DNA from: an uncultured Sphingopyxis sp.
GTDB taxonomy: Bacteria > Pseudomonadota > Alphaproteobacteria > Sphingomonadales > Sphingomonadaceae
DNA: 64,000 nt
Reading direction: 5' to 3'
NCBI GenBank assembly: GCA_964502035.1
Contig: CAZCUW010000004.1
Coordinates: forward strand, 21,171-85,170
Part shown: piece by piece, positions 1 to 64,000 of the stretch
Numbering within the stretch: the stretch's first letter is position 1
Layout of the letters: each line of letters begins with the position of its first letter
Program-made: the position numbers and the translations under genes
Notes under the pieces: model-generated
Told to the model about the DNA's origin: nothing
The model's input: only the letters and a program-made list of their open reading frames with translations
Database searches by the model: none

Positions 1-17
1 GGGCGTGGGCGTTCGGG

Positions 18-1514
18 GTGCTGATGCTGCTCGCCTTTCTGGTCGGGCCGATCTGGACCTGGTACAGCTACAGACAAGTTAACGAGCGGCCCGACGGTTT
101 TCATGCCGACAGCAGCTGGCTGTCGGGGCCGCTGTCAAGCGCGCACGCCAGCCTGAAGGATGATTGCCAGTCGTGCCATGTCGAGCCGTTCGTCGCGGTG
201 ACCGACAAGGCCTGCGTCAACTGCCACACCGGCGAACATAAGACGATGAGCATGGCGCATGCCGGGGCGCCGACCGCGATGCTGCTGGCGGCGCGCGCGC
301 CCGACGGCGGGTTCGACAAATTGCTGGCGAACGTCGGCGAGGCGTTCAACCGGCCGCAGGGGCGCTGTGTCGATTGCCATACCGAGCATGAAGGCGCCGG
401 GCCGATGCCCGCGACGCCGCAGAAATTCTGCGCCGATTGCCACGACGGGATGCAGGGCAGGTTGAAGGCCGAGGGGCATCCGACGACGCTGGCCGACGCC
501 GGTGATTTCGGCACCGGCCACCCCGAATTCCGCCCGCTGGTCCGCGCCGCACCGGGCGCCAAGCTGGCGCGCGCGGCGCCGGGCAAGGGAGATGTCGACT
601 ATAACGGGCTGAAATTCCCGCACGATATGCATTTGCAGGCGACCGGCGGGGTCGCGCGGATGGCGGCGAGTTTCCGCGGCCGTTATGATTTCGGGCAAAA
701 ACTGGAATGCGAAAATTGCCACCGGGTCGAGGCCGACGGGGTGCGCGTCAAGCCGGTCGAGATGGAGCGCGATTGCGCGATGTGCCACAGTCTGGCGTTC
801 GAGACCGTCGGCGGCACGACGCGCACCTTGCGCCATGGCGAGCCCGATCAGGTCGTCGCCGACCTCACCGCCTATTACCGCTCGACCCCGCCCGCACGTC
901 CGCTGCAACTCGGCGGGATGCAGCGGCGGCGCCCGGGCGCCTATGCCGAGGGGCAGGTGTACAGCATCTATTTCCGCGAAGTCGCGGTGCGGCCCGGCCG
1001 CGCCGAGGATGCGGTGCGCGCGGTCTTTTCAAAAGGCGGCGCCTGTTACGACTGCCACACGATCTTTGCCCCGCAGGCCGGGAACGGCTGGCGCGTGGCG
1101 GCGGTGAGCCAGACGGCGCGTTACCTGCAAAAGGGCTGGTTCGACCATGACGCGCATCGCGAGACCGATTGCGCCGACTGCCACACCGCCGCGCCCGCGT
1201 CGAAATCGTCGAGCGACCTGCTCGTCCCCGGCCTGCGCCAATGCCGCGATTGTCATGTCGGCGAGGGCGGGGCGCGGATCGTGAAGGTCGAAACCGCGAC
1301 CGAATCGCCCTGCGCGATGTGCCACGAATATCATTCGGACGGCGGCCAGCCGTGGGTTCCGAACCGTCAGCGGAAGGTAAATGCCGCGGCAATCACAAAT
1401 AAACCCCTGCATGTTAGCTATGGTGTGAGTGGGATCACAGGCATCGGGGCACGGGGTCTTTACAATGTGACGTGGCGCACACCTGCCTTGCACGGGGCAA
1501 GGCGGGGCGGATAG
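18..1514 (+). CDS. membrane-anchored multihaem c-type cytochrome (10 CXXCH motifs); may continue past the left edge
   Basis: The 498-aa ORF contains ten CXXCH haem-binding motifs, read directly: CQSCH, CVNCH, CVDCH, CADCH, CENCH, CAMCH, CYDCH, CADCH, CRDCH, CAMCH. The N-terminus is hydrophobic (LMLLAFLVGPIW). The frame stays open back to nt 3, so the true start may lie outside the window. Confidence 0.8.
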   Translation: MLMLLAFLVGPIWTWYSYRQVNERPDGFHADSSWLSGPLSSAHASLKDDCQSCHVEPFVAVTDKACVNCHTGEHKTMSMAHAGAPTAMLLAARAPDGGFDKLLANVGEAFNRPQGRCVDCHTEHEGAGPMPATPQKFCADCHDGMQGRLKAEGHPTTLADAGDFGTGHPEFRPLVRAAPGAKLARAAPGKGDVDYNGLKFPHDMHLQATGGVARMAASFRGRYDFGQKLECENCHRVEADGVRVKPVEMERDCAMCHSLAFETVGGTTRTLRHGEPDQVVADLTAYYRSTPPARPLQLGGMQRRRPGAYAEGQVYSIYFREVAVRPGRAEDAVRAVFSKGGACYDCHTIFAPQAGNGWRVAAVSQTARYLQKGWFDHDAHRETDCADCHTAAPASKSSSDLLVPGLRQCRDCHVGEGGARIVKVETATESPCAMCHEYHSDGGQPWVPNRQRKVNAAAITNKPLHVSYGVSGITGIGARGLYNVTWRTPALHGARRGG

Positions 1515-1557
1515 GTTTAGAACCGGGGCCGATAACGGGCCGGAGCAGGGGACGGAT

Positions 1558-2406
1558 GTGCTGGTCGCGCAGATCACCGATATCCATTTGGGGTTCGATC
1601 CGGACAATCCGGCCGAATATAACCGCAAGCGCCTCGACGAGGTGCTGGACCTGCTGATCGAGGGGCCGAACCGCCCTGACCTGTTGCTCGCCACCGGCGA
1701 CATCACCGATCGCGGCGACGAAGACAGCTATCGCCGCCTCGCCAACGCCTTTTCGCGCTGCCCGTTCCCGGTGTGGCCCAGCGTCGGCAATCATGATTTG
1801 CGCGATAATTTCCACGCCCAGTTTCCGGGCTTCGACGACGGCAATGGCTTTGTCCAATACACGATCGAACTGCCCGAAATGCGGCTGGTGACGATCGACA
1901 CACTGGAGGAAGGGCGCCACGGCGGGGCGTTTTGCGAGGCGCGGGCGGCGTGGCTCGACGCCGAACTGGCGAAGGACGCCGCCAAGCCGACCTATATCGT
2001 GATGCACCATCCGCCGGTGGAAAGCGGCATCGAATGGATGAACACCCACCCCGACGAACCGTGGGTGACGCTTTTTACCGATGTGGTGCGGAAGCATCCG
2101 CAGGTGCGCGGGCTGATCTGCGGCCACCTTCACCGCAGCGTCACCGTGGCGTGGGAGGGGCGCACCGTCGCGATTTGTTCGTCAACCGCGCCGCAGGTCT
2201 CGCTCGACCTGCGCCCGATCGACGCGGACCGCCCCGACGACCGCCCGATGATCGTCGCCGAGGATCCGGCCTATGCGCTCCACCGCTGGAACGGCCGCGA
2301 ACTGGTGAGCTTTTACGATTTTGCCGGGGCGCATACGATGCTGGCGAAATATGACGCACATTTGCAGCCGCTGGTGCGCGAGTTGAAAGCGGAACGGCCG
2401 GCGTAA
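1558..2406 (+). CDS. metallophosphoesterase, CpdA-like class III cyclic-nucleotide phosphodiesterase family
   Basis: The ordered calcineurin-like/CpdA motifs are present: DIH (ITDIHLG), GD (GDITDRG), GNHD, H (MHHPP), GHLH. The protein is 282 aa. Confidence 0.75.
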   Translation: MLVAQITDIHLGFDPDNPAEYNRKRLDEVLDLLIEGPNRPDLLLATGDITDRGDEDSYRRLANAFSRCPFPVWPSVGNHDLRDNFHAQFPGFDDGNGFVQYTIELPEMRLVTIDTLEEGRHGGAFCEARAAWLDAELAKDAAKPTYIVMHHPPVESGIEWMNTHPDEPWVTLFTDVVRKHPQVRGLICGHLHRSVTVAWEGRTVAICSSTAPQVSLDLRPIDADRPDDRPMIVAEDPAYALHRWNGRELVSFYDFAGAHTMLAKYDAHLQPLVRELKAERPA

Positions 2407-2443
2407 CAGCCGTCGCCCCCGCCTCCGCGGGGGCGACGGCTGA

Positions 2444-3388
2444 TCAATACCCCAACGTCAAATCCACTCGCGGCTCGACCGTCTCGCCCTTTTTCCAGCG
2501 CTCCAGATTCTCCAGAAACCGCTGCGCCGACCGCACAAACATCTTGTCCTGCGCGCGGCCCGACAGGTGCATGGTGATGTGGGCGTTGTCGAGGCTCCAC
2601 AGCGGGTCATCGGCGGGCAGCGGTTCGGGGGTCGTGACGTCGAGGAACGCCGCCGCGATCTGCTTTTCGTTCAGCGCCGCGACCAGTGCGTCCTGATCGA
2701 CGACGCTGCCGCGCGCGATGTTGATCAGCGTCGCGGTCGGCTTCATTGCGGCCAACTCCGCGGCGGCGATCATGGCGTCGGTTTCGGGGGTGGCGGGCAC
2801 CGCGAGGATCACCCAGTCGAAATCGCCAAGCTGCGCGCGCCACTGATCGGGGGTCAGCGTGTTCGGGCCGGGGGAACGGCGCACCACGGTGACGTCGACC
2901 GCGAACGCCTTCAACCGCTCCTCGATCAGCTTACCGATCGCGCCATAGCCGAGCAGCAGTGCCTTCGACCCGAACAGTTCGACCTTGCCCGGCGAATCGA
3001 TCAGCCATTCGCGGCGTTCCTGCGCGCGAACGACGTCGCGATACCCCTTGGCGACGGTGAGCATCCCCATCACAACATATTCGGCGATGGTGATCGCGTT
3101 GATCCCGGCGCCGTTGGTGACAATGGTGCCGCGCTGCCCGAGCAGATCGAGCGGCATGCCATCGACCCCGGCGTAGATCGAGTTCAGCCATTTCAGCTTC
3201 GTCGCGGCGGTGATGACCGCGGCCATATCCTTCTTGTCGTACATGTCGAACCAGCCGATCTCGGCCGACGGCGCGAGTTCGAGCGCCTCGTCCTTCGACT
3301 GGAAAAAGCGCGGTTCGACCCAGTCGGGCAGGCGGTTTTCGACAAGCGGCCGGATAAGGCCCGACAGGACGGTGACGGTCTTGGTCAT
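2444..3388 (-). CDS. D-isomer-specific 2-hydroxyacid dehydrogenase family oxidoreductase
   Basis: It has a Rossmann motif (LLLGYGAIGKLI) and C-terminal catalytic-region motifs (NIARGSVVD, LDVTTPEPLP, HLSG). The start is set at MTKTV (ATG at 3388). The upstream part of the ORF runs through a repeat element and is not protein-like. Confidence 0.8.
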   Translation of the reverse strand: MTKTVTVLSGLIRPLVENRLPDWVEPRFFQSKDEALELAPSAEIGWFDMYDKKDMAAVITAATKLKWLNSIYAGVDGMPLDLLGQRGTIVTNGAGINAITIAEYVVMGMLTVAKGYRDVVRAQERREWLIDSPGKVELFGSKALLLGYGAIGKLIEERLKAFAVDVTVVRRSPGPNTLTPDQWRAQLGDFDWVILAVPATPETDAMIAAAELAAMKPTATLINIARGSVVDQDALVAALNEKQIAAAFLDVTTPEPLPADDPLWSLDNAHITMHLSGRAQDKMFVRSAQRFLENLERWKKGETVEPRVDLTLGY

Positions 3389-3831
3389 AAATGATCCTTT
3401 TGATCCTCCCCATCGACTTGCGATGGGGAGGTGGCATCGCGAAGCGATGACGGAGGGGCTTTCCCGAACGCAGCCAGGCGGCTTTCGACGACTTCGAGGA
3501 TAGACTGGGCCACGGCTTCCACGCTGTCCAGCACCTCTCTTGCCGGAATGCGAAGCGTGTCGATACGGTGTTCGCGCAGGAAACAGTCGCGGCAATCGTC
3601 GTGAGCTGGGCGGTCGCCTATGTCGTGCGCCATGCCGTCGATCTCGATCGCGAGATTGGCTCGGGCGCAGAAGAAATCGAGGATGTAAGGGCCAGCTGGG
3701 TGTTGTTTGCGGAATCTGTAGCCGTTCGGTGAAGCGCGCAGAAATTGCCAGAGCATCGCTTCGGGGAGGCTCAGTTCGCGGCGGAAGCGTTTTGCGCGGC
3801 GAACGGATTTCGCCGGTTTGTCTGGCCGCAT
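3385..3831 (-). CDS. DUF559 (Vsr-like endonuclease fold) domain protein
   Basis: The segment LSLPEAMLWQFLR...FRKQHPAGPYILDFFCARANLAIEIDG..H is typical of the DUF559 family. The start is set at MRPDKPAK (ATG at 3831), just inside the right repeat. The C-terminal tail is a translation of the left repeat. Confidence 0.7.
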   Translation of the reverse strand: MRPDKPAKSVRRAKRFRRELSLPEAMLWQFLRASPNGYRFRKQHPAGPYILDFFCARANLAIEIDGMAHDIGDRPAHDDCRDCFLREHRIDTLRIPAREVLDSVEAVAQSILEVVESRLAAFGKAPPSSLRDATSPSQVDGEDQKDHL

Positions 3832-3895
3832 CGTCGTTGCCCCTCCGTCAGCCCTCCGGGCTGCCACCTCCCCATCGCAAGTCGATGGGGAGGAT
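3403..3895. mobile_element. DUF559 cassette bounded by 57-bp inverted repeats (possible insertion module)
   Basis: Left arm 3403-3459 and right arm 3839-3895 are reverse complements of each other. Each arm carries the hairpin CTCCCCATCG-n5-CGATGGGGAG plus a second stem-loop. The cassette exactly fills the gap between the dehydrogenase start (3388) and the cysS stop (3899). Confidence 0.4.
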
Positions 3896-3898
3896 ATT

Positions 3899-5425
3899 CT
3901 AAACCTCCAGCCGCCAGTCCCAGCCGAGCGGGTCGCCGTCCATCACCTCGACCCCCGCGGCGATGAGCTCGTCGCGGAGTTTGTCGGACGCGGCGAAGTC
4001 CTTCGCGGCGCGGGCTTCCTTGCGGCGGGTGAGGGTGGCTTCGATTTCGGCTTCGGTGATGGCGGCGGCTTTGGGGCGGATGCGGAGGTCGGTGCGGTCT
4101 AGGGTGAGCAGGTTGAGGCCGACGATGCTGTCCAGCATCGTTATTGCTGAAAGTGCATCTGTGGCTGGCTGTTGGGCAGCCCCATCTCCAAAAAGAACAA
4201 TGTCCAAATGGGTGATCACCCTTGGCGTGCCCAAGTCATTTGACACCGCGGCAGTAGCTTCCTCTACCTGATACCTAATTGCCGCTTCTAAATCAGCGGC
4301 GTCACCCTGAACTTGTTTCAGGGTCCATGGCGCTTCGCCGTCACCTTGCTCCGTGGATGCTGAAACAAGTTCAGCATGACGAGATTTGAGGGCGGTTACG
4401 GCCATCACCATCCGCTTCAGCCGCACAAATGCCGCCTGCAAACCCTCCCACGAAAACTCCAGCTCGCTGCGATAATGCGCCTGCAGGCACATCAACCGAT
4501 ACGCCAGCGGGTGGTAGCCTTTGTCGATCAGCAGTTGCAGGCGCAGGAATTCGCCCGCGCTTTTGCTCATCTTGCCGCTGCGTTCGATCAGGAAATTATT
4601 GTGCATCCAGATGCGCGCGCCGCTGGCGTCGCTGCAGCTGTGCGCCTGGTTCTGCGCGATCTCGTTCGGGTGATGGATTTCGCGGTGGTCGATGCCGCCG
4701 GTGTGGATGTCGAACGGAAAGCCGAGCAGGGCTTCGGACATCACCGAGCATTCGAGGTGCCAGCCGGGGGCGCCGCGGCCCCAGGGCGAGTCCCACTCCA
4801 TCTGGCGCGTCTCGCCCGTAGGGGTCTTGCGCCAGATTGCGAAATCGGCGGCGTGGCGCTTGCCCTCGACCTCTTCGATGCGGCCTTCGCCATCTTCGGT
4901 TTTCGCGCGCGCGAGGGCGCCGTAATCAGTCACCGTCGAGGTGTCGAAGTAGAGGCCGCCTTCGAGCTCGTAGCAATGCTTGGCGGCGATCGCTTTCGCG
5001 AACTCGATCATCTGCGGCACATAGTCGGTGGCGATCGACCAGTGCGCCGGCTGGCGGATATTGAGCGCCTTCACGTCGGCCCAATAGGCCTCGGTATAAT
5101 GGCGCGCGATGTCCCAGATCGACTGCGCTTTCTCCGCAGCCATCTTTTCCATCTTGTCCTCGCCCGCATCGGCGTCGTCGGTCAGATGGCCGACGTCGGT
5201 GATGTTGATGACGTGGGTGAGCTTGTAACCCTTGAACGACAGCGTGCGGCCCAGCGTGTCGGCGAAGACATAGGCGCGCATGTTGCCGATGTGCGGGTAG
5301 TTATAGACGGTCGGGCCGCAGCTATAGACGCGCGCCTCACCGGGGTGGACGGGCTGGAACTCTTCCAGCTGGCGCGTCAGGCTGTTGAACAGCTTGAGCG
5401 GGGTTGAGGCAGGGGCGTCGGTCAT
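3899..5425 (-). CDS. cysS: cysteine--tRNA ligase
   Basis: It has a class I aaRS HIGH-type motif (YNYPHIGNMRAY) and KMSKS, and CysS-like sequence throughout. The start is MTDAP (ATG at 5425), with an alternative ATG at 5437. Confidence 0.95.
   Translation of the reverse strand: MTDAPASTPLKLFNSLTRQLEEFQPVHPGEARVYSCGPTVYNYPHIGNMRAYVFADTLGRTLSFKGYKLTHVINITDVGHLTDDADAGEDKMEKMAAEKAQSIWDIARHYTEAYWADVKALNIRQPAHWSIATDYVPQMIEFAKAIAAKHCYELEGGLYFDTSTVTDYGALARAKTEDGEGRIEEVEGKRHAADFAIWRKTPTGETRQMEWDSPWGRGAPGWHLECSVMSEALLGFPFDIHTGGIDHREIHHPNEIAQNQAHSCSDASGARIWMHNNFLIERSGKMSKSAGEFLRLQLLIDKGYHPLAYRLMCLQAHYRSELEFSWEGLQAAFVRLKRMVMAVTALKSRHAELVSASTEQGDGEAPWTLKQVQGDAADLEAAIRYQVEEATAAVSNDLGTPRVITHLDIVLFGDGAAQQPATDALSAITMLDSIVGLNLLTLDRTDLRIRPKAAAITEAEIEATLTRRKEARAAKDFAASDKLRDELIAAGVEVMDGDPLGWDWRLEV
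4307..4374. repeat. 68-bp palindromic element translated in frame within cysS
   Basis: CTGAACTTGTTTCAG (4307-4321) and CTGAAACAAGTTCAG (4360-4374) are perfect 15-bp inverted arms, and the adjoining GGTCCATGG / CCGTGGATG are partly complementary. The element lies in a lower-GC patch of the gene. Confidence 0.7.
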
Positions 5426-5480
5426 GTTGCCGCCCATGCCTTGCGGCTGGGGGAGGCGTCAACCCGCTTGAAGGACCGTA

Positions 5481-5537
5481 GCCCTGAGCCTGTCGGAGGG
5501 CGCTTCTCGGATAGGCGCCCTTCGACAGGCTCAGGGC
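5481..5537. repeat. REP-like palindrome (GCCCTGAGCCTGTCG..CGACAGGCTCAGGGC type)
   Basis: GCCCTGAGCCTGTCGGAGGGCGC-n11-GCGCCCTTCGACAGGCTCAGGGC. It sits just downstream of the tpsA stop and upstream of the cysS start. Confidence 0.8.
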
Positions 5538-5559
5538 TGCGGTTTTGTTGCAAAGCGCC

Positions 5560-8500
5560 TTACGGCCCCTCGGTCGGCGTCCACAGATCGTCGTTGCCTG
5601 CGCCGGTTACCGGATCGTCGAGCAAAGGTTCGCCGCTCAGCGGATCGAGGCCGCGCATCGTGATCAGCGGTACCGGCAAGCTCTGGCCGCTGCCGTCTTC
5701 ATCCTCGGCATCGGCCTCTTCCTCGATGACGTCCTGGACCGGGAAGCTGTTTTCCAGACCCACGAACGCGCAGCTTGCGGCACTGGCGATGACGCAGCCG
5801 TTGAAGGTCGAACGCGGGTCAAAGCTGCCCGCCGACGGTGCCGACCCACCGATGGTGAGCAGCGGGATGGTGTCGAGCCCGGTTACCTGGCCGGTTGCGC
5901 CAAGCTGAACCCCGTTGATGACGATCCGTGACGGGCCGTTGGTGACCACGTCGATCCCGCCCGCGCCAAAGGTGAGCCCGCGGCGGCTGGCGAAATCGGT
6001 CCCGGCGCCGCTGTTCTGGACATAGAAGCCGCCGACGACTTCGGCGCGGATACCGCGTGCGAACAGCGATCCTTCGTCGATGACGATCCCGTCGTTCTGC
6101 GCAAGGCGCGCCTCGATCGCGTCAGTGGTCGTCGCGGTGCCAACGTCGCCGATCGCGGCGGTGGTGGCGACGATGATGTCGTCGGACACCATGTTGAGCC
6201 GTCCGGCCGCGTTGGTGCCGTTGACCAGCCGCACCGTGCCCTGGCCCAAAATGACCTCGAGCGCGTCGTCGGCGAACAGGTTGAGCGCATTGGTGTCGGA
6301 CAGGCCGGTCAGCTGGACATTGCCGATCACTCGCATCTTGCCGGGGGTGCGAATGGTCAGCGCGCCATTGGCGCCAAGGTTCGACCCCGCGGCGCCCCCC
6401 GCAAGCGTGAAGCTGTCGACGATGATGTCGGGCGGCGTCGTGCTGCCGACCGAGGTGTCCCGAACCGCCTGGACATCGGGCGCGAAAATTTCGATGCTGG
6501 TGCCGAACAGGCGCGTCAGTTCGCTGGCATCGATATGGAAGCCAGCGCGCGTCCCGGTGCCGCCGACGAAGGTCTGGCTGAACACGTCGTTATTTTCGAT
6601 CGACAGCGTTTCGGTACTGCCCGCGGTGCCGACGCGCGCGCCGCTGGCGATGATGATGTCGTTCGATTCGAGTGCGATATTGCGCGCGGTGAGCACGCCG
6701 TTCACGACAATATCGCCCGTCGATATGATGTCGGCGGCGTTCGCGGCCAGTGCGGAAATGATGATGTCATTGCCGTTCCGCGACGTCAGCGCGGCGCGGC
6801 CCGCGACGACGCTGGAGGTGATCGTCAGCGTCCCCGATCCGTTGGTCACCACCGCGTCGCCGACATCGGCGTCGAGGACGGCAAAGACGATGTCGCCGCC
6901 GGTATCCAGGTCGATGCTGTTGCCGGTCACGGTGACCGGCCCGACCGAAATCAGGCCGTCGGAGGTCACCGCGCCGTTGCTGGCATTGAGCATTGTCGCG
7001 CCGCCCGCCTGAATGTTGGTGGCGTTGACGCCGTTCGTGCCGGTTAGCGTCAACGGACCCGTACCGGTGGTCTGGGCGCGGACGATGTCAATGCGCCCAC
7101 CGGTCAGGGTCAGGTCGCCCCCGGCGCGAACACGGCCGCCGATGATGGCGCCCGCGGTGACGAGCGACAGGTTGCCGCCCGCGTCGAGGGTGTTGATGAA
7201 CGCGCCGCCCGGGCTGGCGAGCGTCGCCAGATCGGCCGCCGCCGCGGTGATCGCTATATTGCGGCCCGCCGTCACGGTGCCTGTGGCGGCGAGGGTGCCG
7301 GTTGCTGTGACCAGCACATCGGTGAAGCTATTGATCCCCGCGAGCGTAGTGTCGCCGCCCTGGGTGCGAATATCGCTGCTGCCGCCTGTTACCCCCTGGC
7401 CCAGCGTCGTCGCGCCGTTGATCGCGAGGGCGCCGGTTGTGGTGACCAGAATATCGTCGGCGGCCGACAGGGTCGAGGCGGCGATGGCGCCGCCCGCGGT
7501 CAGGAAGACGTCGGCGCCATTGGTCGCCGAGACGCCTTCGCCCTGGCTGATCGTGAAGCCGTTGCCCGCCAGATAGCCGAGGGTGGCGGTGTCGGCGCCG
7601 GTTCCAGTCGCGCTGACGCCGGTGGCGGTCAGGGCGCCGACCGCGCGCACCTCGACATCGTCGCCCGCGGTCACGCCGCTGAGCGTGGCGTTGGTCCCGG
7701 CGATGACGAGCATGTCCTCACCCGCGCTGGCGCCGGTCAGCGTCGCCGACCCGCCTGCATTGACCCCGAACATCCGCGCCGCGGCGCTGTTGGTCAGCGC
7801 GGCATCGCCTGCCGCTTCGACAAACACATTGCCCTGGGTCGCGCCGCCGTTGAAATCGACATAGCCGCCATTCGCCGTCGCCGATGCGGTGATGTTGGCG
7901 TTCGAATTCAACCGGACGTCGCCGCCCGCGACAAAGGTGCCGGTCAGGTCGCCATCGGCGAAAATCGAGATAGTCCCCGCCACGTTTGTCTGGTTCACCG
8001 CCACCGGGCCGCCAAGGCCAAAGGCGAACAAGGACGCATCGCCGGTAACGGCGCCAGTCAGCCCAATGCTGTCACCGAAAACGGTAATGTCGCCGCCTGC
8101 CGCGATGTTGGTTCCGGTGATCGCGTTGGCGGCGGACAGGTTGACCGTGCTGCCTGCATCGATTGCAGCAAAGGCGATGCTGTCGCCGTTGATGCTGGTC
8201 GCCTGCCCCGACCGCAGGGTGCCGGTGGTCGTCACCGCACCCGAAGCGGTCAGCGTCAGATTGTCGAAGGCATTGATGTTGCCGCCGCCGATATTGCCCG
8301 CCGAAGCGGTCAGCACGATGTTCGACAAATCGGGCGGCGATGCGTTGATCTGGAAGCCGCTGACGCCCGTGGGGCTGACCGGCAGATAGGTCAGTGTCGC
8401 GGAGTCGGGCCCGGCCCCGGTGGCGGTCAGGCCATTGGCGATGATCCCGCCCGCCGCGATCGCCGTCAGATCATCGCCCGCGGTCAGGTTGGTCAGCGTC

Positions 8501-11500
8501 GCGGTCGTGCCCGCCAGCACCAATATGTCTTCGCCGGCGTTGATGCCGCTGAGCGACACCGATCCGCCGGCGTTGACGCCGAACATGCCCGTCGCACTGC
8601 TGTTGGCGAGGGTGACGTTGCCGACCGCATCGGCGAACACGCTGGCTGCGATCGGCGGCCCGCTGCTCGAACTTTCAAATCCGGTGGCGTTGGCCGACGC
8701 GTTGATGTTGGCGCCCGACCGCAGCCGGACATTGCCCACCGCATTATAGGTGCCGGTGATGTCGCCGGAGGCCGAGACCGCGATATCGTCGCCGATGTTC
8801 GCCAGATTGATCCCCACCGGCCCGGCGCTGCCGATCGCAAACAGCGACGATGCGCCGGTGATCGTGCCGGTGATCGCAATGCGCGTCGCGGTCAGGTTGA
8901 CGTTGCCCCCCGCATCGATCGATCCGCCGTTGACCCCGTCGGCGCCTGCGACATTGCCGCTCGCGGTCAGCGATACCGTCGCGCCGGCGTCGATGTTGTT
9001 GAACAGGATCGACTGGCCAGTGACCTGAACAAAGCCGCCCGCGCTCGAATTGCCCAGATCGACGGCGCCGGGCGAAGTGACGATGATGTTGCCGCCGGTG
9101 ATGATCGAATTGAGCCCGGTGCGGAAACTGGCGGCGCTGGCGATGAAATCATTGACCGCTTCGGCATGTTCGACCGATGCCGCGCCAGCGGCGGTGATCA
9201 GGATGTCATTGGCATTCAGGCGATCGACCCCGATCGCGCCGAGCGTCGAGGTGAGCGCCAGTGTGGCGCCCGCGCCCAGCAGGCTGCCCGGCGCGCCGCT
9301 GATGCTGCCCGCGCTCGCGGTCAGATTGCCGCCCGCCGCGATCGTCGGGGCGATGCCTTCGCGATTGTCGTGGCGGATATCGATCTGGTCGCCCGCATCG
9401 ATGGTCAGGTTGCTGCCGACGCTGACGGTGCCGTTCGACTGGGCATAGGCGCCGAACGAGCTGTCGGTGGTCAGCGTCATGTTGCCGGTGGTCGCGATTG
9501 TGCCGCCGGTGGCGCCAAAAAAGATACCTGCCGGGGCCACGTCGGTGTCGTTGTTGGTCGGCGGTGCGTCACCCAGGGCTTCGGCGGCGAGGCTGGTCAT
9601 CCGGACCGCGCCATCGCCCGAGGTGCGGATTTCTATTCGCCCGGCGAAATTGCCATTGGCGGCAACCGTCGTCACCCCCAGGTTGACCAGCGCGGCCGTC
9701 TCCACCCCTGCCGCTTCGATCAGCGCCAGCCCGCCGGTGGTTTGCAGCACGGCGCCCGCCGCGCCGTTGCCGCTGGTCCCCGTGCCGCCCGCGCCGCCGG
9801 TGCCCGCAATGCCGCCCGCCGTGATGCTGACCGGGCTGCCGCTCGAGGTGATCGTGCCGCCATTGGCAAACAGGCGCACCGTGCCGCCGGTCGCCGCCCC
9901 GCCATCGCCGCCGTCGCCGCCGATGAATCCGGCGCCAAAGCCATTGAACGCGCCTTCGCCGCCGTTCCCGCCGCTGCCGTCGCTGCCGAGCGAAACAAGC
10001 CCGCCGGCATCCGAATCGAGGAAGATGGTGGCGCCGCCGCTGGCCAGAATTTCCAGCGTGCCGCCGCTGCCCGATCCGCCGCTGCCGCCCGCCGCGCCGA
10101 CGGTTTCGGCGCCGAAAAAGGACGATCCGGCGCTGCCGCCATTGCCGCCGGTGCCGCCGGTCTGGAAATTGGCCTGGCTGAGCGTGGCGCGCCCGTCGGC
10201 GCCGGTCGCGTGGATCCGGCCGGTGCCGCCGGTTCCGTTGCCGCCGTCGCCGCCCGCGCCATTGTTGCCGAACGCACCATCGCCGCCGCGCGCCGAGGCA
10301 TCGACATTCACGAACAGCGGATCGGCGCTGAAATCGGTGACGATGATCTGCGCCAGCCCGCCGATCGCGTTGCCGCCGCTGCCGCCGATCAGGCCAAAGC
10401 CGCCATTGCCGCCTTGGGCCGCGGCGGTGCTGGTCACGGTGCCCGTCGCGTTGACCGGCACCGCCAGGTCGAGCGTTGCGGTGCCGCCCTGGCCGTTACC
10501 GCCGCTGCCACCGATGCCGATGCCGGTGACCGATCCCGAACTGCTGGAGGCAAACACATTGCCGCCGGTGCCGCCAAAGCCCCCCGCGCCGGCAATCAGG
10601 TCGCCGGTGTTGAGCGTTCCCGATAGCATTTCGATCGCCGCGGTGCCGCCCTGGCCGTTGCCGCCGAGGCCGCCCGCGTCGGCAATGCCGCCAAAGGCGC
10701 TGAAATTGCCGCCGGCGCCGCCGCGACCTTCGGCATAAGCGGCGACGGCGCCGGTCGCGGTGATCGTCGCCCCGTCGATCACGATCGACGCGCTGCCGCC
10801 GACGCCGGTGCCGCCCGGGCCGCCGGGAATGATGTTAGCCGCATTGTCGTCGCTGCCGTCGGGGCCGCGGCCGCCGATGCCGGTTGCCGACACCGTGACC
10901 GAGCCGCTGTTCAGTGCGCCGCCGCGCAGGTTGATCGTCGCCGTTCCCCCGGTGCCGGTGCCCGCGATGCCGTCGGTCCCGACACCTGCTTCGGCATCGG
11001 CGGCGACCGACAGATCACCAAGCTGCACTGCGCCACCGGTCATCGTGAAGGATGCGGTCCCCGCGGTGCTGCTGCCTGTCGTCGCGTCGATCTGGCCCCC
11101 GGCCAGAACCGCCAGCATGCCGCCGGTCAGCAACTGGCCGCCGCTGACATTCATCGCGGCGTTGCCGCCTGCACCATTGGCGCCGCCCGACGCCAACGTC
11201 AGATTGCCGGTCGCGCCGATGACCTGCCCGGCGCCAAGGTTGAACGTCGCGCTGGCGTCGCCGATGAACAGGCCGTCGCCCTGGACGACGAGACGGCCCA
11301 GATGCGGCGGCGGCACAAAGCTCGACGGCCCGCCCGTCGGCACCTGAAGCAAGGGCTGGCCGAGCAGCGCGCCGCTGGCGCGCGCGACGGTGTTGCTGCG
11401 AAACAAGGTGTCGTTGATCGTGATATTGGCAGCGGTGGCGCTCGCCAGGGTGCCGTCCAGTTCGCCATTGAAAATATTGTAGCCCGCCGACAGGCGCACC

Positions 11501-12498
11501 GCGCCGTCGGCGTCGGTCTGGGCCGATACGGCATCGTCATAACCGACCGACCCCGACACCAGCATCGTGACCGCGTCATTTTTGGGAATGGCGACCATAT
11601 AGATGCGGCTCTGGTCGACATCGCCCTGTTCGTGCGCCGGACCCGTCGTGCTGCCGCTGTGGGTGATGACGTTGCCGCCCTCGGCCCCGACCAGCACATT
11701 GATGTCGAACAGGCCGCTGTTGATGCGGATGTCGGTCTGTTCGGCGGCGACATAGGCCGCCGAGCCATCGACGCGCACGGCGCCCGCTTGGACGATGCGC
11801 GGCGCAACAACCGCGACATAGCTGCTGCCCGGATTGAACGCATTGTCGGCGTTGATCGCCGCACCGTTCGCGATGGTGACCGGCGCGATATTGCCCGACG
11901 CGCCGCGAAAGCGGATTTCGCCTGCCGGACCCAGCAGGCCGCCGGTCGTGATGACGTCGTTGGTGGTCAGCACCAGGCTGCCGACGTTGATCGCGGCGCC
12001 ATTGCCGATCAGGATGCCGCCGGCGTTATAGAACCAGATATGGCCATTTTGCAGCGTCGGCAGGCCTGCGATCGACACGACGCTGTTCACCGTCCCGTTC
12101 AGCGCGATCTGGTCCGCGATCGGGGTGCCCGACGCCGCGATAAAGCGGTTGAGCACGATGTAGTCGACGGTGTTGCCGACAAAATTGAGGGTGTTTCCCG
12201 TCGGCAGAAAATCGACGATGCCGCCGACGGGCGCATTGGACGGCGTCCAGTCGATGATGCTTTGCGGTCCGTTCACATTGACCGTCGACGGGTTCACGCC
12301 GGTACCGGTCGTCGTCCCGGCGGGCAGGGTGGTGATCGTCCCCGACCCCGCCACCTGCGCCAGCGCCGGTCCGCCATAGGCCAGCGCCATCATGCCCGCG
12401 CCGATCGCGCAGCCGGTCAGCAGGCGCCGTTTGCCGTGGTGGTCGGGCGCGGAGGTGGCGGTGGCACGCATGGCGTTGGTCCTCGATACGAAAATCAT
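5560..12498 (-). CDS. two-partner-secretion exoprotein (TpsA), filamentous-haemagglutinin-like, ~2312 aa
   Basis: It has an N-terminal signal peptide (..GMMALAYGGPALAQV). A TPS/haemagglutination-activity-like domain follows (SIIDWTPSN..VDF..YIVLNRF..WFYNAGGILIGNGAAINVGSLVLTT). The remainder is long G/A/T/N/V-rich beta-helix-like repeats. The start is set at MIFVS (ATG at 12498), which overlaps the tpsB stop as TGATG. Confidence 0.85.
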   Translation of the reverse strand: MIFVSRTNAMRATATSAPDHHGKRRLLTGCAIGAGMMALAYGGPALAQVAGSGTITTLPAGTTTGTGVNPSTVNVNGPQSIIDWTPSNAPVGGIVDFLPTGNTLNFVGNTVDYIVLNRFIAASGTPIADQIALNGTVNSVVSIAGLPTLQNGHIWFYNAGGILIGNGAAINVGSLVLTTNDVITTGGLLGPAGEIRFRGASGNIAPVTIANGAAINADNAFNPGSSYVAVVAPRIVQAGAVRVDGSAAYVAAEQTDIRINSGLFDINVLVGAEGGNVITHSGSTTGPAHEQGDVDQSRIYMVAIPKNDAVTMLVSGSVGYDDAVSAQTDADGAVRLSAGYNIFNGELDGTLASATAANITINDTLFRSNTVARASGALLGQPLLQVPTGGPSSFVPPPHLGRLVVQGDGLFIGDASATFNLGAGQVIGATGNLTLASGGANGAGGNAAMNVSGGQLLTGGMLAVLAGGQIDATTGSSTAGTASFTMTGGAVQLGDLSVAADAEAGVGTDGIAGTGTGGTATINLRGGALNSGSVTVSATGIGGRGPDGSDDNAANIIPGGPGGTGVGGSASIVIDGATITATGAVAAYAEGRGGAGGNFSAFGGIADAGGLGGNGQGGTAAIEMLSGTLNTGDLIAGAGGFGGTGGNVFASSSSGSVTGIGIGGSGGNGQGGTATLDLAVPVNATGTVTSTAAAQGGNGGFGLIGGSGGNAIGGLAQIIVTDFSADPLFVNVDASARGGDGAFGNNGAGGDGGNGTGGTGRIHATGADGRATLSQANFQTGGTGGNGGSAGSSFFGAETVGAAGGSGGSGSGGTLEILASGGATIFLDSDAGGLVSLGSDGSGGNGGEGAFNGFGAGFIGGDGGDGGAATGGTVRLFANGGTITSSGSPVSITAGGIAGTGGAGGTGTSGNGAAGAVLQTTGGLALIEAAGVETAALVNLGVTTVAANGNFAGRIEIRTSGDGAVRMTSLAAEALGDAPPTNNDTDVAPAGIFFGATGGTIATTGNMTLTTDSSFGAYAQSNGTVSVGSNLTIDAGDQIDIRHDNREGIAPTIAAGGNLTASAGSISGAPGSLLGAGATLALTSTLGAIGVDRLNANDILITAAGAASVEHAEAVNDFIASAASFRTGLNSIITGGNIIVTSPGAVDLGNSSAGGFVQVTGQSILFNNIDAGATVSLTASGNVAGADGVNGGSIDAGGNVNLTATRIAITGTITGASSLFAIGSAGPVGINLANIGDDIAVSASGDITGTYNAVGNVRLRSGANINASANATGFESSSSGPPIAASVFADAVGNVTLANSSATGMFGVNAGGSVSLSGINAGEDILVLAGTTATLTNLTAGDDLTAIAAGGIIANGLTATGAGPDSATLTYLPVSPTGVSGFQINASPPDLSNIVLTASAGNIGGGNINAFDNLTLTASGAVTTTGTLRSGQATSINGDSIAFAAIDAGSTVNLSAANAITGTNIAAGGDITVFGDSIGLTGAVTGDASLFAFGLGGPVAVNQTNVAGTISIFADGDLTGTFVAGGDVRLNSNANITASATANGGYVDFNGGATQGNVFVEAAGDAALTNSAAARMFGVNAGGSATLTGASAGEDMLVIAGTNATLSGVTAGDDVEVRAVGALTATGVSATGTGADTATLGYLAGNGFTISQGEGVSATNGADVFLTAGGAIAASTLSAADDILVTTTGALAINGATTLGQGVTGGSSDIRTQGGDTTLAGINSFTDVLVTATGTLAATGTVTAGRNIAITAAAADLATLASPGGAFINTLDAGGNLSLVTAGAIIGGRVRAGGDLTLTGGRIDIVRAQTTGTGPLTLTGTNGVNATNIQAGGATMLNASNGAVTSDGLISVGPVTVTGNSIDLDTGGDIVFAVLDADVGDAVVTNGSGTLTITSSVVAGRAALTSRNGNDIIISALAANAADIISTGDIVVNGVLTARNIALESNDIIIASGARVGTAGSTETLSIENNDVFSQTFVGGTGTRAGFHIDASELTRLFGTSIEIFAPDVQAVRDTSVGSTTPPDIIVDSFTLAGGAAGSNLGANGALTIRTPGKMRVIGNVQLTGLSDTNALNLFADDALEVILGQGTVRLVNGTNAAGRLNMVSDDIIVATTAAIGDVGTATTTDAIEARLAQNDGIVIDEGSLFARGIRAEVVGGFYVQNSGAGTDFASRRGLTFGAGGIDVVTNGPSRIVINGVQLGATGQVTGLDTIPLLTIGGSAPSAGSFDPRSTFNGCVIASAASCAFVGLENSFPVQDVIEEEADAEDEDGSGQSLPVPLITMRGLDPLSGEPLLDDPVTGAGNDDLWTPTEGP

Positions 12499-14324
12499 CA
12501 GCGCGCCTTCACGCCGAATTGGGTGGTCAGCGACACCAGCAGTCGCGGGTCGGGCTTTTGGGTCAGGAAGCCGCCGCGGTTCAGCGGCACCGCCATCGTC
12601 ACGTCGAGCCGCGCGACATCGCCATATGCGACGCGCATCCCGCCGCCCGCCGAATAGAGTTTCTGGGGGTTCAGGCCGTCGAACGCGCTGTCCTTGTTCC
12701 ACACCCACGCCGCATCGAAAAAGGCAAAGGGCTGGAGCGCGAACGCTTTGGTATTGGCGGGGACGAACGAGCCGTAGCGCGCCTCGAGTGCGACGCCGAC
12801 GCCGCTGTCGCCGATGATCGTGCCGGGGTCGAAGCCGCGCCCGACGGTAAAATTGCCGCCCGAAAATTCTTCATAGGCGAGCAGCGGGTCGCTCGCCCAT
12901 TGCGCGCGCGGCGCGGCGGACAGGGTGAACAATTTGTGCGGCCGCCATTCGGCGAGCGCGTTGGCGCGCAGCAGGAACGCATCGGGTTTGCCCTCGACGC
13001 GGGTCAGCGGCACCGCGCCGGGCAGGAAACAGGTCGCCCCGGCGGGGCCGCAATCGTCGCTGGCGCCCAGGAAGCTGGCGCCCTGCCGCGCTTCGAGCGA
13101 GGTCGATAGCGCCCAGCGCGGTTCGCTGGGGCTGAACCCCCCGCGCCCCGCCACCGAGCCCGGATCGATCCAGTTGGCGTCGGCGCGCAGGTTGAAGACG
13201 CGCAGGCGGTCGCGGTTGATCGGTACGCCGCCGAGGCCGATGTCCTGATCGATCAGGTCGAGCCCGCCACCGATGGTCAGGCGGCGCACCTGGGTCAGCG
13301 TCAGCGGATAGGACGCGAAAAGGCTGGCGATCTGGGTTTTCGACTTGATCGGAAAGGCGGCAATGTCGGGGCGCGTCCACGCATAGGTATAGCTGGCGCC
13401 AAAGCGCAGCCCTTCGCCGCCGACGCGGAACTCGTGCGCCAGCTGGACGACCTGTTGCTCGTCGAAATCGGGGGTCGAGTAAAAGCTGGCGGTGGTGAGG
13501 TCGCCCATGCCGGTCAGCCCGGCAAAGCGCACGCGCGCAACGCCGCCCCAGCGCCCGACGTCGCGCGAGCCGAAATTCTGCGCGTTGAAGTCGAACAAGA
13601 CCGGGGTGCGCGCCACCAGCACTTCGCCGACGACTTCGCCCGGCGCAGCGCCGGGGCGCAGGGTCAGCCGCGCGTCGAGCCCGGGGATGTCGCGCGCCAG
13701 CAGCAGATAGCGTTCGGCCCGGGCGATGTTGAACACCGGCTGGTCGTCGAGCCGCGACAGATAGCGTTGCAGCAGCGGTTCGTTGGCGCCGGCATCGCCG
13801 CGCACCTCGACCCGCGCCATCCGCGCCGCCAAAATGTCGAACCGCACGACGCCGTCGGCGATCGTTTGCGGGGGCACCCGGACCGCCGCCAGATAGCCTT
13901 TGGCGCGCAGCATCGTCGCGGCGCGGTCGCGAATGTCGCAGACGACCGAAATCGGCAGATCCTGTCCGACCTTGTCCGACCAGCTCGGCGCCAGCACCGC
14001 CGTGTCGATGCCCTCGACGCGCGAAAATTCGACCCCGCGCAGCGTGATGCGGACGGTTGCAAATTCGGGGTTGGCGAGCGGGCAGGGTGCGCGCTCGATG
14101 GCATCGTCGGCCGATACGACCCGCTCATTGGGTGGGGTCACCGGGGCCAGCGTCGGTTGCTGAATTTCCTCACGCGTGGGGATCTGCGGGGTCGCCTGGG
14201 CCAGCGCCGCCGCGGGCAAAGCGGCAGCGATCAACGCCGCCGAACCACACAACCTGTCCCGAAGGGCGGCGCGTTTCGGCCGAACCCGCGCATAAACTCC
14301 CTGAACCCCCGTGATCATCACCAC
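12498..14324 (-). CDS. ShlB/FhaC/HecB-family TpsB outer-membrane transporter
   Basis: The 608-aa protein has a signal peptide (AALIAAALPAAALAQA) and a POTRA-like N-terminal region (VRITLRGVEFSRVEG, VRFDILAARMARVEVRG). The C-terminal half is beta-barrel-like. It lies immediately upstream of, and overlapping, a TPS-domain gene. Confidence 0.85.
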   Translation of the reverse strand: MVMITGVQGVYARVRPKRAALRDRLCGSAALIAAALPAAALAQATPQIPTREEIQQPTLAPVTPPNERVVSADDAIERAPCPLANPEFATVRITLRGVEFSRVEGIDTAVLAPSWSDKVGQDLPISVVCDIRDRAATMLRAKGYLAAVRVPPQTIADGVVRFDILAARMARVEVRGDAGANEPLLQRYLSRLDDQPVFNIARAERYLLLARDIPGLDARLTLRPGAAPGEVVGEVLVARTPVLFDFNAQNFGSRDVGRWGGVARVRFAGLTGMGDLTTASFYSTPDFDEQQVVQLAHEFRVGGEGLRFGASYTYAWTRPDIAAFPIKSKTQIASLFASYPLTLTQVRRLTIGGGLDLIDQDIGLGGVPINRDRLRVFNLRADANWIDPGSVAGRGGFSPSEPRWALSTSLEARQGASFLGASDDCGPAGATCFLPGAVPLTRVEGKPDAFLLRANALAEWRPHKLFTLSAAPRAQWASDPLLAYEEFSGGNFTVGRGFDPGTIIGDSGVGVALEARYGSFVPANTKAFALQPFAFFDAAWVWNKDSAFDGLNPQKLYSAGGGMRVAYGDVARLDVTMAVPLNRGGFLTQKPDPRLLVSLTTQFGVKAR

Positions 14325-14450
14325 CCCTTGTGTACGAACGCAGCCGCGAAATCGCGGTGCGGCAATTCATCAGGCCCTGCCAAACACCGGCAGCGCGAAT
14401 TTTTCGACCCAAGGAAAGGTTCTGCCGACGGATCGGCAGATTTTCTTCTT

Positions 14451-14480
14451 ATTGTTATCAGATGGTCCCGAATGGTTCAA
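14451..14480 (-). promoter_or_regulatory. candidate sigma70-type promoter for tpsB-tpsA
   Basis: On the minus strand the sequence reads TTGAAC-18 nt-AACAAT. It lies in the AT-richer 178-nt spacer between the 252-aa gene and tpsB. This is a by-eye match only. Confidence 0.25.
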
Positions 14481-14502
14481 TATTTCCCCGTTTCGGTTAA
14501 CC

Positions 14503-15261
14503 TTATCCCGCCTCGCCTTCCGACATTGCATCGACCAGGCGATTGAGCTGCGGTATGCAGCCCTTGGCCATCAGCATATCGACCGATCCCTCGATGGTAT
14601 CAGGGGCATTTCCCAGCGGCGTGAAGCGCACCTTGACCGGCGCGGGCAAGCCGCCGCCGGACAGGCGATAGTCGACGCCATATTGGACCGGCAAAGTATC
14701 GGTCGGCCATTTGCGGAAATTGGCGCCGTCGACAATCGCGACGGTCGTTTTTTTGCCGGCGCTTTCGATTTCCAGCGCGGTGTCGCCTTCCATGTTCGGA
14801 CGCCACAGCATCAGCGTTGCCGGATCGGCAACGCAGAAGGTCCCGGCTTCGCGATAGTCGAGCAGCCACAAATTGGGCGCGCGGATGTCGATGGGCGCCG
14901 GGTCGTTCGGACCGCGCGAAAACCCGCCGCGTGACCGCATTGTCGGCCCCTTGGCCAGCATCCGTGTCACCGTGCCGCCCATCGACTGGCTGGCCTGGAT
15001 CGTGCCGCTGGCGCCAAAGGTGCCGGGGCCGGACAGGGTGCGGGTCTTGCCCGCCTGCATCAGCACGACCTTGTCGCCCGCGACCAGGGTCAGCTTGTCG
15101 GCCGATTTCAGCTTGGCGCCGGTCGGATATTTGCTCGCCGACGGTCCGGTCGAGCGGACGACCATCGATTGCGCGGCGGCGGTGCCGACGACGGCGACCG
15201 CCATGACGGCAGCGGCGGCGGCAAGGCTCAGGCGGCGCTTCGGCAGATCAGGAAAGGACAT
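14503..15261 (-). CDS. secreted hypothetical protein (weak FecR-like N-half; C-half of unknown family)
   Basis: The 252-aa protein has a signal peptide (LSLAAAAAVMAVAVVGTAAAQ). Its start overlaps the cyclase stop by 14 nt. The segment GAKLKSADKLTLVAGDKVVLMQAGKTRTLSGPGTF loosely resembles FecR-type beta-sandwich sensors. Confidence 0.6.
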   Translation of the reverse strand: MSFPDLPKRRLSLAAAAAVMAVAVVGTAAAQSMVVRSTGPSASKYPTGAKLKSADKLTLVAGDKVVLMQAGKTRTLSGPGTFGASGTIQASQSMGGTVTRMLAKGPTMRSRGGFSRGPNDPAPIDIRAPNLWLLDYREAGTFCVADPATLMLWRPNMEGDTALEIESAGKKTTVAIVDGANFRKWPTDTLPVQYGVDYRLSGGGLPAPVKVRFTPLGNAPDTIEGSVDMLMAKGCIPQLNRLVDAMSEGEAG

Positions 15262-17335
15262 AGCTTTCTCCTTTTTCGGTATTGTTCAGACGGTCTATCA
15301 GAAACATGATGGCTGGATCCTGACCGAATTCGCGCGCCAGTGCTGTGGCGCCCGTCACATAGGTGCCGGTATCGCCCGCGGCGTGCGCCGCGACAAGCGC
15401 CGCGATGCGGGCGCGCCGTTCTGGGTCAAGGTCGGGGCGCGGCGTAAACACGTCGACCGGCTGAGCGCGGCCACGCAATGTCACGCGCCCCATCGGCATC
15501 AGGTCGTCGCGGCCCGATCGCGCCGCGGCCTCGGCCGAGATCAGCACGCCGGTTTTCAGGCTCTTGTTCGCCGCTTCGAGCCGCGAGGCGGTGTTCATGC
15601 TGTCGCCCAGCGCGGTATATTGGATGCGGCCTTCGCCGCCGAAATTGCCGACGATCGCGTCACCGACGTGCAGCCCGACGCGGGTCATGCCGAGCGGCGG
15701 GACGCCGTCGGCCAGGTCGACGCGGAATTTCTCGCCCGCCTCATACATCGCGAGCGCCGCCGCGGCGGCGCGCGGGCCATCGTCGGGGCGGTGGAGCGGT
15801 GCGCCCCAAAAGGCGACGATGGCATCGCCGACAAATTTGTCGATCGTCCCGCCATGGTCGAGCACGATGTCGGACAAGCGATCGAGATAGGCGTTGAGCA
15901 GACGCGCGACGGTTTCCGGGGTCACCGCATGACTGAGCTTGGTAAAGCCTTCGAGGTCGGTGAAGACGCAGAAGATGTTCCGCCGTTCGCCGTGCAGCGA
16001 CAGCTGGTCGGGATCGCGCATGATCTGCGCCGCGACGTCGGCGGGCAGATATTTGCCGAGCGCCGATTGGGCAAAGGCGCGCTGGCGCGACCCGATGGTG
16101 CGCGCCGCGGTGCCGACCGCCGCATAACCAAACAACCAGCCGATCGCCCAGCCAAAGGTGGGCAGGGTGGTGGTGTCGACGCCGCGGCCTTGCAACCAGA
16201 AAGGGAAGGCGATGAAAAACGCCATCTGCCCCAGGAACGCAAGCGCCACCCATCGGGCGCGCAAGTCGATCAGGCTGGTCAGCCCGCCCGCGAGCACGAT
16301 CAGGACGGCGAGTATCCACAGCACCGGCGCCGACAGCGGGCGCGACCAGCCATTGTCGAGCTGTTGCGCCAGCATATGGGCGTGAACCTCCAGCCCGATC
16401 ATCGTTTCATGCTGGCCGGTGATCGGATCGGTAAAGCGGCTCAATGGTGTGTTGAACTGGTCGTTGTCGATGATGTCGCCGCCGATCAGGACGTAGCGAT
16501 CCTTCACCAGCTCCGAAAAGCCTGCGCGCATATCGGCGTCCATCGGCATGGCAAAGGTGTCGATCGGGATGTTGGCAAAGACCGGTTCTTCCTGTCCCGC
16601 GGCGGCGCGCGCGGGCACGAGGAAGCGGATATTGCCCTGGAAATTGGCGTGCGCCGGGTCGACTGGCGCCATGGCGTTGGACATCAACGGCGGCAAATTT
16701 TTTGGCCGGTCGGGCCAGTTGCGGATCACGCTGTCGTCGTCGGTGCGGAACAGCACACTGGTGGGTTTCGTCTTGTCGGTCGCGACCGCGGCGATGAAGG
16801 CTTCGAGAAATTTCTGCTGTTCGTAAAAGATCGTGTTCGGATTGCTCGCCTGCTCGGCATAGGCGAGCCAGGTCGGCGTCCTCATCGCACGCAGCTGGGT
16901 TTTCAGCACCTCGTCGTCGGGGCGCGGCGAATCAAAGGCAATATCGATGCCGATCGCCTTCGCCCCCATCTGGTCGATATTGCCGAGCGCATTGGCGAGC
17001 AGGGTGCGGTCGAGCGGCGAGCGGATGCGGGTGTTGAACAAGGTTTCGTCATTATAGGTGACCAGGACGATGCGTTTATCCTGTTCGACATGCGGCGCCA
17101 TGAGCGTCGCGCGGGCATCGTACAGCGCGCGCTCGGCGGCATCGATCAGCGGCATCTGCCAGCTGAAGCGCGCGATCAGGACCGCGACGATCAGGAACAG
17201 AATCGTTGCCGCCATCCGCGACGGGCCAAGCTGCATGACCAGCCGGCGTACCTGCTTGCGCAGCGGCACCGCGGGCCGCTGACCGTCCGGCGCGGAGGTT
17301 CCGACCGCGGGCGTGCTGGTGTCGGGGGCGGTCAT
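15248..17335 (-). CDS. CHASE2 sensor domain-containing class III adenylate/guanylate cyclase
   Basis: It has an N-terminal TM helix and a CHASE2-like periplasmic region (RIVLVTYNDETL..SPLDRTLLANALGNIDQMGAKAIGIDIAFDSP). Three TM helices follow. The cyclase catalytic domain carries FTDLEGFT, KFVGDAI and LGDSMNTASRLE. The start is MTAPD (ATG at 17335), with an alternative upstream start at 17398. Confidence 0.85.
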   Translation of the reverse strand: MTAPDTSTPAVGTSAPDGQRPAVPLRKQVRRLVMQLGPSRMAATILFLIVAVLIARFSWQMPLIDAAERALYDARATLMAPHVEQDKRIVLVTYNDETLFNTRIRSPLDRTLLANALGNIDQMGAKAIGIDIAFDSPRPDDEVLKTQLRAMRTPTWLAYAEQASNPNTIFYEQQKFLEAFIAAVATDKTKPTSVLFRTDDDSVIRNWPDRPKNLPPLMSNAMAPVDPAHANFQGNIRFLVPARAAAGQEEPVFANIPIDTFAMPMDADMRAGFSELVKDRYVLIGGDIIDNDQFNTPLSRFTDPITGQHETMIGLEVHAHMLAQQLDNGWSRPLSAPVLWILAVLIVLAGGLTSLIDLRARWVALAFLGQMAFFIAFPFWLQGRGVDTTTLPTFGWAIGWLFGYAAVGTAARTIGSRQRAFAQSALGKYLPADVAAQIMRDPDQLSLHGERRNIFCVFTDLEGFTKLSHAVTPETVARLLNAYLDRLSDIVLDHGGTIDKFVGDAIVAFWGAPLHRPDDGPRAAAAALAMYEAGEKFRVDLADGVPPLGMTRVGLHVGDAIVGNFGGEGRIQYTALGDSMNTASRLEAANKSLKTGVLISAEAAARSGRDDLMPMGRVTLRGRAQPVDVFTPRPDLDPERRARIAALVAAHAAGDTGTYVTGATALAREFGQDPAIMFLIDRLNNTEKGESYVLS

Positions 17336-17339
17336 CGGA

Positions 17340-20300
17340 TCAGCGGGCAGCGCGGCCGGCACCTTCCGGGGCGGGTGTGGTCGGCGCGAGTGCAGCATCG
17401 GCGGTGGCCGCGCCGCTGTGCAGCAGCGGCTGGCCGCCGTCGCCGATGATCGCGAACCCGGCCCAATAATAGGGGTGCGACGTTTGCTGGTCGTCCATCA
17501 GCCGCATTTGCGTTCCCCACATTGCATCGGCGACGCTGGTGCCCTGACCGGCGGCGAACAGTCCACCGATCAGCCGCTTGGTCGCATCGAAATCGTCGGG
17601 GGCGGGCCAGTGGCTGGCGATCACCGAGCGTCCCCCGGCGCCGATGAAGCTACGCACCAGCCCGTCGAGCGCGTTGCCGCCGCCCGACAGCCCGGCTTCG
17701 CGCGTTGCCGCGACCGACGCCGCGCCCGCGGTGTCGCACGCCGACAGGATGACCAGATCAGCGTTGATCTTGAGGTCGAAGATTTCCTGAAAGGTCAAAA
17801 GCCCGTCCGAATCGCCGCCCCCGAACGAGGTGACCAGCGCCGGCCGCGCCGGGCAGGCGGGGCGCGGCGCGGTGACGAGCCCGTGGGTCGCAAAATGAAT
17901 GATGCGATAGTCGTTGAGGTCGGTGCGGTTCTTGACCGCGCTGTCGGTGAACGCCCCGCCGGTGAGCAGCGTCGCGGCGTCGCCGCCCATCGCATTGCGC
18001 GCGGTAACCAGCTCGTCGGCGGAAATCGGCCGCGCCCATTGCGACACGTCCCACTGGCAGTCGCCGTCAACGCTGGCGCCCGCTGCGCCGCGGGTGCCGA
18101 GCGAAGGCAACGTCGTGCCATTGATCGGCAGGTTTTGGCCCAGCCCGAAATATTGATTGGCGGCTTTTGACGGCGGCGCCTGCCGCGCGTTGCGGAAGGC
18201 GAGGGTCGATACCGCGGTGCTGGGCCGCGTCGTGCGCCCGAGCCAGGCGACCTGGCGCATGTCGAACGGATCGGCGTCGGGATCGAGCAGCCGCTGTTCA
18301 TAGGCCGCAAGGCCGGTGTCGGCGGTGACCAGCAGGTTGATCGGCAGCCGCAGCATGGCGCCGTCGGGTTCGAAAATCAGATGCGCGACCGATGGCAGCT
18401 TGGCCGCAACCGGGCCGAACAGCTGGCCATAGAGTTTGTAAGCGGTCGCGGCGTCGAAGGGGTAGGTAACGCGGCGCCCGTTTTCGACGATCGAGATCGT
18501 CGAGCGCAGCGTATCGACCGCGGTGTCGAGCGCCGCGGCGCCGATGTCCGATTTCCACAGCTGGGCGCCGCCCGGCTCGATCAGCATCGCATAGACGGCG
18601 TCGCCGACGACGAGCATCTTCAGATAGGCCTCGTCGGGGCGCAGCACTTGTTGCAGTTCGGCGAGGTCGAGCTTGCCCGGCGCGACAACGCGATATTGCG
18701 GAAACGCCGACAGCCGGGCGATCGATTCGGCCTGCTGGAACGCCAGATTGTCGAGCTGGGTTTTCAAATCGGCGCGCAGCGCGCCCACTTCGGGCGATTC
18801 CGGCAATTGCGCCAGCCGGGCATCCTCGATCCGCGCGCGTTCGATGTCGCGGTTAAGCGTCGTTGCCTGACGAAACAGTCGCGCGCCGTCGTCGCTGCCG
18901 CTCGACAATTCGCGCGCCAGCACCGCCTGGGTGTCGGCGACGCCGGGGCGGACCTGCAACTGGCTGGCGACAAAGAAGTCGCCGACCGCGGCCGGATCGG
19001 TCGCGGCGCGGCTGGCGAGCAGCCGGTAATAGGGCGCCATCATGTTGGCCATGCCGGTCGTCGAGCGCTGCGAATTGGCCAGCGCGGCGACGACCTCGCG
19101 ATAGATGGCCAGCGCTTTGTCGTCCTGGCCATGGCGGGTCAGGAAGGCGGCGTAGCGTGCGCGCGCCGAGGCGAGCGCGTTGGTTTCGGGATATTCGATC
19201 GCGAGCGCGTTCACCGAGTCCAGAAAACGCGCATCGGCGGCGGCGCTGTCGCCCAGCGCCTCTTCGGCAAGGGCGAGTTCGCCCAGCATCTGCGAGCGCA
19301 GCCGCACGATCGAGGTGACACGGCCTTCGCGCACCGCGACCGCATCGGCCAGGCCTTTGAGCTGTGCCGCCTTGGCCGTGGCGCCATTGCCGCGCAGCCG
19401 TTCGACGGTGCCGAGCAGGTGGACCGCCTGGGCATCGATGATCTGGCCGCGTTCGATCGGGGTCAGCCGTTCACGGTCCGACCCTTGCTGGACGGCGCGG
19501 GCGTTGCTGCCGCTGTTCACCCCGGCGACGATCGTCGGGGTCAAGGTGACGCTGGCCCCGTCGACGGTGACCGCGCTGGTCAACGGCGGGATCGCCCGCT
19601 GCAACAGTTCGGCGGCGGCGTCGTAATCGCGCTGGTTCAGCGCATGGATGGCGCGGAAGTTGCGGCGCAGGCGCAGTTGGACGGGGTCGCTGGTCGGCAC
19701 TGCCTCGGCCTCGGCAAACAGCCGTTCGGCCTCACCGAACTCGCCGAGGTTCGAGCGTTGCAGCGCGCGGTTCAGGGTGAATTCGGTCGGATCGATGTCG
19801 GCCGCCGCTTGGTCGCCCTGGGTGCGCCGTGACAGGGTTTCGAAAAACTCGGCCGCCTCGGCATAATCGCCGCTGTGGTTGCGCCGATATCCCTCGGCCA
19901 GCGCCTTGTCGACGTCGATCGCCCCGGCGAGCGTCCGGGCGAAGCCGTCGTTGCCGCCGACCGACGTCGTGGCGACCTTGATCACCCCGGGAACCACCTT
20001 GCGCTGACGGATCGAATCGAGCGCGAGGTTGAGCGCGTCGCCATAGGCGGCGAAACCTTCCACGACATAAGCGGTATCGCCGTCACTCTCGATCCGCGTC
20101 TGCCAGACGACGCTGCTGTCCTTGACCGTGCAAGTGCCGTCGGCGGTGCAGGTGACGGTTCCGGCGCGGCCGCGTTCGATCCGAGCCTTCGCGGCGTCGG
20201 GGCCGGCGCGGAGCATGCGGACGTAGCCGACGGGCTGGCTGGTATCGCGGCACAGGATCACCCAGGCGCGGTCGAACATCCCGTCGATGACAGCGTCGCG

Positions 20301-20462
20301 CACCGTCGCCTGCACCGCGCAGAGCGAGCCTCCCTGATCGCCGATCGAAAAGCTGTCACGAAGCGTGGGGTCGGTGCCCTGCGCCTGCGCCTGCGCCGCT
20401 CCGGGCGCTGCACAGGCGAGCGCCGCCAGAATCGGCAGGCAAAACGGACGTCGAACGGTCAT
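17340..20462 (-). CDS. secreted TPR-like repeat / CHAT (caspase-fold) domain protein
   Basis: It has a signal peptide (MTVRRPFCLPILAALACAAPGAAQAQAQ). The middle is long and helical-repeat-like. The C-terminal CHAT domain has the His motif IIHFATHG (His codon 17883-17885) and the Cys motif LVILSACDT (Cys codon 17736-17738). Confidence 0.8.
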   Translation of the reverse strand: MTVRRPFCLPILAALACAAPGAAQAQAQGTDPTLRDSFSIGDQGGSLCAVQATVRDAVIDGMFDRAWVILCRDTSQPVGYVRMLRAGPDAAKARIERGRAGTVTCTADGTCTVKDSSVVWQTRIESDGDTAYVVEGFAAYGDALNLALDSIRQRKVVPGVIKVATTSVGGNDGFARTLAGAIDVDKALAEGYRRNHSGDYAEAAEFFETLSRRTQGDQAAADIDPTEFTLNRALQRSNLGEFGEAERLFAEAEAVPTSDPVQLRLRRNFRAIHALNQRDYDAAAELLQRAIPPLTSAVTVDGASVTLTPTIVAGVNSGSNARAVQQGSDRERLTPIERGQIIDAQAVHLLGTVERLRGNGATAKAAQLKGLADAVAVREGRVTSIVRLRSQMLGELALAEEALGDSAAADARFLDSVNALAIEYPETNALASARARYAAFLTRHGQDDKALAIYREVVAALANSQRSTTGMANMMAPYYRLLASRAATDPAAVGDFFVASQLQVRPGVADTQAVLARELSSGSDDGARLFRQATTLNRDIERARIEDARLAQLPESPEVGALRADLKTQLDNLAFQQAESIARLSAFPQYRVVAPGKLDLAELQQVLRPDEAYLKMLVVGDAVYAMLIEPGGAQLWKSDIGAAALDTAVDTLRSTISIVENGRRVTYPFDAATAYKLYGQLFGPVAAKLPSVAHLIFEPDGAMLRLPINLLVTADTGLAAYEQRLLDPDADPFDMRQVAWLGRTTRPSTAVSTLAFRNARQAPPSKAANQYFGLGQNLPINGTTLPSLGTRGAAGASVDGDCQWDVSQWARPISADELVTARNAMGGDAATLLTGGAFTDSAVKNRTDLNDYRIIHFATHGLVTAPRPACPARPALVTSFGGGDSDGLLTFQEIFDLKINADLVILSACDTAGAASVAATREAGLSGGGNALDGLVRSFIGAGGRSVIASHWPAPDDFDATKRLIGGLFAAGQGTSVADAMWGTQMRLMDDQQTSHPYYWAGFAIIGDGGQPLLHSGAATADAALAPTTPAPEGAGRAAR

Positions 20463-20671
20463 CACCAATCCCCCAAACACAAACCCAGAGGCGCCCCGCC
20501 GATGATATTCCGGCAAGGCCCAGTCTTCATTGCTGCGGTACGACCCATTCCCTGATCGGAACCCTAACCCCTTCGCCCGAAAAAGGGAAGTGATCAGCGG
20601 CACAGGCCGCTTGCACCCATCGGACGCGCAACCTATCTGCAAGGCGACAGTTTCAAACCCATGAGGATGAT

Positions 20672-20998
20672 ATGAGCGGATTCGACGACCGAGAACGCGC
20701 CTTCGAGGCCCAGTTCGCCCGCGATCAGGAAATGCAGTTCCGGATCACCGCGCGCCGTAACCGGCTGGTCGGCGAATGGGCCGCCGAACGCATGGGGCTG
20801 ACTCCCGAGGAAACCGACGCCTATGCCAAAGCGGTGGTGCAGGCCGATTTCGAGGAAGCGGGCGACGAGGACGTCATCCGCAAGCTCGCGGGCGACCTGA
20901 CCGCGGCGCAGGTCGAGATCAGCGACGCCGAAATCCGCGCGGCGCTGAACGACAAGTCGGTCGAGGCACGGCGCCAGTTCATCGACAGCCAGAACTGA
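20672..20998 (+). CDS. DUF1476 protein (alphaproteobacterial F1-ATPase inhibitor zeta-subunit family)
   Basis: The 108-aa protein begins MSGFDDRERAFEAQFARDQEMQFRITARRNRLVGEWAA, which is characteristic of DUF1476. Confidence 0.75.
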   Translation: MSGFDDRERAFEAQFARDQEMQFRITARRNRLVGEWAAERMGLTPEETDAYAKAVVQADFEEAGDEDVIRKLAGDLTAAQVEISDAEIRAALNDKSVEARRQFIDSQN

Positions 20999-21011
20999 CG
21001 GGGCCACTGCG

Positions 21012-21245
21012 ATGGGCATGCGCCAGGATGATTTGCGGGCGATGATCGTCGCGGCTTTTCCCGATGCCGATGTCGCGATCACCGATCTGGCCGGCGACAA
21101 TGACCATTATGCCGCGCATGTGATCAGCGAATCCTTTCGGGGGATGACGCGGGTCGCGCAGCACAAGGCGGTCTATGCCGCGCTGGGCGGGCGCATGGGC
21201 GGCGAACTTCATGCCTTGCAATTGACCACGGCCGTCCCTTCATAA
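21012..21245 (+). CDS. BolA family protein
   Basis: The 77-aa protein carries [28 protein letters not shown], the BolA signature region. It lies upstream of a monothiol glutaredoxin, which is the usual pairing. Confidence 0.8.
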
Positions 21246-21270
21246 GGGGGATCACCCAATTCATGGCGCA

Positions 21271-21621
21271 ATGGCGCCGCCGGAGACGACTATGACCGAA
21301 CCCACGCATGACCGCATCGCCAAGCTGGTCGCCGACAACCCCGTGCTGCTGTTCATGAAGGGCACGCCGCTGTTCCCGCAATGCGGCTTTTCGTCGCGCG
21401 CGATCGCGATGCTCGATCGCCTCGGGGTCGAATATGACACCGTCGACGTCCTGCAGGATATGGAAGTCCGCCAGGGCATCAAGGAATTTTCCGACTGGCC
21501 GACGATCCCCCAGCTGTATGTGAAGGGCGAATTCGTCGGCGGCAGCGACATCATGATGGAAATGTGGGAAGCGGGTGAGCTCCACACGTTGATGGCCGGG
21601 ATTCCAGCGCGGGCCGAGTAA
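21271..21621 (+). CDS. grxD: Grx4-family monothiol glutaredoxin
   Basis: It has the CGFS active site ([15 protein letters not shown]) and [19 protein letters not shown]. An alternative start is possible at MTEPT (21292). Confidence 0.9.
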
Positions 21622-21660
21622 GTCCTTGGACGAATGATCGCTTGTGATGAATATTTAAAG

Positions 21661-21687
21661 AGGGCGGCTTAGTGCCGCCCTTTTTTG
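21661..21687 (+). terminator. rho-independent terminator after grxD
   Basis: The hairpin AGGGCGGC-ttag-TGCCGCCC is followed by TTTTTTG. Confidence 0.75.
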
Positions 21688-21777
21688 TCGGTGCGGACCG
21701 GCTTTTGGGGTGGCGAGCGGAGGCTATGCTCCCCAGCTTTTGACGGGGAAAGGCTGGTTTCGTTCGCAAGCCATCCT

Positions 21778-22857
21778 TTAACCTAGCCACTCGACCCACG
21801 CGCCATGGGCGTGGGCATGGCCCAGTTTCACCGGGTCGGCGCCGCCGGGCCAGTGGCGCACCACCAGTTCGTGATGATGCACGGTGCGATTGGCCTCGAG
21901 CGCGATCCATGCCAGCGGGCGTTCTGCGGCGGCGCGCGCGCCCGCGGCTTCCATCGCCGCAGTAATCCGCGCCTGCTGATCGGCGGGGACATATTGCCAC
22001 ACGATCGAGTGCATCAGGACGCGCGTCACCCCGTCGGCCTGCGGGCGCGCCAGTTCGGCTTCGACGAAATCGGCGGCGTTGGCGTGGATCAGCTGCGGCG
22101 GCCTCTCGGTCGCCGCGGCAATCGCCGCCGCCATGCGCTGGAAACGGATATGATGTTCGGGCCAGATATAGGCTTTCAGCCGCAGCGCCTGCGCGGGGTC
22201 GGTCAGGTCGACCGGTGCGACGTCGCAACCCTTCAGGCCTGCAAACTCGATAGCGTGCTGCGGCGGATGGTTGCCGCGCCAGTCGGGGGTGAAGGCCATG
22301 GCGCCGGGCTGCGGCCCGACATTGACCCCGCCAAGATCATAATGATAGCGGTCGATCATCAGGTTGATCCCGGCGCTCGACCCGATTTCGAGGCAGTCGA
22401 AGCGCGGCGGCAACCCCTTGTCGGCCAGCCATAGCATCGCCGCGATGAAATTTGACGAGCGCCCCGCCTCGTTGGTCTGCGGCGGGCCGTCCAGCCACGG
22501 CAGCAGCGCCGCCTCGTGCCGCGTCACCACCCCGGCGACGATCGCGGCGTCGTTGATGTCGTCGGCATCGGCATAGATCGGTGCCAGCTCGTGCGCGCTG
22601 CCCGCCAGATGCAGCGCGTGGATACCGCCCGCGGCGCGCAGCGGCAGCGCGTCGGCCAGCGGGGCGCCCTTCCACTCGGCGACGCGGCGGGCGAACACGC
22701 TGGCCGGCTTGTCGAGCAGCGCGGCGAGCGCGGCGACGACACGCGCGGTGACCGGCGCGCCATTGGCGCGGCAATAGAGCACCTGATTTGCGAAGGCGGT
22801 GCGGACTGCCGCGGGGCCGGTCTCGGCCATGTCAACGAAGTCGTAGCGCTCGCTCAT
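21778..22857 (-). CDS. DUF2332 domain protein
   Basis: This is a 359-aa ORF with good coding character. The N-terminal region ([43 protein letters not shown]) resembles the DUF2332 family as I remember it. Confidence 0.55.
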
Positions 22858-22895
22858 TGCCCTTTTTCCCTCCGCCGCCTATGTGCGCGACGCTT

Positions 22896-23558
22896 ATGCC
22901 CGAACCGATCATCTTTGCCATCCCGAAAGGGCGCATCCTGGACGAAGCGCTGCCGCTGCTCGCGCGCGTCGGGATCGAGCCCGCGGCGGATTTCTTTGAC
23001 AAGAACAGCCGCGCGCTGGTGTTCGCGACGAACCAGCCGCATATCTCGCTGATCCGCGTGCGCGCGTTCGACGTTGCAACTTTTGTGGCGCATGGCGCGG
23101 CGCAGCTCGGCATCGTTGGGTCGGACGTGGTGGACGAGTTCGATTATAGCGAGCTGTACGCGCCGGTCGATCTGGGCATCGGTCATTGCCGCCTGTCGCT
23201 GGCTGGTCCGGCGGATGCGCTGCCGCCGGGGCTGGGTGAAAGCCACATCCGCGTCGCGACCAAATATCCCGCGACAACGCGGCGCTGGTTCGCGGCACAG
23301 GGCATCCAGGCCGAATGCATCAAGCTGAACGGTGCGATGGAGATCGCGCCGAAGCTGGGGCTCGCTTCGCATATCGTCGACCTGGTTTCGACGGGGCGGA
23401 CGCTGGTCGAGAACGCACTCGCCGAGCAGGTGATCATCAGCGACGTGTCGGCGCGGCTGATCGTCAATCGCGCCGCGTTCAAGCTGCGCTCGGCCGAGGT
23501 TCCGGCGCTGGTCGAGCGGTTCCGCATGGCGGTGGGGCAGGGTGATGCGGCCGCTTGA
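22896..23558 (+). CDS. hisG: ATP phosphoribosyltransferase (short form)
   Basis: The sequence [42 protein letters not shown] is HisG-like. The start is the ATG at 22896. The gene overlaps hisD. Confidence 0.9.
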
Positions 23559-24837
23559 TGCCTCCGAACCCGGCTTTGCGGCCGCGTTCGACGCGCTGGT
23601 CAATGATCGGCGCGAAAGCGATTCGGATGTATCCGCCGATGTCGCCGCGATTATCGCGCGGGTAAAGGCCGACGGCGACGCCGCGCTGGCCGATTATACC
23701 GCCAGGTTCGACCGCTTCGACCTCGATGCGAGCGGATGGAGCATTTCAAAGGAAGACTGCGCCGCGGCGTATGAGGCGCTGGCGCCCGAACTGCGTGACG
23801 CGCTCAATCTCGCCGCCGACCGTATCCGTGCCTACCACGCCGCGCAGTTGCCCGAGGATCGCGACTATCGCGATGCGACGGGAGCGCGGTTGGGTGCGCG
23901 CTGGAACGCGGTCGATGCGGCGGGGGTCTATGTTCCCGGCGGGCGCGCCGCTTATCCCTCGTCGGTGCTGATGAACATCCTGCCCGCAAAGGTCGCGGGG
24001 GTCGAGCGCATCGTGATGATGACCCCGACGCCGGGCGGCGAAATCAACCCGGTGGTGATGGCGGCGGCGCATATCGGCGGAGTCGACGAGATCTGGCGGA
24101 TCGGCGGCGCGCAGGCGGTCGCGGCGCTCGCCTATGGCACCGACCGCATCGCCCCGGTCGATGTCGTCACCGGCCCGGGCAACGCGTGGGTCGCCGAGGC
24201 GAAGCGGCAGGTCTATGGCGTCGTTGGCATCGACATGGTCGCGGGACCGAGCGAGATCGTCGTTGTCGCCGACGCGCAGAACGAACCACATATCATCGCC
24301 GCCGACCTGCTCAGCCAGGCCGAGCATGATCCGACCAGCCAGTCGATCCTGTTCACCGATGATGCGGATTTTGCCGACGCCGTGGCAAAGGCCGTCGATG
24401 CAATCATCCCGACCCTGGGCACCGCGGCGACGATGCGCGCCAGCTGGGACACCAATGGCGCCATTGTCATCGTGCCGACGCTTGCCGACGCGATCCCGCT
24501 GTGCGACCGGCTGGCGCCCGAACATCTCGAACTCGCGGTCGATGCCGCCGAGGCCGACGCCTTGTTCGCCAAAGTGCGCCACGCCGGGTCGGTGTTTCTG
24601 GGCCGTCAGACACCCGAAGCGATCGGCGATTATGTCGCGGGTCCGAACCATGTCCTGCCCACCGGCCGCCGTGCACGTTTTTCGAGCGGGCTGTCGGTCA
24701 GCGATTTCATGAAGCGCACCAGCTTCCTCGCGCTCGACGAAGCCTCGCTGGCCGCGATCGGTCCGGCCGCGGTCGCGCTCGCCGGGGCCGAGGGGCTTCC
24801 CGCCCACGCGCTTTCGGTCCGCCAGCGTCTCAGCTAA
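23542..24837 (+). CDS. hisD: histidinol dehydrogenase
   Basis: The 431-aa protein is HisD-like throughout ([22 protein letters not shown].., [20 protein letters not shown]). Confidence 0.95.
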
Positions 24838-24847
24838 GAAAAGAACC

Positions 24848-25303
24848 ATGAACAAACGCTCTCAGTCTCGCTCCGCCGCCCGTCTCGCCGCCGTCCAGGC
24901 GCTTTATCAGCACGAGATGGAGGCGACCCCCGTCGCCAAGCTGATCCACGAGTTTCACCAGCACCGCATCGGCGCGACGATCGAGGACGCCGAATATGCC
25001 GGCGCCGACACCGAATTTTTCGATGATATCGTGAAAGGCACGCTGGCGCGGTCCGAAGAGATTGACGCGGCGATCATCACGCGGCTGGCGAGCGGCTGGT
25101 CGATGGAGCGGCTCGACCGCACGATGAAGGCGATCCTGCGCGCCGGCGCCTACGAATTGATGGCGCGCGGCGACGTGCCGGTCGGCGCCGTCGTCAGCGA
25201 ATATGTCGATGTCGCGAAGGCGTTCTTCGACGCGCGCGAGGCGGGGTTTGCCAATGGCCTGCTCGATGCGATCGGCAAGGATGTGCGCCGGACCAGCGCC
25301 TAA
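24848..25303 (+). CDS. nusB: transcription antitermination factor NusB
   Basis: The 151-aa protein carries RSAARLAAVQALYQHEM and a C-terminal FANGLLDAI motif. The nusB-thiL gene order is conserved. Confidence 0.9.
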   Translation: MNKRSQSRSAARLAAVQALYQHEMEATPVAKLIHEFHQHRIGATIEDAEYAGADTEFFDDIVKGTLARSEEIDAAIITRLASGWSMERLDRTMKAILRAGAYELMARGDVPVGAVVSEYVDVAKAFFDAREAGFANGLLDAIGKDVRRTSA

Positions 25304-25308
25304 GATAA

Positions 25309-25390
25309 CCGTTCGTATCGAGCGAAGTCGAGATGCCTCTCGGCTAGGCGCTGTTGCGATGGGTGTCTCGACTTCGCTCGACACGAACGG
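25309..25390. repeat. REP-like palindrome (CCGTTCGTATCGAGCGAAGTCGAGA type)
   Basis: CCGTTCGTATCGAGCGAAGTCGAGA ... TCTCGACTTCGCTCGACACGAACGG are inverted arms in the nusB-thiL spacer. Confidence 0.75.
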
Positions 25391-25424
25391 AATAAGGGGA
25401 CATTCCGCGGGACGGGAGTTTTCC

Positions 25425-26354
25425 ATGTCAGAAACCGATTTCATCGCCCGCCTGCGCGCCATCGCGACCGACCCCGCCGCGCGGGGACTCGCCGATGATG
25501 CGGCGGAGTGGGAGGGGTTGATCCTCACCCATGACATGATCGTCGAGGGCATCCATTTTCTGCCGGACGACACGCCGCAGGACGTCGCCTGGAAACTCGT
25601 GGCGGTGAACCTGTCGGACCTGGCCGCCAAGGGCGCGGCGCCGATCGGCGTTCTCGTCGGTTACAGCCTGGGGGACGACGACTGGGACGCGGCGTTTGTC
25701 GATGGGCTCGATCTGGCGCTGCGCCGCTTTGGTATCATCCTGCTTGGGGGCGATACGGTGCGCGTGCCGGCGGGGGCGCCGCGCAGTTTCGGCCTGACCG
25801 CGATCGGCCGGGCGCCGCCCGGCGGCGCGCCCTCGCGCAGCGGCGCGCGGCCGGGCGACCAGCTGTGGGTCACCGGATCGATCGGCAATGCCGGGCTGGG
25901 GCTGGCGATGCGGCTGGGGCAGATCGACCCGAACGAAACCTGCCTGGCCGCCTACAGCCGCCCGCAGCCGCAGTTGACGTTCGGGCAGGCGCTGGTGCCG
26001 CACGTCCATGCGATGATGGATGTGTCCGACGGCCTGTTGATCGACGCGCAGCGGATGGCGGTCGCCAGCGGATGCGAGTTTGTGTTGATGCTGGAGGCGA
26101 TGCCGCTGTCGGCGGCGCTGCTCGCGGTGCGGCCCGATGTCGTCGATACCCGGCTCGCGGCGGCGAGTGCGGGCGACGATTATCAGCTGCTGTTCGCGGC
26201 CGACCCTGCCGCCGCGGCGGCGATCCGCGAGATCGCAACCGGGTTGAACGTGGCGGCAACGCCGATCGGTCATGCCGGGGTTGGCGAGGGAATCACGCTG
26301 ACGCACCGTGCTCAGCGGCTCGCGCTGCCCGAGCGTCTTGGTTTCACACACTGA
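25425..26354 (+). CDS. thiL: thiamine-phosphate kinase
   Basis: The AIR-synthase-like fold motifs are present (DDAAEW..THDMIVEGIHF, AVNLSDLAAKGA, GGDT). The start is MSETDF (ATG at 25425). Confidence 0.9.
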   Translation: MSETDFIARLRAIATDPAARGLADDAAEWEGLILTHDMIVEGIHFLPDDTPQDVAWKLVAVNLSDLAAKGAAPIGVLVGYSLGDDDWDAAFVDGLDLALRRFGIILLGGDTVRVPAGAPRSFGLTAIGRAPPGGAPSRSGARPGDQLWVTGSIGNAGLGLAMRLGQIDPNETCLAAYSRPQPQLTFGQALVPHVHAMMDVSDGLLIDAQRMAVASGCEFVLMLEAMPLSAALLAVRPDVVDTRLAAASAGDDYQLLFAADPAAAAAIREIATGLNVAATPIGHAGVGEGITLTHRAQRLALPERLGFTH

Positions 26355-26533
26355 CGCGAAATCGTTACAAAAGTGCCGAAAAACCGGGGTTGCCCTTGGC
26401 TTTCTTTCTTCCCATAACGCGGCGTCCAAATTTAGGGGCGGTCGCATCAGGGGAGAGGGCGAACCGGCAATCATAAGTCGGACGTGCTCGACTGTTCACC
26501 TGGGTCCGCCCCGCTCAATGGGGAAGGAAATTC

Positions 26534-28654
26534 ATGATTGATCCGGTTATGATCGCGATAGCGTGCGGCCTTATCGCCGTGCTCTATGGCTTCATTACCT
26601 CCCGCCAGGTTCTCAGCGCCTCGCCGGGTAATGAAAAGATGCAGGAAATTGCCGCCGCCATCCAGGAAGGCGCCAAGGCCTATCTGGGCCGCCAATATCG
26701 CACCATCGCCATCGTCGGCGTCGTCGTCGCCATTCTCGTCGGGATATTCCTTGGCGCGATTTCGGCGACCGGCTTTGTCATCGGTGCCGTCCTGTCGGGG
26801 GTTGCCGGTTTCGTCGGCATGAACATCTCGGTCAAAGCGAACGTCCGCACCGCGGCCGCGGCGCAGACCGGGCTGCAGGCCGGCCTGACCATGGCGTTCC
26901 GCGCCGGTGCGATCACCGGCATGCTGGTGGCGGGGCTTGCCTTGCTCGCGATCTCGGTATTCTTCTGGTATCTGATCGGTCCCGGCGGCTTCACCGTCGG
27001 CGGCGAGGATCGCACTGTCGTCGACGCGCTCGTCGCGCTCGCGTTCGGCGCCTCGCTGATCTCGATCTTCGCGCGTCTGGGCGGCGGTATCTTTACCAAG
27101 GCCGCCGACGTCGGCGCCGATCTGGTCGGCAAGGTCGAGGCGGGCATCCCCGAGGATGACCCACGCAACCCCGCGGTGATCGCCGACAACGTCGGCGACA
27201 ATGTCGGCGATTGCGCCGGTATGGCCGCGGATCTGTTTGAAACCTATGTCGTCACCGTCGGCGCCACCATGGTGCTGATGGCGCTGCTGCTGAAGGGCGC
27301 GGGCGAGATGCTGTTGCCGCTGATGAGCCTGCCGCTGCTGATGGGCGGGGTCTGCATCATCACCTCGATCATCGGCACCTATTTTGTCCGTCTTGGTGGC
27401 GGCAAGAACGTCATGGGCGCGATGTACAAGGGCTTCCTGGTCACCGCGGTCCTCTCGGTCCCGGCGATCTGGTTCTCGACCAGCTATGTCCTGCAAGGCG
27501 ACATGGCGACCGACATCACCGGCCAGACGTTCAACGGCAGCGACCTGTTCTATTGCTCGCTGCTCGGCCTGATCATCACCGGGCTGATCATCTGGATCAC
27601 CGAATATTACACCGGCACCAACTATCGCCCGGTGCGCTCGATCGCCAAGGCATCGGAAACCGGCCATGGCACCAACGTCATCCAGGGTCTGGCGATCAGC
27701 CTGGAATCGACCGCGGCGCCGACGCTGGTCATCTGTGCCGGCATCATCGCCGCGTTCCAGATTGCGGGCATCGTCGGCATCGCCTTTGCGGCCACCGCCA
27801 TGCTGGCGCTTGCGGGCATGGTCGTCGCGCTTGATGCTTATGGTCCGGTCACCGACAACGCTGGCGGCATTGCCGAAATGGCGGGCCTCGATGACAGCGT
27901 TCGTGAAAAGACTGACCTGCTCGACGCCGTGGGCAACACGACCAAGGCGGTGACCAAGGGCTATGCGATCGGTTCGGCGGGTCTGGCGGCGTTGGTGCTG
28001 TTCGGCACCTATACCGCCGACATCACCGAATATTCGGCCAAGCTCGGGCTGACCGAGCCGCTGACCTTCTCGCTGTCGTCGCCCTATGTCATCGTCGGGC
28101 TGCTGCTCGGCGCGCTGTTGCCGTATCTGTTCGGTGCGTTCGGCATGACCGCGGTCGGCCGTGCGGCGGGTGAGGTGGTCAAGGATGTTCGCGACCAGTT
28201 CAAGAACAACCCGGGCATCATGACCTATGAGAGCAAGCCCGACTATGCGCGGACGGTCGATCTGGTGACCAAGGCGGCGATCAAGGAAATGATCATCCCG
28301 TCGCTGCTGCCGGTACTCGCCCCGATCGTCGTGTTCTTCGTGATCCGCGCGGTGGCTGGGCCGGCCGCGGCGCTCGAAGCACTCGGCGCGCTCCTGCTTG
28401 GCGTCATCGTCAGCGGGCTGTTCGTTGCCATCTCGATGACCTCGGGCGGCGGCGCCTGGGACAATGCGAAGAAATATATCGAGGACGGCAACCACGGCGG
28501 CAAGGGCAGCGAGGCCCATAAGGCCGCGGTGACCGGCGACACCGTCGGCGATCCGTACAAGGATACCGCGGGTCCGGCGGTCAACCCGATGATCAAGATC
28601 ACCAACATCGTGGCGATCCTGCTCCTCGCGGCGCTGGCCAACGGCGCGGTTTAA
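26534..28654 (+). CDS. hppA: membrane-bound ion-translocating pyrophosphatase
   Basis: This is a 706-aa polytopic protein with the H+-PPase motifs [19 protein letters not shown] and [13 protein letters not shown]. Confidence 0.95.
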
Positions 28655-28680
28655 TCCGAGCTGCCTGCGGGCAACTGACG

Positions 28681-28714
28681 AGCCCCGCTGGAGCGGTCCG
28701 GCGGGGCTTTTTTG
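28681..28714 (+). terminator. rho-independent terminator after hppA
   Basis: The hairpin AGCCCCGC-n12-GCGGGGCT is followed by TTTTTG. Confidence 0.75.
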
Positions 28715-29079
28715 TGCAACGGCCTTGGCGTTGGGCAGCGGCTCGTTTCGCTTTGATTGGGCGAACGTCCGATGCGATTGGGGGGACGAGCGTCCGGGGG
28801 GCGGGGCCTTTCGGCCGCTCCGCCCCCCGTCTGCATCGGGGGGTAAGTGAGGATTTCCCGGTGGGGGCAGGGGACATCAGGGACCAGACCGATGCCCCCC
28901 ACCGCTCCATTGAGCGGAACACTCGGGAACATCTGATACTATTCAATTGCCGTGCCAATTTGCCGCGGCGATGGATATGCACGGGTCACGGTGGTTAGCG
29001 ATTCCTTACCGCTGGCGCCGCTTGTCAAAAATCCCGACACTTTGCCGTTCAGCTTCGTTCATCGACCATTCAGCCCATT

Positions 29080-29095
29080 GACTACATTTGTAGTC
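29080..29095. promoter_or_regulatory. candidate BlaI/MecI-type operator
   Basis: GACTACA-TT-TGTAGTC is a perfect 7-2-7 palindrome containing the TACA/TGTA core typical of BlaI/MecI/CopY operators. It lies 37 nt upstream of the repressor start codon. Confidence 0.5.
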
Positions 29096-29131
29096 GCATC
29101 GCAAATCGGCGGTGCCAAGGGAGGGGTTCTG

Positions 29132-29500
29132 ATGGCGGAACGAGCAAGCGAATCGGAGATGCAGGTGCTGTCGGCGCTGTGGGACGACGCCCCGCAGACC
29201 GCAGCCGGCCTGACCAACCGCATCGGCAAAACCAATGGCTGGACGCAGGCGACGGTCAAGACCCTGCTCGCGCGGCTGGTTCAGAAGGGCGCGGTGACCG
29301 CCGCCGCCGACGGCCGCCGTTACCTGTATAGCCCCGCGATCGAACGCGCCGACGCCGTCGGTGAGGAATCGCAGCGTTTCGTCGACCGCCTGTTCGGCGG
29401 CCGGGTCAGCCCGCTGATTGCCCATCTCGCCGATCGCGAGGCGCTGACCGACACCGACATCGCCGAGATCGAGGCCCTGCTGCGGAGGCTCAAGTCATGA
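29132..29500 (+). CDS. BlaI/MecI/CopY family transcriptional repressor
   Basis: It has a winged-helix N-terminus (SEMQVLSALWDDAPQTAAGLTNRIGKTNGWTQATVKTLLARLVQKGAV). An AAGGGAGGGG ribosome-binding site precedes the ATG at 29132. The gene overlaps the M56 gene. Confidence 0.85.
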   Translation: MAERASESEMQVLSALWDDAPQTAAGLTNRIGKTNGWTQATVKTLLARLVQKGAVTAAADGRRYLYSPAIERADAVGEESQRFVDRLFGGRVSPLIAHLADREALTDTDIAEIEALLRRLKS

Positions 29501-31191
29501 GTGCCGCAACATGGATGCAGGTATGGAGCGACACGCTGCTCACCACCGCGCTGCTCGTGCTGGCGGTGCTGCTGGTCCGCAAACCCTTTGCGCGCCATTT
29601 CGGGCCGCGGCTGGCGTATAGCCTGTGGCTGATCCCGGCGCTGCGGCTGGTGCTGCCGCCGCTGCCCTTCGCCGATCCTGTCGCCGCGCCCGACAGCGGC
29701 GATGTCGTGCTGGTCGCGGTCGACATGGCGATGACCGCCCCCGTGACGCCGGCGTGGTCGATCGCCGATGCCATGCCCTATGTCTTTGTTTTATGGGCGA
29801 TGGGCATGGCCGCAGTGCTCGCGATAGCGCTGCTGTCGCACCGCCGCTTCCGCGCCGCGGTGCTCGCCGAAGCGGTCGAGCTTGCGCCGATCGGGACGAT
29901 CCGGCTGGTGATGACCGACGCGGTCGACGGCCCCGTCGCCTTTGGCCTGTGGCACCGCATCGTCGCAGTGCCGCAGGATTTCTTTGCCCGCTATGCCGCC
30001 GATGAGCGCGCGCTGGCGGTCGATCATGAGCTGGCGCACCACCGGCACGGCGATTTGTGGGCCAATGCGGCGGCGCTCGTGCTGTTGGCGTCGCAATGGT
30101 TCAATCCCTTTGCCTGGCGCGCGATCCGCGCCTTTCGCTTCGATCAGGAGGCGGCGTGCGACGCGCGCGTGCTGACACTGGTCGATGGCGGGGCCGACCA
30201 GGACGCGCGCGGCGAGCGCACCGCACGCTATGCGACCGCAATTGCCAAGGCAGCCGTCGGTTCGCGGCTGTCGCTGGCGGCGCCGATGGCGGTTCACGAT
30301 AATTTGCAGGAGAGGCTGACGATGTTGATGCAGAGGGATATTTCGAAACAGCGCGGGCTGGCGGGCCGGGTGCTGATCGGTGGGGCAACGCTGGCGGTGC
30401 TGGCGACGACCGCGACGCTGGTGCCGGCGGGGATCGTCACGGCGACGGCGCAGACCGTCGATATGGCCGAGCCGCCCGCGCCTCCGATGCCGCCCGAGGC
30501 ACCGCTGCCCCCGGAAGCGCCTGACGCCTCGGATGCCCCCGACGCCCCCGGCGTCATGGTCTTCACCGACCATAGCGAGGACGTCACCACCGACAAGGAT
30601 GGCAACAAACGCGAAGTGCATCGCATCGTCATCCGCCGCGACAGCGACGGTGAGGGCAAGGCGCCGACGGTGATGTTCGCGCCCGCCGATGGCAAGGACA
30701 AGCTGCGCCGTATCGACGTCCGAATGCCCGGCAGCCTGTCGCGCGACGACGTGCTCGCGACGCTGAAGGAACAGGGCATCACCGGCCAGCAGGCCGACGC
30801 GATCGCCGACAAGTTGGAAGCGAAACGCAAGGAACGGCTGCGCACCGTGCTGGCCCCGATGCCGCCGATGCCCCCCATGCCGCCGATGCCGCATGGCGCC
30901 TGGTCGTCGGTGCATGGTCAGACGATGGTGCTGGGCAAGTGCGGCGACAGCAAAAAAGCGGCGCCGATCGTCAACCGCGACGAGAATGACGGCAACAAGC
31001 GGAGCCGCGTGTATATGTTTGCGTGCAACGACAGCCCCGAAGGCAAGGCGGCGCGGCTGTCGGCGCTCAAGAAAGCGCGCGAAGCCTTTGCCGCGGGCGA
31101 GCGTGCGCGGGGCCTGTCCGACGACATGCGCGCCAAGGTTGCCGCCGATCTGGACAAGGCGATCGCCGACATCGAGAAATCCGACCACTAG
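29497..31191 (+). CDS. M56 family (BlaR1-like) membrane metallopeptidase with non-PBP C-terminal region
   Basis: It has N-terminal TM helices and the zinc motif HELAHHRHGD. The C-terminal ~270 aa are proline-rich/charged (PPAPPMPPEAPLPPEAP, PMPPMPPMPPMP), with no penicillin-binding SxxK region visible. Confidence 0.8.
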   Translation: MSAATWMQVWSDTLLTTALLVLAVLLVRKPFARHFGPRLAYSLWLIPALRLVLPPLPFADPVAAPDSGDVVLVAVDMAMTAPVTPAWSIADAMPYVFVLWAMGMAAVLAIALLSHRRFRAAVLAEAVELAPIGTIRLVMTDAVDGPVAFGLWHRIVAVPQDFFARYAADERALAVDHELAHHRHGDLWANAAALVLLASQWFNPFAWRAIRAFRFDQEAACDARVLTLVDGGADQDARGERTARYATAIAKAAVGSRLSLAAPMAVHDNLQERLTMLMQRDISKQRGLAGRVLIGGATLAVLATTATLVPAGIVTATAQTVDMAEPPAPPMPPEAPLPPEAPDASDAPDAPGVMVFTDHSEDVTTDKDGNKREVHRIVIRRDSDGEGKAPTVMFAPADGKDKLRRIDVRMPGSLSRDDVLATLKEQGITGQQADAIADKLEAKRKERLRTVLAPMPPMPPMPPMPHGAWSSVHGQTMVLGKCGDSKKAAPIVNRDENDGNKRSRVYMFACNDSPEGKAARLSALKKAREAFAAGERARGLSDDMRAKVAADLDKAIADIEKSDH

Positions 31192-31327
31192 GCCCGAACA
31201 GCTTCGGCGCCAGCCTTTGCTCCCCGGTGGGGCTGGCGGCAGGAGCGGGAAAGGGAGCGGGCGACCGCTCCCTTTTTCGCGGACGGAACCCCGCGATCCG
31301 GCCGGCGCATGGGCCGCGTCACCATTC

Positions 31328-31349
31328 CAAAGTTCAGTAAAGTTCAGCC
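31328..31349. repeat. 22-nt motif CAAAGTTCAGTAAAGTTCAGCC (copy 1 of 2)
   Basis: It is an exact match to 61940-61961. It contains AAGTTCAG twice, with 10-bp periodicity. Confidence 0.8.
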
Positions 31350-31557
31350 TAGTGCAGCACGGAATTTGTCGCGCTCGGCGGACAGATGGCGCTTGGCTTT
31401 TTTTGGCCGCATCCGGAATAGGGGCGGCGACCACTTTTTCCTACAAATTGAAAGAGCTGACACGAAGGCTGGCACAGCGGAATAATGTAGGACAGCGTTT
31501 TTTTTTGAGCGGCGGATGGCGGCTTTTGGGGTGGGAAGCAGCCGTATCGAAACAATC

Positions 31558-31690
31558 ACGCCCTCCCCTTCAGGGGAGGGCAGCGAGACTTGGCAGCTTG
31601 CTGCCTAGTCGCAGCGGGTGGGGGCCATCGGCCTTGCGCAAGGCCGAGAGACCCCACCCCAACCCCTCCCCTGAAGGGGAGGGGCTTACC
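31558..31690. repeat. composite REP-like element (CCCTCCCC-TTCA/TGAA-GGGGAGGG hairpins)
   Basis: Two hairpins, CCCTCCCCTTCAGGGGAGGG (31561-31580) and CCCCTCCCCTGAAGGGGAGGGG (31663-31684), flank a third hairpin, CGGCCTTGCGCAAGGCCG. Confidence 0.7.
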
Positions 31691-31768
31691 GCCCGCAACC
31701 GGTCGATTCCTGTCGTTGAGACCAAATGATCGCCGCCACCCCTTTCGTTCCGCCCCCCGCAATGCCAC

Positions 31769-32695
31769 ATGAGACCCATGAGCGAAGAAAAGCCCTGGCC
31801 CGACAGCATCCGCGCTGGCGATTGCGAGCAGCATGAGCCGCTTGTCCGCCGCGTGCTGGCGCCGAACCCGTCGCCCTATACTTTTACCGGCACCCAGACG
31901 TGGATCGTCGGCGCGGGCAGCGATGTTGCGGTGATCGATCCGGGGCCGACGGGATCGGGGATGAGCATCGGCGATCCCGCCGACATCAATGGCGCTGGCC
32001 ATGTCGATGCCATTCTGCGCGCCGTGGACGGTCAGCGCGTCGCGGCGATCCTGTGCACCCACACCCACCGCGACCACAGCCCCGCCGCGGCGCCGCTGAA
32101 AGCCGCGACCGGCGCGCCGATCATCGGCTGCGCGCCGCTGGCGATCCGCGACGACGGCCCGCGCGCCGATTCGGCGTTCGATCCCGATTACGCCCCCGAT
32201 CGGGTGCTGAGCGACGGCGAGCGGATTTCGGGGGACGGGTGGACGATCGAGGCGGTGGCTACGCCGGGCCACACGTCGAACCACCTCTGCTATGCGCTGC
32301 CCGAAAGCGGCGCGCTGTTCACCGGCGATCATGTCATGGCGTGGTCGACCAGCGTCGTCAGCCCGCCCGATGGCGACATGGCGGCCTATATGGCCAGCCT
32401 GTCGAAGCTGTATGAGCGGGGCGACCGCATCTATTATCCCGCGCACGGCCCCGCGGTGACCAAGCCGCGGCAGCTTGTCCGCGGTATGCTGGGGCACCGC
32501 AAGCAGCGCGAGCGGCAGATTTTGCGCGAGCTGGAAAAGGGGACGGCTGTGATCCCGGTCATGGTCCAGCATATGTACAAGGGGCTAGACCCGCGGCTGA
32601 CCGGCGCCGCCGGGCGCTCGGTGCTCGCGCATCTGCTCGACCTGCGCGCGCGCGGCGTGGTGCGCGAACGCAATGACGAATGGGAACTGGCCTGA
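31769..32695 (+). CDS. MBL-fold metallo-hydrolase
   Basis: It carries the HxHxDH motif (CTHTHRDHSPAA) and downstream His/Asp ligand motifs (TPGHTSNH, TGDHVM). The protein is 308 aa. Confidence 0.85.
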   Translation: MRPMSEEKPWPDSIRAGDCEQHEPLVRRVLAPNPSPYTFTGTQTWIVGAGSDVAVIDPGPTGSGMSIGDPADINGAGHVDAILRAVDGQRVAAILCTHTHRDHSPAAAPLKAATGAPIIGCAPLAIRDDGPRADSAFDPDYAPDRVLSDGERISGDGWTIEAVATPGHTSNHLCYALPESGALFTGDHVMAWSTSVVSPPDGDMAAYMASLSKLYERGDRIYYPAHGPAVTKPRQLVRGMLGHRKQRERQILRELEKGTAVIPVMVQHMYKGLDPRLTGAAGRSVLAHLLDLRARGVVRERNDEWELA

Positions 32696-32696
32696 C

Positions 32697-33500
32697 ATGC
32701 TTTTGACGATGCTGCTCGCCGCCGCGCAGCCCGCCGCCGACACCCCGCCCGCTGCGGCCCAATCGCGCATTGTGGACCTGATCGCCAGAGAGGGCGGCCA
32801 GCATTGCCTGCCCGATGGCCAGATATGTTTTGCGCTGCCTGACGACGCCGACACGGGCGAGGTGCCGACCCAGCTCGTCGTTTCCTTTCCCGCGTCGGGC
32901 GATACCGAAGAGACGCGACGGCCGCTCCCCGTGCTCGCGGGCGAGCCGCAGGGCCTGCGGCTGTGGCCGCACGCCGTGTGGGTCCGTAGCGGTGACGGAG
33001 CCGATGGTCGCGAAGGGCTGGAGATGCTGGTCGGGGTGGTCGGTGAACAGCGCGCGATGTATTCGGGCGGCGGCGGTTCGGGCAGTCGGCTCCACTTGCT
33101 GCGGTTCGGCATGGCGCCGCACGCGATCGGGCTGGGCGGCGAAGTGCTCGACGTCGTGTGGGACAGCGCGTTGATGATCCGTGCCTGTTTTTCCGAGCAG
33201 GATGCGAAGGACCGGCTCGATGCCTGTCACGACGAATATGAATTCAAAGCGGTGCTGAAGCCCGGTCCCGACGATGGCGGCGAATTACCGCCGCTGACCT
33301 ATCGCAGCTTTGCGACGGCCTATCCGCAGACGTCGCGGCGGAGCGAGGACAATAGCGGGCAGAAGCTCAGAAAGAGCGATCTGGCGCATTGGAAAGATGC
33401 TGAGTGCAGTTATGAACGCATGCTGCGCCACAATTCTGCGACGGGCCGTTACGAAATGGATCGCCCCGCGCCCGATTGTTCGGTCTATACAAGCCCATGA
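32697..33500 (+). CDS. hypothetical protein (short signal-like N-terminus)
   Basis: The ORF has normal coding bias. It starts at MLLTMLLAAAQPAAD and has an ATGA overlap with the next gene. I recognised no family. Confidence 0.55.
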   Translation: MLLTMLLAAAQPAADTPPAAAQSRIVDLIAREGGQHCLPDGQICFALPDDADTGEVPTQLVVSFPASGDTEETRRPLPVLAGEPQGLRLWPHAVWVRSGDGADGREGLEMLVGVVGEQRAMYSGGGGSGSRLHLLRFGMAPHAIGLGGEVLDVVWDSALMIRACFSEQDAKDRLDACHDEYEFKAVLKPGPDDGGELPPLTYRSFATAYPQTSRRSEDNSGQKLRKSDLAHWKDAECSYERMLRHNSATGRYEMDRPAPDCSVYTSP

Positions 33501-34144
33501 TCACGAATCCCTCTTCTCCCGCCCCCCGCCTAGCCGGACGCCTGATCTTGCTCGCTACCGCGGCGATGCTGCTGCTCGCGGTCTGGTGGGCGGTGTCTGC
33601 CTGGCGTGACTGGCAGCGCGGCTATGATCCCGAAACCGTCGTTGCGGCGAGCTTGCAGGGTTTGCGGGAACAGAATGTCCTGGTGCCGTTCACCGCGCGC
33701 TATGTCGCGGTGGTCACCTCGACGCAAAGCCGGATGGGACTGAGCGCGAAAAAGACGCTCATCATGCCCGGAACGGTTCGCTACGAAGTCGATCTGGGCA
33801 AACTGAAGCAGTCAGATCTCGATTGGGATGCCGCGACCAATGCGCTCACCGTCACCCTGCCGCCGTTGCGGCTCGCCGGGCCGGAAATCGATCTGAACGC
33901 GATCAGCGAGTTTCGTGACGGTACGATCCTGCTGACGCTGACCGACGCCGAAGCCTCGCTCGACGCCGCTAACCGCAAGGCGGCGCAGGCCGAGCTGATC
34001 AAGCAGGCGAAGGGGGCGACCCCGATGCGGCTGGCGCAGGGCGCGGCGCGGGCGGCGATCGAGCAGAGTTTCGCGATGCCGCTCAAGGCCGCGGGCATCG
34101 ACGCGGCGGTCACCGCGCGCTTTGCCAATACCCCTGCTGGCTAG
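33497..34144 (+). CDS. DUF4230 domain protein
   Basis: It has an N-terminal TM helix (LILLATAAMLLLAVWW). The segment GTVRYEVDLGKLKQSDLDWDAATNALTVTLPPLRL is typical of DUF4230. Confidence 0.65.
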   Translation: MITNPSSPAPRLAGRLILLATAAMLLLAVWWAVSAWRDWQRGYDPETVVAASLQGLREQNVLVPFTARYVAVVTSTQSRMGLSAKKTLIMPGTVRYEVDLGKLKQSDLDWDAATNALTVTLPPLRLAGPEIDLNAISEFRDGTILLTLTDAEASLDAANRKAAQAELIKQAKGATPMRLAQGAARAAIEQSFAMPLKAAGIDAAVTARFANTPAG

Positions 34145-34210
34145 GCGGCTTTCGCGCGGCGTCATCATTCGCTAGTCTGGCCCCAATTCCGGCCGACTGG
34201 GGGGTGTGGC

Positions 34211-34924
34211 ATGGCGACAACGGCGACGGGCGCGGAGCGCGCCGAGCTTTTCTGGCAGCGCATGGCGATCGGCCTTGCCGCGTTCATTGTCGTCGGCTTT
34301 CTGCAATTCGCGCTGCGTGGTTTTGTCGATCCGGTCGCGGCGCCCTTCTGGGTCCATCTGCATGGCGGACTGATGCTCGCCTGGCTCGGTCTGCTGGTGG
34401 TGCAACCGACGCTGGTATCGCGGCAGAACATGGCGCTGCACCGGCGGCTCGGCTGGACCGGCGCCACGCTCGCGATCATCATCACCGGGCTGGGGATATT
34501 CACCGGGATCGCGTCGCTGGTGCTCGGCCGTTTTCCGCCCTTTTTCTCGCCGCCCTATTTTCTCGCGCTGACCTTCATCGAATCGCTGGTGTTCGGATTG
34601 ATGGTGTGGGCGGCGGTGCGGCGGCGCCACACGACGGCGTGGCACCGGCGGTTGATGATCGGGGCGACGATCATCATCCTCGAACCCGCGCTCGGCCGCA
34701 TCCTGCCGATGCCGCTGATGATCGGCTGGTCCGACATTCCGATCGGCCTGTTCCAGCTGGGCGTCGTCGGCATAATCGCGCTCTATGATCGCCGCACGCT
34801 CGGTGCCGTCCATCCGGCGACAAAGGCGATTGCGGCGATTGTCATCGCAGTGCGGATCACCATTTATCTGGCAGCGTTGACGCCCCCCGTCATCGCGCTC
34901 GCGGACCGGCTGGTTGGCGGCTGA
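34211..34924 (+). CDS. polytopic membrane protein, unknown function
   Basis: The 237-aa protein has about six hydrophobic helices. I recognised no family. Confidence 0.6.
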   Translation: MATTATGAERAELFWQRMAIGLAAFIVVGFLQFALRGFVDPVAAPFWVHLHGGLMLAWLGLLVVQPTLVSRQNMALHRRLGWTGATLAIIITGLGIFTGIASLVLGRFPPFFSPPYFLALTFIESLVFGLMVWAAVRRRHTTAWHRRLMIGATIIILEPALGRILPMPLMIGWSDIPIGLFQLGVVGIIALYDRRTLGAVHPATKAIAAIVIAVRITIYLAALTPPVIALADRLVGG

Positions 34925-34994
34925 CGCCGCGTTGCCCTGTCCGGGGTCGCGGTGTAGGGGGGTGGCCAAGGCAAAAGCCAGATAAGGAAAAGCG

Positions 34995-35984
34995 ATGACT
35001 GCTCCCATCCGCGAGAATCTCTCGGGCGTTGACCTGCGCGCCGAAATCGAACGCCTGCGCAAGGACCGCAACGCGGTGATCCTGGCGCATTATTACCAAA
35101 AGCCCGAGATTCAGGATCTGGCCGATTTTGTCGGCGATTCGCTTGAGCTGTCGCGCAAGGCCGCCGACACCGACGCCGATGTCATCGCGTTCTGCGGCGT
35201 GAAGTTCATGGCCGAGACGGCAAAGATCCTGAGCCCCGAAAAGATCGTCATCCTGCCCGACATGGACGCCGGGTGCAGCCTGGAGGACAGCTGTCCGCCC
35301 GAACAGTTCAAACGCTTTCGCGAGAAGCATCCCGACCATATCGCGCTGACCTACATCAACTGTTCGGCGGCGGTGAAGGCGCTGAGCGACATCATCGTCA
35401 CTTCGTCGAGCGCCGAGACGATCATCAGCCAGATTCCCGAAAACCAGCCGATCATCTTTGGCCCCGACCGCCATCTGGGCGGCTATCTCAACCGCAAGTT
35501 CGGGCGTGAGATGCTGCTGTGGCCCGGCGTGTGCATCGTCCATGAGGCGTTCAGCGAGACCGAGCTCATCAAGCTCAAGGCGCAGCACCCCGGCGCGCCG
35601 GTCGCGGCGCATCCCGAATGTCCGCCGCACATCGTCGACCATGCCGACTATGTCGGATCGACCAGCGGCATCCTGCAATTTGCGAAATCCTTCCCCGGCG
35701 ACACGCTGATCGTCGCGACCGAACCGCACATCATCCACCAGATGGAACTGGCGATTCCCGAAAAGACCTTCATCGGGGCGCCGGGGGCCGACGGCAACTG
35801 CAACTGCAACATCTGTCCGTATATGGCGCTCAACACGATGGAGAAGCTGTACCTCGCGCTGCGCGACCTGAAACCGCAGATCGAGATGGAAGAAGGGCTG
35901 CGGCTGGCGGCGCGCAAGAGCCTCGACCGGATGCTGGAGATGGCATCGGGGACGATCGGCAAGGGTGATCTGGGAAAGCGTTAG
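34995..35984 (+). CDS. nadA: quinolinate synthase
   Basis: It carries VILAHYYQKPEIQDLADFVGDSLELSR, Cys ligand regions and PECPP. The protein is 329 aa. Confidence 0.95.
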   Translation: MTAPIRENLSGVDLRAEIERLRKDRNAVILAHYYQKPEIQDLADFVGDSLELSRKAADTDADVIAFCGVKFMAETAKILSPEKIVILPDMDAGCSLEDSCPPEQFKRFREKHPDHIALTYINCSAAVKALSDIIVTSSSAETIISQIPENQPIIFGPDRHLGGYLNRKFGREMLLWPGVCIVHEAFSETELIKLKAQHPGAPVAAHPECPPHIVDHADYVGSTSGILQFAKSFPGDTLIVATEPHIIHQMELAIPEKTFIGAPGADGNCNCNICPYMALNTMEKLYLALRDLKPQIEMEEGLRLAARKSLDRMLEMASGTIGKGDLGKR

Positions 35985-35986
35985 AA

Positions 35987-36385
35987 ATGCAGTTTGTCGA
36001 AGCCTTCAAAGTGCTCGGGTACGAACTAGGCAATCAGAGGCAGGATTGGTCGTCAGCGAAAGCCGACGGAATTTGCCTTAGCTTGTGGACCAAGGAGACC
36101 GATTCGGCAGCTTTGGTGATGGATACGCGAGTTCACGCTGGCGACCATTCGCTTTGGGCAGGAAAGGCCGGGAACAAGAAGCGCATTGAACACGCACGCC
36201 GCGCATTGAACGAATTTGATGGATGGGTTGATGTCGTCAAGATCGATGGCGATCCGGGAGTCGGGTATGGCACGGCCTCACCGTGGCTGCTGGCGGAACG
36301 TAAAAATATGCGATGGCGACTCGTGTACCTTGATGACCTCAGCGGTCATCTTCGGCTCGAAGCGCAAGAATGGATAGCCGGGTAG
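35987..36385 (+). CDS. hypothetical protein, lower-GC ORF
   Basis: This is a 132-aa ORF starting 2 nt after the nadA stop, with a GGGAAAG ribosome-binding-like stretch upstream. Its composition is clearly less GC-rich than its neighbours. I recognised no family. Confidence 0.45.
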   Translation: MQFVEAFKVLGYELGNQRQDWSSAKADGICLSLWTKETDSAALVMDTRVHAGDHSLWAGKAGNKKRIEHARRALNEFDGWVDVVKIDGDPGVGYGTASPWLLAERKNMRWRLVYLDDLSGHLRLEAQEWIAG

Positions 36386-37091
36386 GCCGAGTCGCCCGCT
36401 TTCTTATTCGACTCGCGATGAGATTCGCCGCGCGGTCGCGTCGAGATTGAATCCGAAAATGCTGCGTGCTTGTTACAAAAATGCTGCACCGAATCCGCTT
36501 GTTGCTAATACCGGACTTATCCACAGCAGCCGACGTTCGGGAGGGGCATTTGGGCGTTTTTCGGTTGGCGCCCCGAATGCTTCATGTCAGCTTCAAATCA
36601 TCGGACGACAGAGACGAAAAGCCGCCGGGACATCAAGGGTAGTTGCAAGACTAGCCAGAAGAGAACGGACTGGTTTTACGAGGAAATCGACCGATAGCCT
36701 GGTCACGGAACGTAGCGATTCCCACGAGTTGATGCGGACCCGATCGGGTACAGGAAATGCAGTCCATCGATTGGAACGGCGACTGCTTCGGCAGAGACCC
36801 GGAAGAGATGATGAAGGGCTTTCCAGGTGCGGCCGGCCCCCGAAAGGGGGCCGACCAAACCGTCGCCGGATTGTTCCGGCGTGCGTCGCAACGCATCGTT
36901 TTGCGGGCTGCTGATCGCAAGAGAAGCGGACCGGGATGGAGTGAGGCGGAGTACGTGGGGCAAAGCCGGATAGTGGGGGTTGGCAGCGATGTCGGCCCCC
37001 ATTTCGTTTGGCATTTCGTTTGGGTGCAGCGCGCGGCGCCGCCCGGCCCCCCGATTTTCTCCACCCCATTTTCCGAGTTTATTTCCGCATC

Positions 37092-37107
37092 TGTGACGTC
37101 CGTCACA
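37092..37107. promoter_or_regulatory. perfect CRP/FNR-type palindrome TGTGA-N6-TCACA
   Basis: TGTGACGTCCGTCACA was read directly. It lies ~230 nt upstream of the first GlsB/YeaQ/YmgE gene, in an ORF-poor region. Confidence 0.35.
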
Positions 37108-37333
37108 TCGCGGTCAAACAAGGCTGCTTAACCCCGTCGTTGCGACCCGGAGCAGTTCTTGATCTGGAACTGATCCCACTTTCCCGGCCGCGCCCGTTCG
37201 GGCCGGCCGGGAACCTTTCGCTCCCTCTCCGCATTATCTTCGCATCGTTGAAACGATGTCCGGGCGCGACCGGACGTTTGCAAATGCTTCGCCGGGTGTC
37301 GGCGTCTGCCCGGCGGTTCAGGAAGGGATTAAC

Positions 37334-37597
37334 ATGGGTTTGATTATCACTTTGATCGTCGGTGGCATCATCGGTTGGCTGGCGAGCATCGTCATGCGCA
37401 CCGATGCCCAGCAGGGCATCATATTGAATGTCGTGGTCGGCATCGTCGGGGCGTTCCTTGGCAATTTCCTCGGCAGCTTTTTCGGCATGGGGGCCAGCCT
37501 CGACACCTTCAGCCCGATCGGCCTGCTGTGGGCGTTCATCGGTGCGGTGGTGCTGCTCGGCATCATCAACCTGGTTCGCCGCGGCAGCGTTCGCTAA
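37334..37597 (+). CDS. GlsB/YeaQ/YmgE family stress-response membrane protein
   Basis: The 87-aa protein begins MGLIITLIVGGIIGWLASIVMRTDAQQGIILNVVVGIVGAFLG, which is the family signature. An AGGAAGGGA ribosome-binding site precedes the ATG at 37334. Confidence 0.85.
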   Translation: MGLIITLIVGGIIGWLASIVMRTDAQQGIILNVVVGIVGAFLGNFLGSFFGMGASLDTFSPIGLLWAFIGAVVLLGIINLVRRGSVR

Positions 37598-37751
37598 ATA
37601 AAACGGCATGGCGGCGGTGTGGGGTCGCACCGCCGCCATCCTGCCGCGCCTATCCCGCCGTGCCATAGTGCTAGGCGATTTCAAATATCTGGGTTACCAA
37701 AGACAGGCCCGCAATGTCGGGCGACACCAATGATCGTAGGGGGTCAATATC

Positions 37752-38021
37752 ATGGATTTCATTATCGCAATCATCATGGGCGGCGTTATCGGCTGGCTGG
37801 CCAGCATCGTGATGCGTACCGATGCCCAGCAGGGCATTTTCCTGAACATCATCGTTGGCTGTATCGGCTCGATCCTCGGTCGCTTTCTGTTCGGCCAGTT
37901 TCTGGGCGGGGGTCACCTGCGCGGCAACGCCTTTGACCCGATGACCCTGCTCACCGCCTTTATCGGTGCGGTCGTGCTGCTCGCGATCGTCAACCTCGTG
38001 CGGCGCGGTCGCGTTCGCTGA
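37752..38021 (+). CDS. GlsB/YeaQ/YmgE family stress-response membrane protein (tandem paralogue)
   Basis: The 89-aa protein shares GGVIGWLASIVMRTDAQQGIFLNIIVG with the upstream paralogue. Confidence 0.85.
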   Translation: MDFIIAIIMGGVIGWLASIVMRTDAQQGIFLNIIVGCIGSILGRFLFGQFLGGGHLRGNAFDPMTLLTAFIGAVVLLAIVNLVRRGRVR

Positions 38022-38316
38022 AGCGATCGACAAACCGGCCTTTGATCCTTTGGGATTGGCCGGATCAAAGGGTGGCGGGCCGACAGGCGCGCCGCCCTTT
38101 TTCATGTCCGCAACCACTGGAAATCGCGGCGATACCCGCTTATGAACCACGCGCCGGGGGGGCGGAGAGGGTGCAAAGTTTGACCTCTTGCCAGCGGTGG
38201 TTTAATTAGGTAATACACCTCATGCGGGATTTCGGTCCTGTCGTGCGGGTCTGAGGGGGCGAAGCGCTGTCGCGCTTGCCGCATCGGCTGTCGCACCGGG
38301 CAGGAAGGGATTCGGC

Positions 38317-39525
38317 GTGAACTACGAGCGGAAAGTGGATGTGATGGACAGCCTCGCGGGTTCGACCCAGAGCTATTATGAAGAGGCGGACAGCCGCCGC
38401 AAGCGGACGTGGCTGATCATTGCCGTGGTGCTGATCGCATTGGCGCTGGCGGCGACCTGGTACGCGTTCAGTTCCAGCAAGGATGGCGCCGCCGGAGCGG
38501 ATGGCGCGGCGGGCGGCGCAGGCGCCGCAGCCGTCCCCAGCATCACGGTCGTCATCCCCGGTCGTCAGTCGGTCCAGTCAACGATCTCAACCAACGGCAC
38601 GATCGCGGCGCGCCGCGAAATGCCGGTCGGCGTTGCCGGTGAAGGCGGGCAGGTTGTCCGCGTCCTGGTCGAACCCGGCCAGTGGGTCGGTGCCGGACAG
38701 CCGCTCGCGGTCATCGATCGTGCGGTTCAGGCGCAGCAGGCCGCCAGCCTGGCGGCCTCGATCCGCGTTGCGCAGGCCGACGCCGACCTGGCGCAGGCCG
38801 AATTGACCCGCGCCGACGCGCTGGTGGCGCGCGGCTTTATTTCCAAGGCCGACATGGACCGCAAGCGCGCGACCCGTGACGCCGCCAACGCGCGCGTCCG
38901 CGTCGCGCAGGCCCAATATGCCGAAGCGCAGGCGCGCAACGGCCGGCTCAACATCGTCGCGCCCGCGGCGGGCCTGGTGCTGACGCGCGGCGTCGAGCCC
39001 GGCCAGATCGTCGGCGCCGGCAGCGGCGTCCTGTTCCGCATGGCGCGCGGCGGCGAGATGGAATTGCGGGCCCAGATGGCCGAAGCTGATTTGCAGCGGG
39101 TGCGCGTCGGCACCCCTGCGACGATCAGCCCGGTCGGCACCAATTTGCAGATTGCGGGTCAGGTGTGGCAGGTTTCGCCGGTCATCAATCCCGACACGCG
39201 GCAGGGCATGGTCCGCATCGCGGTGCCGTATAGCGCAGCGCTCCGTCCCGGCGGCTTTGCCGATGCGCGGCTGGTGTCAGGGACCGAACAAGCGCCGCTG
39301 CTGCCCGAAAGCGCGGTGCAGAGCGGCCCCGAAGGCAGTTTTGTGCTGATCGTCGATGGCAAGAACATGATCCAGCGCCGTGCGGTCAAGGTCGGCACCA
39401 TAACCGACGAGGGCGTGTCGATCGCCTCGGGCCTCGCCGGCAATGAGCGCGTGGTTGCGCTCGCCGGTGCGTTCCTCAACGTCGGGGACAAGGTGAAGCC
39501 GGTCGTCCAGAAATCGTCGCAATAA
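38317..39525 (+). CDS. RND efflux periplasmic adaptor (membrane fusion protein)
   Basis: It has an N-terminal TM helix, an alpha-hairpin region (AQADADLAQAELTRADALVARGFISKADMD) and lipoyl/beta-barrel-like segments. It lies upstream of an RND permease. The start is a GTG at 38317, with an alternative ATG at 38347. Confidence 0.85.
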   Translation: MNYERKVDVMDSLAGSTQSYYEEADSRRKRTWLIIAVVLIALALAATWYAFSSSKDGAAGADGAAGGAGAAAVPSITVVIPGRQSVQSTISTNGTIAARREMPVGVAGEGGQVVRVLVEPGQWVGAGQPLAVIDRAVQAQQAASLAASIRVAQADADLAQAELTRADALVARGFISKADMDRKRATRDAANARVRVAQAQYAEAQARNGRLNIVAPAAGLVLTRGVEPGQIVGAGSGVLFRMARGGEMELRAQMAEADLQRVRVGTPATISPVGTNLQIAGQVWQVSPVINPDTRQGMVRIAVPYSAALRPGGFADARLVSGTEQAPLLPESAVQSGPEGSFVLIVDGKNMIQRRAVKVGTITDEGVSIASGLAGNERVVALAGAFLNVGDKVKPVVQKSSQ

Positions 39526-39563
39526 CTCTCCTCGGTCGCGTGCGCACAAAAGGCGTTTGAATC

Positions 39564-42500
39564 ATGAGCTTTCGCAACATTTCCGCCTGGTGCATTCGCA
39601 ATCCGGTGCCGCCGATCGTCATGTTCGTGCTGTTGATGCTGGCGGGGATCGTCAGCTTCAACCGAATGGACGTCAACGACAACCCCGACATCGAATTCCC
39701 CGCGGTGCAGGTCATCGTCGTTCAGCCGGGTGCGGCGCCGACCGAACTCGAGACGCAAGTCACCCAGCGTGTCGAGGCGGCGGTGCGCGGCGTCAGCGGC
39801 GTTGACGAAATGTCCTCCTATGTTAGCGAGGGCAGCAGCCGGACGATGGTGCAGTTTGCGATCGGTACGCCGATCGACCGGGCCTATAATGACGTCAATC
39901 AGGCGGTTCAGCAGATCCGCAGCAACCTGCCCGACGGCATCCTTGAACCGCGGGTCGTTCGCGTGGACATCGCCGGCGGCCCGATCACCTATTTTGCGGT
40001 CGAAGCGTCGGACATGACGCTCGAACAATTGTCCTGGTATGTCGACAATACCGTAGCAAAGGAACTGCTGGCGATCCCCGGCATGAGCCAGGTGCGCCGT
40101 TCGGGCGGGGTCGATCGCGAAATTCGCGTCATCCTCGATCCGGCGCGGATGCAAAGCTATGGCCTGACCGCGAGCCAGGTGAACCAGCAGCTGCGGCAGA
40201 CCAACGTCAATGCCGCGGGCGGCCGCACCGAAATCGCGGGGTCCGAACAGGCGGTGCGCGTGCTCGGCAACGCCGCCAACGCGCTCGATCTTGGCGACGC
40301 GCGCCTGTCGATCGGCAACGGCCGCACGGTGCGCCTGTCCGACGTCGCCAAGGTGACCGACGGCTATGCCGAACAGCGCAATCTGGCGAAGATCAAGGGC
40401 CGCCAGGTGCTCAGCTTTTCGATCGAAAAGGCCAAGGGTGCATCCGACGTCACCGTCCATGACGAGACGATGAAGAAACTGGCGGAGATCAAGAAGGCGA
40501 ACCCCAAAGTCGATTTCAAGATCCTGTTCACCCGCACCGAATATACCAAGGAACAATATCGCAGCTCGATGCTGGCGATGATCGAGGGCGCCGTGCTCGC
40601 GGTGGTCGTGGTGTTCCTGTTCCTGCGCGACTGGCGCGCGACGCTGATCAGCGCGCTCGCGATCCCGCTGTCGGCGATCCCGACCTTCTGGTTCATGGAC
40701 ATGATGGGCTTTTCGCTGAACAGCCTGTCGCTGCTCGCGCTCAGCCTGGTCGCGGGGGTGCTGGTCGATGACGCGATCGTCGAGATCGAGAATATCGTCC
40801 GGCACATGCGGATGGGCAAGACCGCCTATCAGGCGTCGATCGACGCCGCCGACGAAATCGGTCTGGCGGTGGTGGCGACGACGATGTCGATCGTCGCGGT
40901 GTTCCTGCCCGTCGCGCTGATGCCCGGCATTTCGGGGCAGTTTTTCGTCCAGTTCGGGATGACCGTCGTTTTCGCGGTGCTCGTCAGCCTGGCGGTCGCG
41001 CGGATGATCACGCCGATGATCGCCGCCTATTTCCTGTCGGCGCAGGGCGAACAGGAACATGCCGCGGGACCGTGGGTCGATCGTTACGAGCGGCTGCTCG
41101 CCTGGACGCTCGACAGCACGAAGCAGCAGGCGGTGCGGGCGCGTTACGACGGCACGTCAACCAAGATTGCCTATCTGGCAGTGCCGCTGGTGCTCGCCGG
41201 TCTCTATGTCCTGTTTTCGATCTTCTCTTATTTTCAGCCCGTTCCCGCCGGGCAGGACGGCCCCAATCCGGCGGTCCATTTCCTGGTGTTGACCCCGGTC
41301 ATGGCGATCGTGACGTTCCTGGCGACCAGCTTGCTCGCCATTCTGGTCGGTGCGCTCGCTTATGTGATGGGTATGCGCCAATGGGCGTTCACCCACTGGG
41401 CCAAGTTCATGATCCAGCGTTTTTGGGCGCGTCTTCACGACCACCGCGTCTGGATCGTTGGTATCGGCCTTCTCGCGTTTCTGTCGAGCATCGGCCTGTT
41501 CATGGTGCTGCCGCAGCAGTTCCAGCCGACGACCAACAGCGATTACAGCCAGGTGCGCTATGAGCTGCCGCCGGGTTCGACGCTGGCGCAGAGCGAGAAT
41601 ATCGTGCGACAGATCGGCGACGTTCTCGATAACAGCCCGGTGGTTCAAACGGCTTTTTACGACGTCAATGTTGGCGGCGGGAATGGCTTCATCACGCTCA
41701 AGAAAGATCGTGAGATTACCAGTGTCGAATGGGAACGCAGCCTGCAACCCAAGCTGGCGGCGATCCCTGATGCGCGGGTGTCGTTTCAAAGCCAGTCGGG
41801 CGGCTTTTCGGGCCGCGACATCACAATGGTCATCGGCGGCGACGATCCGGTCGCGCTGGAAAAACATGCCCGCACGATCGTCGCCCAGATGGGCGGGGTG
41901 AAAGAATTGCGCGCACCGCGGATCGAAGGCGACATTCCGCGCCCCGAAATCATCGTCAATCCGCGCATGGACCTGGCCGCCGAGCTTGGCGTGACGACTG
42001 CGGCGCTCAGCCAGACGATCCGCATCGCGACATTGGGCGACATCGACCAGAACGCGGCGAAATTCTCGCTGTCCGATCGCCAGATTCCGATCCGGGTGCT
42101 GCTGTCCGAAGATTCGCGCCGCAGCCTCGCGACGATCGAGAATCTGCCGGTGCCGACATCGCGCGGGACAACGGTGCCGCTGAAATCGGTCGCCGAGATC
42201 GGGTTTGGCGCGGGGCCGACCGAATTGCGCCGGTATAACCAGACGCGGCGCATCGTCATCGGCGCCGATCTGGCACCGGGCCTTGTCACCGGCGACGCGC
42301 AGAAGAAAATCGATGCGCTGCCCGCGGTCAAGGATATGCCGCAGGGTATCCGCAAGGTCGTCCAGGGCGACGCCAAATGGCAGGCCGAACTGATCAACAA
42401 CTTCCTGATCGCGGTGGTGTCGGGGCTGCTTCTTGTCTTCTCGACATTGGTGCTGCTCTATCGCCGTTTCCTGTCGCCGCTGGTGAATATGTCGTCGCTG

Positions 42501-42980
42501 CTGCTTGCGCCGCTCGGCGGGCTGCTGGGGCTGGCGATCACTGGCATGGAAATATCGATGCCCGTTTACATCGGTCTGCTGATGCTGCTCGGGATCGTTG
42601 CCAAAAACTCGATCCTGCTCGTCGATTTTGCGATCGAGGAAATGGATCATGGCGTCAGCAAGATGGAAGCCTTGCTCGATGCAGGGCGCAAGCGCGCCCA
42701 GCCGATCGTGATGACCACGGTCGCCATGGTCGCGGGCATGGTGCCGACGGCGATCTCGCTGTCGGGCGATGGGGCGTGGCGCGCACCGATGGGTGTCGTC
42801 GTGATCGGCGGGCTGATCCTGTCGACGCTGCTGACGCTGCTCATCGTTCCGGCGGGCTTCAGCCTGGCCGACAGCATGGAAAAGCGCATGGGCCGCTTCT
42901 TCTCGCGCAATCTGCTCACCTATCGGCATGGCGACGACACCAAGCCGCACGGGGAGCCGGCGCCGCAGCCCGCCGAGTGA
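39564..42980 (+). CDS. RND (AcrB/HAE1-like) efflux permease with ~110-aa insertion between TM6 and TM7
   Basis: The 1138-aa protein has an AcrB-like N-terminus ([24 protein letters not shown]) and conserved TM4 region ([13 protein letters not shown]). Extra hydrophobic sequence is encoded at about 41113-41440. Confidence 0.9.
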
Positions 42981-43034
42981 CCCGGCGCGGCCAAATGCGC
43001 CGCATCGGTTGCAACTTTTGCGGGGCTTCGCCAT

Positions 43035-44336
43035 TTGATGGTGATGATCGATAATCTTTCGACCCCGGTAACAACCGGACGCGCCCACCCCATCGGGGTG
43101 GGCGTTGCCGTTCCGACCGGCGGACTGAATATCCGCGTCGTCGCGACCGGGATGCTGGTGGTGATGGCGTTCGTGTTCATCACCGCCAAATTTTACCAGG
43201 ACGTCCACCCCGCGGTCGGCTTCATTCGCGCTTTTGCCGAGGCAGCGATGGTCGGCGGGCTGGCCGACTGGTTCGCGGTGACCGCCTTGTTCCGCCACCC
43301 GATGGGCATCCCGATCCCGCACACCGCAATCGTCCCGCGCAACAAGAACCGCATTGGCGATACGCTGGCGCGTTTCCTGCTCACCAACTTCCTCCTGCCG
43401 CGGCTGATCGCGCGCAAGATGCAGACGCTCGATGTGGCGGGCGCGGTCGGCGCATTTCTGTCGCAACCGGCCGAGGGGGGCGGGCGGCTCAAGATCGGCG
43501 CGTCGCGGATCATCGCCGACGCCCTGGGCGCGCTCGACCAGCAGCGGCTGGGCGGCATGGTCAAATCGGCGATCGCCGATCGCCTGCGCGAACTCGATGT
43601 CGCGCCGCTGCTGGGGCAGGCGATGCAGGCGGCGCTGGCCGAGGGACGGCATCAACCGCTTTTGGATGCGATGGTCAAATGGGGGTCGAAGACGCTCGAA
43701 CTCAACGAGCATCTGATCCATCAGATGGTCCACGACAATTCGAACGCGATCGTGCGTTTCACCGGCCTCGACGAAAGCATCTCGAAACGCATCGTCGCCG
43801 GGCTGTCAAAGCTGTTGAGCGAAATGGCGGTCGACGAAACCCACCCGCTGCGCATCCGTGTCGAGGAGGGGCTGGCCAAGATGGCGCTCGACCTGCAACA
43901 CGACCCCGAGGTGCAGGCCAAGGTCGCCAAGGTCCGCGACGAACTGCTGGAAAACAAGGCGGTCAAACGCTGGCTCGACGGTTTGTGGGAGCAGGGCCGC
44001 GGTGCCCTGCTGAAAGCGGCGCGCAATCCCGACACGATGCTGGCGGGACGGATCGGCGAGCTGGTCACGCAATTTGGTGCGATGCTGGGCGAAGATGTCG
44101 CGATCAAGCGCACGCTCAATCGCTATGCGCGCCGCGCCGTCGTCGGCATGGTCGACAGCTATGGCGAAACCGCGCTGAAGCTGGTGTCGGACACGATCCG
44201 CGGCTGGGATGCCAAGACGATCACCGACCGGCTGGAAAATGCGGTCGGCGACGACCTGCAATATATCCGCATCAACGGGACGCTGGTTGGCGGGCTGGTC
44301 GGGGTGTTGATCCACACGGTCGATGTAGTGATCTGA
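43035..44336 (+). CDS. DUF445 domain membrane protein
   Basis: GGLADWFAVTALFRHPMGIPIPHTAIVPRNKNRIG is characteristic of DUF445. The protein is 433 aa. Confidence 0.7.
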   Translation: MMVMIDNLSTPVTTGRAHPIGVGVAVPTGGLNIRVVATGMLVVMAFVFITAKFYQDVHPAVGFIRAFAEAAMVGGLADWFAVTALFRHPMGIPIPHTAIVPRNKNRIGDTLARFLLTNFLLPRLIARKMQTLDVAGAVGAFLSQPAEGGGRLKIGASRIIADALGALDQQRLGGMVKSAIADRLRELDVAPLLGQAMQAALAEGRHQPLLDAMVKWGSKTLELNEHLIHQMVHDNSNAIVRFTGLDESISKRIVAGLSKLLSEMAVDETHPLRIRVEEGLAKMALDLQHDPEVQAKVAKVRDELLENKAVKRWLDGLWEQGRGALLKAARNPDTMLAGRIGELVTQFGAMLGEDVAIKRTLNRYARRAVVGMVDSYGETALKLVSDTIRGWDAKTITDRLENAVGDDLQYIRINGTLVGGLVGVLIHTVDVVI

Positions 44337-44346
44337 CCCAAGGCAT

Positions 44347-44422
44347 CGTCATTGCGAGCGAAGCGAAGCAATCCAGAGTGTGACAAGCCGCTCTGGATTG
44401 CTTCGCTTCGCTCGCAATGACG
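44347..44422. repeat. REP-like palindrome, CGTCATTGCGAGCGAAGCGAAGCAATCCAGAG family (copy 1 of 3)
   Basis: Near-perfect 32-bp inverted arms surround a 12-nt loop. It lies between convergent genes. Confidence 0.85.
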
Positions 44423-44435
44423 GAGGCTGGGGGTT

Positions 44436-45227
44436 TCAGGGGTGGGCCGCCAACCCTTCGCGGAAACTGGGATAGCGCGGCGCCCAGCCCAACAGCCGCT
44501 TGGCCTTGCCATTCGCGACCCGCCGGTTCTCGGCATAGAAGGCGCGCGCCGCGGGCGACAGGCCTGCCTCGTCGAGCGTTTGTAGCGGCGGCAGCGACGC
44601 CCTCAGCATCGCACAACCCCATTCGACCAGCCGGTTCTGGTGGCACGGTTCATCGTCGGCGAGATTATAGACCCCCGCCGGTCCCTTGAACGATGCGATC
44701 ACGCCGCGCGCAATGTCATCGACATGGACGCGGCTGAAGACCTGATCGGGCAGGGCAATCCGGTGCGCGCGGCCTTCGCCGATCCGGTCAAGGATCGAGC
44801 GGCCGGGGCCGTAGATGCCGGGGAGGCGGAAGACCGAGACATCGCCGCGCAGCGCCTGCCACGCCGCATCGGCTGCGTTGCGATCGGCGCGGCGGCCCTT
44901 GATCGGGGCGCTTTCATCGACCCACGCGCCGCCGGTATCGCCATAAACGCCGGTCGAGGACAGATAGCCGGCCCATGCCGCCGGGGCGACAGCGATGGCA
45001 TCGCCATAGCGCGCCAGCACCGGCTCGGCGCCAGCGACCGGCGGCACCGACGAGAGGATATGCGTCGCCGACCGCAGCGCCGCGAGCACCGCGGCTGCGT
45101 CGGCAAAGGCGATGCTGTCGCCGCGCCCGTCCTGCGTCGTCCCGGCGACGTCCCACCCGCGCGCGCGCAGGCGGTCCGCAAGGTGGCTGGCGGCATAGCC
45201 CAGCCCGAAAATCAGCATGTTTCCCAT
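44436..45227 (-). CDS. NAD(P)-binding SDR/epimerase-like protein
   Basis: It has an N-terminal Rossmann motif (MLIFGLGYAASHLADRL). The protein is 263 aa. Confidence 0.65.
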   Translation of the reverse strand: MGNMLIFGLGYAASHLADRLRARGWDVAGTTQDGRGDSIAFADAAAVLAALRSATHILSSVPPVAGAEPVLARYGDAIAVAPAAWAGYLSSTGVYGDTGGAWVDESAPIKGRRADRNAADAAWQALRGDVSVFRLPGIYGPGRSILDRIGEGRAHRIALPDQVFSRVHVDDIARGVIASFKGPAGVYNLADDEPCHQNRLVEWGCAMLRASLPPLQTLDEAGLSPAARAFYAENRRVANGKAKRLLGWAPRYPSFREGLAAHP

Positions 45228-45273
45228 CGCCCGCCTTATTGCGCGCCCCGCGCCCCGCGCCTAGACCCGAAAC

Positions 45274-47868
45274 ATGACCGACGCCTCTTCCACCCCCGCC
45301 ATCCCCGTCACCATCCACCGCGGCGATTACCGCCCGCCCGACTGGCAGGTGCCGGACGTGGCGCTCGATTTCGCCTTGGCGGTCGAAGCGACGCGCGTTG
45401 CCGCGGCGCTGTCCGTCGTGCGCCATGCCGATGCGCCGGTACCGCTCGTCCTGCGTGGTGACGGGCTGACCCCGGCGGCGGTGCGTGTCGACGGCGAAGG
45501 CTGGAACGACTGGCGGCTGGACGGCAGCGATCTGGTGATCGATCTGGGCGAGCGGTCCGCGGCGACGGTCGAGATCGATACGCTGATCCATCCTGCCTCG
45601 AACACCCAGTTGATGGGGCTCTATGCCTCAAACGGGATGCTGTGCACCCAGTGCGAGGCCGAGGGGTTTCGGCGGATCACCTTTCACCCCGATCGCCCCG
45701 ATGTGCTGAGCCGTTACAAGGTCCGCATGGAAGGCGACAAGGCGGCGTTCCCGATCCTGCTGTCGAACGGCAATTGCATCGCCAAGGGTGACGGCGCGGG
45801 CGGCAATCACTGGGCGCTGTGGGAAGATCCGTGGCCCAAGCCCTCCTATTTGTTCGCGCTCGTCGCGGGCGATCTGGTCGTCAACAAGGGCAGTTTCACG
45901 ACGATGTCGGGGCGCGAGGTCGAGCTGGGCATCTGGGTGCGCGACGGTGATCAGGGGCGCACCGGCCATGCGATGCAGGCGCTGAAGGACAGCATGGCGT
46001 GGGATGAGCGCGTCTATGGCCGCGAATATGACCTCGATCTGTTCAACATCGTCGCGGTCAGCGATTTCAACATGGGGGCGATGGAGAATAAGGGGCTGAA
46101 CGTCTTCAACACCCGCTATATCCTCGCCGATCCCGACACCGCGACCGACGTCGATTATGACGGGGTCGAGGGGGTCGTGGCGCACGAATATTTCCACAAC
46201 TGGTCGGGCAACCGCGTCACCTGCCGCGACTGGTTCCAGTTGTCGTTGAAAGAAGGCTTCACCGTCTATCGCGACCAATGTTTTTCGGCCGACATGGGCT
46301 CACCCGCGGTCAAACGCATCGAGGACGTCCGCTTGCTCCGCGCCGCGCAATTCCCCGAGGATGCCGGGCCGCTCGCGCACCCGATTCGCCCCGACAGCTT
46401 TCAGGAAATCTCGAATTTCTACACCGCGACCATCTATAACAAGGGCGCCGAGATCATCCGCATGATGGCGACGATGGTCGGCGCGGAGCGCTTCCGGAAG
46501 GGCACCGACCTCTATTTCGATCGCCACGACGGCGAGGCGGCGACGTGCGAGGATTTCGTGCGCGCCATCGAGGACGGCGTGGGCATCGACCTGACGCAAT
46601 TTCGCCTGTGGTATAGCCAGGCCGGGACGCCGCGCCTGACGCTGTCGCTGGTGCAAGAGGGCGGTGATTGGGCGCTCGACGTGACGCAGACGGTGCCGCC
46701 GACCCCGGGGCAGGACGACAAGCAGCCGATGATGATGCCGCTGAAGCTCTCGGCCTTTGCCATGGACGGCAGCGGCGCGGCCTTGCCCGAAACGCTGGTT
46801 GTCCTGACCGGTGCGACGCAGCGCGTGCCGCTCGGCGCCTTTGCGACGCGCCCCGCGCTGTCGATCAATCGCGGCTTTTCGGCGCCGGTGATCGTCGATT
46901 TCGCGCGCGCAGAGGGCGAGCTGGCGTGGCTGGCCGCGAACGATGATGATCCGTTTGCGCGCTACGAAGCGTTGCAGCAGTTGATGCTCGATACGCTGGT
47001 CGCCGCGGTATCGGGCGAGGCGCGCGATAGCCGGGCGGTGATCGACGCGATCGGTCGGACGCTGTCCGGCGCAGAAACCGACCCGGCGTTCGTCGCCGAG
47101 GCGGTGCTGCTGCCCAGCGAAGCCTTTATCGGTGACCAGATGGTGACGGTCGACCCCGACGCGATCCGCCGCGAACGGCTGGCGTTGCAGGCGGCGATCG
47201 GCACCGCGCTGGAAAGCCAGTGGCGCGCGATCCTGGCGGGCGCCGCGCCACCCGCGACCGACCTGTCGCGCCAGGCCAAGGGCGGCCGCCGCCTGCGCGG
47301 GGTCGCGCTCGCCTATCTGGCGGCCACCGCGATGGACGATGTGCCTGCGCTCGCGTTCCGGATATTCTCCGACGCCGACGGCATGACCGAACGTCAGGCG
47401 GCGCTGGCGACGCTGGCGCATGGCGACAGCGACGAACGTGTCGCGGCGCTCGACATCTTTTATCAGCGCTACCGCGACAACCCGCTGGTGCTTGACAAAT
47501 GGTTTCAGGTGCAGGCGTGGTCGCTGCGCGCCGATACGGTCGCTGCGGTCAGGGAACTGGCGCAGCATCCCGACTTCACGCTGGCCAATCCCAATCGCGT
47601 GCGCTCGCTCTATGGCGCGCTATCGGGCAATCAGGCGGCGTTTCATCAGGCCGACGGCGCCGGATACCGGCTGATCGCCGACCTGGTCATCGCGCTCGAT
47701 CCGAAGAACCCGCAAACATCGGCGCGGATGATCCCGCCCCTGGGCCGCTGGAAACGCTTCGACGACGCGCGCGCGACGATGATGAAGGCCGAGCTGGAGC
47801 GGATCTTGGCGCAGCCGGGGCTATCGCGCGATGTGACCGAACAGGCGTCGAAGAGTTTGCTGGGGTAG
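45274..47868 (+). CDS. pepN: aminopeptidase N
   Basis: It has GAMENKGLNVFN and the zinc motif HEYFHNWSGNRVT..LSLKEGFT. The protein is 864 aa. Confidence 0.95.
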   Translation: MTDASSTPAIPVTIHRGDYRPPDWQVPDVALDFALAVEATRVAAALSVVRHADAPVPLVLRGDGLTPAAVRVDGEGWNDWRLDGSDLVIDLGERSAATVEIDTLIHPASNTQLMGLYASNGMLCTQCEAEGFRRITFHPDRPDVLSRYKVRMEGDKAAFPILLSNGNCIAKGDGAGGNHWALWEDPWPKPSYLFALVAGDLVVNKGSFTTMSGREVELGIWVRDGDQGRTGHAMQALKDSMAWDERVYGREYDLDLFNIVAVSDFNMGAMENKGLNVFNTRYILADPDTATDVDYDGVEGVVAHEYFHNWSGNRVTCRDWFQLSLKEGFTVYRDQCFSADMGSPAVKRIEDVRLLRAAQFPEDAGPLAHPIRPDSFQEISNFYTATIYNKGAEIIRMMATMVGAERFRKGTDLYFDRHDGEAATCEDFVRAIEDGVGIDLTQFRLWYSQAGTPRLTLSLVQEGGDWALDVTQTVPPTPGQDDKQPMMMPLKLSAFAMDGSGAALPETLVVLTGATQRVPLGAFATRPALSINRGFSAPVIVDFARAEGELAWLAANDDDPFARYEALQQLMLDTLVAAVSGEARDSRAVIDAIGRTLSGAETDPAFVAEAVLLPSEAFIGDQMVTVDPDAIRRERLALQAAIGTALESQWRAILAGAAPPATDLSRQAKGGRRLRGVALAYLAATAMDDVPALAFRIFSDADGMTERQAALATLAHGDSDERVAALDIFYQRYRDNPLVLDKWFQVQAWSLRADTVAAVRELAQHPDFTLANPNRVRSLYGALSGNQAAFHQADGAGYRLIADLVIALDPKNPQTSARMIPPLGRWKRFDDARATMMKAELERILAQPGLSRDVTEQASKSLLG

Positions 47869-47906
47869 GGCGTTGGGGCAGTTTTGGGGTGGGGAGCTGC
47901 CGTTCT

Positions 47907-47991
47907 GTTCCCCGGCGAAAGCCGGGGCCCAGGGCGTCAGTAAGCAACCGTTCCGTGACCATGCCCTGGACCCCGGCTTTCGCCGGGGAAC
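47907..47991. repeat. REP-like palindrome (GTTCCCCGGCGAAAGCCGGGG type)
   Basis: GTTCCCCGGCGAAAGCCGGGGCCCAGGGC ... GCCCTGGACCCCGGCTTTCGCCGGGGAAC. It lies between convergent pepN and a lipoprotein gene. Confidence 0.8.
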
Positions 47992-48032
47992 AGCAAAAAA
48001 CCGTTCGCTAGTTGCTGATCGCCGTCAGGCGT

Positions 48033-48647
48033 TCAGCCCCCCAGCCACCCCGTAACCTCACCCGCCACTTTATTCGCGGCGCGGGTCAGCGCTTCGCCGA
48101 CCGGCTTGGCCTCGACCTCGCCGCCGATCGCCTCGCGTGCCTCGAAGCGGCGTTGGCTGACGGTCTTGCCGCCCGCGGCGACGAGCATCGCCTGATAGAC
48201 GACGACGGCTTCGCCGGTCCGCGCATCGACGCCGAATTCCATCAGTTGGCCCGCGAGCTGTTCGCCCGGTGCGGTCAGATATTGGCCCTCGTCGAGCACG
48301 ACGCGCGCCGTGCTGGCGGAAACCGTTTCCGATATCAGGCGCTGGAACAGGCGGTTCGGCGCCTCGACCCATTGCGCGTCCTTGACGTAGGTGACGCTGC
48401 TATTGTCCTGCTGCACCGGGATGCGCGTTGTGCGCAGTTTCTGCGGCGCGGTCGGGATCAGGATCGTCAGCGTCGAGGCATCGGCGGCGGTACGCGCGGC
48501 GCCCGCCGGCGGTGCGGCCGCTGCATCGAGCGTCAGCAGGAAGGGCGGCGTCTTGCCGCCCAGGCCGATGCACGCTGACAGCGAGATGGCGGCGGCGGCG
48601 GCGAGTAGCGGCGTGCGAAAGCGGCGGATCATGGATTTGGTCCTCAT
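48033..48647 (-). CDS. ABC-transport auxiliary (PqiC-like) lipoprotein
   Basis: It has a lipobox (AISLSAC) and is the last gene of the MCE/ABC operon. There is an ATGA overlap with the MlaD-like gene. Confidence 0.7.
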   Translation of the reverse strand: MRTKSMIRRFRTPLLAAAAAISLSACIGLGGKTPPFLLTLDAAAAPPAGAARTAADASTLTILIPTAPQKLRTTRIPVQQDNSSVTYVKDAQWVEAPNRLFQRLISETVSASTARVVLDEGQYLTAPGEQLAGQLMEFGVDARTGEAVVVYQAMLVAAGGKTVSQRRFEAREAIGGEVEAKPVGEALTRAANKVAGEVTGWLGG

Positions 48648-49585
48648 TGCTTGTAATCGGGCAGCTTGCTGCCGCCCAGAACGGCGCCGGCGCCCTGCTG
48701 GTCGAGCTTATCGGTCAGGCTGGACAGCGACGCCGAGGTGCGGCGCAGGTCGCGGATCAGCGCGTTGGCTTCGGGGATCGTCGTTTCGCTGAAGGTCTTG
48801 AGGCCGGGGCGGGCGTCGGCGATCGCGCCTTCGAGCGTGGCCATCGATTCGCTTGCCGAGCGCAGCGTCTTGCGCAGATCCTGCATCGCCGGGTCAACGT
48901 TGCGGTCGATCGTCCCCTGCGCCGATGCCGCGAGATTGCCGATCTGTTCGGCGGCGACCCCGGTCTGCTGGATAGCGATCCGCGTATCGGCCAGCGCCTT
49001 TTCGATTGCGGGGCCGTTGCGGGCGAGGATCGCGGTGCTCGCTTCGACATTGTCGAGGATCGCGGCAAAGCTCGCCTGGTTCTTGTCGTCGGCGAGTTCG
49101 GCGAGCCGTTCGGTCAGCGTCGACAGCCGCTGAAGCAACTGCGGGGCGGTGTTGAGCAATTCGCCGAGGCCGCCGATGCGGGTCGGGATGACGGGCTTGC
49201 CCGCCGGCCCCTTGTCGGCAATCGCGGGCGCGCCCTTGACCGCACCGTCGAGCGAAATCTGCGACACGCCGGTGAAACCGACGCCTTCGAGCGCCGCGGT
49301 CGTGCCTTGCAGCACGGGCACGCCCTCGTTCACCTCGATGCGGACACGGACGAACTGCGGATCGTCGGGCCACAGCGCGATTTCGCGCACCTGACCTGAC
49401 GGCACGCCCGAAAACTGGACTGCGGCGCCCTTGTTCAAACCATCGACCGATTGTTTGAAAAAGATGTCATATTCGCGTTTCTGGCCGCCGCTGTCGTTCG
49501 CGAGCCAGACGATGAAAAAGGCGAGCGCCGCGGTAAAGAGCAGGACAAAGGCGCCGACGAGGACGTTGTTCGAGCGAGTTTCCAT
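48644..49585 (-). CDS. MlaD/MCE family substrate-binding protein
   Basis: It has an N-terminal TM helix and an MCE domain (FKQSVDGLNKGAAVQFSGVPSGQVREI). The C-terminal region is helical. Confidence 0.85.
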   Translation of the reverse strand: METRSNNVLVGAFVLLFTAALAFFIVWLANDSGGQKREYDIFFKQSVDGLNKGAAVQFSGVPSGQVREIALWPDDPQFVRVRIEVNEGVPVLQGTTAALEGVGFTGVSQISLDGAVKGAPAIADKGPAGKPVIPTRIGGLGELLNTAPQLLQRLSTLTERLAELADDKNQASFAAILDNVEASTAILARNGPAIEKALADTRIAIQQTGVAAEQIGNLAASAQGTIDRNVDPAMQDLRKTLRSASESMATLEGAIADARPGLKTFSETTIPEANALIRDLRRTSASLSSLTDKLDQQGAGAVLGGSKLPDYKQ

Positions 49586-50451
49586 CAGCTTTTCCTATCC
49601 TGCCGCTCGGTCGCGATATTGCATCCTGCCGCTGCCCGGCCGCGGGGTCCGTTGAAATAATCCTGTATCCAGGGATGCTCGGTGGCAAGCAATTCCGGGA
49701 TGGTACCGACCGCGATCACCTTCTTTTCGGCGAGAACCGCGACGCGATCGCAAGTCGCATAGAGCGAGTCGAGATCATGGGTGATGAGGAAAACGGTGAG
49801 CCCCATCGTATCGGCGAGCTCGCGGATCAGTTCGTCGAATTTGGCGGCGCCGATCGGGTCGAGCCCAGCGGTCGGCTCGTCGAGAAACAGCAGCGCCGGA
49901 TCGAGCGCGAGCGAGCGCGCCAGCCCGGCGCGCTTGACCATGCCGCCCGACAGCTCGGCGGGGTATTTCGGCCCGGCGTCGGGGGGCAGGCCGACCATCG
50001 CCACCTTGTACGCCGCAATTTCGTCGAGCAGTTTCTGGTCGGTGCGCGGATAATATTCGCGCAGCGGCACCTGGATATTTTCGGCGACGCTGAGCGTCGA
50101 GAACAAGGCTCCACCCTGGAACATCACGCCCCAGCGGCGGCGCAGGTCGCGCGATTCTTCTTCGTCGGCGATGGTGTCGAGCGTCTTGCCATAGACCTCG
50201 ATCTCGCCCGCCGACGGGGTCTGGAGGCCGATGATCGAGCGCATCAGCACCGACTTGCCGGTGCCCGAGCCGCCGACGACCCCCATGATCTCGCCCGAGC
50301 GGACGTCGAGGTCGAGCCCGTCATGGATCACCGCGTCGCCAAACTGGTTGACCAGCCCGCGGATGCGGATGGCATGGTCGAATTCGTCGGGGCGCACCGC
50401 GTCGGCGGCGGCAAGCTCTTCGGCAACCTGTTCGTCGATCTCGTCGCTCAT
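49585..50451 (-). CDS. ABC transporter ATP-binding protein (MlaF-like)
   Basis: It has Walker A (GGSGTGKS), the signature motif (LSGGMVKRAGLAR) and Walker B (LLFLDEPTAGLD). The start is MSDEID (ATG at 50451). Both junctions are TGATG overlaps. Confidence 0.9.
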   Translation of the reverse strand: MSDEIDEQVAEELAAADAVRPDEFDHAIRIRGLVNQFGDAVIHDGLDLDVRSGEIMGVVGGSGTGKSVLMRSIIGLQTPSAGEIEVYGKTLDTIADEEESRDLRRRWGVMFQGGALFSTLSVAENIQVPLREYYPRTDQKLLDEIAAYKVAMVGLPPDAGPKYPAELSGGMVKRAGLARSLALDPALLFLDEPTAGLDPIGAAKFDELIRELADTMGLTVFLITHDLDSLYATCDRVAVLAEKKVIAVGTIPELLATEHPWIQDYFNGPRGRAAAGCNIATERQDRKS

Positions 50452-51557
50452 CAATTCCATCCGATCGACGAAAAGAAGACCGCGAACATCGCGTCGAGAA
50501 CGATGACCAGGAAGATCGCCGCGACGACTGCCGAGGTGGTGCGCTGGCCGACTTCCTCGGCGTTCTGGCGCACCTGCATGCCCTCGTAACAGCCGGTGAC
50601 CCCGATCAAGATGCCGAACACCGGCGCCTTGATCAGCATCGCCCAGAAATCGGTCATCGGGATGATGTCGCGCAGCAGCTGAACATAGGTGACCGGCGGA
50701 ATGTCGAGCCCGATCCAGCAGAATACCCCGCCGCCGATGATCGCGCAGATGCTGGCGTAAAAGCCGAGCAGCGGCATCAGGATCGTCGCGGCGGCGACGC
50801 GCGGCAGCACGATCGCCTCCATCGGCGAGACGCCGATCGTGCGCATCGCGTCGATTTCCTCGGTCAGCTTCATCGTGCCGATTTGGGCGGCGAACGCCGA
50901 TCCCGACCGGCCAGCGACCATGATCGCGGTCATCAACAGACCCAGTTCGCGGATCGAGGCGCGGCCGACCAGATTGACCGTGAACACTTCCAGCCCGAAC
51001 TGGCGCAGCTGGACCGCGCCCTGCTGGGCGACGACGATGCCGATCAAAAAGGTCATCAGGCCGATAATCGGCAGCGCATCGACCCCGACCGATTGGAAGC
51101 GGGTGATGATGGCATGCCAGCGCAGCCGCCGCCGGGCGCGCAACTGGGTGCCCAGCGCCATGATCATGGCGCCGAAAAAGCCGATAATGCCGAGCAGTTC
51201 GTGCCACACCGCCATGCTGGCGACACCGACCTGTTCGAGCATCCGGACCAGCGGCGGACGGCGGTCGCGGTGGACGCGATATTCGCTCTTGTCGCTGGCC
51301 AATGCGTCGAGCAACCGCTGCGCTTCCGGGCTGGCGCCGGTGACTTTCGCGCCATGATCGTTGACGGTGCGGGTGACGATCCAGGCGCCGACGGTGTCGA
51401 TCCGCTCGAGCGCGGACAGGTCGAGGGTCGCGATCGGGCCGAGCGCATCGAGCCGCGCCGGCAAATCGCCGAGACGCGCCAGCGTCAGCCGACCGGTGAA
51501 GCGGATGTCGGTGCCATTGGCACCCTCGCTTTGTTCGAAATCCGCCCTGGCCACCAT
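50451..51557 (-). CDS. MlaE-family ABC permease with N-terminal STAS-like domain
   Basis: The first ~100 aa are STAS-like (IRFTGRLTLARLGDLP..LDLSALERIDTVGAWIV). They are followed by an MlaE-like polytopic permease. Confidence 0.8.
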   Translation of the reverse strand: MVARADFEQSEGANGTDIRFTGRLTLARLGDLPARLDALGPIATLDLSALERIDTVGAWIVTRTVNDHGAKVTGASPEAQRLLDALASDKSEYRVHRDRRPPLVRMLEQVGVASMAVWHELLGIIGFFGAMIMALGTQLRARRRLRWHAIITRFQSVGVDALPIIGLMTFLIGIVVAQQGAVQLRQFGLEVFTVNLVGRASIRELGLLMTAIMVAGRSGSAFAAQIGTMKLTEEIDAMRTIGVSPMEAIVLPRVAAATILMPLLGFYASICAIIGGGVFCWIGLDIPPVTYVQLLRDIIPMTDFWAMLIKAPVFGILIGVTGCYEGMQVRQNAEEVGQRTTSAVVAAIFLVIVLDAMFAVFFSSIGWN

Positions 51558-51646
51558 CGTGCGGGGGACATTGTATTATTTGCCCCATCACGGCAAGCGA
51601 ATCCCGCCCCCTTGGCCACCGCGCGGCGGCGTTCTATGACGGGTGA

Positions 51647-52366
51647 ATGGAAACGCCGCCGATCGCCCCGCCCACCGATTACGCGCATCGCGTCGCGATG
51701 TACGATATGGACCGGACGATAACCCGATCAGGGACTTACAGCGGGTTCTTGATGCATGTTGCGCGGCGGCGGCAGCAATGGCGGCTGCTGTTGTTGCCGC
51801 TGGTGGGTCTGGCGAGCCTGGCCTATGCGCTGCGCCTGATCGACCGGTCGCGGTTGAAGGCGATCAACCTGCGGCTGCTGGTCGGACAGCGTTTCGCGCG
51901 CGCCGAAATCGCGCCGCTCGCCGAAAGCTATGCCGACAAGGTGGTGGCGCGCGGGCTGCATCCCGCCGCGCTGGAACAGATCGCCGCCGATCGCGAAGCG
52001 GGATACCGCCTGCTGCTGGCGACGGCGTCGTTCCATCTTTACGTCGATTCGATCGCCAAGCGGCTGGGCATGGACGATGTGCTGGCGACCCGGCTCGACG
52101 AGCCCGACGGCACCGATCATATCCATGCGCGATTGTCGGGCGACAATTGTTATGGCGAGGCCAAATTCGCGCGGATCGACGGCTGGATGGCCGCCAACGC
52201 GATCACCCGCGATGCCGCGCATATCCGCGCTTATTCGGACCATGTGTCCGATCACCCGATGCTGCGCTTTGCCGATGAGGCGGTCGCGACGACGCCGTCG
52301 CGCGGATTGAAGCGGCTGGCACCGCAGATGGGCTGGTCGGTGGTCGATTGGCGCCGCCGGAAATAG
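51647..52366 (+). CDS. HAD-IB family hydrolase/phosphatase
   Basis: It has HAD motif I DxDxT (YDMDRTIT) and a later GDNCYGEAK / SDHVSD region. Confidence 0.75.
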   Translation: METPPIAPPTDYAHRVAMYDMDRTITRSGTYSGFLMHVARRRQQWRLLLLPLVGLASLAYALRLIDRSRLKAINLRLLVGQRFARAEIAPLAESYADKVVARGLHPAALEQIAADREAGYRLLLATASFHLYVDSIAKRLGMDDVLATRLDEPDGTDHIHARLSGDNCYGEAKFARIDGWMAANAITRDAAHIRAYSDHVSDHPMLRFADEAVATTPSRGLKRLAPQMGWSVVDWRRRK

Positions 52367-52379
52367 GCTTTCAGAACCC

Positions 52380-52462
52380 CGTCATTGCGAGCGAAGCGAA
52401 GCAATCCAGGGCGGTTTGCGCCAACTCTGGATTGCCGCGTCGCTTCGCTGCTCGCAATGACG
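52380..52462. repeat. REP-like palindrome, CGTCATTGCGAGCGAAGCGAAGCAATCC family (copy 2 of 3, right arm diverged)
   Basis: The left arm is identical to copy 1 over ~30 nt. It lies between convergent genes. Confidence 0.8.
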
Positions 52463-52464
52463 GA

Positions 52465-53790
52465 TTAAACCGCGTCCAACGCCTGCGCGAAATCGGCGAT
52501 CAGGTCGTCGGCGTCCTCTATGCCGATCGAGATGCGGACCAGATTGTCGGTGATCCCCATCAACGCCTTGCGCGCGTCGGGCACCGACAAATGGGTCATC
52601 GCGGCGGGATGGCTGGCCAGCGTTTCGGTGCCGCCCAGGCTGACCGCGAGCTTGGCGATCTTCAGCGCGTCGAGAAAGCGGAAACTCTCCGCCTCGCCGC
52701 CCTTGATGAACAGCGAAAAGGTCGATCCGGCGCCGGTGCAATGGCGGTCGAAGATGTCCTTCTGCGATCCTTCGGGCAGGAAGCCGAGGTATCCCAGCCC
52801 GTCGACCTTGGGATGATCGCGCAGCCAGGCGCAGACCTTTTCGGCATTTTCGCCGGCGCGGCTCATCCGCAGTTCGACGGTTTCCATCGAGCGCAGCAGC
52901 ATCCACGCGGTATGCGGATCGCAGATCGTGCCGATGGTGTTGCGCATCATGCGGATCGGGCCGAGCCAATGTTTCGCGCCCAGCACGCCGCCCGCGACCA
53001 GATCGCTATGGCCGCCGGCATATTTGGTCAGGCTGTAGAGGACGATGTCGGCGCCATGCGCCAGCGGCTTGGACCACAAGGGGCCAAGGAAGGTGTTGTC
53101 GATCGCGATCGGCGGCCGCGCGCCTTCGGCAAAGGCGGCGTCGGTCGCGGCGCGCATCGCTTGCACATCGACCAGCGCATTGGTCGGGTTGGCGGGGCTT
53201 TCCAGATAGACCATCGCGACCTTGCCGCCCTGATCATCGGCCATTTTTTTGGCGCGGACGAGGATCGCGTCCATGTCTTCGCGCGACGCTTCGGCAGGGA
53301 AATCGACGTAGGTGGCGCCAAAGCGCGACAGGATGCGCGCGATCAGCGTTTCGGTCGCGGCGTAGAGCGGGCCCGAATGGACGATGACGTCGTTCATGCT
53401 GACATGCGCGAGCAGCAGGGTGGCGATCGCCGACATGCCCGACGAGAACACCAGCGCATCCTCGGCCTTTTCCCACACGCCGAGCCGTGCTTCGAGGATT
53501 TCCTGGTTGGGGCCGTTGAAGCGTGAATAGACGAGGCCGTCGGCGCCGCCGGGGCGCTTGCCGGTGATCCCCTCGAAATGATGCTTGCCCGCCGCGGCGC
53601 TTTCAAACGCGAAGGTCGAGGTCAGAAAGATCGGCGGCTTGAGCGATCCTTCGGACAGCATCGGGTCATAGCCATAGCCCATCATCAGCGTTGCCGGTGA
53701 CAGTTCGCGCCCACCGATTTCGGTGACGTCCTGCTTCGGCTTGCGGCGCGGGGTGGTGCCGGTGAGGTCGCTGTTGTCGATCGGGGGCAT
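52465..53790 (-). CDS. Cys/Met-metabolism PLP-dependent enzyme (cystathionine gamma-synthase family)
   Basis: It carries SSGMSAI and the PLP-lysine motif YSLTKYAGGHSD. The protein is 441 aa. Confidence 0.8.
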   Translation of the reverse strand: MPPIDNSDLTGTTPRRKPKQDVTEIGGRELSPATLMMGYGYDPMLSEGSLKPPIFLTSTFAFESAAAGKHHFEGITGKRPGGADGLVYSRFNGPNQEILEARLGVWEKAEDALVFSSGMSAIATLLLAHVSMNDVIVHSGPLYAATETLIARILSRFGATYVDFPAEASREDMDAILVRAKKMADDQGGKVAMVYLESPANPTNALVDVQAMRAATDAAFAEGARPPIAIDNTFLGPLWSKPLAHGADIVLYSLTKYAGGHSDLVAGGVLGAKHWLGPIRMMRNTIGTICDPHTAWMLLRSMETVELRMSRAGENAEKVCAWLRDHPKVDGLGYLGFLPEGSQKDIFDRHCTGAGSTFSLFIKGGEAESFRFLDALKIAKLAVSLGGTETLASHPAAMTHLSVPDARKALMGITDNLVRISIGIEDADDLIADFAQALDAV

Positions 53791-53849
53791 ATAGTTTTCC
53801 TTGGGGTCAGATTAGTTTCGATTGCAACTAGCGCCCTTTGGTCCGCGCG

Positions 53850-55256
53850 TCACCCCAGCATCGCAACGGTCCAGATGACCCCGATCAGCAGCGGCACTCC
53901 GATGATGTCGAGCGCCAGACCCGCCTTCAACATGCGCGGCAGCGCGATATGATCGGTCGCCCAGGCCAGCGCGTTGGGACCGGTCCCCGACGGCAGCATG
54001 AAGCCCCAGCTCGCCGCCATCGCGACGGGCAGCGCGAGCAGGATCGGGTCGACCCCGGTCGCGGCGATCAGCGCCGCGAGCACCGGCATGATGCCGCTGG
54101 CGGTCGCGACATTGCTGGCAAATTCGGTGATCAGGATGGTGAGCGCGACGATGATCGCGGCGAGCGCAATCGTCGGGATGCTGCCGAGCGGGGCAAGGAC
54201 GGCGCCCAGCCACGCGGCCAGCCCGCTGGCGGTGATCGCCGCGGCGAGCGCAAGGCCGCCGCCGAACATCATGATGACGCCCCACGGCGCGCGGTCGGCC
54301 TCTTTCCAGACGAGCAGCGGCCGACCGGTGCCGTCGGGCAGGACGAATAGCAGCAGGCCGCCCGCCACCGCGATGGTGCCGTCGGTCAGCGCGCCCTTGG
54401 GCAGGAAGGGTTCGAGCCAGGGCTGCGCGATCCAGGCGATCAGGACGAGCAGAAACACGGGAACGACGCGGCGTTCGGCGGTCGACCAAATCGCTTGTTT
54501 GCCCAGCGCCGACGTCGCCGCGACGCCGTCGAAGGGATGCGCGGCAAGGCGCTGAACCCGCGCGACAATGATCATCGCGGCGGGCGTGCCAAGCAGCACG
54601 ACGGGCACGCCGTAAATCGCCCAGTCGAGGAACGAGATGCGAAGGCCCAGTGCCTTTTCGATCAGCCCCGCGGCGATGGCGTTGGTCGGGCTGCCGACGA
54701 GGGTGCCGAGCCCGCCGATCGACGCGGCAAAGGCGATGCCCATCATCACTGCGCCGGCAAAGCCCTCGGTCTCGCCCGCACGCACCCCGCCGGCGCGGAC
54801 GACGGCGAGCGCGATCGGGATCATGATCAGCGTCGTCGAGGTATTGGAAATGAACATGCTGAGCAGCGCGGTTGCCGACATGAAGGCGAACAATAGCCCG
54901 GTCGCGGTCGGCGCGGCGCGCTTGAGCAAGGCGAGCGCGAGACGGCGGTGCAGCCCGACGCGCTCGATCGCCAGCGCCAGAAAGGCGCCGCCCAGGATCA
55001 GGAACAGGATCGGCGAATAATATTCCTTGGCGATGGCATTGGCGTCCATCACGCCAAAGGCGGGAACGAGCAGGAACGGCAGCAACGCGGTGACGGTCAG
55101 CGGCAGCGCCTCGGTCATCCACCAGACCGCCATCAACACCGTCATCGCCGCGACGTGCCAGGCGGTGGTTTCCATGCCCGCGGGGGCGGGCAGCGCGAGC
55201 ATGACGACGAAGGTCAGCAAGCCGCCGACCAATCCAAACAGGCGCGTGCGTGTCAT
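53850..55256 (-). CDS. DASS/SLC13 family anion:cation symporter
   Basis: This is a 468-aa polytopic protein. The N-terminal segment WHVAAMTVLMAVWWMTEALPLTVTALLPFLLVP and the repeated SNT/SNV hairpin motifs are typical of DASS permeases. Confidence 0.75.
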   Translation of the reverse strand: MTRTRLFGLVGGLLTFVVMLALPAPAGMETTAWHVAAMTVLMAVWWMTEALPLTVTALLPFLLVPAFGVMDANAIAKEYYSPILFLILGGAFLALAIERVGLHRRLALALLKRAAPTATGLLFAFMSATALLSMFISNTSTTLIMIPIALAVVRAGGVRAGETEGFAGAVMMGIAFAASIGGLGTLVGSPTNAIAAGLIEKALGLRISFLDWAIYGVPVVLLGTPAAMIIVARVQRLAAHPFDGVAATSALGKQAIWSTAERRVVPVFLLVLIAWIAQPWLEPFLPKGALTDGTIAVAGGLLLFVLPDGTGRPLLVWKEADRAPWGVIMMFGGGLALAAAITASGLAAWLGAVLAPLGSIPTIALAAIIVALTILITEFASNVATASGIMPVLAALIAATGVDPILLALPVAMAASWGFMLPSGTGPNALAWATDHIALPRMLKAGLALDIIGVPLLIGVIWTVAMLG

Positions 55257-55272
55257 CCGTCCCCCATTGGTG

Positions 55273-56034
55273 TCAGTTCAGGCCGATCACCGACAATTGG
55301 CGGCCATAGGTATTTTCCCCTTTATGGCACGCGCGGCGATAGCTGAAATAATCCTCCGCCTCGGCATAGGTGTCCTGCCCGCCGATGGCAATTCGGACGA
55401 CCCCCGCCGCGGCGAGGCGGGCGGCGACATAGGCGGCGATGTCGAACATCGCATGGCCGGGCTGGCCCGCGGCAAAGAAGCGTTCGTTGGCGGGATCGTC
55501 GGCGGTGAAGCGCTGCACAAAACTCTCGTCGACCTCGTAAGATGCCCGGGCGATGCACGGACCGATGGCCGCGGCAATGTTCGCACGGCGCGCGCCAAGG
55601 CTCTCCATCGCGGCGAGTGTGGCGTCGGTGACCCCGGCCAGCGCGCCTTTCCACCCGGCATGGGCCGCGCCGACGACGCCTGCGTCGCGGTCGGCGAACA
55701 ACACAGGGACGCAGTCGGCAGTCAGGATACCGAGCAATATGCCCGGGGTGCGCGTGGCGAGCGCGTCGGCCTGTGGCCGTGCGGCGAGGTCGGCGGCGTC
55801 ATCGACGATGCGGCAGTGGTTGCCATGGACCTGATAAACGCCGGTGAGCGCGCCGCCGGGGAGCACTGCATCGGCGACGCGGCGCCGGTTCTCGGCGATC
55901 AGCGCCGGGTCGTCGTCCGAGCCGAGGCCGCAGTTGAGCGAGGCCAGTTCGCCGGTCGACACGCCGCCGCGGCGGCCGAAAAAGCCATGCGCGATGCCGT
56001 CCAGCGGCGCTGCGGCGACGAACGGAGCGGTCAC
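55273..56034 (-). CDS. pgeF: peptidoglycan editing factor PgeF (YfiH/DUF152 family)
   Basis: It carries HGFFGRRGGVS..SLN, QVHG, LTADCVPVLF and AHAGWKG. Confidence 0.85.
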   Translation of the reverse strand: MTAPFVAAAPLDGIAHGFFGRRGGVSTGELASLNCGLGSDDDPALIAENRRRVADAVLPGGALTGVYQVHGNHCRIVDDAADLAARPQADALATRTPGILLGILTADCVPVLFADRDAGVVGAAHAGWKGALAGVTDATLAAMESLGARRANIAAAIGPCIARASYEVDESFVQRFTADDPANERFFAAGQPGHAMFDIAAYVAARLAAAGVVRIAIGGQDTYAEAEDYFSYRRACHKGENTYGRQLSVIGLN

Positions 56035-56549
56035 AGGTCGAGCCTGAAAAAACGATCTTCGTCGACATGATTGCCGACGCGAAATTCGTTGCGGCCGACG
56101 TCGTAAAAACCATAGCGCCGGTAAAAGGCCTGGGCGCGGTCATTCTCGGTGAACACGGTGAGGTAGAGGATCGACGCGCGCGCGCGCGCCCAGGCGATGC
56201 CCCATTCCATCAGCGCCACCGCGACGCCCGTTCCTTTGGCGGCGTCGGCGACATAAAGCTGGTGCAGCTCGACGGCATCGCCGGTCGGTTGCTCGGGCGG
56301 CAGGTCGAAATCGACCGGCCCCATCTTGATATAGCCGAGGATGGCCGCCGCCTCGCCGCGGACCAGCGCGATGGCGTAGCCGGGGTCGGCGAGCTGCGCG
56401 CGGACGCGGGCGGGCGGGTTCCAGTCGGCGAGGAAGGTCGCAAGGTCGGCCGGGTCATAGATATGGCCGAAGGTGTGGGTGAAGGATCCGTTGGCAAAGG
56501 CGGCGATCGCCTCGGCGTCACCGGGCGTTGCCAATTGTATCGCGGTCAT
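56031..56549 (-). CDS. GNAT family N-acetyltransferase
   Basis: The acetyl-CoA-binding region is LYVADAAKGTGVAVALMEW, and RRYGF is near the C-terminus. The start is MTAIQL (ATG at 56549). Both junctions are ATGA overlaps. Confidence 0.8.
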   Translation of the reverse strand: MTAIQLATPGDAEAIAAFANGSFTHTFGHIYDPADLATFLADWNPPARVRAQLADPGYAIALVRGEAAAILGYIKMGPVDFDLPPEQPTGDAVELHQLYVADAAKGTGVAVALMEWGIAWARARASILYLTVFTENDRAQAFYRRYGFYDVGRNEFRVGNHVDEDRFFRLDL

Positions 56550-57610
56550 GCGGCGCCTCCTGTGAAGCCGGTGGGGTGGGGCCAGCCCGGTGCGGTGATG
56601 GCCATCACCTTGAACAATTCGCCCATCGCATCGGCGGCGACAAGCCGGTCGCGCTGCCCCTGCAATTCGGCGGCGCGGGTCGGCGCGGCGGCGGCCAGCG
56701 ATTGCAGCCGCGCGTCGATGCCCAGCCGTTGCAGCCATTCGCCCTGCGTCGCAACGGCAGTGGCGGCCGCCCCGGCGGGTCGCGCGGCGTCGGCGAGCGC
56801 GGTGAAATCGACATGGGTGGTCAGGTCAACCTCGCCCGGATCGGCAAAGGGGTCAGCAAAGCGGTGCGCCCTGACCGCTTGCAGCGTGTCGCCGACCGCA
56901 GGACCGGCATAACCATAGTCGATCACCAGCATCGCGCCGCCGAGCCGCGCAAGGCGAAAAGCGCAGCCCTGCATGATCGCCGCCGCCACCGGCGCGGTTT
57001 CGACGATGCTTCCCACGGCGGCGAAGCGGAGCGCCGCGGGGACGATGTCATCGGCGGGCGTTTTCCCCGGTACAGCGGCGAGCTTGTCGCCGCGTCGTTC
57101 GACCATATGCTCGCGCCAACCGTCGGCGGTGCGGATATATTGGTGGATGGGCAGAGCGTCGAAAAATTCATTGGCGACGATGATCAGCGGCGCGTCGTCG
57201 GGGAGGGCATCGATGTCGTCGTGATGCGCGGCCGTGGGCAGGCGGGTGCGCTGTGCCGCGCGCAGCGTGGGGCCCGTCTCGACCAGATGGATGCCGATCG
57301 GCGTGCAGCCGAAGCGCGCCATGGTGCGCAGCGCGTCGGCGGCGAGGGTGCCGCGCCCGGGGCCAAGCTCGACATAGCGGAACGCCGGATTGCCCGCGCG
57401 CGCCCACAGGTCGGCGATCCAGATGCCGACCATCTCGCCGAACATCTGGCTGATTTCGGGCGCCGTGGTGAAATCACCCGCGGCGCCCAGCGGGTCGCGC
57501 GTCGCATAATAATGGCTGTTCGCCGCGGCCATGAAATCGGCGACCGTCGTCGCCCGCGCCGCGGCGATGGCGCCGATCAGCGCAGCAGGCGTCGGCGGCC
57601 CGTCACGCAA
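56546..57610 (-). CDS. class I SAM-dependent methyltransferase, MidA/NDUFAF7 (DUF185) family
   Basis: It carries [20 protein letters not shown] and [16 protein letters not shown]. The protein is 354 aa. Confidence 0.8.
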
Positions 57611-58478
57611 CGCTGTCGGGTCCGGCGACCGGCTCGATCCGCTGGCGCCGACCTTTGGCGGTGGCGACGAGCCAGATGCCGCCGATCAACATCGGCACGG
57701 TGAGCGTCTGCCCCATCGTCAGCCCCCACGACAGCGTGCCGAGCTGGACATCGGGTTCGCGCACGAACTCGACCGCAAAGCGGCTGAGGCCATAGATGAT
57801 CGCCGCGACGCCGAACAGGAAACCGGGTTTGTAGCGCGCGTCGGTGCGCCAGAAGAGGAAAGCGAGGATCGCCATCATCAGTAGGCCTTCGAGGCCAGCC
57901 TCGTAGAGCTGGCTGGGGTGGCGCGGATCGTTGGTGCCGCTGCCCGGAAAGATGATCGCCCATGGCACGGTGGTCGCGCGGCCCCACAGCTCGCCGTTGA
58001 CGAAGTTGGCGAGGCGGCCGAAAAAGAGGCCGAAGGGGATGACGCACGCGATATAGTCGCAAAAGCGCAGGAAGCTCAGCTTTTCCTTGCGCGTCACATA
58101 CCAGATCGCGATCAGCACCCCGATGGCGCCGCCGTGCAGCGACATGCCGCCATCCCATAATTTGAAGATATCGAGCGGCTTTTGAATATAATTCCCGAGG
58201 TTGTAGAACAGCACATAGCCGAGCCGACCGCCGAGAATGATCCCGAGCATCGCATAGAAGATGATGTCGTCGGCGTGGCGCCGCGCCATCGGCGCGCCGG
58301 GCTGCGCGATCAGCTTGAGCAGATACCAATAGCCGACAAAGATACCGGCGAGGTAAGCAAGCGCGTACCAGCGGATCGGCAGGCCGAAAATGCTGAACGC
58401 AATCTCGCTGTTTTCTCCCATCAAATCTTGAAAGTTAAGATATTGCGTTGCTTCGGCTAAGGTTGCAAAAAGAAACAT
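57603..58478 (-). CDS. lgt: prolipoprotein diacylglyceryl transferase
   Basis: It carries [38 protein letters not shown] and RHPSQLYEA. Confidence 0.9.
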
Positions 58479-58555
58479 ATCGTCGCGCGGTCCTTCCCCA
58501 GGAGAGGCCTCCCCATAAGGGGTAAGGCCAGCGAGACCAAGAGGAGAGATACACG

Positions 58556-60262
58556 ATGCAATCAGCGCTCGATTTGCGCCTGGACGCCGCCTATAATCTG
58601 ATCACCGGTCCGGGCGGACCGATCCAGGTCGGGTCCGTCGAACGCTTCGGCCAGCAGCTGCCCTTCATCACCAACGCACCGACCAATCTGGCGGATTATG
58701 TTGCGTTTTTTGCGGCGCAGCATGGCGACGCGACGTTTCTGGTCGAGGGTGACGAACGGCTGTCGTTCAAGCAGGTCTATCTCGCCGCCCGGCAGGTCGC
58801 GGCGGGACTGATCGAAGGCCATGGCGTGCAGCGCGGCGACCGCGTCGGGCTGGCGATGCGCAATGCCAATGCGTGGTGCGTTGCCTATATCGGCATCTTA
58901 TTGGCGGGCGGCTGCGCGACCTTGCTCAACGGCTGGTGGCAAGGCGGCGAGCTGGCGGCGGGGATTACCGACAGCGAAGCCAAGCTGGTGATTGCCGATG
59001 AACAGCGCGCGGCTCGGCTCGAAGAGGTCGAGCATGGCGCCAAGGTCATTACCCTCGATATCCGGCAGCCGATCGATCAGGCAATCGCGCCGCTCACCGG
59101 CGCGGGGGGCAGCGCCGCGACCACGCTGCCGGTGCTGACCGGGCAGGATCTGGCGACGATCCTGTTCACATCGGGGTCGACCGGCCAGTCGAAGGGCGCC
59201 TTTTCGCGCCACGAGGCGATATGCCAGGCGATCTTCAACTATGTCACGCAGACCGCGAGCATCGTCCATCTGCTGACCGAAGACGGGCTGATGTCGGACA
59301 TCCAGCCCGCGACCTTGATCTGCACCCCGCTGTTCCATGTCACCGCCGAAGTGCCGGTGTTCCTGCAAAGTTTCGCGCTCGGCCGCAAACTGGTGTTGAT
59401 GCCGAAATGGAACGCCGACGAAGCGATGCGGCTGATCCAGGACGAAAAGTGCAATTATTTCGTCGGCGTGCCGCTGATGAGCTACGAAATATTGGTCAGC
59501 CCGAACCGCAAGAATTACGATCTGTCGACGTGCAAAAGCTATGCCGGCGGCGGCGCGCCGCGGCCGCCCGAACATGTGCGGCGCCTGGCGTCCGAAATGG
59601 GGGAGGCCAAGCCGCTGCTCGGCTATGGCCTGACCGAAACCAACGCCGTCGGGTGCGGCATCATCAACGAAAATTATGTCGCCAAGCCGCTGTCGACGGG
59701 CCCGGCGTCAAAGCCGCTGGTCGACATGGCGATCCTCGACGACAATGGCAGTGAATTGCCGCAAGGCGCCATCGGCGAAGTTTGCATCCGGTCGGTCGCC
59801 AATTTTTCGGGCTATTGGAACAATGAGGCGGCGACCAAGGCGGCCTTTTTCGACAATGGCTATTTCCGGTCGGGCGACCTCGGCTATGTCGATGAGGACG
59901 GTTATCTGTTCATCGTCGATCGCAAGAAGGACATCATCATCCGCGGCGGCGAGAATATCAGCTGTCAGGAAGTCGAAGCCGCGATTTACGAGCATCCCGA
60001 CGCCAATGAATGTGCGGTGTTCGGCCTGCCCGACGAACGGCTGGGCGAGGTTGTCGGTGCGGTTGTCTGGGTCAAGCCGGGCAGCAGCGTGACCGCGGAG
60101 GACATGTGCTCGTTCCTCAGCGCGCGGCTGGCGCCCTATAAGGTGCCGTGCAAAATCTGGATGGCGAGCGACGCATTGCCGAAATTGGGCAGCGAAAAGA
60201 TCGACAAGGTCAGTTTGCGCAATCACTATCGCGCCGAATATGCGGCCGAGGTCGTCGCGTAA
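58556..60262 (+). CDS. AMP-binding acyl-CoA synthetase/ligase family protein
   Basis: It has the AMP-binding motif [20 protein letters not shown] and the C-terminal [18 protein letters not shown]. The protein is 568 aa. Confidence 0.85.
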
Positions 60263-60271
60263 CTTTTTGCG

Positions 60272-61144
60272 GTGAAGGGGCGAACCGGGATCATGGCCGA
60301 GGCTGAAACTCCCGTCGCTCCATTGGCGCCGACGTTGCTGGCACCGGTGCGCGTGTATCGCCACCGGTTGCCGACGCGCGTCTGGCACTGGATCAATGCC
60401 GTCACGCTGCTCATCCTGCTGATGAGCGGGCTGACGATCTTTAACGCGCATCCGCGGCTTTACTGGGGCGAATATGGCGCCAATTTCGACCGCGCCTGGC
60501 TGGTGATCGGCTCGACCGCCGACAGCGGCTATCTGCGCGTCGGCGACTGGCGGGTCGAGACAACCGGCGTGCTCGGCCGCTGGACCGATGCTGAGGGCGT
60601 GGAAAAGACCTGGGCCTTTCCGGGCTGGGCGACGATCCCGACCAGCTACAGTCTGGCCGACGGGCGGCGCTGGCATCTGTTTTTCGCGTGGGTGATGGCG
60701 ATCGGGCTGACGCTCTATATGCTGTGGACCGTGGTTGCCGGGCATCTGCGCAAGGATTTGCACGTGCGCCGCGGCGAATGGTCACCGCGCCACATCTGGC
60801 ACGATGTGAAGGATCACGCGCGGCTGCGCTTTCCAAGGGGTGAGGCGGCGGCGCGTTACGGCATCCTGCAAAAGTTCAGCTATATCGGGGTGATCTTCAT
60901 CCTGCTGCCGCTGATGATCGCGACCGGCCTGACCATGTCGCCCGGGCTGAACGCCAGCGCCCCATGGCTGCTCGACCTGTTCGGCGGGCGCCAGTCGGCG
61001 CGGTCGATCCACTTCATCGCGGCGTGGGCGCTGGTCGCGTTTTTTGTTGTCCACATCGTCATGGTGTTGTTGGCGGGGCCGTTGAACGAGGTCCGGTCGA
61101 TGGTGACCGGCTGGTTCCGCTTGCCGCCGGAGAAAGACGCATGA
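60272..61144 (+). CDS. cytochrome b-type membrane subunit (YedZ/thiosulfate-reductase cytochrome b-like)
   Basis: It is a four-helix membrane protein with conserved His in the helices (VWHWINAV.., IHFIAAW..VHIVM). An ATGA overlap links it to a molybdoenzyme gene. An alternative start is the ATG at 60293. Confidence 0.7.
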   Translation: MKGRTGIMAEAETPVAPLAPTLLAPVRVYRHRLPTRVWHWINAVTLLILLMSGLTIFNAHPRLYWGEYGANFDRAWLVIGSTADSGYLRVGDWRVETTGVLGRWTDAEGVEKTWAFPGWATIPTSYSLADGRRWHLFFAWVMAIGLTLYMLWTVVAGHLRKDLHVRRGEWSPRHIWHDVKDHARLRFPRGEAAARYGILQKFSYIGVIFILLPLMIATGLTMSPGLNASAPWLLDLFGGRQSARSIHFIAAWALVAFFVVHIVMVLLAGPLNEVRSMVTGWFRLPPEKDA

Positions 61145-61911
61145 GCGAGCTAATTCTGCCGCGGCGGCAATTGCTCGTCCGCGCCGGGGGGCTGGCGGCG
61201 GCGCTGCCCTTCCTGTCGGCCTGCGACGCGATCAACGACACGCCCGCGGTGCGCAAGATCCTGTCGATGGGCGAAGAGATGAACCGCGCGAGCCAGCGGG
61301 CATTGACCGATCGGAATGCGCTGGCGCGCGAGTTCAGCCGCGCCGACCTGTCGCCCTATTTCCGGCCGAACGGGACGCGGCTGCCCGCGGGCGCCGCTTA
61401 TGCCGGGCATGCAGCGAGCGGCTTTGCCGACTGGCGGGTCGCGGTCACCGGGCTGGTGGCGCGGCCGCTGTCGCTGTCGATGGCGGACATCCGCGCGATG
61501 CCGCAGCGCACCCAGATCACCCGCCACGACTGTGTCGAAGGGTGGAGCGCCATCGGGCAATGGACCGGGGTGCAGCTGAGCCGCATCCTGGCCGCCGCGG
61601 GGGTCAAGGACAGCGCGCGTTACATCGTGTTTCGCTGCGCCGACCGGCTTGGCGATGCGCTCTATTATGAAAGCTGCGACATGGTCGATGCGCGGCATCC
61701 GCAGACGATCATGGCGTGGGCGCTCAACGATGCGGTGCTGCCGATCGCCAATGGGGCGCCGTTGCGGCTGCGGATCGAGCGCCAGCTTGGCTATAAGCAC
61801 GCCAAATATGTGAATGCGATCGAGGCAGTCGCCAGCCTCGACGCGATCGGCGCGGGCAAGGGCGGCTATTGGGAAGACCGCATCGCTTATGAATGGTATG
61901 CGGGGATTTGA
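61141..61911 (+). CDS. molybdopterin-dependent oxidoreductase (sulfite-oxidase fold) with Tat signal and lipobox
   Basis: Its N-terminus, MSELILPRRQLLVRAGGLAAALPFLSAC, combines a twin-arginine motif with LSAC. It also carries the Moco-domain motif TRHDCVEGWSAIGQWTGVQL. Confidence 0.8.
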   Translation: MSELILPRRQLLVRAGGLAAALPFLSACDAINDTPAVRKILSMGEEMNRASQRALTDRNALAREFSRADLSPYFRPNGTRLPAGAAYAGHAASGFADWRVAVTGLVARPLSLSMADIRAMPQRTQITRHDCVEGWSAIGQWTGVQLSRILAAAGVKDSARYIVFRCADRLGDALYYESCDMVDARHPQTIMAWALNDAVLPIANGAPLRLRIERQLGYKHAKYVNAIEAVASLDAIGAGKGGYWEDRIAYEWYAGI

Positions 61912-61939
61912 ACCGCGCGCGCGCCACGAGCCAGGACGG

Positions 61940-61961
61940 CAAAGTTCAGTAAAGTTCAGCC
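61940..61961. repeat. 22-nt motif CAAAGTTCAGTAAAGTTCAGCC (copy 2 of 2)
   Basis: It is an exact match to 31328-31349. Confidence 0.8.
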
Positions 61962-62074
61962 CAATGGCGATCCCCGCTCGGCGCGCTGAACCCGACGCTG
62001 CGGTGGGCGCGACGCGGCTCGCCCGCTAGCTTGTTCCACGCCCGAATATTGTAGGAAAGCGATATTTTCATTCG

Positions 62075-62150
62075 CGTCATGGCGAGCGGAGCGAAGCAAT
62101 CCAGAGTGGCGTATCCCGCTCTGGATTGCTTCGCTTCGCTCGCCATGACG
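62075..62150. repeat. REP-like palindrome, CGTCAT(T/G)GCGAGCG(A/G)AGCGAAGCAATCCAGAG family (copy 3 of 3)
   Basis: It has inverted arms with a 12-nt loop and lies between convergent genes. Confidence 0.85.
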
Positions 62151-62179
62151 AGGCTTATAACCCGAGCCGTCAAGGCCCA

Positions 62180-62617
62180 TCACGTCGGATAGCGCTCGTT
62201 CATGACGTCCCAGCTCAGCACGACCAGCTTTTCGAGCACGTCCAAATCGACATCGGCGAGCTTGTTGACGTAAAGGCATGATTTTCCGACCTTATATTTT
62301 CCAAGCTGCGCGAACAGCAGGTCCGCCTCGGGCTGGCGGTCGCAGTAATGGCCCATCAGATACAGCGTCAGCGCCGCTTTGCGCGGGCTGAACCCGGCGC
62401 GGCACATCGTCCCCGAATGGCCGCTGTCATAGGTATAGTCATAGCTGCCATAGCCGATGATCGACGGCCCCCACATCTTCGGTTCGAGCCCGGTCACGCG
62501 GCGGTGCATCGCGTCGATCACCGCGGCCTCCTCGCGCCGCCGCGCCTCGGGCACCGCGGCAATGAAGTCGGCGACGCCGACTTCGGTCGCTTTGGTCTTG
62601 ATTTCGGTTTTGCCCAT
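62180..62617 (-). CDS. DUF1801 (YdhG-like) domain protein
   Basis: The sequence MGKTEIKTKATEVGVADFIAAVPEARRREEAAVIDAMHRRVTG..MWGPSIIGYG is typical of DUF1801. The start is the ATG at 62617. Confidence 0.7.
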   Translation of the reverse strand: MGKTEIKTKATEVGVADFIAAVPEARRREEAAVIDAMHRRVTGLEPKMWGPSIIGYGSYDYTYDSGHSGTMCRAGFSPRKAALTLYLMGHYCDRQPEADLLFAQLGKYKVGKSCLYVNKLADVDLDVLEKLVVLSWDVMNERYPT

Positions 62618-62709
62618 CGCATGTCTCCCGCGATGGAAATAGCGGGTTGGCGCCGACAATCCAAGCCAGCGGGGTCGCGCGCGGCGACCCCGCTGGATTT
62701 GCCGCGCGG

Positions 62710-64000
62710 TCAGCGCTGCGTGCGCTTGCCCGCGAGTTCGGCCACCAGCGCCGGGGCGGGCCAGATTTTCTCCAGCGCCTGCTGCACCGCCGCGCTCGAC
62801 ACGACGACGGTGCGGTTCAACGTCCCGTCATAGCCGAAATTGCCGCCGAGCGAGTGGATGTTGCCGTCGAACGCGGCGCCGATCACGCTGCCGTCGCGGG
62901 CGATCACCGGCGACCCGGAATTGCCGCCGATGATGTCGTTGGTGGTGACGAAATTATACACCGCCGCCTTGTCGATCCGGCTTTCGGCATCGACGAAGCC
63001 CTTGGCGAGTTGATAGGGCGCCTGGCCGGTGGCGCGGTCGTAGGTGCCGCCCATCACCGTTGTCGGCGCGACGGGCTTGCCGCGCTCGTCCCAGCCCTTG
63101 ACCTGACCATAGGACAGCCGCAGCGTGAAGGTCGCGTCGGGATAGAGGCTGTCGCCATAGGCAGCAAAACGCGCCTTTGCGAGCCGCGCCTGCGCCGCGG
63201 TGACCGGCGCGTCATAATCGCGGTCGAACGCCGTTTTGATCGCGCGCGCGCGCGGATCGAGCGCGGCAAAAAAACGGATCATCGGATCGTCCGACGCCGC
63301 GATCGCCGCCGCGCCGCCCTCCCACAATTGTTTGCGGTAAGCGGGGTCGGCCAGCTTCGTTCCGGTCACCAGCCGCTTGCCAAGCGCTTCGGGGCTTTCC
63401 TTGCCCAGCAGCATTTTGACGTCTTCATTGTCGGCACCCAGATATTCGCGCGCCTTGCTGGCCCAGAAGCTGACGCCCAGTTCTTCCAGCCAGGGATAGG
63501 TCGGAACCGGATCGGTCAGCCGCTTTTCGGTCAGCGGCAGCGCCGAATCGGTAAAGCCGGGCAGGCGTTCATTGTTCGGCTTGCCGCGTTCGGCCGCGGC
63601 GCGCACCAGCGTCTGCGCGTAACCCGCGAGCGTCGAATAGCTGGCGGGGCCGCTTTGCAGGAACACGCTGTCGAAATAGCTGTTGCGCCGTTCGGCCATC
63701 GCCGTGCCGATTTCGGACCAGGGATCACCAATTTCGGCATTGCCCTTCACCCGTGCGCGCAGATCGGCTTCTTCGGCGGTCAGCTTGGCGGTGAAGGCCG
63801 GATCGTTGAGCGCCCGGAACTGCCCCGACAGCGCCTTGAAGCTGTTCTCATAACCGAACAGCTCGTCGCCGCCCTCGCGTGTCTTTGCCGGACTTTCGTC
63901 CATCTCGGCGATCAGGCGGCCGCGGAATTCGGACAGCAGGATCAGGGTCAACGGCAGGCGTTCGCTGCGCTGGAATTCGCGCTGGGTTTCGGTCAGCAGC
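62710..64000 (-). CDS. S46 family (DPP7/DPP11-like) serine peptidase, C-terminal part; gene runs off the right edge
   Basis: The catalytic Ser region is IIGGNSGSPVIARDGSVIGAAFDGN. The frame is open with no stop up to nt 64000. S46 enzymes are much longer than the 413 aa visible here. Confidence 0.75.
   Translation of the reverse strand, partial: LLTETQREFQRSERLPLTLILLSEFRGRLIAEMDESPAKTREGGDELFGYENSFKALSGQFRALNDPAFTAKLTAEEADLRARVKGNAEIGDPWSEIGTAMAERRNSYFDSVFLQSGPASYSTLAGYAQTLVRAAAERGKPNNERLPGFTDSALPLTEKRLTDPVPTYPWLEELGVSFWASKAREYLGADNEDVKMLLGKESPEALGKRLVTGTKLADPAYRKQLWEGGAAAIAASDDPMIRFFAALDPRARAIKTAFDRDYDAPVTAAQARLAKARFAAYGDSLYPDATFTLRLSYGQVKGWDERGKPVAPTTVMGGTYDRATGQAPYQLAKGFVDAESRIDKAAVYNFVTTNDIIGGNSGSPVIARDGSVIGAAFDGNIHSLGGNFGYDGTLNRTVVVSSAAVQQALEKIWPAPALVAELAGKRTQR

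Follow-up and report, generated by a model that had tools for sequence, protein, structure and literature searches.

What function could unite, in one run of genes, a secreted caspase-fold protease, a receptor-type nucleotide cyclase, a small secreted protein and a two-partner secretion pair? The question is raised by a 64-kb window of Sphingopyxis DNA (the whole stretch analysed), in which open reading frames for CHAT, cyclase, small protein, TpsB and TpsA are all present on the minus strand at 5560-20462. As a preliminary description of this DNA had stated, the five genes are consecutive and lie between housekeeping genes, with cysS (3899-5437) at one end and, at the other, the genes of the ATPase-inhibitor zeta subunit (formerly DUF1476) and of a glutaredoxin. 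The junctions that it gave also match the sequence: the CHAT stop and the cyclase ATG at 17335 are 4 nt apart, with TCCG between them (the alternative cyclase ATG at 17398 gives an overlap with CHAT instead); the cyclase stop and the start of the 252-aa gene overlap by 14 nt (ATGTCCTTTCCTGA); a 178-nt spacer (14325-14502) has 52% GC against 68% for the block; and the tpsB stop and tpsA start overlap as TGATG. Signal peptides were found by sequence analysis and direct reading on four of the products (CHAT, the small protein, TpsB and TpsA), where three Sec signal peptides had been counted before. The intergenic region upstream of CHAT (20463..20671, minus strand, 58% GC), which is divergent from the zeta-subunit gene, is presumed to be the promoter region of the block, and a simple scan of it returned no consensus sigma-70 site. 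At the other end, a long inverted repeat found by direct reading just past the tpsA stop (5481..5540, minus strand, GCAGCCCTGAGCCTGTCGAAGGGCG ... CGCCCTCCGACAGGCTCAGGGCT) is likely to be a transcription end or a REP-like element.

The five genes very probably constitute one conserved cell-envelope module. A single functional module had been proposed from this locus alone, with a lack of synteny elsewhere named as its refutation, and it is upheld by synteny in several alpha- and betaproteobacterial orders: a neighbourhood survey recovered about 100 loci that hold all five families, arranged in no fewer than four gene orders and flanked by differing, unrelated genes. The hosts belong to Sphingomonadales and Rhodospirillales (Niveispirillum), together with contigs related to Burkholderiales and Rhodocyclaceae. 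Among 99 loci recovered from genomes by way of the small protein (almost entirely Sphingopyxis, with one distant member of Sphingomonadaceae), CHASE2 and/or CHAT lies beside the small protein in 98, within the DNA fetched, and the remaining one is a truncated locus showing small-tpsB-giant. The complete CHAT-cyclase-small-tpsB-giant order is present in 70 of the 99, most of the others being truncated parts of it, and tpsA adjoins tpsB in 76 of the 99 loci tallied. The same order recurs in Tsuneonella, Novosphingobium, Alterisphingorhabdus and Sphingobium, with different flanks each time. A chance adjacency of two unrelated operons, CHAT-cyclase-small and tpsBA, could appeal to the 178-nt spacer with its hairpin between the two gene groups, but is contradicted by this recurrence in at least four gene orders, differing flanks and several bacterial orders, and its probability is negligible. 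No paper on an association of these five families was found in a literature search, and the block is rated here as a previously undescribed association, in which two-partner secretion has a protease, a cyclase and a small protein as added partners.

Rearranged versions of the module indicate how its parts belong together. Niveispirillum and locus L103 have the order tpsB-tpsA-CHAT-small-cyclase; L176 and L177 (Sphingomonas humi) have tpsA-CHAT-small-cyclase-tpsB, with the secretion pair enclosing the remaining three genes and a canonical TPS domain encoded in tpsA. In most versions outside Sphingomonadales, CHAT directly follows tpsA, with stop and start often overlapping or near-abutting. Locus L093 has a tpsB-tpsA-CHAT trio without cyclase, and L107 has a giant ORF immediately before CHAT, with no cyclase after it within 10 kb. 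The CHASE2 cyclase is the constant neighbour of the small protein, once without CHAT; in Azospirillum, a small-protein-like domain adjoins a CHASE2 cyclase with no CHAT gene. Two sub-modules emerge from these arrangements: tpsB-tpsA-CHAT, also seen where the cyclase is missing, and the small protein with the CHASE2 cyclase. Adjacency of tpsA may not be obligatory, since a Burkholderiales MAG (L175) contains CHAT-small-cyclase-tpsB but lacks a giant ORF in the 10 kb around these genes. The same four genes in L178 stand at the contig start, leaving no room to see tpsA.

The first gene (17340..20462, minus strand) encodes a secreted TPR-CHAT protease of 1040 aa, which consists of a signal peptide, a four-Cys N-terminal domain, TPR-like helices (26.4 bits, slightly under the Pfam TPR cut-off of 27.9) and a CHAT caspase-fold domain at residues 673-1008. 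The CHAT assignment made previously was borne out by profile search (Pfam CHAT, E 4.5e-46, 158 bits against a cut-off of 24). The His/Cys dyad of clan CD accompanies this above-threshold match, with catalytic His860 within FATHG (17880-17894) and Cys909 within LSACDTA (17727-17747). H860, C909 and the four cysteines C48, C71, C105 and C111 are invariant in six TPS-linked CHAT proteins with identities down to 29%. The protein is probably periplasmic. About 60 of 80 metagenome loci with CHAT homologues represent unrelated contexts.

The second gene (15248..17335, alternative start 17398, minus strand) encodes a 695-aa receptor class III (adenylate) cyclase, in which profile search recovered both of the domains expected, CHASE2 (Pfam, 3.2e-26, 92.9 bits) and Guanylate_cyc (7.2e-16, 58.7 bits). 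The protein is laid out as an N-terminal TM helix, a periplasmic CHASE2 domain, more TM helices and a cytoplasmic cyclase domain, with TM-like segments at about 32-65 and 330-382. Among solved structures, the adenylate cyclases CyaB (3r5g) and CyaC (1wc0) come nearest to it, and alignment with both shows intact catalytic motifs FTDLEGFT, DKFVGDA and YTALGDSMNTASRLE (N-x-x-x-R). Domains, TM segments and motifs together identify it as a CHASE2 receptor and class III cyclase. Judging from this alignment, the Lys of DKFVGD and the Thr of YTALGD presumably place it with the CyaC/CyaB-type adenylate cyclases, and its product is probably cAMP. No gene for a cNMP receptor was found within the 64-kb window.

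Two observations would suit a conflict system, whether Pycsar-like defence, CHAT abortive infection, or a CDI/polymorphic-toxin locus equipped with a peptidase for release: PycC models recognise the cyclase domain (best E 6.7e-32), and many CHAT proteins occur in conflict-type neighbourhoods. Pycsar requires a cytoplasmic PycC and an adjoining cNMP-binding effector, whereas this cyclase is a CHASE2 membrane receptor and no neighbouring gene encodes such an effector; the CHAT protein has no PADLOC match. The toxin-delivery form of this explanation is taken up with TpsA below.

The third gene (14503..15261, minus strand) encodes the secreted 252-aa protein, which belongs to an unnamed family with 610 cluster representatives and is probably located in the periplasm. 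Cys143, Cys235, W132 and R116 are invariant in the family alignment, and an AF2 model (pLDDT 83) contains two beta-rich domains and C-terminal helices, with no PDB fold match at E<=0.001. None of 72 family members matched any Pfam family. The protein is related to a 226-aa protein of Niveispirillum (hhalign probability 99.6%, E 7.7e-24). The FecR or DUF928 identity hinted at earlier was rejected: Pfam gave no match to FecR (PF04773) or DUF928 (PF06051) at E<=10 and none at E<=0.1 in the 72 members, comparison with a real FecR domain by hhalign gave a probability of 0.1%, and the fold search returned no significant match. CHASE2 kinases are known to be encoded beside a secreted FecR-domain partner, and the Burkholderia ‘BiofilmReg’ CHASE2 histidine-kinase operon resembles the present pairing in placing the sensor beside a secreted periplasmic partner, LysM-FecR in that case (PMC5192318). 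By contrast, the partner encoded in the block lacks both FecR and LysM domains, the sensor signals through a cyclase instead of a kinase, and it is linked with genes for secretion and for a protease.

The fourth gene (12498..14324, minus strand) encodes the outer-membrane transporter TpsB (about 606 aa from the ATG at 14318), with a signal peptide, POTRA and a ShlB/FhaC-type beta-barrel. The anticipated POTRA and ShlB domains both scored above the Pfam cut-offs (ShlB 2.1e-13, 50.9 bits against 22.7; POTRA_2 1.5e-6, 28.4 bits against 24), and Omp85 also matched (2.7e-6), so that the protein has the Omp85-superfamily barrel, POTRA and signal peptide of a type Vb TpsB. The fifth gene (5560..12498, minus strand) encodes a TpsA-type exoprotein of giant size (2312 aa) that is rich in Gly (18.5%), Ala (15%), Thr (11%) and Asn, with only 3 Lys and no Pfam family at gathering score. 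Its signal peptide is followed by a divergent TPS domain, then by a repetitive body that evolves fast, and finally by a conserved C-terminal tail, and its identity within the genus is 35-93%, compared with 59-99% for the other four proteins. The TPS/haemagglutination identity given to the giant in the preliminary description missed the curated thresholds (Pfam TPS 17.0 bits against 33.5, E 0.006; TIGR01901 17.5 bits against 29.1, E 0.0029) but was recovered by profile-profile comparison, in which the region at residues ~43-340 (11479..12372, minus strand) aligned to canonical TPS domains with an hhalign probability of 98.5% (E 3.8e-15, 252 columns); the EtpA TPS domain (8cpk) also matched, with E 0.0011. 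From these concordant matches, the TpsA N-terminus is accepted as a divergent TPS domain. TpsA is a large repetitive exoprotein encoded beside its own TpsB, by which it is probably exported.

The last 100 residues of TpsA (5563..5862, minus strand) are nearly invariant in 40 loci of the genus, while the body is hypervariable. Parts of this tail are a Cys loop (NGCVIASAASC, 5770-5802), a run of acidic residues, LITMRGLDPLSGEPLLDDPVT and GAGNDDLW (5581-5604). The last of these has the form G-x-G-N-x-x-L-W, a motif of which we know no counterpart; distant modules show related endings, phi-S/T-x-x-G-N/K-x-x-x-W/F. The position of CHAT after tpsA, the cyclase-free trio and the conserved TpsA tail lend indirect support to a link between CHAT and TpsA. 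Clan CD enzymes act on C-terminal signals of surface proteins in the case of PorU (type IX secretion), GPI transamidase and legumain. By analogy, the CHAT protein resembles these as a probably extracytoplasmic caspase-fold cysteine protease that might act on a conserved C-terminal tail, and it differs from them in its family and in the secretion route concerned.

The very fast evolution of TpsA, and the caspase-like releasing peptidases known from polymorphic toxins (PMC3482391), could again be read in terms of conflict. However, TpsA has no VENN or PT-VENN motif and no DUF637, toxin or other Pfam domain, its C-terminus is its most conserved part, and the next gene is cysS and not an immunity gene, which together led to rejection of a CdiBAI or polymorphic-toxin assignment. 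Moreover, the CHAT protease is a separate, secreted protein, and HINT is the sole processing peptidase listed for T5SS toxins in PMC3482391. With its housekeeping surroundings and vertical conservation within genera, the block is very unlikely to be a conflict system of any of these kinds.

FhaB of Bordetella is matured by the serine proteases SphB1, CtpA and DegP. Its C-terminal prodomain is removed in secretion (PMC4542190), and the present pair resembles this FhaC/FhaB-type (type Vb) system in its Omp85-type TpsB with POTRA, in an adjacent giant beta-helical TpsA whose N-terminal domain is accepted here as TPS, and in a C-terminal region for which retention and cleavage in the periplasm are plausible (PMC5422565, PMC4542190). 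It differs in a TPS domain too divergent for curated models, in a candidate maturation enzyme that is a dedicated, co-encoded TPR-CHAT caspase-fold protease, and in having a CHASE2 cyclase and a new small protein as permanent partners. Extra dedicated accessory genes are also a feature of the TPS loci HMW1ABC (a glycosyltransferase) and BcpAIOB (PMC3983070, PMC3415462), whereas the three accessory functions here are of other kinds, namely a protease, a cyclase and an unnamed small protein.

The spacer between the small-protein gene and tpsB forms the tpsB leader (14325..14502, minus strand), which was studied in alignments of 23 and 43 Sphingopyxis-type loci. It contains the conserved boxes ATTG, TCTG-TA and TTCCTTGGGTCG, with variable hairpins between them, has an MFE of -58 kcal/mol (z -4.3), and matches no Rfam family. 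Its TTCCTTGG box can base-pair with the tpsB Shine-Dalgarno sequence CAAGGGG, a pairing found in 41 of 69 homologous leaders, and the corresponding anti-SD:SD helix is predicted by RNAalifold. Because this structured spacer separates the gene groups, CHAT-cyclase-small and tpsBA may be two transcription units in Sphingomonadales. The leader, with its possible anti-SD:SD helix, also favours a purely regulatory explanation, in which CHAT, cyclase and small protein form an envelope sensor, cAMP controls tpsBA through a Crp/Clr-type regulator or the leader, and the protease acts on the sensor or the incoming signal rather than on TpsA. This accords with the Crp/Fnr gene just upstream of CHAT in Sphingobium herbicidovorans, with the cNMP_binding protein adjoining the module in L178, and with S. 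meliloti, whose CHASE2 cyclases act via Clr on envelope genes (PMC5498481). Yet a Crp-like gene is absent from the 64-kb window and the remaining loci, CHAT stays with tpsBA where cyclase and small protein are missing (L093, L107) and directly behind tpsA in most other versions, and the conserved TpsA tail is left needing explanation; regulation alone is therefore considered unlikely, if the strongest of the competing accounts.

In S. meliloti, CHASE2 cyclases detect a proteinaceous signal from outside only when NsrA, an outer-membrane protein, is present (PMC7529298, PMC13001267). The CyaD1/CyaD2/CyaK and NsrA system resembles the block in pairing a CHASE2 cyclase with envelope proteins encoded alongside it, an outer-membrane beta-barrel among them, and, as proposed here, in converting an extracytoplasmic protein signal to cAMP (PMC7529298, PMC13001267, PMC5498481). 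By analogy with NsrA-CyaK, a TpsB-type barrel, alone or together with the fibre, could receive an external protein or peptide signal, which the TPR-CHAT protein would process in the periplasm and the small protein present to CHASE2, TpsA being an optional antenna. This trans-envelope sensing would suit L175, where CHAT-small-cyclase-tpsB is retained beside no giant gene, and Methylocystis L086, where a 1221-aa FecR+TPR protein is encoded directly upstream of a CHASE2 cyclase. However, barrels of the TpsB family are known to export TPS-domain proteins and are not known as receptors (PMC5422565), tpsA lies next door in nearly all loci and here shows translational coupling to tpsB, and the TpsA tail is conserved. 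In the block, the outer-membrane partner is a TpsB exporter with TpsA cargo, the further components are a CHAT protease and a small protein that is not FecR, and no Clr-like regulator lies nearby. Assignment to the NsrA-CyaK type was rejected, as the block contains no large NsrA-type outer-membrane protein, the FecR+TPR protein of Methylocystis being taken as the NsrA-like one; reception through the barrel has a distinctly low probability.

The favoured mechanism couples secretion to signalling. TpsB would export the giant, fast-diversifying beta-helical TpsA with its N-terminus first, the C-terminal tail remaining periplasmic during threading. The TPR part of the protease would bind this tail and the CHAT domain cut it, leading to maturation or release of the fibre, or serving as regulated cleavage. 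The small protein and CHASE2 would then sense this cleavage in the periplasm, or the condition of the fibre, and report it as cytoplasmic cAMP. The dedicated TPR-CHAT protease with TpsB/TpsA would thus be a specialised two-partner secretion sub-module, and the CHASE2 cyclase with its small periplasmic partner a sensor pair. Precedents are the need of S. meliloti CHASE2 cyclases for NsrA, the FecR-domain partner of CHASE2 kinases and the removable prodomain of FhaB; points against it are L175 with its missing giant ORF, the structured spacer, the unrelated contexts of most CHAT homologues and the lack of a cNMP receptor gene in the 64-kb window. Gene content, junctions, domain identities, intact catalytic residues and the recurrence in several gene orders are observed; periplasmic location, the substrate of the protease, and the stimulus and product of the cyclase are the points that we infer. 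The full chain, from action of CHAT on the periplasmic TpsA tail to a cAMP report, is put forward tentatively, as a possibility somewhat short of even.

A more specific version, to which we give only a small chance, is surface sensing by regulated proteolysis. The hypervariable TpsA fibre would be an extracellular antenna with its conserved tail held in the periplasm; on contact of the fibre with a surface or another cell, TPR-CHAT would cut this tail, and the released peptide or freed small protein would act as the long-sought CHASE2 ligand and switch on cAMP synthesis, with the structured tpsB leader possibly closing a feedback loop. Such signalling would parallel that of DegS/RseA or FecA/FecR, here with a caspase-fold protease and a cyclic-nucleotide output.

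All five genes of the block, encoding a CHAT protease, a CHASE2 cyclase, a 252-aa small protein, TpsB and a giant TpsA, were found by direct ORF reading on the minus strand at 5560-20462, where the preliminary description had placed them. The junctions it gave, including a 4-nt gap, were exact on re-reading of the sequence: only TCCG lies between the CHAT stop and the cyclase ATG at 17335, the 252-aa gene starts within the cyclase gene, with an overlap of 14 nt at the cyclase stop, tpsB is preceded by a 178-nt spacer (14325-14502), and the tpsB stop and tpsA start share TGATG. The GC content of the spacer is 52%, compared with 68% in the block (window, 66%). Housekeeping genes flank the block: cysS lies at one end, and the genes for a glutaredoxin and the ATPase-inhibitor zeta subunit lie at the other. 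An inverted repeat (5481-5540) directly 3' of the tpsA stop and before cysS, forming a ~23-bp hairpin, resembles a terminator or REP-like element. Simple scans for promoters and terminators gave site numbers not above those in shuffled sequence.

The complete order CHAT-cyclase-small protein-tpsB-giant is present in 70 of 99 small-protein loci, most of the others being truncated parts of it, in a survey that took in one Sphingomonadaceae genome at only 40-56% identity. The genome scan with the small protein was dominated by Sphingopyxis, and other taxa were reached through encoding contigs, a plasmid collection and a metagenome scan. In Tsuneonella, Novosphingobium, Alterisphingorhabdus and Sphingobium, the order is kept and the flanks are entirely different. 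Niveispirillum (Rhodospirillales) and the metagenome locus L103 have tpsB-tpsA-CHAT-small-cyclase, with a tpsA containing a canonical TPS domain, while L176, a locus of a 53% GC type (relatives of its small protein are found in Rhodocyclaceae and Burkholderiales MAGs), and Sphingomonas humi (L177) have tpsA-CHAT-small-cyclase-tpsB; at L178, CHAT-small-cyclase-tpsB stands at the start of a contig. Shuffled order and changing flanks with retained membership are a classical signature of functional coupling, and chance adjacency of the five genes is ruled out. The earlier proposal of a single module, to be refuted by a lack of synteny elsewhere, is supported by strong synteny in several gene orders and flanks. 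In a Burkholderiales MAG (L175, 6963-14494), CHAT-small-cyclase-tpsB occurs, and the 10 kb to each side contain no giant TpsA-like ORF; the tpsA of this genome may lie at another site, or the four genes may be able to do without it. In Sphingopyxis sp. PET50 (L079, 5628-10465) and in a second genome (L046, 88-2107), the CHAT, cyclase and small-protein genes match only partially (e.g. small protein residues 11-165, cyclase residues 360-695), a pattern suggesting that the protease and sensor part is decaying and that tpsB is retained.

The 1040-aa CHAT protein contains a signal peptide and a CHAT domain (Pfam, E 4.5e-46), together with a TPR match just under the threshold (26.4 bits, cut-off 27.9), and has no match among PDB sequences. 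When it is aligned with five TPS-linked relatives, at identities down to 29%, the catalytic residues His860 and Cys909 and four N-terminal cysteines show no variation, consistent with an active protease that acquires its fold beyond the cytoplasm. In the 695-aa cyclase, hydrophobic segments flank a CHASE2 domain; the class III cyclase domain aligns best with the solved adenylate cyclases CyaB (3r5g) and CyaC (1wc0) and keeps their catalytic motifs. The predicted product of the cyclase is cAMP.

The 252-aa protein has a signal peptide and belongs to an unnamed family of 610 representative clusters at 50% identity, in which two cysteines are invariant in the alignment; its own nearest relatives are all from Sphingopyxis. 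A confident structural model of it (pLDDT 83) comprises two beta-rich domains and helices, with no significant match in PDB sequence and fold searches, and none of 72 family members matched any Pfam family. The FecR/DUF928 profile check proposed earlier was run and neither matched; this identity is ruled out by the Pfam search of the 72 members and by a FecR profile comparison. A weak, below cut-off match to T2SSC/GspC (E 0.009) was seen in only 2 of the 72 and is therefore taken as noise.

TpsB contains POTRA_2 and ShlB domains above the Pfam threshold. The giant protein (2312 aa, 18.5% Gly and only 3 lysines, 0.1%) matched no Pfam family at the gathering score. Three independent weak matches (Pfam TPS, TIGR01901 and the EtpA TPS domain) fall on one N-terminal region, and a profile of this region matched canonical TPS domains with a probability of 98.5% (E 3.8e-15); on these profile matches, the protein is accepted as a divergent TpsA. 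TpsA (5560-12498) contains long GGxGG-type stretches at about residues 600-1000, and by eye a segment of several hundred residues can be seen to be duplicated inside the protein; a DNA-level search of tpsA found no tandem repeats. Among members of the genus, identity of TpsA ranges from 35 to 93%, compared with 59-99% for the other four proteins. Despite this hypervariable body, the last ~100 residues (5563-5862, minus strand) are almost invariant in 40 loci of the genus, and comprise a Cys loop, an acidic stretch and the motif LITMRDxDPxxGEPLLDDPVTGAGNDDLW. In distant modules, the otherwise unalignable TpsA proteins end in FSGWGNEARW, FSSWGNEALWQ, ISGSGNSSNW, FSASGNSGRW or FSGAGKQF, motifs related to this tail; their general form, phi-S/T-x-x-G-N/K-x-x-x-W/F, ends the TpsA of distant CHAT/cyclase-linked loci (L094, L096, L103, L120, L176 and L177). 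The comparison took in TpsA proteins of CHAT/cyclase-linked modules and of tpsB-tpsA-CHAT trios without the cyclase, the latter having different ends, LPN[IV]S..D[YF] or GANNEELL. The tail is probably disordered, and a conserved, acidic, disordered C-terminal tail would be the kind of ligand expected for a TPR domain.

Partial versions of the module indicate how its members pair. Sphingomonas parapaucimobilis (L093) contains tpsB-tpsA-CHAT, with the small protein and cyclase absent, and the metagenome locus L107 contains a giant ORF followed by CHAT, again with no cyclase. In Azospirillum ramasamyi, the gene immediately 5' of a CHASE2 cyclase encodes a protein in which DUF4384 is fused to N-terminal 230 residues that match the profile of the small protein (E 3.5e-13), and CHAT is absent. 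The trios without the cyclase and the Azospirillum pair without CHAT suggest that the protease pairs with the secretion genes, and the small protein with CHASE2. Type VI secretion genes lie within about 2 kb 3' of the cyclase-less versions, including tssK/L/M and tagF with a PP2C and a kinase in L093 (16054-23491), and a VipB sheath gene in L107 (9765-11405). DUF4384 also recurs beside CHASE2 cyclases and CHAT proteases in unrelated loci (L085, 9829-13872; L110, 3082-4887; L128, 5177-7009), its fusion partners being the small-protein-like domain, CsgG with a PG-binding domain, a Ser/Thr kinase and a papain-like peptidase. In a CHAT-anchored metagenome scan of 80 loci, the small-protein and CHASE2 genes lay directly downstream in 9 and a giant G/T/N-rich ORF directly upstream in 8, with the remaining CHAT genes beside kinases, caspases, TPR proteins and others. 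Judged by these neighbourhoods, the module association is limited to one CHAT clade, and only the closest relatives carry module neighbours. The ~600-aa ORFs beside other CHAT genes, considered as hidden TpsB proteins, encode kinases, peptidases, TPR proteins and the like.

The 178-nt leader of tpsB (14325-14502, minus strand) is conserved block-wise across about 70 loci, with invariant boxes (ATTG, TCTG-TA and TTCCTTGGGTCG) separated by hairpins of variable sequence. In a predicted multi-hairpin fold (MFE -58 kcal/mol, z -4.3), an invariant TTCCTTGG box is able to pair with the tpsB Shine-Dalgarno sequence CAAGGGG, a pairing present in 41 of 69 homologous leaders. RNAalifold detected no covariation in the leader, only the invariant anti-SD:SD helix, and no Rfam family was found in it or anywhere in the window. 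The leader may be a translational control element for tpsBA, and in Sphingomonadales this structured spacer may separate two transcription units.

From these features we infer a mechanism in which TpsB would export TpsA, the tail of which would stay in the periplasm, where TPR-CHAT would bind and cut it; CHASE2 and the small protein would sense this event, and the cyclase would raise cAMP. The C-terminal prodomain of FhaB is cut off in the course of secretion (PMC4542190). The signalling arm is supported by two precedents: perception of an external protein by S. meliloti CHASE2 cyclases depends on NsrA, a protein of the outer membrane (PMC7529298, PMC13001267), and CHASE2 kinases have secreted FecR-domain partners encoded alongside (PMC5192318). 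Possible points against the mechanism are the lack of a neighbouring giant gene in L175, the spacer, and the lack of a nearby cNMP receptor, a search with E. coli CRP having found no Crp-like receptor within the 64-kb window. That the link is purely regulatory, with cAMP controlling tpsBA, is possible and rather unlikely. In Sphingobium herbicidovorans pMSHV, a Crp/Fnr-family gene lies just upstream of CHAT (L174, 12102-12740), a neighbour not found beside the module in other loci, and a redox protein with a cNMP_binding domain adjoins the module in L178 (8566-11004); either could be a cyclic-nucleotide receptor. Inward signalling through the barrel, as with NsrA, is improbable. On a Methylocystis iwaonis plasmid (L086, 10168-15704), a secreted 1221-aa FecR+TPR protein is encoded directly upstream of, and abutting, a CHASE2 cyclase, probably the NsrA-CyaK arrangement of S. 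meliloti. A conflict system is much less likely still: PADLOC gave generic PycC matches only for the cyclase domain and none for CHAT, and there is no Pycsar effector and no VENN, toxin or immunity gene. Export of TpsA followed by tail cleavage and a rise in cAMP is the reading we prefer.

The large domain families are each known; what appears undescribed is the conserved combination of five parts, along with the small-protein family and the tail motif of TpsA. A literature search found no paper linking CHAT with CHASE2 or with two-partner secretion, CHAT and cyclases are not mentioned in a TPS review, and a comprehensive survey of polymorphic toxins gives HINT as the sole processing peptidase for type V (T5SS) toxins (PMC3482391). 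RefSeq labels the Sphingobium genes 'CHAT domain-containing protein', 'CHASE2 domain-containing protein', 'hypothetical protein', 'ShlB/FhaC/HecB family...' and 'hypothetical protein'. With one cargo and one pore, two-partner secretion counts as the simplest secretion route. A widespread version in which a receptor cyclase, a caspase-like protease of the periplasm and a new small protein are constant members would add a layer of signalling and processing absent from reviews. The literature states that 'environmental factors recognised by CHASE2 are not known' (PMC5192318); the module is a concrete, testable candidate for what these domains sense, with a plausible path to an answer, and the TpsA tail gives bacterial CHAT proteases a candidate extracytoplasmic substrate. 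The module is common in Sphingomonadales, and is also present in Azospirillaceae and relatives of Burkholderiales. Sphingomonadales are environmental degraders and plant-associated bacteria. This taxonomic spread makes it likely that the function of the module matters for surface attachment or cell-cell interactions.

Follow-up and report, generated by a model that had tools for sequence, protein, structure and literature searches.

The product of a minus-strand gene at 17340..20462 is a 1040-residue TPR-CHAT protein that is very probably both exported and catalytically competent. A functional tie to a TPS system is likely, and the best explanation of the combined evidence is that the protein serves one particular family of TPS (type Vb) systems as its dedicated accessory. 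The gene lies within the window, the 64,000-nucleotide stretch of DNA analysed here. What is new is the genomic context, a TPS system beside an exported CHAT protein; a literature search found no paper linking CHAT with CHASE2, TPS, TpsB or ShlB.

Architecture and export of the TPR-CHAT protein

The AlphaFold2 model of the CHAT protein (pLDDT 83.4, pTM 0.81) contains, in order, a signal peptide, a small α/β domain, a TPR solenoid and a CHAT domain. The gene and its parts are as follows.

17340..20462, minus strand: TPR-CHAT gene (1040-aa ORF and its translation; Pfam CHAT E 4.5e-46)
20382..20462, minus strand: predicted signal peptide, residues 1-27 (MTVRR n-region, hydrophobic h-region, AQA c-region)
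20007..20360, minus strand: N-terminal α/β domain, residues 35-152 (AlphaFold2 on the domain alone, pLDDT 92)
18663..19946, minus strand: TPR-like helical solenoid, residues 173-600 (secondary structure of the model)
17433..18632, minus strand: CHAT caspase-fold domain, residues 611-1010 (Pfam, model, Foldseek and DdvA profile match)
17883..17885, minus strand: codon of the predicted catalytic His860, FATHG (CAC; invariant in alignments A1, A2 and A5)
17736..17738, minus strand: codon of the predicted catalytic Cys909, LSACDT (TGC; invariant in alignments A1, A2 and A5)
17670..17723, minus strand: flexible loop after the catalytic Cys, residues 914-931 (pLDDT < 50, sequence near-invariant)

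The Pfam match (PF12770) covers residues 673-1008 and profile positions 3-289 of 289 and scores 158 bits (cut-off 24), which is far above chance. Sphingopyxis homologues with 79-94% identity are named 'CHAT domain-containing protein', and the family comprises 960 representative clusters at E ≤ 1e-30. Searches of NCBIfam and of the PADLOC defence library returned no family or match for the protein, and its full-length sequence has 0 matches in the PDB at E ≤ 1.

Structural comparison supports a TPR-CHAT architecture for the modelled protein, the layout of separase, Csx29 and DdvA. In Foldseek, the model matches Csx29 (E 1.4e-11), separase (E 1.9e-9) and DdvA (E 2.7e-9), with probability 1.00 to 7y8t_B, 9hn0_B and 8rot_A. 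DdvA is also the sole sequence-profile match of the CHAT domain in the PDB (8rot_B, E 2.1e-7), and a full-length family profile matches only TPR proteins there, over positions ~290-490. By Foldseek, the TPR part resembles the peptide-binding TPRs KLC, PEX5 and Rap, and the model places a long helical hairpin at residues 525-584 within it. Residues 35-152 are predicted to form a novel, disulfide-bearing α/β domain with C48, C71, C105 and C111, none of which varies in an alignment of 60 sequences whose identity falls as low as 24%; no PDB fold matches it better than E 0.04. A hidden TPS domain was considered for this segment and rejected, as it has no significant PDB fold match. The first-pass annotation had described the ~700 residues before the CHAT domain as helical-repeat-like, which fits residues 173-600, whereas residues 35-152 form a separate α/β domain in the model.

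The predicted catalytic residues lie in IIHFATHG (residues 854-861) and LVILSACDT (residues 903-911), and translation finds both codons at the positions first assigned to them. In the model, His860-Gly861 directly follow strand 852-858 and Cys909 closes strand 903-910. H860 and C909 do not vary even in sequences as distant as 24-29% identity, and the His, the next Gly and the Cys are invariant or nearly so over about 90 divergent sequences. A profile alignment to 8rot_B sets H860/C909 against DdvA H862/C907. Conservation thus supports an intact His860/Cys909 active site and a CHAT domain predicted to be catalytically competent, in agreement with the caspase-type dyad originally proposed.

Export is well supported by family signal peptides, invariant cysteine pairs and a non-coding upstream frame. 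The N-terminus translates as MTVRRPFCLPILAALACAAPGAAQAQAQ, identical to the sequence read at first pass, with a likely cleavage site after an AQA. The classical signal peptide claimed for it recurs across the family: 84 of 89 full-length representatives begin with one, and 26 of these 84 have lipoprotein-like (lipobox-like) N-termini. Cys17 was considered as a lipobox cysteine in the window protein and rejected; it is not conserved among close homologues, which points to a type I signal peptide. Six non-catalytic cysteines (C48/C71, C105/C111 and C802/C870), invariant in alignment A1 (60 sequences, 24-87% identity), likely form three disulfide pairs, a periplasm-compatible arrangement. Of the earlier claim of Sec export, the export itself stands on the signal peptide and cysteine pairs, while the Sec route is favoured over Tat because most relatives lack twin arginines. 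An RRP[FH] motif in Sphingopyxis CHAT proteins (RRPF in the window) leaves Tat as a small possibility.

The gene starts at ATG 20462, with GGGGGA upstream at a 6-nt spacer. The protein would instead be cytoplasmic, with its hydrophobic stretch internal, if the true start lay upstream, an outcome that the first-pass annotation had itself raised. An in-frame TTG at 20642 does give an ORF longer by 60 codons, and the database homologues P0029 and P0032 are annotated with slightly longer N-termini. However, GC3 is 0.67 in those 60 codons against 0.84 in the CDS, and stop codons break the same frame in the related genome L002, so the extension is non-coding. Relatives in other genera begin right at the signal peptide, and three invariant cysteine pairs also speak against a cytoplasmic protein, which can be given almost no weight.

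The TPS system and its optional partners

The neighbouring genes comprise a TPS pair, a membrane-bound cyclase and a small exported protein (p252).

15248..17335, minus strand: CHASE2 sensor-class III nucleotide cyclase, 695 aa (Pfam CHASE2 E 3.4e-26, Guanylate_cyc E 7.6e-16)
14503..15261, minus strand: p252, a 252-aa protein, predicted exported partner of the CHASE2-cyclase (signal peptide; C143/C235 and W153-R154 invariant)
12498..14324, minus strand: TpsB outer-membrane transporter (POTRA_2 E 1.5e-6, ShlB E 2.1e-13, Omp85 E 2.7e-6)
5560..12498, minus strand: giant Gly-rich TpsA exoprotein, 2312 aa (TPS-domain profile matches)
5770..5802, minus strand: TpsA C-terminal Cys pair, NGCVIASAASC, residues 2233-2243 (FN[DG]C-x6-8-C motif)
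5563..5640, minus strand: TpsA C-terminal tail motif, LSGEPLLDDPVTGAGNDDLWTPTEGP (conserved in TpsA-like proteins beside CHAT genes)

Judged by their profiles, TpsB and TpsA are a genuine TPS (type Vb) pair, which bears out the first-pass statement that such a system adjoins the CHAT gene. TpsB combines its POTRA_2, ShlB and Omp85 matches with VGRGF at residue 494, which we take to be the L6 loop motif. The TpsA ATG overlaps the tpsB stop codon (TGATG). Alone, the window TpsA matches weakly (Pfam TPS E 0.0059, TIGR01901 E 0.003); 8 of 17 TpsA relatives match Pfam TPS, and the N-terminal family profile matches the TPS domains of EtpA, HxuA and HMW1 (E 9e-22 to 8e-16).

The CHASE2-cyclase has an ATG 4 nt beyond the CHAT stop codon and an alternative start at 17398, and its stop codon is overlapped by the p252 start by 14 nt. 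The p252 and cyclase genes co-occur. No Pfam family was found for p252, either directly or through 15 relatives, and a guess that it is FecR-like found no support. The cyclase matches PycC models in PADLOC, taken as generic class III cyclase similarity, and this is the only hit to cas or defence families among the operon proteins. Pfam and NCBIfam searches of the operon found no LapG-type protease or LapD domains.

Gene neighbourhoods were counted in the 40 related loci whose flanks reach at least 8 kb to either side. TpsB, the most constant identifiable neighbour of the CHAT gene, is encoded in 35 of them and a giant same-strand TpsA-like ORF in 38, and every one of the 40 has at least one of the two. 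The CHASE2-cyclase (17/40) and p252 (20/40) genes are optional parts of the module, which occurs in at least four gene orders. In L021 and L062, TpsB adjoins CHAT and no TpsA lies within 10 kb; the L021 genome also contains a full TpsB-TpsA-CHAT locus, L036. The order CHAT-p252-cyclase is found in the distant loci L063, L064, L076 and L077, and in the last three it is followed by TpsB, with no TpsA detected. This conserved synteny strengthens the earlier suggestion that a TPS neighbour implies extracytoplasmic substrates. Since the CHAT gene is almost always beside a TPS system, its product probably processes the giant TpsA.

The C-terminus of TpsA carries two motifs that are conserved and specific. 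FN[DG]C-x6-8-C is kept in most TpsA C-termini of related loci, and the tail motif has the consensus DDPV[TS][SG][GA]G[DN]xxx[WY]. Near a C-terminus, the tail motif occurs in 23 of 4227 ORFs, of which 17 are the giant neighbour of a CHAT gene; p252 and the cyclase were checked for a tail-like motif, and neither carries one. The loop after Cys909 includes ATREAGLSGGGN and resembles this tail at a constant offset from the catalytic Cys, by motif comparison and background rate, with a regular expression composed after both motifs had been seen. Loop and tail agree in their D/N residue in 15 of 15 cases; this covariation was dropped as strong evidence because about one evolutionary switch on the tree suffices to explain it.

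Comparison with known systems

Csx29 is a cytoplasmic, Cas7-11-bound, RNA-activated protein and gives the best structural matches (7y8t, 7x8a and 7y84, E 1.4e-11 to 4e-10). Both it and the window protein place TPR before CHAT, and sequence similarity between them is undetectable. A role as the TPR-CHAT component of Craspase (type III-E CRISPR) does not fit the absence of cas genes or the housekeeping flanks. Separase (9hn0, 5u1t) likewise has helical repeats followed by a caspase fold, but it is eukaryotic, cytoplasmic or nuclear, and much larger, with other substrates. Separase is regulated by securin, a pseudosubstrate, and by cutting itself at sites that resemble those in its substrates, and this logic underlies the role proposed below for the post-Cys909 loop.

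A cryo-EM structure exists for the periplasmic TPR-CHAT domain of Myxococcus xanthus DdvA (PMC11506125), so an exported CHAT protein has precedent. The first-pass view that all characterised CHAT proteases are cytoplasmic is therefore outdated. DdvA (8rot/8rw5) has the same overall size and domain order in its TPR-CHAT part, and its identity to the window protein is the highest among the Foldseek matches (16%). Its structure was caught in a resting state with an incomplete active site, cleavage is undemonstrated, dyad mutants have no phenotype, and a signalling role has been proposed for the TPR-CHAT part (PMC11506125). In DdvA, a transmembrane helix joins this part to a zinc anti-sigma domain in the cytoplasm, and the protein has a CBASS/CRISPR island under its control (PMC11506125). 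In contrast, the window protein is predicted to be soluble with a cleavable signal peptide, has an additional disulfide-bearing N-domain and a long conserved post-Cys loop that DdvA lacks, and is linked to a TPS system and not to a sigma factor. A DdvA-type anti-sigma factor does not fit the N-terminal signal peptide or the lack of a sigma-factor gene in the operon.

CdrA is a TpsA adhesin of Pseudomonas aeruginosa that is released when periplasmic LapG cuts its periplasmic C-terminal tail (PMC5422565), and its C-terminal cysteines are thought to form a hook anchoring it to CdrB (PMC11898600). The resemblance of the LapG-LapD/CdrA system to the CHAT/TPS module is functional only (PMC5422565, PMC4694147, PMC11898600): LapG is transglutaminase-like and not caspase-fold, and hence not homologous to the CHAT protein. 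LapD senses cytoplasmic c-di-GMP and works inside-out, whereas the window membrane protein pairs a CHASE2 sensor with cyclase output, an outside-in arrangement. The lapG gene lies outside the cdrAB operon, and maturation-protease genes are generally outside TPS operons (PMC5422565). Bordetella FhaB is a giant TpsA whose C-terminal part is kept inside the cell and then removed by proteolysis; SphB1, which acts in its maturation along with other proteases, is a subtilisin autotransporter encoded elsewhere (PMC5422565), whereas the CHAT gene lies in the operon.

Exported clan CD peptidases include gingipains, clostripain and the caspase-like 'releasing peptidases' of polymorphic toxins, and the only processing peptidase named for type V secretion is HINT, with no caspase-like one (PMC3482391). 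Like PorU and GPI8, which are clan CD transpeptidases, these enzymes are caspase-fold proteins whose extracytoplasmic targets are exported proteins, at a C-terminal signal or a processing site; those compared belong to families C25, C11, C13 and C80 and differ in this from the CHAT protein.

A proposed role, its rivals and the operon surroundings

The proposal that the CHAT protein is a soluble, Sec-exported, disulfide-bonded periplasmic TPR-CHAT Cys protease, cleaving a retained TpsA tail as LapG cleaves that of CdrA, can be held with about even confidence. The tail has somewhat less than an even chance of being the substrate. TpsA would be threaded N-terminus first through TpsB, and its C-terminal end, in which an acidic/Pro linker joins the Cys pair to the conserved tail, would remain periplasmic. 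There the tail would be bound by the TPR solenoid and cut by the CHAT domain, and this cut would decide between maturation and release of TpsA and its retention on the cell surface. The look-alike loop after Cys909 may be where the enzyme processes itself, or it may act as a pseudosubstrate. The window is among the roughly half of loci in which the CHASE2-cyclase and its periplasmic 252-aa partner are attached to the module, and these two probably relay what happens in the periplasm into cAMP or cGMP signalling. Points counted against the TpsA-tail reading are the TpsA-less loci (L021, L062, L064, L076 and L077), the post-hoc motif expression, the single D/N switch and the undemonstrated cleavage by DdvA.

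On a rather unlikely extension of this proposal, type Vb secretion would have a widespread and so far undescribed layer of control. The TpsA tail would be a sorting or cleavage signal for TPR-CHAT, mimicked by the enzyme's own loop, and the enzyme would be a protease or a PorU/GPI8-like transpeptidase, with output through the CHASE2-cyclase. As a transpeptidase, it would attach TpsA to an envelope component. If the extension is true, CHASE2 gains its first defined input.

CHAT proteases have so far been associated with control of the cell cycle, through separase, and with CRISPR defence, through Craspase, and DdvA is the only periplasmic one seen. In the present family, whose members are predicted to be soluble or lipid-anchored in the envelope, a candidate substrate is encoded alongside. 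What a bacterial extracytoplasmic CHAT enzyme cleaves is now a testable question, as is what a CHASE2 sensor responds to. The same holds for the maturation and release of a giant TpsA with the protease in its operon, an arrangement unusual according to a TPS review (PMC5422565). Sphingopyxis, which is non-pathogenic and can be grown in culture, is open to work on all three.

The CHAT protein might instead be mainly a signalling protease, which on a periplasmic cue cuts p252 or the CHASE2 domain and so switches the cyclase, in parallel to the regulated proteolysis of anti-sigma factors and to the DdvA model. The near-contiguous or overlapping CHAT, cyclase and p252 frames in the window, the CHAT-p252-cyclase order of the four distant loci and the signalling role proposed for DdvA (PMC11506125) favour this reading. 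Yet the cyclase is absent from 23 of the 40 well-flanked loci and p252 from 20, whereas TpsB and/or a giant TpsA-like ORF is never missing, and the tail-like motif is found in neither putative target; a mainly signalling protease is improbable. Decidedly improbable is a protein secreted through TpsB, as cargo or surface partner, and active as a protease outside the cell. The constancy of TpsB as a neighbour and the TpsB-CHAT pairs of L021 and L062 would suit such cargo, but the protein has no TPS domain, its 120-residue N-domain is α/β and not a β-helix and has no TPS structure match, the 26 lipoprotein-like relatives belong to a class that usually faces the periplasm, and the L021 genome has its full locus elsewhere.

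It is highly improbable that the CHAT protein is a non-catalytic periplasmic TPR holdase or plug on the TpsA tail, with the dyad as a relic. Likeness to peptide-binding TPRs would suit this role, as would the incomplete resting active site and silent dyad mutants of DdvA (PMC11506125); however, near-invariance of the His, Gly and Cys over such divergent sequences is unexpected of a relic.

The operon lies between housekeeping genes and has an upstream region of its own.

20463..20671, minus strand: intergenic region with the putative operon promoter and 5' leader (divergent from a zeta-inhibitor gene at 20672)

A promoter and terminator scan gave no excess over shuffled expectation, and an Rfam search of the window found nothing. 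The region shares blocks of 100% conservation with L001 and L002, and hairpins are predicted in it.

The CHAT protein and its gene cluster

The exported TPR-CHAT protein is encoded in a cluster of five minus-strand genes, together with a CHASE2-cyclase, a 252-aa exported protein (p252) and a two-partner secretion (TPS) pair consisting of the transporter TpsB and the giant exoprotein TpsA. The cluster is flanked by housekeeping genes (cysS, ATPase inhibitor zeta subunit, glutaredoxin, his genes), and the remainder of the window is ordinary chromosome. Two further genes, a multi-haem cytochrome c at 18-1514 on the plus strand (Cytochrome_C7, Cytochrom_c3_2, paired CXXCH domains) and a BlaR1-type M56 peptidase sensor at 29497-31191 on the plus strand, are unrelated to the CHAT finding.

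Genes of the cluster
20462-17340, minus: TPR-CHAT protease gene, 1040 aa, N-terminus MTVRRPFCLPILAALACAAPGAAQAQAQ, Pfam CHAT
17335-15248, minus: CHASE2 + class III cyclase, ATG 4 nt past the CHAT stop
15261-14503, minus: p252, exported, no known family, 14-nt overlap with the cyclase stop
14324-12498, minus: TpsB (POTRA_2/ShlB/Omp85), after a 178-nt gap
12498-5560, minus: TpsA, 2312-aa Gly-rich protein, ATG overlapping the tpsB stop (TGATG)

By itself, the 2312-aa protein has barely any match to TPS models. An N-terminal profile of this protein and 16 relatives matches the TPS domains of EtpA, HxuA and HMW1 (E 9e-22 to 8e-16). Pfam TPS is matched by 8 of the 17 members of the set; the giant protein is a genuine TpsA. 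The p252 family has no Pfam model; p252 itself (14503-15261, minus) carries an invariant Cys pair, C143/C235, and W153-R154, and its family travels with the CHASE2-cyclase nearly always in related loci. A GC-rich hairpin, TCTGCCGATCCGTCGGCAGA, lies at 14421-14440 inside the 178-nt p252-tpsB gap, in a scan that as a whole was not above shuffled expectation; the cluster may comprise two transcription units.

Pfam CHAT matches residues 673-1008 of the 1040-aa protein (E 4.5e-46), and a single TPR_7 repeat falls slightly below threshold. The ATG is preceded by GGGGGA 6 nt upstream. The mechanical open reading frame extends a further 60 codons, which are non-coding: their GC3 is 0.67 versus 0.84 in the gene, and the corresponding frame of a related genome (L002) contains several stop codons. 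Homologues with 79-94% identity all belong to Sphingopyxis and are annotated as 'CHAT domain-containing protein'. The non-coding leader (20463-20662, minus) has long blocks identical to those of two related loci (L001 and L002), although the CHAT proteins of these loci are only 76-84% identical. Hairpins are predicted in this leader (GCCGCCTGTGCGGC; CTTCCCTTTTTC...GAAGGGG), and Rfam has no match for it.

The CHAT family comprises 960 proteins at E <= 1e-30 among 50%-identity representatives, of which many span the full length (about 1000-1080 aa) at 26-56% identity. A charged n-region and hydrophobic stretch are present at the N-terminus of 84 of 89 full-length representatives, with a lipobox-like Cys in 26 of these and a twin-arginine-like pattern in only 5. 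A cytoplasmic location is effectively excluded. The window protein is a signal-peptidase-I substrate rather than a lipoprotein, since close homologues have Leu or a different residue in place of its Cys17; the lipoprotein reading was ruled out on this ground. The Sec route is favoured over Tat because the faintly Tat-like RRP[FHQY] of Sphingopyxis CHAT proteins keeps its RR within the genus but not in most other genera.

In the window, RRPF near residues 4-5 (20448-20453, minus) lends the signal peptide this faint twin-arginine look, and the c-region (about 20380-20400, minus) reads AQAQAQ versus AQAQ in close homologues, which is one additional copy of a 6-nt gcgcag repeat. The CHAT protein of one related locus (L062) has an N-terminal lipobox, LALPGC. 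A 1021-aa family member from Sphingomonas antarctica (P0273) is named 'UDP-2,3-diacylglucosamine diphosphatase LpxI' by NCBI, which looks like a mislabel.

Predicted fold and catalytic dyad

The first-pass annotation had assigned a caspase-type His/Cys dyad to the motifs IIHFATHG and LVILSACDT. Translation places these motifs at residues 854-861 (His860 codon 17883-17885) and 903-911 (Cys909 codon 17736-17738), with both codons exactly where it had put them. An AlphaFold2 model of the protein, built with 108 sequences, has a pLDDT of 83.4 and a pTM of 0.81.

Regions of the AlphaFold2 model of the CHAT protein
N-terminus: disordered signal peptide
Residues 35-152: α/β N-domain
Residues 173-600: helices, including a long hairpin at 525-584
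Residues 611-1010: mixed α/β CHAT domain

In the model, strand 852-858 leads into His860 and Cys909 lies at the end of strand 903-910, which is the predicted caspase-fold arrangement. The best Foldseek match in the PDB is the type III-E CRISPR TPR-CHAT protein Csx29 (7y8t_B, E 1.4e-11), followed by human separase (E 1.9e-9) and Myxococcus xanthus DdvA (8rot_A, E 2.7e-9), the last having the highest identity among the matches, 16%. DdvA is also the sole match (8rot_B, E 2.1e-7) in a sequence search with a CHAT-domain profile made from 29 divergent relatives, which aligns FAtHG with LATHG (H862) and LSACdT with LAACEG (C907).

H860 and C909 are invariant in a 60-sequence alignment spanning 24-87% identity, as are the non-catalytic C48, C71, C105, C111, C802 and C870. 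In the model, C48/C71 and C105/C111 sit on adjacent strands within the N-terminal domain, and such conserved pairs would fit a periplasmic, DsbA-oxidised protein. Modelled by itself, the N-domain reaches a pLDDT of 92, and a PDB fold search with it gave nothing better than E 0.04; a TPS β-helix identity was rejected on this confident, unmatched α/β model.

Exported clan CD proteases are already known. DdvA is a periplasmic TPR-CHAT protein with a cryo-EM structure, so exported CHAT domains are known as well; the structure captures the dyad at rest, and cleavage by DdvA has not been demonstrated (PMC11506125). Unlike DdvA, the window protein is soluble, carries a signal peptide of its own and has an additional N-domain, making it a variant of exported CHAT.

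Linkage to two-partner secretion in other genomes

A locus scan restricted to one genome per species returned 80 CHAT loci, mostly from Sphingomonadales, with some from Caulobacterales, Rhodobacterales and Niveispirillum, one from Burkholderiaceae and one from Methylomonas. The queries run against them were the proteins of the window and HMMs refined iteratively on these loci, and neighbours were counted in the 40 loci whose flanks reach 8 kb or more on both sides of CHAT.

Neighbours in the 40 well-flanked CHAT loci
TpsB: 35
TpsA N-terminus: 26
Giant ORF on the same strand (900 aa or longer): 38
One or more of these three: 40
CHASE2-cyclase: 17
p252: 20

Of the five loci lacking a TpsB match, four have an ORF of 1900-2960 aa that ends at the CHAT start and extends all or most of the way to where the retrieved flank stops, so a TpsB gene may sit further out. 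Gene order varies among CHAT-(cyclase-p252)-TpsB-TpsA, as in the window, TpsB-TpsA-CHAT-(cyclase-p252) and CHAT-TpsB-TpsA, with CHAT-p252-cyclase-TpsB or TpsB-CHAT-p252-cyclase in distant relatives. That CHAT and the TPS pair stay together despite such reshuffling is evidence that they are functionally connected, with the cyclase and p252 as an optional addition. Two loci, L021 (7980-12952) and L062 (7955-12379), hold TpsB-CHAT pairs that lack a TpsA within 10 kb; the L021 genome also holds a complete locus, L036.

In the proposed mechanism, the TPR-CHAT protease would recognise and cleave, in the periplasm, the retained C-terminal tail of its own TpsA, thereby controlling TpsA maturation or release. 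In loci that have them, the CHASE2-cyclase and p252 would link this cleavage to cyclic-nucleotide signalling. A signalling protease that serves the cyclase module is a weaker explanation, as that module is often missing from CHAT loci. The CHAT protein could instead be TpsB cargo, but it has no TPS domain, which weakens this reading; similarly, the invariant dyad counts against a non-catalytic holdase. A search of the accessible literature returned no paper connecting CHAT with TPS, TpsB or CHASE2, and the only entry for type V secretion in a broad survey of processing peptidases is HINT (PMC3482391).

The TpsA tail and the loop after the catalytic Cys

The C-termini of CHAT-adjacent TpsA proteins share a candidate substrate signal made up of FN[DG]C-x6-8-C, a variable Pro/acidic linker and the tail [LI]xxEPxLD[DE]P[VI][TS][SG][GA]G[DN]xxx[WYF]. 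A few variable residues come after the tail.

C-terminal features of TpsA in the window
5770-5802, minus: Cys pair NGCVIASAASC, then an acidic linker
5563-5640, minus: tail LSGEPLLDDPVTGAGNDDLWTPTEGP

A simple form of the tail pattern, sought in the last 70 residues of 4227 locus ORFs, occurs in 23, of which 17 are CHAT's giant neighbour, including those of the distant loci L043, L044, L046 and L063. The pattern is rare among other ORFs. A published parallel is the Pseudomonas aeruginosa TpsA adhesin CdrA, whose C-terminal cysteines hold it in its transporter CdrB until the periplasmic protease LapG cuts the periplasmic tail and releases it (PMC5422565, PMC11898600). Maturation-protease genes usually lie outside TPS operons (PMC5422565). 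In the window system, the TpsA tail would likewise be retained in the periplasm and bound by the TPR region; if so, DDPVTGAGNDDLW of the TpsA C-terminus would sit in the groove of the TPR region or in the active-site cleft. The interest of the CHAT finding lies in its large family and in a substrate candidate that is open to testing.

The loop directly after the catalytic Cys (residues 914-931; 17670-17723, minus) is nearly invariant in sequence, has a pLDDT below 50 and closely resembles the TpsA tail; its sequence among relatives is ...ATREAG[VIL][TS][ST]GG[DN][FY]ALDG, and the window protein has LSGGGN. It occupies the place where a caspase intersubunit linker would be. An attractive but unproven idea is that it serves as an autoprocessing site or a pseudosubstrate bearing the enzyme's own specificity. 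A joint loop/tail pattern, written post hoc, matches 15 of the 80 CHAT ORFs, in each case 18 residues past [SA]AC, with one extra match at an unrelated offset and a background of 3.8e-5 per residue in other ORFs. Across the 15 loci in which loop and tail each have D/E or N there, the residue after GG (Asp/Glu or Asn) always agrees between the two; this agreement is weak evidence, since about one switch on the tree suffices to explain it. Within the window operon, a loose form of the motif is absent from the other three proteins and occurs once in CHAT (residue 926) and three times in the Gly-rich TpsA, its tail included.
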